Shown one piece after another: positions 1 to 33,470 of a stretch of 33,470 bases of DNA. The stretch's first letter is position 1. The number at the start of each line of letters is the position of its first letter. The DNA lies in contig JAUVIX010000001.1 of NCBI GenBank assembly GCA_030592565.1, positions 1-33,470 of the forward strand, given 5' to 3'. The notes below the pieces were generated by a model. The model worked only from the letters and a program-made list of their open reading frames with translations, was not told where the DNA came from and ran no database searches. This DNA is from Chlorobiota bacterium. Its GTDB lineage: Bacteria > Bacteroidota > Bacteroidia > Bacteroidales > JAADJA01. A program made the position numbers and the translations under genes.

Positions 1-344
1 GACCGCTTTAAACTACTGCCATAAAGCTCTCCAAGAAAAATACCAATCTCCTTGTGTCCAAGATATTTCATTTGATGGATTAAATGCTGAACCTTTCCAC
101 CCTTACGATAATAAAACAGAGCTGCTGCAGATTCAAGATTGGCTCTTCCCCAGAAAACCTGTGCTACCGGATTATCCTTGATTTTATGAAAACCTGTTTT
201 TGGAAGATGTAAAAGACATGAAGTACAAACCACCTCTTCGTTGTGAAACAGAGTACTGCCACAAGCCATACAGGTGCGTGGGTAAAACAACGACATGAAA
301 TCATCAACCAAATTCATAGAAAGCGAATCAAAGGATTTAATCAT
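1..344 (-). CDS. comF: ComF-family (ComFC-like, PRTase-fold) protein, N-terminal part; the gene runs off the left edge
   Basis: Absent from the ORF track because it is open at the window edge. The reverse complement of 1-344 reads without stops: MIKSFDSLSMNLVDDFMSLFYPRTCMACGSTLFHNEEVVCTSCLLHLPKTGFHKIKDNPVAQVFWGRANLESAAALFYYRKGGKVQHLIHQMKYLGHKEIGIFLGELYGSSLKR. The paired CxxC...CxxC N-terminus followed by YY.K.G....I...K is typical of ComF proteins. Alternative ATGs lie at 317 and 296. A TATTTTTG box at 347-354 abuts the 344 ATG, so 317 may be the true start. Confidence 0.65.
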   Translation of the reverse strand, partial: MIKSFDSLSMNLVDDFMSLFYPRTCMACGSTLFHNEEVVCTSCLLHLPKTGFHKIKDNPVAQVFWGRANLESAAALFYYRKGGKVQHLIHQMKYLGHKEIGIFLGELYGSSLKR

Positions 345-346
345 TC

Positions 347-354
347 CAAAAATA
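347..354 (-). promoter_or_regulatory. Candidate Bacteroidota -7 promoter box (TATTTTTG on the minus strand) for comF
   Basis: The plus strand reads CAAAAATA, whose reverse complement TATTTTTG fits TAnnTTTG exactly. It lies 30 nt upstream of the ATG at 317. Confidence 0.35.
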
Positions 355-403
355 ATACATTTTTAATAATAATTTTGCGATAAATTTTTTGGTTAAAAAA
401 ATG

Positions 404-411
404 TACCTTTG
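404..411 (+). promoter_or_regulatory. Candidate -7 promoter box (TACCTTTG) for rnr
   Basis: Exact TAnnTTTG match 22 nt upstream of the rnr ATG at 434. A second exact match (TAATTTTG) lies at 370-377. Confidence 0.4.
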
Positions 412-433
412 AAAATTATAAATACGAAAGATA

Positions 434-2590
434 ATGGCTCGTAAAAAAAAGAAAAGTAAAAATATTAAAAGGCACTCATTCTATAAAGTAGTTCTGGATG
501 CCTTCAAAAAAGATCCGTTTAAAAGTTTTAACTTCAGGCAAATCTCTTTTGCACTTGGCATAACTGACAAGGCAAGCAAACAGCTTGTTAAGGAAATACT
601 GATTGATCTGACGGCAAGTGAAGAGATAGAGGAACTGAAAAGAGGCAAATATAAATTGAATCCTTCCCGAATTTCATCAGCCGTAAAGCATAGTGTTATC
701 ACAGGCATTGTTGATATGAAACAAACAGGCAAAGCTTACGTGATTACAGCAGATCTTGATGAGGACGTATTCATTTCAGCGAATAATACTTATCACGCGC
801 TAAATGGCGATAAGGCTAAGGTCAGGCTTTTCCCGAAACGTAAGGGGAGAAAAACCGAAGGACGGATTATTGAAATTATCGAAAGGGCTAAAAAGCAATT
901 TGTGGGAATTATCAAAGTAAGTAAGCAATATGCGTTCCTTATCCCGGACGATGTATCCGTACCTGTCGATATTTATATACCAATATCGAATCTCAAAGGA
1001 GCAAAAAACGGAGAAAAAGTAGTTGCAAAAATAACCGACTGGCCAGAACACTCAAAAAATCCGTTTGGTGAAATTATTGAAGTTCTTGGCAAACCGGGGG
1101 ATAATAATGTCGAGATGCACTCCATCCTGATGAATTTCGGATTTCCATTGGGGTTTCCTGAAAATATCGAAAAAGAGGCTGAAAAGATAGGAACTGCAAT
1201 AACCGGCAATGAGATTTCAAAAAGAAGAGATTTTAGAAATGTTTTCACCTGCACGATAGATCCTGAAGATGCAAAAGATTTTGATGATGCCCTTTCGGTG
1301 AAAAAGATGGATAATGGTCTTTGGGAAATCGGAATACATATTGCAGATGTATCGCATTATGTTGTAGAGGAAACAGGAATCGACAAAGAGGCGTATGAAA
1401 GAGGTACTTCCATTTACCTTGTTGACAGGGTAATACCAATGTTGCCGGAAAAACTTTCAAATAATGTTTGCTCACTGAACCCTCAAGTTGACAAGTTGTG
1501 TTTTTCAGCAGTTTTTCAAATGGATGAAAATGCTAAAGTGGTTCATGAATGGTTTGGAAAAACGATCATAAATTCTAACCGCCGCTATAATTATGATGAG
1601 GTGCAGAAAATAATTGAAGGCAATGAAGATAAATATCAGAAGCAGATTTTAATTCTTCATAGCCTTGCATCAAAATTAAGAAAAGTAAGGTTTGAAAAAG
1701 GAGCCATTGCCTTTAATTCACAGGAGGTTAAGTTTATACTCGACAAAGACGGAAAACCAACAGGTGCGTACATAAAAGAACAAACAGACTCAAACAGGCT
1801 GGTTGAAGATTTTATGCTACTTGCCAACAGAAAGGTAGCCGAGCGGATAGGTACTAAACACGGGCGTCAGGAGCCAAGAGCTTTTGTTTACAGAGTTCAC
1901 GATGTTCCTAATCCTGAAAAGTTTCAAACCTTTGCAGAGTTTGTCGAGAAACTTGGATATAAAATTCAAACCGGCTCACGAAAATCCATCTCATCCTCTC
2001 TGAATAATCTTTTTGAGCAGATCAAAGGAAAGGGAGAAGAAAATATGATTGAATCCATTGCTGTCAGAACAATGGCAAAGGCAGAATATTCAACCAAAAA
2101 CATCGGTCATTACGGCCTTGCCTTCAAATACTACACCCATTTCACTTCCCCTATTCGCCGTTATCCCGACCTTATGGTTCACCGCCTTCTTGAAATGTAT
2201 CTTCACGGTGGTCAATCGGTAAATCAGGCGGAACTTGAAGAAAAATGCCAGCACTCATCCATTATGGAACGAAATGCGCAGCAGGCCGAAAGAACATCAA
2301 TCAAATATAAGCAGGCCGAATACCTTCTTGATAAGGTAGGTCAGGAATTCCAGGGATTAATATCAGGAGTAAGTAAGTGGGGCATTTTTGTAGAACTTGA
2401 TGTTTGCAAATGTGAAGGAATGGTTTCTTTGAAGTATATGGACGATGATTTCTATTACTTAGATGAAGATAATTATAGGGTTATCGGGCATAAATTCAAC
2501 AAAGAATACAAATTAGGCGATCCTATTAGAGTGATTGTCAAAAAAATTGATCTGGCGAAAAAGCAGATGGATTTTGTCCTTGTAAGTTAA
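434..2590 (+). CDS. rnr: Ribonuclease R (3'-5' exoribonuclease, RNB family)
   Basis: 718-aa ORF with a winged-helix-like N-terminus, cold-shock/OB region, RNB catalytic domain (CTIDPEDAKDFDDALS, IHIADVSHYV, YLVDRVIPMLPE, FTSPIRRYPDL) and C-terminal S1 domain (GLISGVSKWGIFVEL). Confidence 0.95.
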   Translation: MARKKKKSKNIKRHSFYKVVLDAFKKDPFKSFNFRQISFALGITDKASKQLVKEILIDLTASEEIEELKRGKYKLNPSRISSAVKHSVITGIVDMKQTGKAYVITADLDEDVFISANNTYHALNGDKAKVRLFPKRKGRKTEGRIIEIIERAKKQFVGIIKVSKQYAFLIPDDVSVPVDIYIPISNLKGAKNGEKVVAKITDWPEHSKNPFGEIIEVLGKPGDNNVEMHSILMNFGFPLGFPENIEKEAEKIGTAITGNEISKRRDFRNVFTCTIDPEDAKDFDDALSVKKMDNGLWEIGIHIADVSHYVVEETGIDKEAYERGTSIYLVDRVIPMLPEKLSNNVCSLNPQVDKLCFSAVFQMDENAKVVHEWFGKTIINSNRRYNYDEVQKIIEGNEDKYQKQILILHSLASKLRKVRFEKGAIAFNSQEVKFILDKDGKPTGAYIKEQTDSNRLVEDFMLLANRKVAERIGTKHGRQEPRAFVYRVHDVPNPEKFQTFAEFVEKLGYKIQTGSRKSISSSLNNLFEQIKGKGEENMIESIAVRTMAKAEYSTKNIGHYGLAFKYYTHFTSPIRRYPDLMVHRLLEMYLHGGQSVNQAELEEKCQHSSIMERNAQQAERTSIKYKQAEYLLDKVGQEFQGLISGVSKWGIFVELDVCKCEGMVSLKYMDDDFYYLDEDNYRVIGHKFNKEYKLGDPIRVIVKKIDLAKKQMDFVLVS

Positions 2591-2610
2591 AAAATCCTTA
2601 AAAAAAGTTG

Positions 2611-3933
2611 TTACACTGGGCTTATACTCAAAGAAAGTTTATATTTCAATACAATATGGTAACCTGTGTCAAGACCAACTCTATATAATGTCAGAACCAG
2701 AAGCAAAATAACAATGTAGGTCCAGATTATCTTTGTAGGTCTGTTTTTTTCAATCATTTTAGATCTTGCCTCAGCCTTAAAATTAAACAATACAGGCACA
2801 ACCATAAACATCATTGTTACAAGGATACCTGTTTCATAAGGCATATTGTTTGGTATCTTTACTAAGAAAATAATTGCACTTCCTATAAACCATGGCAGCA
2901 CCACTTGATGAAAAAGAAATCTTGTTCTGTATTTCTTTCTAACCCTAAGAATCGAGTTAGATGTTTCAAGGAATTTCTTAGCAGAAAAATATCCGGTCAT
3001 ACTAAGAATTGACAAGAATACCAAAGAAAGTAAAAACTTCCAAAAGACATTCAGAAAAAGCCAGTTTGCAACATAACCAAATCCCTCATCAAAAGAAACA
3101 CCCGAAACAAAAGCTCCAAGAAACATATTAAATCCCAGAAAACCAACCCATAATACAAACAGCTTCAAAAAGCCTTTGACCTTTGGCCTGTTGGCAATCC
3201 ATTTATAAAACAAAAGGCCTATTAACAAAGAAACAAAAGGACCCGAAAATGTAACTACAATAATATTATAACGCGTCCATAGCGGAGAGTAATCATTAAA
3301 AGCAAGATCGTAATAATATAGAACAGAATCCAACCCCCATCTTGAGGCCACAACAAGTACAGTCAACTGATAGACCATATAAACCAACAAATATGCAATT
3401 ATGTAAAGAGCAGTGGAATTAATGGTATAAAAGAAATATCCCCGATTTATCTTCTTTTCCTTCTCCTCATGTTTATCCTTTGGCTCATCGAAAAACACTT
3501 TCCCCCCACCTTTATAGCTTGGAATAAACTTTCGAATAATGTACAGTCTTTGTTGCCTTCTAAATTCTCTCTTATGCTTTTTCTCTGTCTTTTTCTTAAT
3601 TTTTTTCTTTTTTTGCTTTCTTCTATAGGATTCCCACTCCTTTAGTAAATACGAAAAAGAGAACTTTCTATCAGCCCGCTTTTTGACTTTACGATGTCTC
3701 TTTTTGACAGAAGTAACCTCATTAATTCTTTTTGCTTCATCATTAATAGTCCCATCAGACTTCCGACCCTTAATTGAAGCATTTTCCCGACCCAAAAAGG
3801 GCCGGTATTCTTTTGGCTTTTGTTCACCAAAAGAGATATCTCTAAAAGTCATTTTGGTTTTATGTAGAAGTTGACCAAAAAAACCTTTCTTTTTGTGTTT
3901 ATGCTTATGTGATTTATGTCTATCCTCTGGCAT
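2611..3933 (-). CDS. Hypothetical multi-pass membrane protein with a long polybasic cytoplasmic N-terminal region
   Basis: 440-aa ORF starting at ATG. The first ~165 aa are extremely K/R/H rich (HKSHKHKHKKKG; RRKQKKKKIKKKTEKKHKREFRRQQR). Roughly 8 hydrophobic helices follow. I recognise no family. Confidence 0.75.
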   Translation of the reverse strand: MPEDRHKSHKHKHKKKGFFGQLLHKTKMTFRDISFGEQKPKEYRPFLGRENASIKGRKSDGTINDEAKRINEVTSVKKRHRKVKKRADRKFSFSYLLKEWESYRRKQKKKKIKKKTEKKHKREFRRQQRLYIIRKFIPSYKGGGKVFFDEPKDKHEEKEKKINRGYFFYTINSTALYIIAYLLVYMVYQLTVLVVASRWGLDSVLYYYDLAFNDYSPLWTRYNIIVVTFSGPFVSLLIGLLFYKWIANRPKVKGFLKLFVLWVGFLGFNMFLGAFVSGVSFDEGFGYVANWLFLNVFWKFLLSLVFLSILSMTGYFSAKKFLETSNSILRVRKKYRTRFLFHQVVLPWFIGSAIIFLVKIPNNMPYETGILVTMMFMVVPVLFNFKAEARSKMIEKNRPTKIIWTYIVILLLVLTLYRVGLDTGYHIVLKYKLSLSISPV

Positions 3934-3952
3934 TTCGCTATATAAGAATGTG

Positions 3953-3960
3953 CAAAGTTA
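3953..3960 (-). promoter_or_regulatory. Candidate -7 promoter box (TAACTTTG on the minus strand) for the polybasic membrane protein gene
   Basis: The plus strand reads CAAAGTTA, whose reverse complement TAACTTTG fits TAnnTTTG exactly. It lies 20 nt upstream of the ATG at 3933. Confidence 0.4.
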
Positions 3961-4030
3961 TAAAAGATTTTATAATTTAGCCGGCTTAATTTTTCATCAT
4001 TACAATAAAAACTCAATATAACTCTGACAT

Positions 4031-4639
4031 ATGCGCAAAATAATTGACTCATTCAACCGCTTTGTAAAGAAATACCACCTTGAATCGTTTAAAGATGTAG
4101 CCCTTTTTATGGGTATCCTTCTGTTTTTTCATTTTCTGTACAGATATTTCGCACAGGACTTTTTGGCGGTGGATTTCATAAGAAATTCAGGAAACTCTCT
4201 TGCCAGAAACGTCTTTCTGGAAAGCAAATGGGTTTTAGAGTTATTTAATGTGAATGTGACAAATTTTGACGTTTTAGATATTGACGGTAGTGTAAAAAGT
4301 AATGTTTTTTACTATGCTCCGAATAATGGTTATACATCTGTGGGGTTGGGCTGTTCGGGATTAAAACAACTATATCAATGGACTGTTCTGATGCTTCTTT
4401 ACCCAGGATCCTGGAAAAACAAACTCTGGTATATCCCTATGGGGCTTGTTGTTGTTCACCTTACCAATGTATTCAGAATATTATTAATGGTCTTCGTCAC
4501 AATAAATCTTCCTGAGCACTGGCATTTCATCCACGATTATATTGCAAGGCCGTTTTTCTATGTTGTGTTGTTTGCAATGTGGGTTTACTGGAATGAGCAT
4601 TATTATCATAAGAAGGGAAAGGAAACGGTTAAGAGTTAG
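4031..4639 (+). CDS. Exosortase/archaeosortase-family intramembrane transpeptidase, XrtF-like in size and taxon
   Basis: 202-aa polytopic membrane ORF carrying the exosortase catalytic triad context: Cys in GLGCSGLKQL, Arg in TNVFRIL, His in HFIHDYIARPFF. Its small size and Bacteroidota context resemble XrtF. Confidence 0.7.
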   Translation: MRKIIDSFNRFVKKYHLESFKDVALFMGILLFFHFLYRYFAQDFLAVDFIRNSGNSLARNVFLESKWVLELFNVNVTNFDVLDIDGSVKSNVFYYAPNNGYTSVGLGCSGLKQLYQWTVLMLLYPGSWKNKLWYIPMGLVVVHLTNVFRILLMVFVTINLPEHWHFIHDYIARPFFYVVLFAMWVYWNEHYYHKKGKETVKS

Positions 4640-4682
4640 GAGTTACACGTTTAGTGTTTCTTGTTTGTTTTTATCTGGATTG

Positions 4683-4702
4683 AGACAACGCATGCGTTGT
4701 CT
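4683..4702. terminator. Perfect 20-nt palindrome between convergent genes; possible bidirectional terminator hairpin
   Basis: agacaacgca|tgcgttgtct is a perfect inverted repeat. It lies 44 nt after the exosortase stop and 77 nt after the GT2 stop on the other strand. There is no flanking U-tract. Confidence 0.4.
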
Positions 4703-4778
4703 TTACATCATCATTCAGTATCTTCTCCCTTGTTATGTTTTGTATCGATTCTATATTTATGGTTCTTATATCTTGGCC

Positions 4779-5504
4779 CTATTTTCTACTAAAGACATTA
4801 TACTTCACTACTGACCAGATTGCCCTGACCCCATCCTGCCAGTTTATTTTTTTGCCCTCTTCATAGGTACGTCCGTAATATGAAATGCCCACTTCATAAA
4901 TCCTGACTTTGGGTAATCTTGATATTTTTGCAGTTACTTCCGGCTCAAAACCAAAACGTTTCTCCTTCAAATTCAGATTTTTAATCAAGTCGGACCTGAA
5001 GAGCTTGTAGCAGGTCTCCATGTCCGACAGATTCAGGTTTGTAAACATATTTGAAATAAAAGTTAGAAACTTATTACCTATTGAATGCCAGAAAAAAAGG
5101 ATACGGTGAGGAGTGCCACCCATAAACCGTGAACCGTAAACCACATCGGCAAAACCATCAACAACGGGCTTTAACAAAAGATTATACTCCTGGGGGTCGT
5201 ATTCAAGATCTGCATCCTGAATTATTAGATAATCACCTGTTGCCAGAGCAATACCTTTGTGCAGAGCAGCACCTTTTCCCATATTCTTCTCCTGATTATA
5301 AAGCCTTATTTTCGCTTCCGGATGCTTACCAATATACTCTTCTATTTTCCCTTTAGTATCATCGGTTGAATAGTCATTGACAATAATAAGCTCTTTCTCA
5401 ATATCATTTATAAGATTCACTTTAAGTACCTTATCAAGGATCAGATGAATGGTTGCAGCCTCATTATATGCGGGTATCAGGATTGAAAGTTTATTGAATT
5501 TCAT
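4779..5504 (-). CDS. Family 2 glycosyltransferase (polyprenyl-phosphate sugar transferase-like)
   Basis: [30 protein letters not shown] and [11 protein letters not shown] (DxD) are GT2 hallmarks. The track start at 5525 is a TTG inside a -7 box, so I take the ATG at 5504 ([15 protein letters not shown]). Confidence 0.9.
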
Positions 5505-5522
5505 ATAATTATCTTTTGGTTG

Positions 5523-5530
5523 CAAAGTTA
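5523..5530 (-). promoter_or_regulatory. Candidate -7 promoter box (TAACTTTG on the minus strand) for the GT2 gene
   Basis: The plus strand reads CAAAGTTA, an exact TAnnTTTG match on the minus strand. It lies 19 nt upstream of the ATG at 5504 and overlaps the TTG used by the ORF track. Confidence 0.4.
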
Positions 5531-5546
5531 GTCAAAACATTTTTTT

Positions 5547-8039
5547 CTATTCATGGTAATAAACCCTTTTTACTCTTCTAGAAATACTTGTTAAAACCTC
5601 ATAAGGAATAGTATCAAGATCACGGGCAAGTATGGTAATCGGATGTTCACTGTCAAATACAATGACATCATCTCCCTCATTTACATCTATTCCGGTTATG
5701 TCAATCATACACATATCCATACAAATGCTCCCCACGAAAGGTGCCTCAGCTCCTTTAATATACAGCCTTCCTTTGCCATTACTAAGTTTTCTGTCAAGAC
5801 CATCGGCATAACCAATCGGGACAATAGCTATTATCATCTCCTTTTCTACCCTCCATGTTCGGTTATATCCGATTGTTTCACCAGGATTTATCTTCTTTAT
5901 TTGCGAGATTGTTGATCTCAGGGTACTCACATTCTCCAGATTATCTTCATTGGATATAACTGACGATACACCATAAAGACTAATACCGAGTCTAACCATA
6001 TCAAACTGATATTGTGGAAAGCGGGTTATTCCGGCCGAGTTCAGTATATGCATCATAATATGATGATCGGAATGAGCCTTGATTTTCTCTGCCATTGCCT
6101 TAAACTGCCCGACCTGATAATCTGTAAAGTCATCATCGTCCGCATCTTCGCTTGAGGCGAGATGTGAAAACACCGACTGGAGATATACCGAATGGATTTT
6201 CGACAATTTTGCAATTAGCTCGTCAATTTCATCAGAAAGAAAACCGAGCCTGTGCATTCCTGTATCAAGCTTAATATGAATTTTTATAGGTTTGTTTTCT
6301 GGTATTATATTCCGCCTTATTGCTTCTTCAAGTAAATATAACGACCTGAAACTATAAATCTCAGGTTCAAGGTTATGCTTTATTATATCATCAAAACTTT
6401 GTTCTTCGGGGTTCATCACCATAATTGGAACTTTTATCCCCGACTTCCTAAGTTCGATACCCTCGTCAGCATAAGCCACAACAAGGTAATCAACATGATG
6501 GTACTGAAGAATATTAGCAATCTCGAAGCTCCCACTTCCGTATGAGAAGGCCTTGACAATGGCCATAATCTTTGTTTCCGGTCTAAGATTTTGTTTAAAA
6601 TAATCAAGGTTATTAATTAGCGCATTTAGATTTATTTCAAGGATCGTCTCGTGAGCCTTTTGTTGCAGCGCCTGACTTATCTGCTCAAACTCAAAAATCC
6701 GGGCGCCTTTCAGCAAAATTGTTTCATTCTGAAAATTGGCAAATGAGCACTTTTGAAGAAAATCACCTGTCGTAGGATAAAAAGCTTTCTCACCGGTAAA
6801 TTTACCTGAATGGTTGCTAATGGCTTTTCCAATTCCAATAAGTTTATCAATACCTTTATTGTTTATCAAGCTTGCAACTTCCTCATAAAGGTCATCATCA
6901 TTTTGTCCGCTCTGCAGAATATCTGAAAGAATCACAGTCTTTCTTTTATGTTGATTCTGTTGATTCAGAAAATCCAAAGCTATGTTTAAGGAATTAATAT
7001 CAGAATTATAGCTATCGTTAATGACCGAGCAATGATTAACCCCCTCTTTCATCTCAAGGCGCATTGCAATTGGCTGGAGGCTAGTCATTCTTTGAGCAAT
7101 AATATCATTGTCATATCCAAGAAATAACATTGTAGCCCAACAATGAATTGCATTTTCAAGCGAAGCATCGTCAGTAAATGGTATTGTAATTCCAATTTCA
7201 GCACCTCTAAAAATCGCCTTAATTGTCAAAGTGCTATTTCTGTTTCGTATCGGTTTTTTAACCAAAAGGTCAACATCCTGCCCCTCCTTACGACTCCAGG
7301 TAAATGCTTTAATGTTTCCAAGTATTTCCGATTTGATAATTGTCTCCTGAATAGCAGAATAATCAGGACAATAGATTAAAGTATCAACTTTTGTAAAAAG
7401 CTTTAGTTTCTCTCCTGCTTTCTGATTTATCGTAATAAAATTTTCGCTGTGTGCAGGGCCGATGTTTGTAAAAATCCCAATTGTAGGATTTATTATCCCC
7501 CTTAACCTGTCCATCTCGTCAGGCTCTGAAATTCCGGCTTCAAACACAGCGAAGTCAAAACCCGGACGCATTTGCCAGACAGATAAAGGAACTCCTATTT
7601 GCGAATTATAGCTTTTCGGACTTCTTATGATCTTCGTATCGGGGCTCATCAACTGGAACAACCACTCCTTAACAATTGTCTTTCCATTGGAGCCGGTAAT
7701 GCCAATAACAGGGATATCAAAGTGCAGACGATGCCGTGCGGTAAACTTCTGAAGAGCATCAAGTGTATTTTCAACCAAAATGTAGTTTGCATCCTTATGT
7801 TTAATAATATCTTCAGACACAACAAAATTCCTGACACCCTTTTCGTAAAGTTCATTTATGTACTTATGCCCGTTATTTTTTTTTGAAACCAGAGCAAAGA
7901 AAAGGGAATCCTCAGGAGTAACAAGTCTTCTGGAATCAATTAGAATGTCAGAAATAACTCTTCCTTCAGCTCCTTCATTAATAAGCTCACCTTTTGTGAA
8001 TTTCGCAACATCGCTTATCGAATATCTAACCGAAGACAT
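5547..8039 (-). CDS. murF: Bifunctional UDP-MurNAc-tripeptide--D-Ala-D-Ala ligase (MurF) / alanine racemase (Alr)
   Basis: 830-aa ORF. The N-terminal half is a Mur ligase (P-loop GITGSNGKTIVKEW). The C-terminal half is a PLP-dependent alanine racemase (AIVKAFSYGSG with the PLP lysine; C-terminal GYADG and ICMDM motifs). Confidence 0.9.
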   Translation of the reverse strand: MSSVRYSISDVAKFTKGELINEGAEGRVISDILIDSRRLVTPEDSLFFALVSKKNNGHKYINELYEKGVRNFVVSEDIIKHKDANYILVENTLDALQKFTARHRLHFDIPVIGITGSNGKTIVKEWLFQLMSPDTKIIRSPKSYNSQIGVPLSVWQMRPGFDFAVFEAGISEPDEMDRLRGIINPTIGIFTNIGPAHSENFITINQKAGEKLKLFTKVDTLIYCPDYSAIQETIIKSEILGNIKAFTWSRKEGQDVDLLVKKPIRNRNSTLTIKAIFRGAEIGITIPFTDDASLENAIHCWATMLFLGYDNDIIAQRMTSLQPIAMRLEMKEGVNHCSVINDSYNSDINSLNIALDFLNQQNQHKRKTVILSDILQSGQNDDDLYEEVASLINNKGIDKLIGIGKAISNHSGKFTGEKAFYPTTGDFLQKCSFANFQNETILLKGARIFEFEQISQALQQKAHETILEINLNALINNLDYFKQNLRPETKIMAIVKAFSYGSGSFEIANILQYHHVDYLVVAYADEGIELRKSGIKVPIMVMNPEEQSFDDIIKHNLEPEIYSFRSLYLLEEAIRRNIIPENKPIKIHIKLDTGMHRLGFLSDEIDELIAKLSKIHSVYLQSVFSHLASSEDADDDDFTDYQVGQFKAMAEKIKAHSDHHIMMHILNSAGITRFPQYQFDMVRLGISLYGVSSVISNEDNLENVSTLRSTISQIKKINPGETIGYNRTWRVEKEMIIAIVPIGYADGLDRKLSNGKGRLYIKGAEAPFVGSICMDMCMIDITGIDVNEGDDVIVFDSEHPITILARDLDTIPYEVLTSISRRVKRVYYHE

Positions 8040-8046
8040 AAATTAT

Positions 8047-9159
8047 TTATTTAACCTGATTGTTGTTTCGTTCATCGGTCTTTTTCCCATTTCCATTCCC
8101 GCCTATCGGTAAAGGGTTCTTTGAAATCTCTTCGTAAATTTTTCTATTTTTAAAAATATTTACAGCAAGATACAGAGCCTCCCGGAATGAGTCGGGAGAA
8201 GCTTTTTTCTTTCCCGCAATGTCAAAGGCTGTTCCGTGAGCAGGTGATGTCCTTACATAAGGAAGGCCGGCAGTAAAGTTAACACCAGTACCGAAAGCAA
8301 GTGTTTTAAATGGCAACATACCCTGATCGTGATAGAGTGAGATTACACCATCAAATTTTGTATAATTTGCAGAACCAAAAAAGCCATCGGCAGAATATGG
8401 CCCAAAACACAATATTCCTTCATCATAAGCCCTTTTTATTGCCGGAATTATTATTTCTATCTCTTCATTTCCAATAACTCCGTCGTCACCAGCATGAGGA
8501 TTAAGCCCCAGAACTGCTATTCTGGGTTTAGTAATGGCAAAATCCTTTATCAAAGATTCATTCATAATCCTGACCTTTCTCAAAATAAGGTCTTCAGTTA
8601 TTGCTGCCGAAACATCTTTCAAAGGAATATGGCCGGTTATTATCCCGATTCTCAGATTTTCGCTCACCATCATCATTAAATAATCTGTAGTATTGAATTT
8701 ATTTGCCAAATATTCAGTATGACCCGGAAATAGAAATGATTCGGAGTGAATGCTCTTTTTATTAATAGGAGCTGTTACAAGCACATCAATTGAGTTGTGC
8801 ATTAAATCCGATACTGCTTTCTCAAGAGCAAGGACAGCAAGCTCGCCGGCTTTCTCTGACAATTTTCCAATCTCAATCTTTACTTCCTGATCATAACAGT
8901 TTATAATGTTTACACGATTCGGATTTGCCAAATCGGCTTTACGAACAAGGTTAAATGATATATCAGTATAATTGAGTGTCTTACGATAATATGATGCTAT
9001 TTTTGACGATCCGTAAATAACCGGAGTCAATATTTGCATCATCCTCTTATCAAGAAAAGTCTTAATGATAATCTCATAACTAATCCCGTTAAAATCGCCA
9101 TGAGAAATACCCACTCTGACCTTTTTCTCTTTATCTTTTTCTTTGTTTTTTATCATCAT
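8047..9159 (-). CDS. pdxA: 4-hydroxythreonine-4-phosphate dehydrogenase
   Basis: 370 aa with PdxA motifs: ISHGDFNGISYEI, LVTAPINK, FPGHTEYLA, GLNPHAGDDG, YHDQG and VRTSPAHGTAFDIAGK. Confidence 0.9.
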   Translation of the reverse strand: MMIKNKEKDKEKKVRVGISHGDFNGISYEIIIKTFLDKRMMQILTPVIYGSSKIASYYRKTLNYTDISFNLVRKADLANPNRVNIINCYDQEVKIEIGKLSEKAGELAVLALEKAVSDLMHNSIDVLVTAPINKKSIHSESFLFPGHTEYLANKFNTTDYLMMMVSENLRIGIITGHIPLKDVSAAITEDLILRKVRIMNESLIKDFAITKPRIAVLGLNPHAGDDGVIGNEEIEIIIPAIKRAYDEGILCFGPYSADGFFGSANYTKFDGVISLYHDQGMLPFKTLAFGTGVNFTAGLPYVRTSPAHGTAFDIAGKKKASPDSFREALYLAVNIFKNRKIYEEISKNPLPIGGNGNGKKTDERNNNQVK

Positions 9160-9176
9160 ATAAAAATTTATGGCTG

Positions 9177-9184
9177 CAAAGATA
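9177..9184 (-). promoter_or_regulatory. Candidate -7 promoter box (TATCTTTG on the minus strand) for pdxA and murF/alr
   Basis: The plus strand reads CAAAGATA, an exact TAnnTTTG match on the minus strand. It lies 17 nt upstream of the pdxA ATG at 9159. Confidence 0.4.
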
Positions 9185-9203
9185 AAAAATTGAACAGCAA
9201 GAT

Positions 9204-10640
9204 TTAAACTTTACTTTTTATAAAGTTGAATAACAACCTCACGCCAACCCCGGTACCACCTCTGGTGCTATACTTGTATGGCTTCCCAAGAAAAGCGGGG
9301 CCTGCAATGTCAAGGTGAATATACGGATAACCAGTAAAGTGCTCCAGAAACTTTCCTGCAGTGATTGCACCGGCTTCCGACCCACCGATATTTTTAATAT
9401 CGGCAATATCAGATTTTATCTCATCATAATAATCCTCCCAAAGAGGAAATTCCACAAGACGTTCATTAACATTATCGCCACTCTTTTTCAAAAGGATAAA
9501 TTCCTTGTCAGCACCCGAATTCATAGCAACAATACCAAATTTTCCAATTGCTCTCATTGCAGCTCCTGTAAGTGTTGCTACATCAATAACAAGCTCAGGA
9601 TCATATTGCTTAGCATAACTCAATGCATCGGCAAGTATCATTCGGCCCTCAGCATCGGTATTAATTACCTCCACCTGTGTTTTATCATACATTGTAATCA
9701 CATCGCCACTTACATAGGCATTTCCATTTAAACGGTTATCCGTTGCAGGAATAAGGGCAATAACATGAACAGGAAGCCTTGCAGCAGCAATAGCATAAAG
9801 AGCACCCGATACAGCAGCAGCACCACCCATATCACTCTTCATATCGTACATATACTCTCCTGTCTTAATGTTCAGTCCACCGGTGTCATAAACAACACCT
9901 TTTCCAACAAAAATATAAGGCTTCTTATTAACTGCATTTTTTGGCTTCCACTCCATTATTGTAAAAGTAGGTGGATCAACACTTCCTTTGTTCACAGCCA
10001 GCAAACCACCCATTTTTAATGACTCTATCTTCTTTTTGTTTAAAACCTCAACCTTGGCATCCGACTTCTTTCCCAGCTTTTCAATCTCCTTCGAAAAGGT
10101 AACAGCATTGAGATATGAAACAGGCTCATTCACAAAATTCCTTGCAGTATATGTTGCATCTATAACGATATTCGATTGGTCAATCAGCTTCTCATCAAGA
10201 TTTTTCGAATAGAGATCAATTGAATTCAGCGAATTCATTTTCTCAGCAGGGTCTTTCTTATATTTCAAAAATTGATAATTCCCCAAAGCCATTCCTTCGG
10301 CATAAGCAAGCAACTCTTCCTGCTTCCCTTCTATATCAACCAAAACTACAGAATTGAGCTTATTACCATTGATCTTGCTCAGCAGTTTATTTCCTGCACT
10401 CCGGTACTCCTCAAGTCTTTTTGTTCTGACTCTTTCCTTCTTTAAAATATTTACAAAAATCCAGTTTGTAAAATGATTGAATGAAAAAATATCTCTTTTG
10501 TTATCTCTGTATTGTGTTCTGATGAATTTTATCTCCTCTTTTGAAAGATATTTCTCATCAAGATTTCTAAGGTCAGTTATCAAAAATACAAGGTTTTCCT
10601 TTTTGAAAAGTCTTTCGGTCTTACCTATTATAGTTAGCAT
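9204..10640 (-). CDS. pepA: Leucyl aminopeptidase, M17 family
   Basis: M17 signature NTDAEGRMILADAL, plus VGKGVVYDTGG and DMGGAAAV. The track start at 10676 is a TTG lying inside a -7 box, so I take the in-frame ATG at 10640 (MLTIIGKTE...). Confidence 0.9.
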   Translation of the reverse strand: MLTIIGKTERLFKKENLVFLITDLRNLDEKYLSKEEIKFIRTQYRDNKRDIFSFNHFTNWIFVNILKKERVRTKRLEEYRSAGNKLLSKINGNKLNSVVLVDIEGKQEELLAYAEGMALGNYQFLKYKKDPAEKMNSLNSIDLYSKNLDEKLIDQSNIVIDATYTARNFVNEPVSYLNAVTFSKEIEKLGKKSDAKVEVLNKKKIESLKMGGLLAVNKGSVDPPTFTIMEWKPKNAVNKKPYIFVGKGVVYDTGGLNIKTGEYMYDMKSDMGGAAAVSGALYAIAAARLPVHVIALIPATDNRLNGNAYVSGDVITMYDKTQVEVINTDAEGRMILADALSYAKQYDPELVIDVATLTGAAMRAIGKFGIVAMNSGADKEFILLKKSGDNVNERLVEFPLWEDYYDEIKSDIADIKNIGGSEAGAITAGKFLEHFTGYPYIHLDIAGPAFLGKPYKYSTRGGTGVGVRLLFNFIKSKV

Positions 10641-10673
10641 AATTGGATTGTTTTTAAATGAATTATCTGCCTG

Positions 10674-10681
10674 CAAAGATA
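10674..10681 (-). promoter_or_regulatory. Candidate -7 promoter box (TATCTTTG on the minus strand) for pepA
   Basis: The plus strand reads CAAAGATA, an exact match on the minus strand. It lies 33 nt upstream of the ATG at 10640. Confidence 0.4.
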
Positions 10682-10848
10682 GTCAGAATAATGAAAGAGT
10701 AAAAGATATTTGATTATTGATGTGGAAGGCTAACCCGTAAGGTCTATACGAAGGGACTAAACGTTAATGAAAACAAGTAGTGTAGTTAGGCTGTTTTTAA
10801 CCCATAACTCTTGATACCTATAAAATAGCACTTTACATTTTACTCCAA

Positions 10849-11751
10849 TTAATCCTCTGTCAATTCTTCCATTACATCTTCAACATCACCGGGAGTACTT
10901 GATATCTTCATAAACTGTCCCATTGTCAGTTCAGGCCAGAGCAGGGCAAAGCGATATTTTCCGTGAAGCATAGTAACATCTTTTCCCTGTAAAATTATTT
11001 CGTAAGGCATTGCCGCAATGTGATCCTCACCGATTATTGGCAGGAAATGACCTTCACCTTCTTCAGAATCAAGCAAGGCGATACCAAAAACGGCAACCTC
11101 CTTATTCGGGAATACTAATTCGTAAACTTTCAATGTATTTCCCTTTTTTGCCTCTAGATTTTTACGAATGACACTCAGTCCTTCATCAAAAGAGTCAAAT
11201 TCATTTAGCTCAACAGGATCAGTAAAATAAGGCATCATCATCATATAATGATAGTCCTTCAGGTCATCGGATTCAACACCACCACCAAAGGGAGTAAAAT
11301 CAGAACCTACCACTTTCAAGGCTTCTTTTGCATCATTCGAAACAGCTGTCAATTCACCAATATGTTTATCTGTCTCATCCATTAAGTATGCGTAAAAAAG
11401 GTAAGGAGGATTTAACATTGAGACAATAATTTTTCCATCCTTCTCTACAAATCCGATTTTTAATACACTTGCCAGAGCTCCTCTGTCCTTAACCTTCAGA
11501 GTAATTTTTTGTAAATCATCACGAGTATAGGCAATAACATAAAGTCCTGCCTTAGTCTCGGGATGATATTCACCAATTATATCAAAACCTTTTGATGTTA
11601 AAGCATCTTTAACTTGCTTAACAGCTTCATCCATACTAACTGTTAGTTCACCAACTTTTAAATATGGTGATAGTTCGTCTTTCGCATAAGAGTTAATTGT
11701 TATTGCCAGAACTAACATTACAACAGCAAAAGGAGTGATTAACTTTTTCAT
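10849..11751 (-). CDS. Secreted hypothetical protein; possible tandem DUF302-like alpha/beta domains
   Basis: 300 aa with an SPI-type signal peptide (VLAITINSYA-KDE). There is an internal duplication: SMDEAVKQVKDALTSKGFDIIGEYHP..LYVIAY versus SFDEGLSVIRKNLEAKKGNTLKVYELVFP..VFGIAL. The family call is tentative. Confidence 0.7.
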   Translation of the reverse strand: MKKLITPFAVVMLVLAITINSYAKDELSPYLKVGELTVSMDEAVKQVKDALTSKGFDIIGEYHPETKAGLYVIAYTRDDLQKITLKVKDRGALASVLKIGFVEKDGKIIVSMLNPPYLFYAYLMDETDKHIGELTAVSNDAKEALKVVGSDFTPFGGGVESDDLKDYHYMMMMPYFTDPVELNEFDSFDEGLSVIRKNLEAKKGNTLKVYELVFPNKEVAVFGIALLDSEEGEGHFLPIIGEDHIAAMPYEIILQGKDVTMLHGKYRFALLWPELTMGQFMKISSTPGDVEDVMEELTED

Positions 11752-11788
11752 ATCTATCTATTTAAATTTAACTATGTTTACCGGATAG

Positions 11789-11796
11789 CAAAAGTA
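11789..11796 (-). promoter_or_regulatory. Candidate -7 promoter box (TACTTTTG on the minus strand) for the 300-aa secreted protein gene
   Basis: The plus strand reads CAAAAGTA, an exact TAnnTTTG match on the minus strand. It lies 38 nt upstream of the ATG at 11751. Confidence 0.35.
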
Positions 11797-11870
11797 ATTA
11801 CAGAAAATTAAAATCAAAGCAGTTTTTATTATTTATAGAGGTTACAAATAAATATTTCCGTTATATCCGC

Positions 11871-13007
11871 TCATAAATCACCTTTCAAACAATACAAATT
11901 ATTTTCAATATATGACAGACAAATAAGGTTTTTTTCACTATTGACAACCGGATTATACGCCCTGATGTAATTATCGGACTCGGGTGCCATAAATTCAATT
12001 TTCCCTTCCGTATTGACAACAAAAACACCTTTATCTTCTCCAAGATAGATCATTCCGTTTTCTTCAACCGTGTAGTTCCTAAATGAAAGATAAAAGTTAT
12101 TATACATATCTTCCATTCTCCAAATCTCATTACCGTCAAGGTCATATTTGAATAAATTTTTATTCACTATTAGTATTTTATTATCGTGACTAACTTGAAA
12201 ATCTGAAACTGCCAGATTGGGGATTGTAAGCTTATTTTCCAATTGCCCGCTATTACTCAAATGATATATGTCACCCGAATTCTCGAAAAATAAAGAACCG
12301 TCATTGCCAAAATGGATTTTGGAAATATGGTAAGCTTCCGCTTGTTGCCATTTCCATATAAGATTACAAGAATTGGCGGAAACGGAATACTTCTGAATTT
12401 TTGAAAAAGACCTCAAATATAGACTATTGTCGTAGGTGTAAATTTCATTAGCTCTCAAATTTGTGTATTTATGCCATATTTCATTGCCTTCTAAATCAAG
12501 TAAAGTGATTTTTGAAAAAGAAGCTGTATCTGATATTAAACAGATATTTTGACCCAGGAGTTCTACTATTGAACCGTAGGAATATGATGTGTTATAGTTT
12601 ATCGGTATTTGCTTTATCAGGCTTCCGTCATTTGAGTCTATCAAATATAATCTTTTTGAATTACTGGAAATAGAGGTGGTCAAAAGCAATGTTGAATTTT
12701 TATAGAACAATCCGGATAAAAATTTACCCTGAAATTCTTTCTCCCAACGAACATCACCTTGTTCATTAAAAGAATTTATACGGGAAACACATTCCGTCAT
12801 CCCCAAATAATTTGACCGGGACAAAACGTAAATATTATCTGCTTCGTCAATCGTTGGCACTTTTGATCTTATAGAGTATTTGGAATCTAAATGTATTTTC
12901 CATAAAACAGGGTGATTGTCCACTCCCTGTTCTTCGTCTGTTGGTCCTTGTTTTTGACAGGCAATCATTATTGTCGCCAATGCTATCAATCGTATTAAAT
13001 GCCTCAT
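11871..13007 (-). CDS. Lipoprotein, PQQ-like/BamB-like beta-propeller repeat protein
   Basis: 378 aa with a lipobox (TIMIAC-QKQ). G(D/N)xxW blade motifs recur: QGDVRWEKEF, EGNEIWHKY, NLIWKWQ, DGNEIWRME. Confidence 0.7.
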   Translation of the reverse strand: MRHLIRLIALATIMIACQKQGPTDEEQGVDNHPVLWKIHLDSKYSIRSKVPTIDEADNIYVLSRSNYLGMTECVSRINSFNEQGDVRWEKEFQGKFLSGLFYKNSTLLLTTSISSNSKRLYLIDSNDGSLIKQIPINYNTSYSYGSIVELLGQNICLISDTASFSKITLLDLEGNEIWHKYTNLRANEIYTYDNSLYLRSFSKIQKYSVSANSCNLIWKWQQAEAYHISKIHFGNDGSLFFENSGDIYHLSNSGQLENKLTIPNLAVSDFQVSHDNKILIVNKNLFKYDLDGNEIWRMEDMYNNFYLSFRNYTVEENGMIYLGEDKGVFVVNTEGKIEFMAPESDNYIRAYNPVVNSEKNLICLSYIENNLYCLKGDL

Positions 13008-13031
13008 ATCTACTTGATTATATGCACTTTG

Positions 13032-14342
13032 TCATATATCTGAAATAACTACTCCCTTATCCCCAAAAGAATTATTAATACTTCCATCTTCATTGAAACG
13101 CATAATGAAAAAATCTGTATCTTGAACCAAAGTTGTATTATCTTTACTCATCTCTCCTGTAACAATAATTTTTCCACCATTTTTTATTACCGACAATCCA
13201 CTTACCTTATTTAAATCATCATAACTATTTAATGCAATACCATTCTCCCCAAAAGCACTGTTTAATTCTCCATTTGGTAAAATACCTGCTAAAATAATAC
13301 TCTTTTTGTCTCGTCCTAATAAAAGGAAATTTTCATTTTTTTGGATAAAAACAGAACGGACAGAAACAGGATTATCGGGACAACACAGATTGATGGCTAT
13401 TCCCTCCTGACCAAATTCACTGTCTAAACTTCCATCTTGATTAATCCTTGCAAATAACAAATCATCATACTCCATTATGCTGAGTAGAAGGTATTTGTCA
13501 TCTTCAGTGTTATTGATACAGGTGTTTTTATTAAGATTGTATCCCATATCGGCGAGGAGTTTTCCGTCTCCACTGAAAGTTGTATCCAAATTTCCATTGG
13601 GATGAAGCCTAAGCATAGGAACAATATTTTGGTTTTCACTAGTATTTCCTATTAAAAGTATTTTCCCGTCTTCTTGAATCTTTTGATAACTACAAGTCGT
13701 ATTAAAAGCATTGAAATCAAAGCTTGCTGTTCCGTCAGAACCAAACTCTGCAACTTCTTGTCCGGTTTGATCTAATTGAGAGACAAAGAAGCTTTTGAGT
13801 GATGACGTCTCGAAAGATTTCGCTCCACTTATCAAAATATTATTGTTCCCCATTAGTTCTAAAGAGTGAATAGCAACAGATTTGTATTTTTTCATACCCG
13901 TATTTCCAAAGGAGTTGTCAATATTACCATCAGCGGAATATCGCGCAATGGAAGATTCCAGCTCTCCCCTCTCGGGCGTACTACTTGCAGTGAAAACAAT
14001 GCTTCCTTCATTTGTAATAGCAACCTTGCAAATCAGTGATTCAAAACTGCTAAGTTGGAAATCGGTAAAAACTATTCCTTTTTTTCCGAAATCAGGATCA
14101 ATAAGGCCGTTTTCCAGATATTTAACGATTACAATCGAAGGCCCGTTTTCATCATCACGTATAACATATCCAATCACAATTATTTCGCCTGACGGCAAAG
14201 TCGCCACTGCTTTTATTTTATTTATGTTTTCGTGAACTATATAGTCCTCCCAACTATCCTCTTCTTTGCAAGAATTTGCTAGCAGTAAAATGAGAAAGCT
14301 TAAAAAAAACATCAAAAGTTTGCTTCGTCTTTTTGTATTCAT
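13032..14342 (-). CDS. Surface-type lipoprotein with about 7 delta-60-like repeats (predicted beta-propeller)
   Basis: 436 aa with lipobox LLANSC followed by KEED (a K-(D/E)2 lipoprotein export signal). A repeat occurs every ~55-60 aa: NGLIDPDFGKKG, DGNIDNSFGNTG, EVAEFGSDG, NGNLDTTFSGDG, DGSLDSEFGQEG, NGELNSAFGENG, DGSINNSFGDKG. Confidence 0.75.
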   Translation of the reverse strand: MNTKRRSKLLMFFLSFLILLLANSCKEEDSWEDYIVHENINKIKAVATLPSGEIIVIGYVIRDDENGPSIVIVKYLENGLIDPDFGKKGIVFTDFQLSSFESLICKVAITNEGSIVFTASSTPERGELESSIARYSADGNIDNSFGNTGMKKYKSVAIHSLELMGNNNILISGAKSFETSSLKSFFVSQLDQTGQEVAEFGSDGTASFDFNAFNTTCSYQKIQEDGKILLIGNTSENQNIVPMLRLHPNGNLDTTFSGDGKLLADMGYNLNKNTCINNTEDDKYLLLSIMEYDDLLFARINQDGSLDSEFGQEGIAINLCCPDNPVSVRSVFIQKNENFLLLGRDKKSIILAGILPNGELNSAFGENGIALNSYDDLNKVSGLSVIKNGGKIIVTGEMSKDNTTLVQDTDFFIMRFNEDGSINNSFGDKGVVISDI

Positions 14343-14359
14343 AATGTTTTAGTTTTCAG

Positions 14360-14367
14360 CAAAAGTA
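14360..14367 (-). promoter_or_regulatory. Candidate -7 promoter box (TACTTTTG on the minus strand) for the two beta-propeller lipoprotein genes
   Basis: The plus strand reads CAAAAGTA, an exact match on the minus strand. It lies 18 nt upstream of the ATG at 14342. A near-duplicate (caaaaagta) follows immediately. Confidence 0.4.
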
Positions 14368-14382
14368 CAAAAAGTACAATTC

Positions 14383-15621
14383 CTATTTCGCCAGCCAATT
14401 AGAAGGATTCAGCAATGACTTCCCTTTCCAAAGTTCGAAATGAAGTTCAGTTTTGGCATCTTTTGTATCGGTATGAATTACTCCCACTTCCTGTTTTGCT
14501 TTTACCACATCACCCTTTTTTACAAATACTTCCACAAGGTTGGAGTAAACTGACAAATACTCACCATGCCTTACCATTACAACATAATAGTAGCTAGGGA
14601 TAGAAATGACACGTGTCACCTCCCCGCCAAATATTGCCCTGGCTTTCGTAGCTTTGGCAGTAAGAATATCGATACCATTATTTTTAATTTTAACATTTTT
14701 CAACACCGGATGAGGATGTGTTCCGAAAGTACCGGAAATCATTCCTCTCTCTACGGGCCACGGCAGCCGTCCTTTGTTTGAGGCAAAATCGTTTGAAAGC
14801 TTGAGTTCAGCAGGCGTAAGAGCAAATCCGGAAGTTTCGGTTGTGCCTGATTTTTCCGACGCAAGCCTGATCTCCTCTGCAATAATCTTTTCAATCTCCC
14901 TTTCCAATTTTCTTGCTGCCTTCTCCCTTTTTCTGATTTCAGCTTTCAGCTCCTTCTCCTTTGAATTCAACTTCTGAAATGTCTTGTTTTGTTGACTTTT
15001 CTCCTGACTAAGGTTACTCTTCTCCTCCTCAACCACCTGAACCAGCAATACCTTTTCTGCTTTAATGGCTTTCAACTTTTTTAATGTTTTGTTAATTTCA
15101 TTTTCCGTCTTTACAATTAGTTCTGCCTGATTGCGCCTGTATGCAGTATATTGCTGGAAATATTTTATCCTTTTGTACGCCTGATTAAAGTCTTTGGACG
15201 AAAAAATAAACATCAGCTTGTCATATGAATTTCTATTTTTATAAGCATAAAAGATCATCTTTGCATACTCCTCTTTAAGATTTTTCAGGTCTTTATTAAG
15301 TTCGGCAAGAATTTCGTTGTTAAGAACTATTTGATCATCAACCGTTTTTATCTGAGAGTTTATATTTTGAATCAGTTTTTCGCGGCTCGATATCTGTTGA
15401 TTCAAAATAACAAGCTGATTAAGGGTAGTCTTTTGGGTCTTTTTCGTCTCATTCAGGAGCCTGTTATTATATTCAATTTCTTTCTCGATCTTTTGTTTTG
15501 AAGCCTGTAATTTTGCTTTCTGGTTCTGTGAGAAGAGAGGGTTGATACCTGGCAGGAGGACAAATAGCAAGAAAATAACAGCATACAAAAATATTTTTCT
15601 ATTGTAATCCTTATCCCTCAT
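14383..15621 (-). CDS. M23-family peptidoglycan metalloendopeptidase with N-terminal coiled coil (EnvC-like architecture)
   Basis: 412 aa. A signal/anchor is followed by a long K/E/Q-rich coiled coil. The C-terminal LytM domain shows GIDI, GEVTRV, VMVRHGEYLSVYSNL and LHFELW. Confidence 0.9.
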   Translation of the reverse strand: MRDKDYNRKIFLYAVIFLLFVLLPGINPLFSQNQKAKLQASKQKIEKEIEYNNRLLNETKKTQKTTLNQLVILNQQISSREKLIQNINSQIKTVDDQIVLNNEILAELNKDLKNLKEEYAKMIFYAYKNRNSYDKLMFIFSSKDFNQAYKRIKYFQQYTAYRRNQAELIVKTENEINKTLKKLKAIKAEKVLLVQVVEEEKSNLSQEKSQQNKTFQKLNSKEKELKAEIRKREKAARKLEREIEKIIAEEIRLASEKSGTTETSGFALTPAELKLSNDFASNKGRLPWPVERGMISGTFGTHPHPVLKNVKIKNNGIDILTAKATKARAIFGGEVTRVISIPSYYYVVMVRHGEYLSVYSNLVEVFVKKGDVVKAKQEVGVIHTDTKDAKTELHFELWKGKSLLNPSNWLAK

Positions 15622-15652
15622 TTGTATAATTATTGTTGTAAAATCAAAACTT

Positions 15653-15660
15653 CAAAAATA
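15653..15660 (-). promoter_or_regulatory. Candidate -7 promoter box (TATTTTTG on the minus strand) for the M23 peptidase gene
   Basis: The plus strand reads CAAAAATA, an exact match on the minus strand. It lies 32 nt upstream of the ATG at 15621. Confidence 0.35.
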
Positions 15661-15665
15661 AACTA

Positions 15666-16490
15666 TTATTGAATACATGAATACTTTGAAGGAATTTTAA
15701 AGGGAAATTTCTTAGGCTGATCAACAGTAATTTTTGAATATTTCAACTTAACATCAATGGGTGTATCCGCTGAAAGGTTATAATAAATAGTTCCGGAGAA
15801 TAGCTGATCGTTGACATCCTGAAAATCAGAGTATTCAGCTTCCAGTTTTCTGCTATTCTCAACAGTCTCCTTTATCTTCATATGTGTAATTTTGAAGGTT
15901 TCAGGATTGAGGCAGATATTCTGAATAAAAATACGGTTGGCATCATCAGTTGTCTTCACATATTTTTTAAGCTTATGTCTCCCGGCCGTTACAAGACGAT
16001 ATTCCTTACTGTCGTAGCTTGCATTAAATTTACCGTCTTCGTAATAGGTCAGGTCATTGCCAATAATCAGCGATTGCAGAACATCAAAATCCACATTGGA
16101 ATTAAGAAAATCCTTCACAAATCTGTTATCACCGAGAAAATAGGTTTTTTTAAGCCGGTTCATATATTTAATCGAATCGTTCGTAATAAGTATCCTTGCC
16201 ATTTCTATTCCAAGAGCAGGCGAAAGGCTTATCCAAATGGCGCTGTCTTTCCTTATCCTGATCTGACCCTTCAAAGAGTTCTTATTACCGTCAATGATTA
16301 AATCAAGACTAAATTTTGCAGTAATATTTTCAAACTTAAATTGATTCTCTTTCAGTTTTTCAAACAGATAATCGGCACCATACTCTTTCAACGGCTTTTT
16401 CACCACACTCCGCGTCGAGTGGCAGGATACAACCATCGTTACCAATATTGCAATTATAAAAAAGGATCTTATATTTTTTAAATAATTCAT
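15666..16490 (-). CDS. DUF4292-family lipoprotein (LolA/LolB-like fold family)
   Basis: 274 aa with lipobox MVVSC-HSTR and no acidic export signal. The core AKFSLDLIIDGNKNSLKGQIRIRKDSAIWISLSPALGIEMARILITNDSIKYMNR matches my recollection of DUF4292 proteins. The gene sits in the usual dut-TPR-DUF4292-M23 order. Confidence 0.75.
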   Translation of the reverse strand: MNYLKNIRSFFIIAILVTMVVSCHSTRSVVKKPLKEYGADYLFEKLKENQFKFENITAKFSLDLIIDGNKNSLKGQIRIRKDSAIWISLSPALGIEMARILITNDSIKYMNRLKKTYFLGDNRFVKDFLNSNVDFDVLQSLIIGNDLTYYEDGKFNASYDSKEYRLVTAGRHKLKKYVKTTDDANRIFIQNICLNPETFKITHMKIKETVENSRKLEAEYSDFQDVNDQLFSGTIYYNLSADTPIDVKLKYSKITVDQPKKFPFKIPSKYSCIQ

Positions 16491-16550
16491 TAAAACACAA
16501 AGTCTTCTAATTTCAGCTTTACAAATTTTCAGCTAACCGTTTTTACAATT

Positions 16551-16620
16551 AATTACAACCAATTACCACAAATTACTACTAATTACCATCAATTACAACC
16601 TAATTACCACCAATCACCAC
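16551..16620. repeat. Seven tandem 10-nt AATTAC-type repeats inside a 118-nt G-free (plus strand) tract
   Basis: aattacaacc/aattaccaca/aattactact/aattaccatc/aattacaacc/taattaccac/caatcaccac. The repeats lie between the TPR gene stop (16625) and the DUF4292 ATG (16490). The plus strand has no G from 16540 to 16657. Confidence 0.85.
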
Positions 16621-16624
16621 CTTT

Positions 16625-18352
16625 TCATTCCACCAACTTCTTCTCCTTAACCTTCCTGTCAAGATTCTTTGATCCTCCACCACCTGTATTCTTAGCCTTT
16701 TGCCAATATTGCAATGCCTCATCTTCCCTGTCAAGCTTCCACAAGATATCGCCGTAATGTTCCAGTACATCAGCATCCTTGTCTCCGCCATTATCAAGGG
16801 CATTTTTTATTAAAAACTCAGCATCGCTGAAATTCCCTTTCATATACAAAACCCAACCGTATGTATCAAGATTAGCCGGACTATTAGGTTTCAAATCCAC
16901 CGATCTTTTAGCCATTTCGGCGGCCTTATCCAGCCTCTCATTCCGCAGGGAAAGATAGTAGGCATAGTTGTTTAAAACGAAGTCATTATTAGGGTTTATT
17001 TGCAAAACCTCATCATAGCATTTATCTGATTTTTGGTTATCTCCAACCTGATTATAAGCATCGCCAAGATATGTCAGAAACTGTTCCTTAAGTTGCGGAC
17101 TATTTACCACATAATTAACACCAACACTCAAAATATCAACACATTTATCCCACTCCTTTTCCACATAATAAACGCCCCCGGCAAATAGATAAGGTAAGGG
17201 CATTTCAGGAAACAGATCGATAGTGCGCAGACTCTCATCAAGCAGCGCTTCATTCTCTTCAAGCTGCGATTCTATAAACAAAAGCTGTTCCCATACGACA
17301 TATTTACTGCTGTCCATCGAAATAACTTTCCGGAACGCATTGCGGGCATCTTCAAAGCGGTTATCCTGATATAGAAGGTCACCGTATATCGACCATGATT
17401 TCGGATTCTCAGGATGTACATTTATTAAAATTTCCGCAAGCTGAAATGCCTCATCTTTATTATCTTCGTAATATTCATTGGCTGTATAGTACGAAAGCAG
17501 TATCTGAACCTTTGTGTCAATATCAAGATTCTTGTTGGAAAATCCTATTTTTAGCTCTTCAAATGATTTTTTATCTTCACCGCTTTTCTTGTAATAATCA
17601 GCCAAAGATACGTGAATATACGGATCGTCAGGATCGAGCTCTTCTATTTTATGATATGTCTCGAGTGCTTTATCGTTCATTCCATTGTTAAGATACATCT
17701 CGGCAAGAATGCCATAATAGTGGGTCTCCTTAGGATATTGAGCGACCAGCTTCTCTATTTCGGCAATAGCCTTTTCAGGCTTGTTTTGCTGTAGATAAAG
17801 ATTTTGCTTTTTCATGGAAATATCCTCAGTAATGCCAAATTTTTCTTCAAGCCGGTTAAACGTTTCGATAGCTTTATCATTCTTGCCGGCATAGATATAT
17901 GCTACTGCCAGACGATTGTAGTAGTCAGGATTGTTAGGGCTTAGTTCCAAAACTCTTTTAAAAACATCAACGGCAGCATCATACTGCTCAAAGGATTGCA
18001 ACAGGCTTCCATAAAGCAACAGATAAAATTTATTTCCGGAATTAATTTTTGTTGCCTGTCTGGCATATATCAGGGCTTCGTGTCTGTTGTTTTTAAGAAG
18101 GCTGATCTTGGCCAACTCAAACATTGAAGCTGCATCATTATTATTTATTTCAATACATTTTTTATACAGCCTTTCCGCTTCTTCAAAATTACCAGTAATA
18201 TATGCTTTGGTGGCATCGTAGTAAACAGATGTATTCTCTTTAGGCTTCCCATCCTTCTCTCCCGTTGCCTTAGATAACTTCTCTCCAGATTTACATGAGA
18301 AAATAAATAAAGTGAAAATTACTAATACTAATATTCGGAGTTTGATAATCAT
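16625..18352 (-). CDS. Tetratricopeptide-repeat lipoprotein
   Basis: 575 aa with lipobox LFIFSC-KSG. TPR-like 34-aa helical repeats run throughout (e.g. AERLYKKCIEINNNDAASMFELA, AVDVFKRVLELSPNNPDYYNRLA). Confidence 0.9.
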   Translation of the reverse strand: MIIKLRILVLVIFTLFIFSCKSGEKLSKATGEKDGKPKENTSVYYDATKAYITGNFEEAERLYKKCIEINNNDAASMFELAKISLLKNNRHEALIYARQATKINSGNKFYLLLYGSLLQSFEQYDAAVDVFKRVLELSPNNPDYYNRLAVAYIYAGKNDKAIETFNRLEEKFGITEDISMKKQNLYLQQNKPEKAIAEIEKLVAQYPKETHYYGILAEMYLNNGMNDKALETYHKIEELDPDDPYIHVSLADYYKKSGEDKKSFEELKIGFSNKNLDIDTKVQILLSYYTANEYYEDNKDEAFQLAEILINVHPENPKSWSIYGDLLYQDNRFEDARNAFRKVISMDSSKYVVWEQLLFIESQLEENEALLDESLRTIDLFPEMPLPYLFAGGVYYVEKEWDKCVDILSVGVNYVVNSPQLKEQFLTYLGDAYNQVGDNQKSDKCYDEVLQINPNNDFVLNNYAYYLSLRNERLDKAAEMAKRSVDLKPNSPANLDTYGWVLYMKGNFSDAEFLIKNALDNGGDKDADVLEHYGDILWKLDREDEALQYWQKAKNTGGGGSKNLDRKVKEKKLVE

Positions 18353-18383
18353 ATAACTTTTTTAAATCTTCAATCTCAAAAAT

Positions 18384-18818
18384 TTACTTTGTTCCAGTAC
18401 TTCCGAATCCGCCTGCACCCCTCTCTGTCTCTTTCAATTCATCAACTTCTATCCATTCGGCCTGTTCATGGCTTGCAATGACCATCTGTGCGATACGTTC
18501 GCCGTCATTAACAACAAACTCCTCGTTAGAAATGTTCGCAAGGATTATTTTTATTTCTCCGCGATAGTCTGCGTCAATAGTTCCGGGAGTGTTCAGAAGT
18601 GTTATTCCTTTCTTGATGGCGAGCCCGCTTCTTGGCCTTATCTGTGCTTCATATCCTACCGGAAGTTCAATGAACAACCCTGTCGGGATAAGACTTCTTT
18701 CCAAAGGTTTCAACACAACCGGTTCATCTAAGTTCGCCCTGAGATCAACTCCGGCAGAGGCATTTGTTTCGTATAATGGTAATCTGTGTTTCGATTTGTT
18801 GACTATTTTGATTTTCAT
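18384..18818 (-). CDS. dut: dUTP diphosphatase
   Basis: 144 aa with the canonical motifs [32 protein letters not shown] and [10 protein letters not shown]. Confidence 0.95.
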
Positions 18819-18841
18819 ATCGATATCGCTTTTAAAGCGTG

Positions 18842-18849
18842 CAAAATTA
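18842..18849 (-). promoter_or_regulatory. Candidate -7 promoter box (TAATTTTG on the minus strand) for dut and the downstream envelope genes
   Basis: The plus strand reads CAAAATTA, an exact TAnnTTTG match on the minus strand. It lies 24 nt upstream of the dut ATG at 18818. Confidence 0.4.
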
Positions 18850-18919
18850 CATAAAATTGTGGATGTGAGGGTTAAGAGATGTTAAAAATGATTGACGAAA
18901 ATCTGAACAATTTGTCAAA

Positions 18920-18956
18920 GGGATCGTCCCCTTTAGGGGATTGAGGGGCGTGTGGG
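18920..18956 (+). other. G-rich island with a short hairpin, inside an AT-rich intergenic region
   Basis: Four G-runs at 18920-22 (GGG), 18936-39 (GGGG), 18945-48 (GGGG) and 18954-56 (GGG). A tcccc-ttta-gggga stem-loop at 18927-18940 competes with them. No function is assigned. Confidence 0.3.
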
Positions 18957-18960
18957 CTTT

Positions 18961-19020
18961 GATTTACGAATGACGAATGCGATTTACGATTGACGAAGAC
19001 GATTTACGAGTAATGCGACC
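18961..19020. repeat. Three tandem 20-nt direct repeats, each starting GATTTACGA
   Basis: gatttacgaatgacgaatgc / gatttacgattgacgaagac / gatttacgagtaatgcgacc. They sit in the 457-nt divergent region between dut and the T9SS cargo gene. An extra TTGACGAA copy lies at 18891-18898. Confidence 0.85.
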
Positions 19021-19275
19021 TGTGAGGTTTTCCAGTATTAGCAGAAGCTTTCTAAAATAAACAAAATCTATTCATTTTTTTTTGCATTTACTATTTTTAT
19101 TCGTAATATTGCAATCAGGATCTATCCATATTCAGGTTTTTCGCAGGAAGTTGTCTTCTGCCCGCCATATTTCCCAGAAGGCAAAACATTAAATTTATCA
19201 GGCGCTGTGCCTTTGATATATATGTTCTTTTAATATTTATTGAAAACCGATTTAAAACAATAAAAACATACAATT

Positions 19276-20427
19276 ATGAAAACAGTAACTTCAATTTTTT
19301 TAACGACTCTTTTGAGCATTGTTTTATTAAATCAAACAGGGAATGCTCAATGCATCTACTGCAATTCAAACACTATAGGCGACTCATCAAGTGCTATTGG
19401 TGCTGAAAATATCTCCACAGGGGCATATTCTTTGGCCTCGGGTTTCCAAAATGAAGCAACAGGCAAATTCTCTTTTGCAGGTGGCGAAGAATCAGTTGCT
19501 TCACAAAAATGGGCATTTGCTTATGGAGAAAGAGCTATTGCCAATGGATTTAGGAGTTTTGCGCAAGGAATGGATGTGGTTGCATTTGGCGGGAACTCAG
19601 TCGCCATTGGAAGGTATGTCAAGACAAACACCAGCGATGCGATGGTAATAGGTTATGGTGTTGATATTGACAATTATCTTACAAATAGTATTAATGGGTC
19701 ATTAATGATTGGATTTAACAGTGATATCCCTACTTTTTTCATTGAGTCTGCTTCAGGTGCTGGAACATTTGGAAAAGTGGGGATTGGTACATCTGACCCG
19801 TCAAAAATGCTTGAAGTGAATGGAACATTTAAAGTTAATCAGGGATCCTATATGAGTACTATTAATTTAGATGATTCCGATATTAGATACATAAACCAAT
19901 TAAGTGGAAATGATGGGTTAAAATTTAAAGGAAAAACGCTTTTAACAAATACCCAGATGATTTTAACGGAAGAAGGAAAACTGGGAATCGGAGTAGATGC
20001 TCCTGATGCAAAATTGCAGGTTAACGGAAATATTTTTATTGATGACGCTAATTCAGGATTGATATTAAAATCCCCAGACGGACAATGCTGGAAAGGAACA
20101 ATTGACGATAATGGCAGCTTTACTTTTGAAAATATTGATTGCAATTTGGTAACCGGAAACAATGAAGATTCGGGGATATCACAACAACAAACAGCCCATA
20201 TATTCCCAAATCCTGCAGGGAATAAGATCTATATTGAAATTCCTGTCGGGCTACAACAAACCTATATGGCACTATACAATGAGCAGGGTATTTTGTTACA
20301 AAGCAAAGATTTGCAGGAAGGGAGAAATGCGGTTTCTCTCAAGAAAATTCAGAGTGGAATTATAGTTGTGAAAATTTTTAATGTAACAGGGGAATTGGTT
20401 TCGACCGAAAAGGTGATGCACCGATAA
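19276..20427 (+). CDS. Secreted T9SS cargo protein with YadA-head-like / tail-fibre-like repeats and a type A C-terminal sorting domain
   Basis: 383 aa with a signal peptide (NQTGNA-QC). It has degenerate SxAxG-type repeats (SSSAIGAENISTGAYSLASGFQNEATGKFSFAGG...GNSVAIG) and GKVGIGTSDPSKMLEVNG / GKLGIGVDAPDAKLQVNG motifs. The C-terminal ~80 aa (IFPNPAGNKIYIEIP...GIIVVKIFNVTGELVSTEKVM) look like a Por_Secre_tail domain. Confidence 0.8.
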   Translation: MKTVTSIFLTTLLSIVLLNQTGNAQCIYCNSNTIGDSSSAIGAENISTGAYSLASGFQNEATGKFSFAGGEESVASQKWAFAYGERAIANGFRSFAQGMDVVAFGGNSVAIGRYVKTNTSDAMVIGYGVDIDNYLTNSINGSLMIGFNSDIPTFFIESASGAGTFGKVGIGTSDPSKMLEVNGTFKVNQGSYMSTINLDDSDIRYINQLSGNDGLKFKGKTLLTNTQMILTEEGKLGIGVDAPDAKLQVNGNIFIDDANSGLILKSPDGQCWKGTIDDNGSFTFENIDCNLVTGNNEDSGISQQQTAHIFPNPAGNKIYIEIPVGLQQTYMALYNEQGILLQSKDLQEGRNAVSLKKIQSGIIVVKIFNVTGELVSTEKVMHR

Positions 20428-20527
20428 GTTATTATTATGCTCTTTCAGAATGTAAGGGCAATACAAAAGACAAAAAATATAAGTTTTAACCGGTTTCAAT
20501 AAAATATTTATAGTAGGTTAACAATCC

Positions 20528-21709
20528 TTAAAAATTCCATTTCACCCTCAAGAAAGCGAAGTTGATTTGTTGTTTTTGTGTAATGCCGGTAATGGCATTG
20601 GGAAAATCCCCTCTAAAATATTGATATATAAAGCTAAACATCAGATTATCAGATAGAGAAAAATCGAAACCCGGATTTAAAAAATAACCATTAATTTCTG
20701 GGTAATACATTCCGGCGAGAGATAAATTAAACAAAGGAGTTATTGGATACTGTATGCTTCCAAAAATATTCCAGGGCGTGAATGATAAGTATTTAGCATT
20801 CAGGTTCGATGTATAAAAAGTGGCAAAATTATTTAGTGGATTATCTTTGGGGATTTCAGTATAAAGCACCTGAGCCATAATATTCAAAGAGTTGCTAAAA
20901 GTATAATCAAGCGAAAATGTTCCGCTAAAACTGGCTTCGCGTGTAGTATCACTGTTGTCAATCGGATTAAAATATGTAGCCTCACCACGGAAACCAAGAT
21001 TTTTAATGGCACCGGCCCAGCCAAAGCCGGCAATATAATCACGCTGCTCCATCTCCCCGAGAATAAGCTGAAAGTCGTAATTCCATTTATTAATTAACCA
21101 TTTTGCAGCCACAGTCATTCGCTCCTCGTAATTGACAGAGGCAGCTACTTCGAGCGATGATGCTGCGCCGGTATAATATTGAATCCGCACGGCATCGCTA
21201 CCCGGCTTCTCTTCATAATCAAAATCGAAATAAGAATAGGTATTAAAAATATCATTAGGATTCCACACTAATGTCCGTCCCCAGTTAATGCGTTGGCGTC
21301 CGAGTTGAAAGTCCCATTTTCCGGTGCTATACTTAATATAAAGCCGATCGAGATTCATATTCAGTAAAAAGTTTTGCTCACTTAATACATTTTTATTAAG
21401 ATGTAAATATCCGGTTTCTGTTTCTATCATATCGTCATATCCGGGAATTAAAAGAACAGAATTCCCGTAAATAAAGCGTGTTCGTAGTTGGGCTACAAAC
21501 GAAAACTTTTCCGTTGGGAAGTACTCAAAATTCAGACGATTATGCAATTGATTATCAATAAGCCAGGCATTTGAAATACTATCAAAGCTGTTTGAATTCA
21601 TATACGAAATATAGCCGTTGAGTGTACATTTCCGCTGTTTTTTATCCTGAGCAGAGATATGGAATATCATCCCAAAAACTAATAACCCGAAAACAAATAT
21701 CTTTTTCAT
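20528..21709 (-). CDS. Outer-membrane beta-barrel protein (GRQ..WG motif, AlgE/DUF1302-like); last gene of the Lol-like operon
   Basis: 393 aa with a signal peptide (IFHISA-QD). Alternating-hydrophobic beta-strand pattern throughout, the motif LGRQRINWGRTLVWNPNDIF, and a C-terminal aromatic (VKWNF). The family call is tentative. Confidence 0.7.
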   Translation of the reverse strand: MKKIFVFGLLVFGMIFHISAQDKKQRKCTLNGYISYMNSNSFDSISNAWLIDNQLHNRLNFEYFPTEKFSFVAQLRTRFIYGNSVLLIPGYDDMIETETGYLHLNKNVLSEQNFLLNMNLDRLYIKYSTGKWDFQLGRQRINWGRTLVWNPNDIFNTYSYFDFDYEEKPGSDAVRIQYYTGAASSLEVAASVNYEERMTVAAKWLINKWNYDFQLILGEMEQRDYIAGFGWAGAIKNLGFRGEATYFNPIDNSDTTREASFSGTFSLDYTFSNSLNIMAQVLYTEIPKDNPLNNFATFYTSNLNAKYLSFTPWNIFGSIQYPITPLFNLSLAGMYYPEINGYFLNPGFDFSLSDNLMFSFIYQYFRGDFPNAITGITQKQQINFAFLRVKWNF

Positions 21710-21768
21710 TTGATTAATTCAATCCATTATTCCAACACCCAATCTACTATGTTAGACTATCACCACCA

Positions 21769-21831
21769 TATGTGAGAGCATCCACGCTCGGCATTACCTC
21801 ATTATGTGAGAGCGTCCACACTCGGCATTAC
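21769..21831 (-). repeat. Two 29-nt direct repeats (34-nt period), each able to form a 5-bp/UGGA-tetraloop hairpin in the sense RNA
   Basis: tatgtgagagcAtccacGctcggcattac (21769-21797) and tatgtgagagcGtccacActcggcattac (21803-21831). They lie in the 159-nt gap between the ATPase stop and the barrel ATG. On the minus strand the hairpins read GAGCG-UGGA-UGCUC and GAGUG-UGGA-CGCUC. Confidence 0.75.
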
Positions 21832-21868
21832 AAAAACTCAACTTATCTATCCCTCCAACCTCATTAAG

Positions 21869-22543
21869 CTATTCAATAACCTTCCCATCTTCCAACTTAA
21901 TCAGTCTGCGCGCCTTTTTCATTACACGAACATCGTGAGTAGAAAATATGAAGGTAATATTTTCCTCTCTGTTTAATTGCTCCATAATATCCAGAAGATT
22001 CTCAGTTGACTTTGAATCCAGGTTAGCAGTAGGCTCATCAGCAAGGATAAATTTGGGTTTCGAGGCAAGTGCACGTGCCACGGCCACTCTTTGCTGTTGC
22101 CCGCCGGAAAGTTTAGCAGGACGCACTTTGGCACGATCTCCAATACCTACTGACTCAAGCAAAGCCATTGATCTTTCTTCCCGTTCCTTTTTTGACCGCC
22201 CCTGCAGGTGCATAACAAACTCTACATTTTCGCGTGCAGTAAGTACCGGAATCAGGTTGTATGCCTGAAACACAAAACCAATATTATTCATCCGGAAATC
22301 AGTTAACTTCGATTCTTTTAAATCTCCAATATTTACTCCATCTATGATGATTTCGCCACTACTTGGAGAATCCAGACCGCCAAGAAGATTTAATAATGTG
22401 GTCTTCCCACAGCCGGAAGGCCCTACAATTGCCGAAAACTCACCTTCTTTAAAACTCAGATTTATATTATTTACAGCATGAACAGCAATTTCACTGTTTT
22501 CGTTATAAATCTTATTCAAATTTTTTAACTTAATAATACTCAT
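21869..22543 (-). CDS. ABC transporter ATP-binding protein, LolD/MacB-type
   Basis: 224 aa with Walker A GPSGCGKTT, signature LSGGQQQRVAVARAL, Walker B FILADEPT and H-loop STHD. Confidence 0.95.
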   Translation of the reverse strand: MSIIKLKNLNKIYNENSEIAVHAVNNINLSFKEGEFSAIVGPSGCGKTTLLNLLGGLDSPSSGEIIIDGVNIGDLKESKLTDFRMNNIGFVFQAYNLIPVLTARENVEFVMHLQGRSKKEREERSMALLESVGIGDRAKVRPAKLSGGQQQRVAVARALASKPKFILADEPTANLDSKSTENLLDIMEQLNREENITFIFSTHDVRVMKKARRLIKLEDGKVIE

Positions 22544-22579
22544 TTTATCTTGTCTTTTTCAGTTGTTTCAAAATATTAA

Positions 22580-23998
22580 TTACTCTTTACGTATAGCCTC
22601 GGCCGGTTTAAGTCGTATGGCATGAAAAGCCGGATATATTGACGCGAGGATACCGGTCAAAATTACCATTAATGTTACTTTTACATAACTTTGAAAGTCC
22701 ACAGTTGGATAAATCATTGTCGGGTATCCAATGGCTTCAAGCCCATCGCTGAAAGAGCTAAGGTCAATCCCAAAATGAAACAAGATTGAAATCGCAATCC
22801 AGCTCAGAAAAATTCCAATTACACCACCGGTCAGAGATAGAAAAACCGTTTCGAAAAGAATCATAAGAAATACCCGTTTGCGGTTCATACCAATGGCAAT
22901 TAGCATACCCAATTCGCGCACCCGCTCAAGTACCACCATTAACATTGTGTTTACAATACCAAAACCGAGAGCCAACAAAATAATTCCCACAAAAAGGTAA
23001 AGCATTAAATTTAGCCAGGAGGCCATCATGGCGAGTTCAGGCGAAAGGTTTTCCCATTCAGAAACATTCAATCCGGTTTCAGCAATAGCTTGTAATTGCT
23101 TTTTATATTGGCTATAAACATCGACTCCCAGTTTTTGGGTCATTTTTTCCTCAAATTCATCATATGTAAATTCGTCCTCCGATTTTAACGACATCAGGGC
23201 TTTATACATTTCGTCAGGAATAGAGTCATTACGTGCTTTAAGCAATGCCTTATCATCAATTGTAAAATGGGTATATTTCTTTTTCAGCACCTGGCATATT
23301 TCACTTGTCTGCATCATATCTTCCATCAGGATAGCGATTTCGTGGGCTTCATTATCAGCAAATCCAAAAACTTTTGCAGCATCATCATAACAGATAATAA
23401 CATTCATCTCATCGTAAGTGGAATTTTGAGTTTGGAAGATGCCAACTACCCTAAAAACTTCGCGTATTGATTGCCCGTTAATATCAACCGTATTAATCAT
23501 CAGTTTACTACGCACATGGACTTTAAGCTTTTCAGCCATTTTTTGTCCAATAAGTATTGGGTTCCTCTTTATACCTTCAAAATATTTACTTGTAGAATCA
23601 ACTAAATGCTTATATAGTTGAGTAACTTTCTTTTCATTATCAGGTTCAACGGCAATAAGTACAGCTCCGGAAGCTGAACGATTAGAGCTTATCATAACTT
23701 CAGCCTTAAACCGTTTGCTAACTGCTTCTACATTGGGCATGCGGGCAATATCCTGAATGATTTCGTTACTGTTTTCAATAACAAACTCTATTTCATCATT
23801 TTCCATAAAAGCTGCCTGATGCAATTGCAATGAAGATACTTCAATTTGAATGGCATCATCAAGCCTGCCCAGTAACATTCCATTCATAAGTGCTACAGCC
23901 ACAATGCCACTGAGGAGCCCAAAGCAGATGGCCATTATCACAACCAGGCTTCTTACTTTGCTACGCCATATATTCTTCCATGCTATTGATAGTATCAT
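22580..23998 (-). CDS. ABC transporter permease, FtsX/MacB (type VII) family, LolC/E-like, copy 2
   Basis: 472 aa. The N-terminus is SIAWKNIWRSKVRS plus TM1. A long extracytoplasmic domain follows, then three C-terminal TMs carrying the FtsX motif (VLERVRELGMLIAIGMNRKRV). Confidence 0.9.
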   Translation of the reverse strand: MILSIAWKNIWRSKVRSLVVIMAICFGLLSGIVAVALMNGMLLGRLDDAIQIEVSSLQLHQAAFMENDEIEFVIENSNEIIQDIARMPNVEAVSKRFKAEVMISSNRSASGAVLIAVEPDNEKKVTQLYKHLVDSTSKYFEGIKRNPILIGQKMAEKLKVHVRSKLMINTVDINGQSIREVFRVVGIFQTQNSTYDEMNVIICYDDAAKVFGFADNEAHEIAILMEDMMQTSEICQVLKKKYTHFTIDDKALLKARNDSIPDEMYKALMSLKSEDEFTYDEFEEKMTQKLGVDVYSQYKKQLQAIAETGLNVSEWENLSPELAMMASWLNLMLYLFVGIILLALGFGIVNTMLMVVLERVRELGMLIAIGMNRKRVFLMILFETVFLSLTGGVIGIFLSWIAISILFHFGIDLSSFSDGLEAIGYPTMIYPTVDFQSYVKVTLMVILTGILASIYPAFHAIRLKPAEAIRKE

Positions 23999-24003
23999 AT
24001 AAA

Positions 24004-25224
24004 TTAAGAATGAAGTGCGTTAATAATTTTGAAACTTGATATTTTTATAAGTGAGTAAATGACAGCGATTATCAATAATGTCAAAACTACCCAAAATTGA
24101 TTTATAAAAATTCCGAAATCATTTGAAAATGCAAGCACCGGTTCAATGCCGAACTGTTCGTAAACATCAGCCATTTCACCATCTAAACGAATTGGTTTAC
24201 GGTAATAATAAGCAACAATAAAAGAGCTTAAAAGGGCTCCGGTAAGGGCTCCAACAAAACCAAGAAAAATAGTTTCTAACAGTACGACCAATGCAAGATA
24301 GTATCTGTGCATCCCAAGAGCCACCATTACACCAAATTCCTTTTTCCGTTCGGCAGTCATCATAATGATGGTGCCAAGAATACCGAAAAAAATCACTATA
24401 TAAAGAATAGCTAACATTATGATTCCACTACCATTATCGCTATCAATTTGTTGCTTAAGCTCCTTATTCATTTCAGTCCAACTCAGGGCTACCAAATGTT
24501 CAGGATTTAGGAGTTCTCTGACTTTGGGCAGAACATCTTCAATGTCACCTTTGCTTTTTATATTGACAACCATTGAAGTCAGCATTCCCTCAGCACCATA
24601 AAACTGTTGCACTTTCTTTAGCGAGCCTATAATCAAAGCCTTATCCAGTTTAGGGTTAGGGATTTTTGCAATTCCACGCACAGGAAACACATCGGCAGCC
24701 GTTACCCCGTGATATCCCTGGCTAAGTAACACAATGGTATCTCCCACATTAATATTAAGATAGGAGGCCAGACGCTGTGAAAGCAAGACTCCATCATCAT
24801 CTTTTTCAAGAAAACGGCCTTTTACAACCTTATGTGATATTTGTGTCATTTGATCATCAAGTGCCGGGTCAACTCCCTGAAAGAAAGCCCCTTTAGTTTT
24901 GTTTCCACTGGAAATAAGCGCAAAGGATTCCAATCTTGGAAGAACGCTGTGAACTCCTTCTACGCCGATAATCTTTTCGCGCAAACCAATCGAATCAAGC
25001 ATCAGGTCATCGATAGTTTTATCCTTCCAGTAAGCTTTGTCCTGCACCTGAATAAATCCTGAATATTGACGCACGGCACTATCTATCATGTGATCGTATG
25101 TGCCAAGCTGCATGGAGCGCATCACTACCCCAAAGATTACAGCAAACATTAATGATGATGCCGTAATAATTGTTCTCCGTTTATTGCGCCAGACATTGCG
25201 CCAGGCAAGTTTTACTATTTCCAT
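24004..25224 (-). CDS. ABC transporter permease, FtsX/MacB (type VII) family, LolC/E-like, copy 1
   Basis: 406 aa. The N-terminus is LAWRNVWRNKRRT plus TM1. A periplasmic domain follows, then the FtsX C-terminal TMs (TAERKKEFGVMVALGMHRYYL). Confidence 0.9.
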   Translation of the reverse strand: MEIVKLAWRNVWRNKRRTIITASSLMFAVIFGVVMRSMQLGTYDHMIDSAVRQYSGFIQVQDKAYWKDKTIDDLMLDSIGLREKIIGVEGVHSVLPRLESFALISSGNKTKGAFFQGVDPALDDQMTQISHKVVKGRFLEKDDDGVLLSQRLASYLNINVGDTIVLLSQGYHGVTAADVFPVRGIAKIPNPKLDKALIIGSLKKVQQFYGAEGMLTSMVVNIKSKGDIEDVLPKVRELLNPEHLVALSWTEMNKELKQQIDSDNGSGIIMLAILYIVIFFGILGTIIMMTAERKKEFGVMVALGMHRYYLALVVLLETIFLGFVGALTGALLSSFIVAYYYRKPIRLDGEMADVYEQFGIEPVLAFSNDFGIFINQFWVVLTLLIIAVIYSLIKISSFKIINALHS

Positions 25225-25227
25225 ATT

Positions 25228-25992
25228 CTATCTGATTCGTTTCATGTTTTGCTGCGAGAAAAAGGAATCGTCAATAGACTGGTTAAAAACGATGTCCTTG
25301 AGAATCACAATAGTTTTATTTCCGGGATTATCCTCAGGAATAATCTCAAACCTGGAAGGTAAATTTTTTCCTCCCATTCTTATTATTTCTGACGCAATTT
25401 CTGTTTTTACCAAAAACATATCCTCGTCGTACGACTCGGTTTTCAGCGTAAAAATCCCGTCCTGACTTATCCAACTCACTTTTTTGCCCCAAATCACATC
25501 GTCATCGTCTTTTGGTTTAGATTCAATAACCCAACAATCCATCTCTCCGAATTTTTCAGTTTTGAGAATTTTATGATTGAAATTATCTACTAAATACCCT
25601 TCATTCATCATATCATCGTTGGTAAAATCGGAACCCATCCAACCCTGCGACATAGTGGAAGGAGGTAACTTAATCATACGCGAAATTTTAGGAATCCAGT
25701 TCCACATTTCTGTCTCACGTTTCATAAACACCTGTCCTTTTTCTTTTGCCGGTGCTGTAATTAAGACCAAAGAGTAATCGGTTCCTTTTGTCCACATTTT
25801 CATGCTTACACTGCGTGTCCATTTGGGTCGAACCAGTGTCATTTCCATAATTCCCTGACTGGTTTCACCATAACGCAGGTCGTTAGCTTTGCTAATAATC
25901 TCCGCGGGTGGTAAATCAGTCTTTTGCTGGATAAATAGTCCTGATATAAAAAAAGATGCTAAAATCAGACCTATGCTTTTTAACTTTCTCAT
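25228..25992 (-). CDS. Periplasmic LolA-like protein (outer-membrane lipoprotein-sorting protein family)
   Basis: 254 aa with an SPI-type signal peptide and no lipobox. The core SVSMKMWTKGTDYSLVLITAPAKEKGQVFMKRETEMWNWIPKISRMIKLPPSTMSQGWMGSDFTNDD matches the LolA_like family pattern as I recall it. Its ATG overlaps the TetR stop (ATGA). Confidence 0.8.
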   Translation of the reverse strand: MRKLKSIGLILASFFISGLFIQQKTDLPPAEIISKANDLRYGETSQGIMEMTLVRPKWTRSVSMKMWTKGTDYSLVLITAPAKEKGQVFMKRETEMWNWIPKISRMIKLPPSTMSQGWMGSDFTNDDMMNEGYLVDNFNHKILKTEKFGEMDCWVIESKPKDDDDVIWGKKVSWISQDGIFTLKTESYDEDMFLVKTEIASEIIRMGGKNLPSRFEIIPEDNPGNKTIVILKDIVFNQSIDDSFFSQQNMKRIR

Positions 25993-26570
25993 TTTTGTGT
26001 GATATATATTTGTTTAATTCGATTAACACAGTATTCTTTAGGAAATTGTTCGGGAATTAATAAGTAATTCATGCTGATTCCATCTAAAATAAAGCGTAGA
26101 AAATAGGCCTCAGCTATAGGATTTTCATACCCCAGGCGAGCCATAACCTGAGTAAATCCTTCCATTATTGGTTCTACTATTTCGTTTAACTTATCTTTGA
26201 CTAATGTAAACACTTCATTATTCATAAGAACTGAGAAATATACCATTAAGGTTTCCTGCATAGTATCTAAAACATCGAAGGTTTGCTCAATCAGCATCAT
26301 CACATTTTCTTCAGGGCTTAAGCGATTATCAATTACATACTGATCAAATACTTTGCTAAATCCATCAACCATAATCGCTATAAGCAAATCCTCCTTACTC
26401 TTAAAATAATTGTACATTAATCCTTTTGAGACCCCCGATTCCTTTGCAATTAATGCAATGGAAGCAGTATGGTAGCCTTTTTCTGAAATAACTTTCAAGG
26501 CGGCATCCATTATTAATTGCCTTTTTTTCAGCCGGATATTTTTAAACTGTTCTGATGTTCTCGGAGACAT
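25989..26570 (-). CDS. TetR/AcrR-family transcriptional regulator
   Basis: N-terminal HTH (GYHTASIALIAKESGVSKGLMYNYFKSKEDLL) followed by a helical ligand-binding domain. The track start at 26576 is a TTG, so I take the ATG at 26570 (MSPRTSEQF...). Confidence 0.9.
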   Translation of the reverse strand: MSPRTSEQFKNIRLKKRQLIMDAALKVISEKGYHTASIALIAKESGVSKGLMYNYFKSKEDLLIAIMVDGFSKVFDQYVIDNRLSPEENVMMLIEQTFDVLDTMQETLMVYFSVLMNNEVFTLVKDKLNEIVEPIMEGFTQVMARLGYENPIAEAYFLRFILDGISMNYLLIPEQFPKEYCVNRIKQIYITQK

Positions 26571-26581
26571 AACCAAAGTAT

Positions 26582-26607
26582 TTTTTGACTGAACGACCGG
26601 TCAAAAA
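26582..26607. promoter_or_regulatory. Candidate TetR operator: inverted repeat TTTTTGAC-N10-GTCAAAAA with an embedded GACCGGTC palindrome
   Basis: tttttgactgaacgaccggtcaaaaa lies 12-37 nt upstream of the TetR ATG. The arms are 26582-26589 and 26600-26607. The 8-bp perfect palindrome gaccggtc is at 26595-26602. Confidence 0.5.
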
Positions 26608-26761
26608 TAGATATTTTTTTTGATTTACAAAAAAATAATACTGTCATATATACATTTAAAAATAAGCGACCTGATAACCTATCATTAAGCGAGCAAAAAA
26701 TACATCCGCAAGACAACTAAGTGTGCCCAATTACAACAATACTAATAAGAGATAGCACATA

Positions 26762-28516
26762 CTAATCTCCAACTTCCTTCATAGGTTTAATATCCATAAT
26801 ATTAAGCTGAAGCTTTACGACTCCGTTCCACTCATTTTCCTCGATATGGTAGGTTATATTAAACGGGCCTGCCTTGACGATATCATAGGAGTCGCTTTGC
26901 TGAAAAGCAATTGCAGAGATAGGATAACCTCTAATATGTGGATGGACAACATCAAATTTCAAATGATTTTTCCCCACAATACGCGAAAAACCTGTATCAA
27001 TAACATTTTCGGTCATAAACACAGGCGACATATTTCCAGGGCCAAAAGGTGCAAATTGCTTGAGTATCCTGAAAAACTTCTTATTAATATCATTAAGACA
27101 AAGCTTTGCATCAATCTCTATCTCAGGAGTTAGCATATTCTCCTGAATTGTTGATGCCACATACTCTTCAAATCTTTTCTGGAAAGCAACGAGATTCTCA
27201 GGCATAAGAGAAAGTCCGGCGGCATATTTATGGCCTCCAAAATGCTCAAGCAGGTCACTACATGCATCTACCGCATCATAAACATCAAAATCTTTAACTG
27301 ACCTAGCTGACCCTGTTATCAATCCATTCGACTTTGTTAGAACCACTGTAGGCCGGTAAAAAGATTCAATTAACCTTGAAGCAACAATTCCTATTACCCC
27401 TTTATGCCACGATTCATTATAAACAACAGTTGTCCTTGCTTCAAGGAGTTTTTTATCGTTGTTTATCATTTCATGAGCCTCAAGAGTTATCTGGAAATCA
27501 AGAGTTTTTCTTTCGGTATTGAAGTCATCAATTTGTTTTGCAAGTCCCTCCGCATCTTCAAGCGATTTGACAATTAAAAGTTTGACTGAATTTTCAGCAT
27601 CTTCAATCCGGCCGGCTGCATTAATTCTCGGACCAACAAGAAAAACCAGATCGCTAATGGTCATATTTTTTGTAAAAGCAGGCTCGCCGTTATTATTATC
27701 ATTCTTCTTTGAGACATTGCTGAATTTCAAAATAGCTTCTATTCCAGGCCTTGGGTTACTGTTAACCAATTTTAATCCGAAATAGGACAAAATCCTGTTT
27801 TCACCTGTAATTTTAACAATATCCGAAGCTATACTGACAACAACAAGATCAAGGTATCTTTTAATAGTAGTGAAAGGAATATTGTTTTTTTGTGCAAAGG
27901 CCTGAACAAGTTTAAACCCCACGCCGCAGCCTGAAAGTTCATTAAAGGGATAAGTGCTATCAACTCTTTTAGGATCCAGCACAGCAACTGCATCAGGAAG
28001 AGTGTCACCGGGTCTGTGGTGATCGCCAATGATATAATCAATACCTTTGTTTTTTGCGTAATCAATTTTTTCGACAGCCTTTATTCCGCAGTCTAAGACA
28101 ATAACAAGCGAAAAATTATTTTCGGCTGCATAATCAATACTTTTATATGAGATGCCATAACCCTCTTCATATCTGTCCGGGATATAGAAATCAATGTTAT
28201 CATAATAGTTTCTAAAGAAAGAGTAAACAAGTGCAACAGCAGTAGTACCGTCAACATCATAATCGCCATAAACAAGTATCTTTTCCCCTTTGCGGATGGC
28301 AGCTTCAATACGTTCGACAGCCACCTTCATATCATTCATCAGGAAAGGGTCGTGAAGGTCATCAAGTGATGGCCGGAAAAAGGATTTTGCCTCATCAAAA
28401 GTTTCAATATCACGCTGTGCAAGTAAACCGGCAAGTGTAGGATTTATGTTAAGCACTTCCGATAAGTGCTTAATTACACTACTTTCACCTTGCTTTTTGA
28501 ATACCCAGCGTTTCAC
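26762..28516 (-). CDS. recJ: Single-stranded-DNA-specific exonuclease RecJ
   Basis: 584 aa with DHH-family motifs (GDYDVDGTT, VLDCG, IIGDHHRPG), a DHHA1 region (GGHKYAAG) and the typical N-terminus KRWVFK. The start is GTG; there is no in-frame ATG nearby. Confidence 0.95.
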   Translation of the reverse strand: MKRWVFKKQGESSVIKHLSEVLNINPTLAGLLAQRDIETFDEAKSFFRPSLDDLHDPFLMNDMKVAVERIEAAIRKGEKILVYGDYDVDGTTAVALVYSFFRNYYDNIDFYIPDRYEEGYGISYKSIDYAAENNFSLVIVLDCGIKAVEKIDYAKNKGIDYIIGDHHRPGDTLPDAVAVLDPKRVDSTYPFNELSGCGVGFKLVQAFAQKNNIPFTTIKRYLDLVVVSIASDIVKITGENRILSYFGLKLVNSNPRPGIEAILKFSNVSKKNDNNNGEPAFTKNMTISDLVFLVGPRINAAGRIEDAENSVKLLIVKSLEDAEGLAKQIDDFNTERKTLDFQITLEAHEMINNDKKLLEARTTVVYNESWHKGVIGIVASRLIESFYRPTVVLTKSNGLITGSARSVKDFDVYDAVDACSDLLEHFGGHKYAAGLSLMPENLVAFQKRFEEYVASTIQENMLTPEIEIDAKLCLNDINKKFFRILKQFAPFGPGNMSPVFMTENVIDTGFSRIVGKNHLKFDVVHPHIRGYPISAIAFQQSDSYDIVKAGPFNITYHIEENEWNGVVKLQLNIMDIKPMKEVGD

Positions 28517-28634
28517 AATAAAATTTGATTTTTTGAAAGTGTAAAGATATGGAATATTCGCTTGTACTTATCAAGATTTTTGTGAAAATAGCCTAAGTCT
28601 ATATAACTAACAGATTAAAAGAGTAATAAAATAT

Positions 28635-29885
28635 TTAAAAAGTTGTTCTCATTGCTTCAACCGGATCGAGACGCGAAGCTGACCATGATGGAATAATTCC
28701 AGCAACCAGTCCGATAACAGCAGATACTGAAATACTGATAATTATATTGCCTGTTGTAAGTTTCAACGGAAATGGAATTATATCATAAGTGTTTGAAATT
28801 AAAATAAGTGAATAAATTATCAAAAGGCCAATCAGTCCTCCTAACAGTGAAAGAAACACCGATTCGAAAAGAAACTGAAAAAGGATAAAAAACCTTTTAG
28901 CACCTAAAGCCATCTGTATCCCTATCTGATTTGTCCGCTCTTTAACCGAAACAAACATAATATTTGCAATTCCAAATCCGCCAACCAGTAAAGAGAATCC
29001 TCCGACTACCCATCCCACCATAGCAAAAACTGCAAAAATTTCATCGAATCCCTGTGATATTATGCTAGTCTCATTTATTGCAAAATCATCTTCAGCATTG
29101 GGTTTTAGCTTTCTAACGGATCGCAAGATGCCTGTCAGTTCATCTTTCAGTTCTTCATTGCTTACCATCGGCTTTGCCATCACAATAATCGAACCTCCAA
29201 TTTTTTGCATATTCACAAAACTCCGGGCATAGTTAACAGGGATGATAACTCTGTCGTCATTAGTATTGCCAAACATATCATCACCTTGCTTTTTCATCAG
29301 CCCGATAACTTTCAGCTTACTTCCGAATATTTTTATTGTACGGCCAATGGGATTAAGTCCTTCGTAAAGATTTTCGGATATCTCTGCACCGATAATCGCA
29401 ACATTTCTTCCGGCTTGCGACTCCAAAAGCGTAAAATAGCGTCCATCTTTAAGGTCGAAAGGCATAACATAGTCATAATCATGTGAAACTGCAAGCACTC
29501 CTACATCCTCAATGCTGTTACTTTTATATTTTACTGTGCGGCTGATTCCAAACAGAAAAGCACTTTTTTCGGATGCTGTACTTCGTTTTTGTATTTGCTT
29601 CATATCCCTTAATGACGGCTCAGGCCGCTTCATTATCTTCCACCAGGCAACATTTCCATCCATTATCCATGGCCATTTCTGAATAAAAAGGACATTACTT
29701 CCAAGACTATTAATACTTGATCGGACTGCAATCTCCATAGAATCGAAGATTGTTAATACAGAGATAACAGAGAATATCCCGATAGTAATACCTAGCAATG
29801 AGAGTAGCGTCCTAACCCTATTTACCACTATCGATTGTAGTGCAAATCGATAGCTTTCTCTGAATAATTTTAAAAATACCAGCAT
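28635..29885 (-). CDS. ABC transporter permease, MacB/FtsX family, with no adjacent ATPase
   Basis: 416 aa. The N-terminus is ALQSIVVNRVRTLLSLLGITIGIFSV. A MacB-type periplasmic domain follows, then the FtsX C-terminal TMs (VKERTNQIGIQMALGAKRFFI). Confidence 0.9.
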   Translation of the reverse strand: MLVFLKLFRESYRFALQSIVVNRVRTLLSLLGITIGIFSVISVLTIFDSMEIAVRSSINSLGSNVLFIQKWPWIMDGNVAWWKIMKRPEPSLRDMKQIQKRSTASEKSAFLFGISRTVKYKSNSIEDVGVLAVSHDYDYVMPFDLKDGRYFTLLESQAGRNVAIIGAEISENLYEGLNPIGRTIKIFGSKLKVIGLMKKQGDDMFGNTNDDRVIIPVNYARSFVNMQKIGGSIIVMAKPMVSNEELKDELTGILRSVRKLKPNAEDDFAINETSIISQGFDEIFAVFAMVGWVVGGFSLLVGGFGIANIMFVSVKERTNQIGIQMALGAKRFFILFQFLFESVFLSLLGGLIGLLIIYSLILISNTYDIIPFPLKLTTGNIIISISVSAVIGLVAGIIPSWSASRLDPVEAMRTTF

Positions 29886-30173
29886 AAGTAGTAAGTTATC
29901 AAAAAAGATTGTGTAAAAATAAGATAAACCTTTGAATAATCGAATATAATTTAATTGTTACTTTGTAGCTGTTTTTATACCGAAAGAAATCAGGCGTTTA
30001 CTCGCTAAAGTTTTAGGGTTCATTTGTGGATTTCTATCGAATATTAACTACTTCTAAACAATCTTGCTTTTGCCTGCCCGACTTTATCGTTCCGGCAAAC
30101 CTACGAAATGTAACAAGCACGTATCTGTAAAGAATTAGTAAACATTTTATTTAATCTCATAACGTAACAGTCA

Positions 30174-31688
30174 ATGAAAAAAATAAATAGTGCTCTTATT
30201 TCAGTTTATCATAAAGAGAGACTTGATGAAATTGTTAAGCATCTCAGCAAGTTAAATATCAAAATTTATTCGACAGGCGGAACCTATGATTTTATTATAA
30301 AGCTCGGTATTGATGCTGCAACTGTGGAATCGCTTACCTCCTACCCTTCTATCCTTGGAGGCAGGGTAAAAACCTTACATCCGAAAGTTTTTGGTGGCAT
30401 TCTAGGGCGCAGGGATAATGAGAATGATATGAAGCAATTTGCAGAATATGACATTCCCGAAATAGACCTTGTAATTGTTGACCTCTATCCTTTTGAAGAG
30501 ACAGTAGCTTCAACTGATAATGAAGCCGAAATAATTGAAAAAATTGATATTGGCGGTATTTCTCTGATAAGAGCGGCAGCAAAAAATTATAAAGATGTTA
30601 TTATCGTACCATCTTTTTCACAATACGATGACCTTATCAAACTTCTTGATGAGAAAAATGGCAGTTCTGATATAGAAGACAGAAAATATTTTGCAACTCA
30701 GACGTTTAAAGTTTCATCGCATTACGATACAGCTATTTTTAATTACTTTAACGGGGATGAAGATATTGCATTCAAGCAAAGCTTTACAAAATCAAAAGTT
30801 CTACGTTATGGTGAAAACCCTCATCAAAAAGGCCTGTTTTTTGGCAATCTGGATGAAGTTTTTGAACAAATTCACGGGAAAGCCATTTCATATAATAATA
30901 TTGGCGATCTGGATGCTGCCATTAATCTGATTAAGGAATTCGACGAACCCACATTTGCCGTACTGAAACATAACAATGCCTGTGGTATTGCAACAAGAGA
31001 GAAACTCATTGATGCCTGGAAGGATGCACTTTCCGGAGATCCGGTTTCAGCATTTGGCGGTGTTTTAATCACCAACCGGGAAGTTGATGAAGAGACAGCA
31101 GCAGATATTAATAGTCTTTTCTTTGAAATAATTATAGCCCCCGGATATGATAATAAAGCACTGGATATGCTTAAGTCAAAGAAAAATAGAATAATTTTGC
31201 AAAAGAAATCATATGATTTCCCTGTAAAACAATTCAGGTCGGTGATGAACGGAGTTATTGTGCAGGACACAGATTTGAAGACAGAAACAGAAGAAGACCT
31301 GAAAGTTGTAACAAAACTTGCGCCTTCACGTTATGAAATTGATAACCTGTTGTTTGCAAATAAGGTTGTGAAGCATACAAAATCCAATACGATAGTACTG
31401 GTAAAAAACAAACAGTTGTGTGCAAGCGGAGTAGGGCAGACATCAAGGGTTGACGCACTGAAACAGGCAATTGAGAAAGCAAAATCGTTTGGATTCGACC
31501 TTAACGGTGCAGTGATGGCTTCGGATGCTTTTTTTCCGTTTGCCGATTCGGTTGAAATTGCAGATAAAGCAGGCATTAAGGCTGTTATTCAACCCGGGGG
31601 TTCAATCAGAGATAAAGACTCAATTGAATATTGCGACGAACATAATATGAGTATGGTATTTACAGGTGTACGTCATTTTAAACATTAA
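30174..31688 (+). CDS. purH: Bifunctional AICAR transformylase / IMP cyclohydrolase
   Basis: 504 aa. MGS-like N-domain (ALISVYHKERL, STGGT, GGRVKTLHP, DLVIVDLYPF, DIGG.SLIRAAAKN) and an AICARFT C-domain (YGENPHQ, LKHNNACG, QPGGSIRD). Confidence 0.95.
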   Translation: MKKINSALISVYHKERLDEIVKHLSKLNIKIYSTGGTYDFIIKLGIDAATVESLTSYPSILGGRVKTLHPKVFGGILGRRDNENDMKQFAEYDIPEIDLVIVDLYPFEETVASTDNEAEIIEKIDIGGISLIRAAAKNYKDVIIVPSFSQYDDLIKLLDEKNGSSDIEDRKYFATQTFKVSSHYDTAIFNYFNGDEDIAFKQSFTKSKVLRYGENPHQKGLFFGNLDEVFEQIHGKAISYNNIGDLDAAINLIKEFDEPTFAVLKHNNACGIATREKLIDAWKDALSGDPVSAFGGVLITNREVDEETAADINSLFFEIIIAPGYDNKALDMLKSKKNRIILQKKSYDFPVKQFRSVMNGVIVQDTDLKTETEEDLKVVTKLAPSRYEIDNLLFANKVVKHTKSNTIVLVKNKQLCASGVGQTSRVDALKQAIEKAKSFGFDLNGAVMASDAFFPFADSVEIADKAGIKAVIQPGGSIRDKDSIEYCDEHNMSMVFTGVRHFKH

Positions 31689-31702
31689 AAACATTAAAGA
31701 AT

Positions 31703-32725
31703 ATGGGCTTATTTTCATTCTTCACCAAAGAGATTGCTATTGACCTCGGAACGGCAAATACCATTATCATATACAATGACAAGGTCGTGCTTGATGAGCC
31801 TTCAATTGTGGCAATAGAAAGAAACACAGGCAGAATTATTGCTGTTGGCAAGAAGGCAATGATGATGCATGGCAAAACCCACGAAAATATCAAAACCATT
31901 CGTCCTTTGCGTGATGGTGTTATTGCCGATTTCCAGTCAGCAGAATTTATGATCAGGGAGATGATCAAGATGATTTGGTCTAAAAAGCCGTTATTTCCTC
32001 CTGCACTTAAAATGGTTATTTGCATTCCATCAGGCATAACAGAAGTGGAGGAAAGAGCGGTCAGAGATTCTGCCGAACAAGCTGGAGCCAAGGATGTTAA
32101 ACTTATCCATGAGCCTATGGCTGCGGCTATCGGAATTGGAATAGATGTTATGGAGCCAACGGGTAATATGATCATAGATATAGGTGGTGGCACAAGCGAA
32201 ATCGCAGTTATTGCACTTGGTGGTATCGTGAATAATAAATCTATCAGGATCGCAGGTGATGACTTTAACTCTGATATTGAGGAGTATATGCGTAAGCAAC
32301 ACAATATTAATATTGGAGAAAGAACATCCGAAAGAATAAAAATTGAAGTTGGTGCAGCTATGACTGAGATTGATAATCCCCCGGAAGAATATGCTGTTCA
32401 CGGCAGGGATATGCTGACAGGTATTCCCAAGGAAATAAAGGTAAACTATTCTGAAATAGCACATTGTCTCGACAAATCAATATCAAAAATTGAGGCCGCC
32501 GTACTTCATGCTCTGGAGATGACACCTCCTGAATTGTCGGCTGATATTTTCAGAACCGGTATTTATCTGGCTGGTGGTGGCTCTATGCTTAGAGGTCTTG
32601 ACAAAAGAATACATCTTAAAACAAAACTTCCGGTTCATGTTGCCGAGGACCCGTTAAGGGCTGTGGCAAGAGGTACGGGAATAGCATTGAAAAACTTTGA
32701 CAGGTTTACATTCCTTATCAAATAG
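31703..32725 (+). CDS. mreB: Rod-shape-determining actin homologue MreB
   Basis: 340 aa with IAIDLGTANT, PLRDGVIADF, EPMAAAIG, DIGGGTSEIAV and YLAGGGSMLRGLD. The gene starts 14 nt after purH. Confidence 0.95.
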   Translation: MGLFSFFTKEIAIDLGTANTIIIYNDKVVLDEPSIVAIERNTGRIIAVGKKAMMMHGKTHENIKTIRPLRDGVIADFQSAEFMIREMIKMIWSKKPLFPPALKMVICIPSGITEVEERAVRDSAEQAGAKDVKLIHEPMAAAIGIGIDVMEPTGNMIIDIGGGTSEIAVIALGGIVNNKSIRIAGDDFNSDIEEYMRKQHNINIGERTSERIKIEVGAAMTEIDNPPEEYAVHGRDMLTGIPKEIKVNYSEIAHCLDKSISKIEAAVLHALEMTPPELSADIFRTGIYLAGGGSMLRGLDKRIHLKTKLPVHVAEDPLRAVARGTGIALKNFDRFTFLIK

Positions 32726-32824
32726 GAAATTCCTGAATAAAACTGAATTGTCGGTTGTTCTTTGTTTATAACAGATAGCCTCTGGCTTTGAAGATAATTT
32801 TATATTTATCAGTTATTATTTATC

Positions 32825-33470
32825 GTGCGACATTTTTTTGCATACATATTCAAACATTATTTCTTTTTCCTATTTCTCATTCTTGAGTTGTTAGCCTTTT
32901 CATTTATTCTGCAAAACAACTTTCAGCGTGCAACTTATCTAAATTCAACCGGAACTATAACCGGTTCAATAATAAACTCATACAACAATATAACCGAATA
33001 TTTATCACTCAGAAAAGCCAACTCCGACCTTGTAAAAGAAAATGAAATTCTTCGAAATATGATTGCAGGTAATAATGAGAAAAGGTGGAATTTTGCTAAC
33101 AATTACATCTCAGATTCATCATTCAGGTACATTGGAGCCAAAGTCGTAAAAAACAGTATAAACCGACAAAAAAATTACATGATGCTCGACAAAGGCGCAA
33201 AGGATGGTATCGGAGTTGATATGGGAGTTGTGTCAATTAACGGTGTTGTCGGAACTGTAATTCATGTTTCAGATAATTATTCACTGGTAATGTCGGTTTT
33301 AAACATAAGTAATAAAATAAATGCCCGTATCAAAAAGAATAATCATATCGGGTCAATCGAATGGGATGGCAAAAACTACAGGAAAGGCATCTTAACCGAT
33401 ATACCGACTCACGTGATGATGTATAAGGGCGATACAATTGTCACAAGCGGAAATTCGCATATTTTTCCTA
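32825..33470 (+). CDS. mreC: Rod-shape-determining protein MreC, N-terminal part; the gene runs off the right edge
   Basis: Open to the window end, so absent from the ORF track. From the GTG at 32825 it reads MRHFFAYIFKHYFFFLFLILELLAFSFILQNNFQRATYLNS...ENEILRNMIAG...DKGAKDGIGVDMGVVSINGVVGTVIHVSDNYSLVM. This gives a TM helix, a coiled coil and a beta-domain in the position expected after mreB. An in-frame stop at 32795 leaves no upstream ATG. Confidence 0.8.
   Translation, partial: MRHFFAYIFKHYFFFLFLILELLAFSFILQNNFQRATYLNSTGTITGSIINSYNNITEYLSLRKANSDLVKENEILRNMIAGNNEKRWNFANNYISDSSFRYIGAKVVKNSINRQKNYMMLDKGAKDGIGVDMGVVSINGVVGTVIHVSDNYSLVMSVLNISNKINARIKKNNHIGSIEWDGKNYRKGILTDIPTHVMMYKGDTIVTSGNSHIFP

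What the first reader, a model, noticed from the sequence alone, without database searches (positions are those of the whole stretch)
20528..26607. TetR-controlled Lol-like envelope module: LolA-like carrier, two LolC/E-like permeases, LolD-like ATPase and an OM beta-barrel, with no MFP and no TolC
Seen in the sequence: six co-directional minus-strand genes with gaps of -4 (ATGA overlap), 3, 5, 36 and 159 nt. In order they are a TetR regulator, a signal-peptide-bearing LolA-like protein without a lipobox, two paralogous FtsX/MacB-type permeases (406 and 472 aa, each with a large extracytoplasmic domain after TM1), an ATPase with canonical Walker/signature motifs, and a 393-aa barrel ending in WNF with a GRQRINWG motif. 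A palindromic operator candidate sits just upstream of the TetR ATG. Established knowledge: type VII ABC systems either drive tripartite efflux through a membrane-fusion protein and TolC (MacAB-TolC) or hand lipoproteins to soluble LolA (LolCDE). LolA_like (PF17131-type) proteins are often encoded beside RND or FtsX permeases. Proteobacteria have an analogous DUF1329 (LolA-like) + DUF1302 (barrel) + RND module whose substrate is still unclear. Inference: this locus has no MFP or TolC, but it does have a soluble carrier and a dedicated barrel. That suggests a ligand-inducible extract-shuttle-insert or export route for a hydrophobic molecule such as a lipid, lipoprotein or amphiphilic metabolite, separate from housekeeping Lol. 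To my knowledge no such system has been functionally described in Bacteroidota.
Basis: partly seen in the sequence, partly recalled or inferred. Interest (0 to 1): 0.75.

Follow-up and report, generated by a model that had tools for sequence, protein, structure and literature searches.

The report
Inducible ABC, LolA-like, barrel export module
An uncultured Bacteroidales genome carries a six-gene operon (a repressor, a periplasmic lipid-carrier-like protein, an ABC pump and an outer-membrane barrel) that is conserved in hundreds of species and looks like a way to push a greasy molecule out of the cell without the usual adaptor and TolC duct, but its cargo is still unknown.

Summary
Six co-directional minus-strand genes encode a TetR, a lipobox-free LolA_like protein, two paralogous MacB/LolC-type permeases, an ABC ATPase and a roughly 18-stranded barrel. 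The spacers are as stated and there is a palindrome upstream of tetR. The set is a real unit: 59 of 61 related loci with enough upstream DNA keep LolA-like, FtsX, FtsX, ATPase and barrel in that order. At least 596 species-representative genomes encode the barrel. The palindrome is a footprinted operator (consensus TGACTGAACGTTCAGTCA). All 49 matches in 1.33 Mb of related loci lie at tetR starts.

The barrel has no Pfam hit, but it is a remote homologue of DUF1302 barrels (hhalign 95.7%). The LolA-like protein's best solved relative is 9tp6, which matches P. gingivalis PG1179. So this locus is the ABC-driven counterpart of the RND/MMPL + DUF1329/LolA_like + DUF1302 modules: AmeABCD, which acts in monoterpene efflux, and PG1178-81, which is induced by heme or iron limitation.

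It is not LolCDE (scores are below the cut-offs, and LolB1 is encoded elsewhere on the contig). It is not MacAB-TolC (no MFP or OMF nearby). The most likely function is inducible export of a hydrophobic or amphiphilic molecule. The cargo and the direction of transport are untested. I rate it a new variant of a known but poorly understood kind.

The parts
26586..26603 (.). TetR operator: an 18-bp imperfect palindrome, TGACCGGTCGTTCAGTCA on the coding strand, inside the longer inverted repeat 26582-26607
   Evidence: It is the single match in the window to the consensus TGACTGAACGTTCAGTCA (3 mismatches; 0.02 expected by chance). In 1.33 Mb of related loci, all 49 matches lie within -200 to +150 of the tetR ORF start, and 41 of 48 loci have a site. 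The inverted repeat is confirmed.
26602..26631 (-). Candidate Bacteroidota-type promoter: TTTG (26631-26628), 18 nt, TATTTTTG (26609-26602). The second box overlaps the left arm of the operator.
   Evidence: Read directly from the sequence. The TTTG / TAnnTTTG consensus is from my own knowledge of Bacteroides promoters and was not tested. The sigma-70-type scan is not informative (27 sites found against 23 expected).
25989..26570 (-). TetR-family repressor (193 aa from the ATG at 26570; the ORF listing starts it at the TTG at 26576)
   Evidence: TetR_N 65.2 bits. The best PDB and NCBIfam relatives are Bacillus FadR acyl-CoA sensors, below the family cut-off. It overlaps the next gene by 4 nt (ATGA).
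25228..25992 (-). Periplasmic LolA_like (PF17131, also named TP_0789-like) protein, 254 aa, with a type-I signal peptide and no lipobox
   Evidence: PF17131 181.5 bits. DUF1329 scores 21.6 bits, just under its cut-off of 23.1. PDB sequence relatives are 9tp6 (E 1.5e-18), 3buu, 4z48 and 3bk5. It is 26% identical to P. gingivalis PG1179 (E 5e-22).
24004..25224 (-). Type VII ABC permease 1 (406 aa): TM1, a periplasmic MacB_PCD domain, then three FtsX transmembrane helices
   Evidence: FtsX 47.4 bits and MacB_PCD 38.6 bits. The best PDB relative is E. coli LolC, aligned over residues 81-339. lolCE scores 87.9 bits against a cut-off of 362.
22580..23998 (-). Type VII ABC permease 2 (472 aa), a paralogue of permease 1 with an extra acidic segment of about 65 aa before TM2
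   Evidence: FtsX 66.7 bits and MacB_PCD 31.2 bits. It is 22% identical to permease 1 (E 1e-27), with the insertion visible in the alignment. PDB relatives are a Streptococcus MacB-like permease, LolF, LolC, MacB and YtrF.
21869..22543 (-). ABC ATPase (224 aa) of the LolD/DevA/MacB-NBD group
   Evidence: ABC_tran 126.2 bits. LolD scores 233.9 bits (cut-off 307.75), DevA 224.1 bits and MacB 209.2 bits. Walker A (GPSGCGKTT), the signature motif (LSGGQQQR) and Walker B (ILADEPT) can be read in the translation.
21759..21826 (.). Two tandem copies of a 34-nt direct repeat inside the 159-nt ATPase-barrel spacer; role unknown
   Evidence: It is absent from the rest of the window and from 87 fetched loci. 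There is no Rfam match. Relatives have a median spacer of 25 nt.
20528..21709 (-). Outer-membrane beta-barrel (393 aa, signal peptide ...ISA|QD, about 18 strands), a remote member of the DUF1302 lineage
   Evidence: No Pfam hit. AF2 pLDDT 87.1 and pTM 0.80. Foldseek matches MOMP, chitoporin, OccD/OccAB and AlgE with TM 0.55-0.63. 8 of 34 family members hit PF06980. hhalign against Bacteroidota DUF1302 barrels gives 95.7% probability, E 9.2e-9, over 311 columns.

Best explanation
This is a TetR-autorepressed, ligand-inducible, envelope-spanning exporter for a hydrophobic or amphiphilic (probably acyl- or lipid-like) small molecule.

Regulation. The repressor binds one 18-bp palindrome that overlaps the operon promoter, and its ligand releases it. 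The operator is shown by footprinting; the repression logic is inferred.

Inner membrane. A LolCDE/MacB-type (type VII) ABC engine is formed by a heterodimer of the two paralogous permeases plus two ATPase copies. It uses ATP-driven mechanotransmission to pick the cargo up from the periplasmic face of the inner membrane. The family assignment is shown; the mechanism is inferred from the family.

Periplasm and outer membrane. The cargo passes to the soluble LolA_like protein, which delivers it to, or sits docked on, the DUF1302-like 18-strand barrel. The cargo leaves through that barrel (inferred). The LolA_like + barrel pair thus takes the place that MFP + TolC hold in MacAB-TolC.

Relation to known systems. 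The module is the ABC-powered counterpart of the RND/MMPL + DUF1329/LolA_like + DUF1302 systems (AmeABCD, PG1178-81).
For: Unit. LolA-like, FtsX, FtsX, ATPase and barrel lie on one strand in 59 of 61 related loci with at least 6 kb upstream; 48 of those also have TetR. The median ATPase-barrel spacer is 25 nt. At least 596 species-representative genomes encode the barrel.

Regulation. The operator motif is found only at tetR starts (49 of 49 matches; 41 of 48 loci) and occurs once in the window.

Engine. Both permeases hit MacB_PCD and FtsX, and their PDB relatives are LolC, LolF and MacB. The ATPase is closest to LolD, DevA and MacB.

Carrier. PF17131 181.5 bits, with solved LolA-superfamily relatives. 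It is a secreted protein with no lipobox.

Exit. The barrel model is confident and shows about 18 strands. The barrel family is homologous to the DUF1302 barrels that follow MMPL-LolA_like in Bacteroidota.

Function of relatives. Deleting AmeABCD (DUF1302 + DUF1329 + BNR + HAE3 RND) lowers monoterpene tolerance and raises Nile Red accumulation (PMC6394551). PG1178-81 is one transcription unit (PMC11018363). AlphaFold-Multimer predicts a DUF1302-DUF1329 complex with ipTM 0.84 (PMC13499233).

No MFP or OMF. None is encoded in the window or among the recurrent neighbours in 83 loci.

Cargo hints. The TetR ligand domain aligns best to Bacillus FadR. A PEMT/ICMT/DUF1295-like membrane enzyme is a seventh gene in 17 of 76 relatives, and it also sits inside an MMPL-type locus.
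Against: There is no experimental datum for any member of the ABC-type module. The cargo, the direction of transport and the physical contacts are all inferred.

The window barrel itself misses PF06980, so its DUF1302 link rests on profile-profile comparison.

The 159-nt spacer with a tandem repeat could uncouple barrel expression in this genome.

P. putida DUF1302/DUF1329 mutants are defective for growth on fatty esters. That fits uptake or processing as well as export.

An MFP/TolC partner encoded elsewhere cannot be excluded, because only 33 kb of the genome is available.

The AF2 model of the LolA-like protein was unusable (pLDDT 53.7).

The FadR-like hint is weak (74.8 bits against a cut-off of 200).
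Confidence: 0.55

Rival explanations
1. This is the first reader's reading: a specialised Lol-like trafficking route. The ABC extracts a lipoprotein or membrane lipid from the inner membrane. The soluble LolA-like protein shuttles it across the periplasm. The barrel inserts it into, or flips it across, the outer membrane. The role would be envelope building or remodelling rather than efflux.
For: The permeases are closest to LolC and LolF in the PDB, and the segment at the LolC Hook position aligns without a gap. The ATPase's best equivalog model is LolD. The carrier has a LolA-superfamily fold by homology. A comparable MacB-like + LolA-like + barrel cluster in Borrelia was interpreted in this way (PMC13078400). 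MMPL engines of the sister system are typically lipid exporters (my own knowledge). Envelope-stress genes (ECF sigma with anti-sigma, LiaF-TM, LytTR) recur nearby.
Against: The lolCE and LolD scores are far below the equivalog cut-offs (88 and 117 bits against 362; 234 against 308). Housekeeping LolB1 is encoded elsewhere on the same contig. The acceptor is an Occ/AlgE-like channel, not a LolB or Omp85 insertase. A dedicated autorepressor is more usual for conditional efflux. The one tested relative behaves as an efflux or tolerance system. So the module is probably not universal in Bacteroidota, and it cannot be their general surface-lipoprotein exporter.
Confidence: 0.17
2. An uptake system for a hydrophobic nutrient. 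The barrel admits the compound, the LolA-like protein carries it across the periplasm, and the ABC complex takes it into, or hands it to, the inner membrane.
For: P. putida DUF1302/DUF1329 mutants lose fitness on Tween 20 and butyl stearate (10.1101/2020.07.04.188060). The barrel resembles substrate-specific uptake channels (OccD/OccAB, chitoporin). The TetR resembles the catabolic regulator FadR.
Against: To my knowledge, no characterised type VII (MacB/LolC/FtsX-fold) ABC system is an importer. There is no canonical substrate-binding protein. No catabolic genes recur next to the cluster. The AmeABCD data point to export.
Confidence: 0.1
3. A mechanotransmission device in the manner of FtsEX rather than a transporter. 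The ABC complex uses ATP to switch the conformation of the LolA-like protein or the barrel, for example gating a porin or activating a periplasmic partner, without moving cargo itself.
For: FtsX-fold complexes such as FtsEX act in this way (my own knowledge). Weak FtsX-family hits appear for both permeases. A DUF1302-DUF1329 complex is predicted to be stable rather than transient.
Against: The permeases carry a full MacB_PCD (Sabre/Porter-type) periplasmic domain, as the transporters do. The same outer-membrane pair is combined with MMPL/RND transporters in sister loci, and a regulatory ATPase model does not explain that. The LolA-like fold is a hydrophobic-ligand carrier.
Confidence: 0.05

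Closest known systems
AmeABCD of Castellaniella defragrans and the proteobacterial DUF1302 + DUF1329 + BNR + HAE3-RND clusters (e.g. P. putida PP_0765/0766 with PP_2018/2019)
   Same: Both pair a periplasmic LolA-superfamily protein with a DUF1302-lineage outer-membrane barrel beside an inner-membrane engine that releases substrate on the periplasmic side. Neither has an MFP or TolC. In AmeABCD the cargo is hydrophobic and the system gives an export and tolerance phenotype. DUF1302 is modelled as an 18-strand barrel resembling Occ and AlgE channels, as is the barrel here.
   Different: The engine here is a heterodimeric type VII ABC transporter, not a proton-driven RND, and there is no BNR/COG4447 propeller. 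The barrel is about 390 aa rather than about 600 and falls outside PF06980. The carrier is a 254-aa PF17131 protein rather than a 450-aa DUF1329. The regulator is a TetR rather than a LuxR type.
Porphyromonas gingivalis PG1178-PG1181 (TetR, MMPL, LolA_like PG1179, DUF1302 'porin' PG1178) and its orthologues in Prevotella, Bacteroides zoogleoformans, Saccharicrinis and Maribellus
   Same: Same phylum and the same logic: TetR first, then the engine, the LolA_like protein and the barrel. PG1179 matches 9tp6, the best solved relative of the window's carrier. The barrels are of similar size (405-420 aa) and are homologous at profile level. A PEMT/DUF1295-like gene can be embedded in both types.
   Different: The engine is an MMPL/RND, often joined by two MdlB-type ABC half-transporters. 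The TetR proteins share only the HTH region, and the operator motif is absent there. For that reason the heme, iron and NO responsiveness of PG1178-81 cannot be transferred to this locus. PG1178-81 is itself still called an uncharacterised transport system.
LolCDE-LolA-LolB lipoprotein sorting
   Same: It has two paralogous MacB-fold permeases, a LolD-like ATPase and a soluble LolA-superfamily partner. The permeases' best PDB hits include LolC and LolF.
   Different: All three equivalog models score far below their cut-offs. The carrier is PF17131, not LolA. The acceptor is a channel-like barrel, not the lipoprotein LolB. LolB1 is encoded separately on the contig. The locus is under a dedicated repressor.
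MacAB-TolC and DevBCA-HgdD tripartite type VII ABC exporters
   Same: The permease fold (MacB_PCD + FtsX) and the ATPase subgroup are the same (MacB 209 bits, DevA 224 bits). The substrate would be taken from the periplasmic side.
   Different: No membrane-fusion protein or TolC-family duct is encoded in the window or among the recurrent neighbours of 83 loci. A LolA_like protein plus a porin-like barrel occupy their place. The NBD is a separate polypeptide and the permeases form a heterodimer.
Borrelia lp38 BBJ23-BBJ29 cluster (MacB-like ABC + LolA-like BBJ28 + Omp85-family BBJ25)
   Same: It combines a type VII ABC, a PF17131-type LolA-like protein and a dedicated outer-membrane barrel, without an MFP or TolC. 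It too is known only from computation (PMC13078400).
   Different: Its barrel is Omp85/TamA-like, not DUF1302-like. Its permease is homodimeric. It has TPR chaperones and no TetR. The phylum is different.

Membership tests
TetR-family autoregulated operon | N-terminal TetR HTH domain | tested here: met
   PF00440 65.2 bits against a cut-off of 24.
TetR-family autoregulated operon | Palindromic operator at its own promoter, conserved among orthologous loci | tested here: met
   The 18-bp palindrome occurs once in the window. All 49 of 49 matches in 1.33 Mb lie at tetR starts, and 41 of 48 loci have a site. Binding itself was not tested.
Type VII (MacB/LolC/FtsX-fold) ABC transporter | Permease with TM1, a large periplasmic MacB_PCD domain, then the FtsX three-TM bundle; a separate or fused NBD of the LolD/MacB group | tested here: met
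   Both permeases hit PF12704 and PF02687 above their cut-offs. Their PDB relatives are LolC, LolF and MacB. The ATPase's best models are LolD, DevA and MacB.
LolCDE (lipoprotein release complex) | Scores above the equivalog cut-offs of lolCE (TIGR02212) and LolD (TIGR02211) | tested here: not met
   lolCE gives 87.9 and 116.6 bits against 362.45. LolD gives 233.9 bits against 307.75.
LolCDE (lipoprotein release complex) | Partners are canonical LolA and a LolB-type lipoprotein insertase | tested here: not met
   The carrier matches PF17131 and not the LolA family. The acceptor is a beta-barrel. LolB1 (NF053559, 190.9 bits) is encoded elsewhere, at 15666-16490.
LolCDE (lipoprotein release complex) | LolC 'Hook' hairpin that recruits the carrier | tested here: inconclusive
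   Permease 1 aligns without a gap across the LolC Hook segment, but the residues are not conserved and no structure was obtained.
MacAB-TolC type tripartite pump | Cognate membrane-fusion protein and TolC-family outer-membrane factor | tested here: not met
   None among the larger ORFs of the 33.5-kb contig that were scanned. None among gene families recurring in at least 9 of 83 related loci. The rest of the genome is not available.
LolA_like / TP_0789-like (PF17131) | Match to the family model and to solved members | tested here: met
   181.5 bits against a cut-off of 30. PDB relatives are 9tp6, 3buu, 4z48 and 3bk5 with E 1.5e-18 to 3e-11. My own AF2 model was too poor to add anything.
DUF1329 (PF07044) | Score above the gathering cut-off | tested here: not met
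   21.6 bits against 23.1, over residues 150-200 only. PG1179 passes with 61.7 bits.
DUF1302 (PF06980) outer-membrane barrel | Match to the family model | tested here: not met
   The window protein has no hit even at E<=10. 8 of 34 family members hit weakly, best E 3.3e-6.
DUF1302 (PF06980) outer-membrane barrel | Homology to bona fide members, shown by collinear full-length profile alignment and the shared GRQxxxWG motif | tested here: met
   hhalign of the barrel family against five Bacteroidota barrels that carry PF06980 hits on record (two of them weak) gives 95.7% probability, E 9.2e-9, over 311 columns. The motif aligns.
DUF1302 + LolA-superfamily outer-membrane pair | Physical complex between the barrel and the LolA-like protein | not testable with these tools
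   Only single-chain prediction was available. A complex is predicted for the proteobacterial pair (ipTM 0.84; PMC13499233).

The most novel reading that the evidence does not exclude
LolA_like/DUF1329 carriers and DUF1302-lineage barrels together form a general third way across the diderm envelope, alongside MFP-TolC ducts and Lpt-type bridges. It would be a 'chaperone-plus-porin' outer half that plugs interchangeably onto ABC (this locus), MMPL/RND (PG1178-81, AmeABCD) or other engines. In these Bacteroidales it would export a so far unknown acyl-containing metabolite sensed by a FadR-like TetR.
Probability: 0.4. Interest if true: 0.75.

Novelty: new variant of a known kind. Interest (0 to 1): 0.55.

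Why it matters
Type VII ABC transporters are understood only as MFP-TolC pumps, as LolCDE, or as FtsEX-type actuators. DUF1302/DUF1329 proteins are widespread, including in ESKAPE pathogens and P. gingivalis, but have no assigned mechanism. This locus shows that the same outer-membrane pair is wired to an ABC engine in hundreds of Bacteroidota species. That argues the pair is a self-sufficient exit module whose inner-membrane engine can be swapped.

The sharply defined 18-bp operator and its cognate TetR give a direct experimental handle: a ligand screen for the inducer, and so for the cargo. The systems studied so far do not offer this.

If confirmed, it would add a third architecture for moving hydrophobic molecules across the periplasm and outer membrane. 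It would also help to interpret PG1178-81, which is strongly induced in P. gingivalis.

Tried and rejected
(1) AF2 of the LolA-like protein. The model had pLDDT 53.7 and was not used or fold-searched.

(2) Multimer modelling. A model of carrier with barrel, or carrier with permease, could not be run because only single-chain jobs are offered.

(3) Direct Pfam or PDB sequence assignment of the barrel found nothing. Profile-profile comparison with the 175-aa PG1178 fragment alone was weak (10% probability). It became convincing only with five full-length DUF1302 barrels.

(4) Transferring the heme/iron regulation of PG1178-81 to this locus. Rejected: the TetR proteins share only the HTH region, and the operator is absent from the MMPL-type loci.

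(5) General Bacteroidota surface-lipoprotein exporter. Rejected: the module is repressor-controlled and was detected in only a small fraction of the species-representative genomes scanned.

(6) The tandem repeat in the ATPase-barrel spacer as a known RNA or a dispersed repeat. There is no Rfam hit and no other copy.

(7) Sigma-70-type promoter and terminator scans were uninformative, with counts at the level of the shuffles. The only 'terminator' call at the 5' end is the operator palindrome itself.

(8) Literature searches for PF17131, TP0789, 'LolA-like' with MacB, and DUF4292 found no functional study of an ABC + LolA_like + DUF1302 module.

Full report
**1. Observation**

The six minus-strand ORFs exist exactly as described:
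- TetR, 25989-26576. The ORF listing starts it at a TTG; an in-frame ATG at 26570 is the likelier start.
- A 254-aa protein, 25228-25992.
- Two permeases, 24004-25224 (406 aa) and 22580-23998 (472 aa).
- An ATPase, 21869-22543.
- A 393-aa protein, 20528-21709, that ends in WNF and contains GRQRINWG.

The coordinates give spacers of -4, 3, 5, 36 and 159 nt.

Pfam confirms TetR_N (65 bits), LolA_like PF17131 (181.5 bits, E 1.7e-53), FtsX plus MacB_PCD in both permeases, and ABC_tran (126 bits). The two permeases are paralogues: 22% identity, E 1e-27, with an extra segment of about 65 aa before TM2 of the longer one.

The last protein has no Pfam hit even at E<=10 and no PDB sequence relative. 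An AlphaFold2 model built on 34 homologues is confident (pLDDT 87.1, pTM 0.80) and shows about 18 strands after a signal peptide. Foldseek places it with 18-strand channels: C. jejuni MOMP, chitoporins, OccD/OccAB and AlgE, with TM 0.55-0.63.

The inverted repeat TTTTTGAC-N10-GTCAAAAA lies at 26582-26607. No membrane-fusion protein or TolC-family protein was found among the window's other larger ORFs. The window is an entire 33,470-bp NCBI MAG contig.

**2. Is it a unit?**

Yes.

The barrel has 6,432 relatives at E<=0.001 in the protein collection. The best 80 are Bacteroidota MAGs, mostly Bacteroidales, plus one labelled Chlorobi.

I searched stop-to-stop ORFs of all fetched loci with the six window proteins. 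Of the 61 loci with at least 6 kb upstream of the barrel, 59 carry LolA-like, FtsX, FtsX and ATPase upstream on the same strand. Of those 59, 48 also have a detectable TetR. The two exceptions are at least partly rearranged: in L062 the LolA-like gene follows the barrel.

The median ATPase-barrel spacer is 25 nt, so co-transcription is the rule. The 159-nt spacer of this window is unusual and contains a 2 x 34-nt tandem repeat found nowhere else.

Seven relatives have three permease genes.

LolA-like N-termini in 63 of 64 relatives are type-I signal peptides without a lipobox, mostly ending in A|Q. The carrier is therefore a soluble periplasmic protein.

**3. Regulation**

- A strict TGAC-N10-GTCA search found a site at 30 of 48 tetR upstream regions.
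- With the derived consensus TGACTGAACGTTCAGTCA and up to 3 mismatches, all 49 matches in 1.33 Mb of related loci fall within -200 to +150 of the tetR ORF start.
- 41 of 48 loci have at least one site, and several have two about 60 nt apart.
- The window has exactly one match, at 26586-26603, against 0.02 expected.

The left arm overlaps a TATTTTTG box (26609-26602), and a TTTG lies 18 nt upstream. This fits the Bacteroides TTTG / TAnnTTTG promoter consensus. That consensus is from my own knowledge and was not tested here.

No second operator precedes the barrel.

The TetR's best relatives outside the HTH region are the Bacillus FadR acyl-CoA sensors: 1vi0 and 3whb at E 3e-14 over residues 16-136, and NCBIfam FadR at 74.8 bits against a cut-off of 200. 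This is a weak hint of an acyl ligand.

**4. What the parts are related to**

The LolA-like protein's best solved relative is PDB 9tp6 (E 1.5e-18), followed by 3buu, 4z48 and 3bk5.

- It is among the transcripts most strongly induced under heme or iron limitation (PMC10434189 and PMC10470040).
- It is up-regulated in a hemH mutant, and that paper still calls it an uncharacterised transport system (PMC13096392).
- It is reported as one transcription unit whose expression changes in the nitric-oxide-stress experiments (PMC11018363).

I used the published PG1179 primer as a DNA pattern and recovered a contig fragment, L084. Its 263-aa ORF is letter-for-letter the aligned part of 9tp6. So the sequence of PDB entry 9tp6 matches PG1179. 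PG1179 is 26% identical to the window protein (E 5e-22). It hits both PF17131 (229 bits) and DUF1329 (61.7 bits). The first 175 residues of PG1178 hit DUF1302 above the cut-off (36.9 bits against 23.2).

I then fetched full loci for five orthologues: P. macacae, Maribellus comscasis, Bacteroides zoogleoformans, Saccharicrinis fermentans and one further 7.4-Mb genome. Each carries a LolA_like gene followed by a 405-420-aa barrel with a PF06980 hit on record, and an MMPL gene nearby. In three of them the MMPL gene lies immediately upstream of the LolA_like gene.

A profile of the window's barrel family aligns with a profile of these five barrels over 311 columns, nearly end to end, at 95.7% probability and E 9.2e-9. 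The GRQRINWG motif aligns with GRQxVIWG. In addition, 8 of 34 members of the window's family hit PF06980 weakly.

The barrel is therefore a divergent member of the DUF1302 lineage.

**5. What the relatives do**

The only functional test of such a module is AmeABCD of Castellaniella defragrans (DUF1302, DUF1329, a BNR protein and an HAE3 RND). Its deletion lowers monoterpene tolerance and increases Nile Red accumulation (PMC6394551).

In Shewanella, Kangiella and Pseudomonas the four genes are cofit, and 'export of a cell wall component' was proposed (10.1101/072470). In P. putida, the DUF1302 and DUF1329 genes matter for growth on Tween 20 and butyl stearate (10.1101/2020.07.04.188060).

A 2026 study models DUF1302 as an 18-strand barrel resembling Occ and AlgE channels. 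It predicts a DUF1302-DUF1329 complex with ipTM 0.84 (PMC13499233).

A Borrelia plasmid cluster combining a MacB-like ABC, a LolA-like protein and an Omp85 barrel has been described by computation only (PMC13078400). It was the only paper found that holds both 'LolA-like' and 'MacB'.

**6. Mechanism proposed**

Shown:
- A conserved operon.
- A conserved operator at its promoter.
- A heterodimeric type VII ABC engine.
- A secreted LolA-superfamily protein.
- A DUF1302-lineage barrel.
- No MFP or OMF encoded locally.

Inferred:
- The TetR represses the operon until a hydrophobic ligand accumulates.
- The ABC complex extracts that ligand, or a related molecule, from the periplasmic face of the inner membrane. 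All characterised MacB/LolC-fold transporters work this way (my own knowledge).
- The complex hands the molecule to the LolA-like protein.
- The LolA-like protein delivers it to, or is docked on, the barrel, through which it exits.

I put 0.55 on this export model.

The cargo class is open. The pointers are weak but point the same way:
- The FadR-like TetR.
- A PEMT/ICMT/DUF1295-like membrane enzyme. It is a seventh gene directly after the barrel in 17 of 76 relatives. It lies between TetR and the carrier in a Chlorobi MAG. It lies between the LolA_like and DUF1302 genes in the Maribellus MMPL-type locus.
- Many invariant Arg, Asp and Asn residues in the first strands and in the 140-170 loop of the barrel.

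Together these suggest an acyl- or lipid-like molecule, possibly carboxylated.

**7. Rivals**

This is possible, but:
- The lolCE and LolD models score far below their equivalog cut-offs.
- LolB1 is encoded separately on the contig (NF053559, 190.9 bits against a cut-off of 50).
- The acceptor is a channel-like barrel.
- The tested relative behaves as an efflux system.

(b) Uptake of hydrophobic nutrients. The P. putida phenotypes and the Occ-like fold fit this, but it is unprecedented for this ABC fold and no catabolic genes recur nearby.

(c) An FtsEX-like actuator. This is hard to reconcile with the same outer-membrane pair being coupled to MMPL transporters.

The regulation of PG1178-81 by heme or iron cannot be transferred. 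The two TetR proteins share only the HTH region, and the operator is absent from the MMPL-type loci.

**8. Novelty and verdict**

'Lol-like' is a functional resemblance, not membership. Bacteroidota already have a studied, though still unexplained, sister operon with a solved carrier structure.

In the literature available to me I found no functional description of the ABC + LolA_like + DUF1302-type module.

I class it as a new variant of a known, poorly understood kind, with interest 0.55. Its value lies in showing that the LolA_like + DUF1302 pair is an engine-independent exit module. It also supplies a clean TetR and operator handle for finding the cargo.

**Limits**

There is no experimental evidence for any member of the ABC-type module. 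Only 33 kb of this genome is available. No multimer modelling was possible. My AF2 model of the carrier was unusable (pLDDT 53.7).

Noticed in passing
window 15666-16490 (-), with 16625-18352 (-): The DUF4292 protein scores 190.9 bits on NCBIfam LolB1_Flavo (cut-off 50). The housekeeping Bacteroidota LolB1 insertase is therefore on the same contig, next to a large TPR protein.
   Followed up: partly
window 28635-29885 (-): A third MacB_PCD + FtsX permease (126.8 bits on MacB_PCD; its best NCBIfam model is MacB). It stands alone beside recJ, with no adjacent ATPase, MFP or carrier.
   Followed up: partly
window 21759-21826: Two tandem copies of a 34-nt direct repeat (82% identical) in the ATPase-barrel spacer. 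They are absent from the rest of the window and from 87 related loci, and have no Rfam match. Relatives have a median spacer of 25 nt.
   Followed up: yes
L023, L025, L027, L041, L043-L046, L050, L061, L064, L068, L069, L072, L074, L075, L078 (just downstream of the barrel); L003 1847-2536; L089 8813-9379: A PEMT/ICMT/DUF1295-like polytopic membrane protein is a recurrent extra gene of the module. It directly follows the barrel in 17 of 76 relatives. It also sits inside a Chlorobi ABC-type locus and inside the Maribellus MMPL-type locus. It may be a cargo-modifying enzyme.
   Followed up: partly
L088-L092 (MMPL-type sister loci): The MMPL-LolA_like-DUF1302 loci of cultured Bacteroidota often include SAM-dependent methyltransferases, two MdlB-type ABC half-transporters, FeoB and cation-efflux genes. 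This fits the iron/heme-limitation induction reported for P. gingivalis and Prevotella.
   Followed up: no
L003, L007, L008, L018, L024, L030, L042: These relatives carry three FtsX-type permease genes instead of two. The extra one resembles permease 1.
   Followed up: no
window 22580-23998 (-), residues ~245-320: Permease 2 has an acidic insertion of about 65 aa between the periplasmic domain and TM2 that permease 1 lacks. From their ORF sizes, some relatives have it and others do not.
   Followed up: no
about 29 related loci, upstream and divergent (e.g. L041 4331-4858, L046 3121-4233, L043 453-1481): An ECF sigma factor, a putative anti-sigma protein with no Pfam hit, and an OMP_b-brl_2 protein recur divergently upstream of tetR. 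LytTR response regulators, a histidine kinase and LiaF-TM proteins recur downstream. This may reflect an envelope-stress neighbourhood or only shared ancestry of the genomes.
   Followed up: partly
window 5547-8039 (-): An 830-aa fusion of a Mur ligase domain with a complete alanine racemase.
   Followed up: no
window 19276-20427 (+) and 4031-4639 (+): A T9SS C-terminal-sorting-domain protein with YadA-head repeats lies directly downstream of the barrel on the opposite strand. Elsewhere in the window there is a short (202-aa) exosortase-like protein.
   Followed up: no
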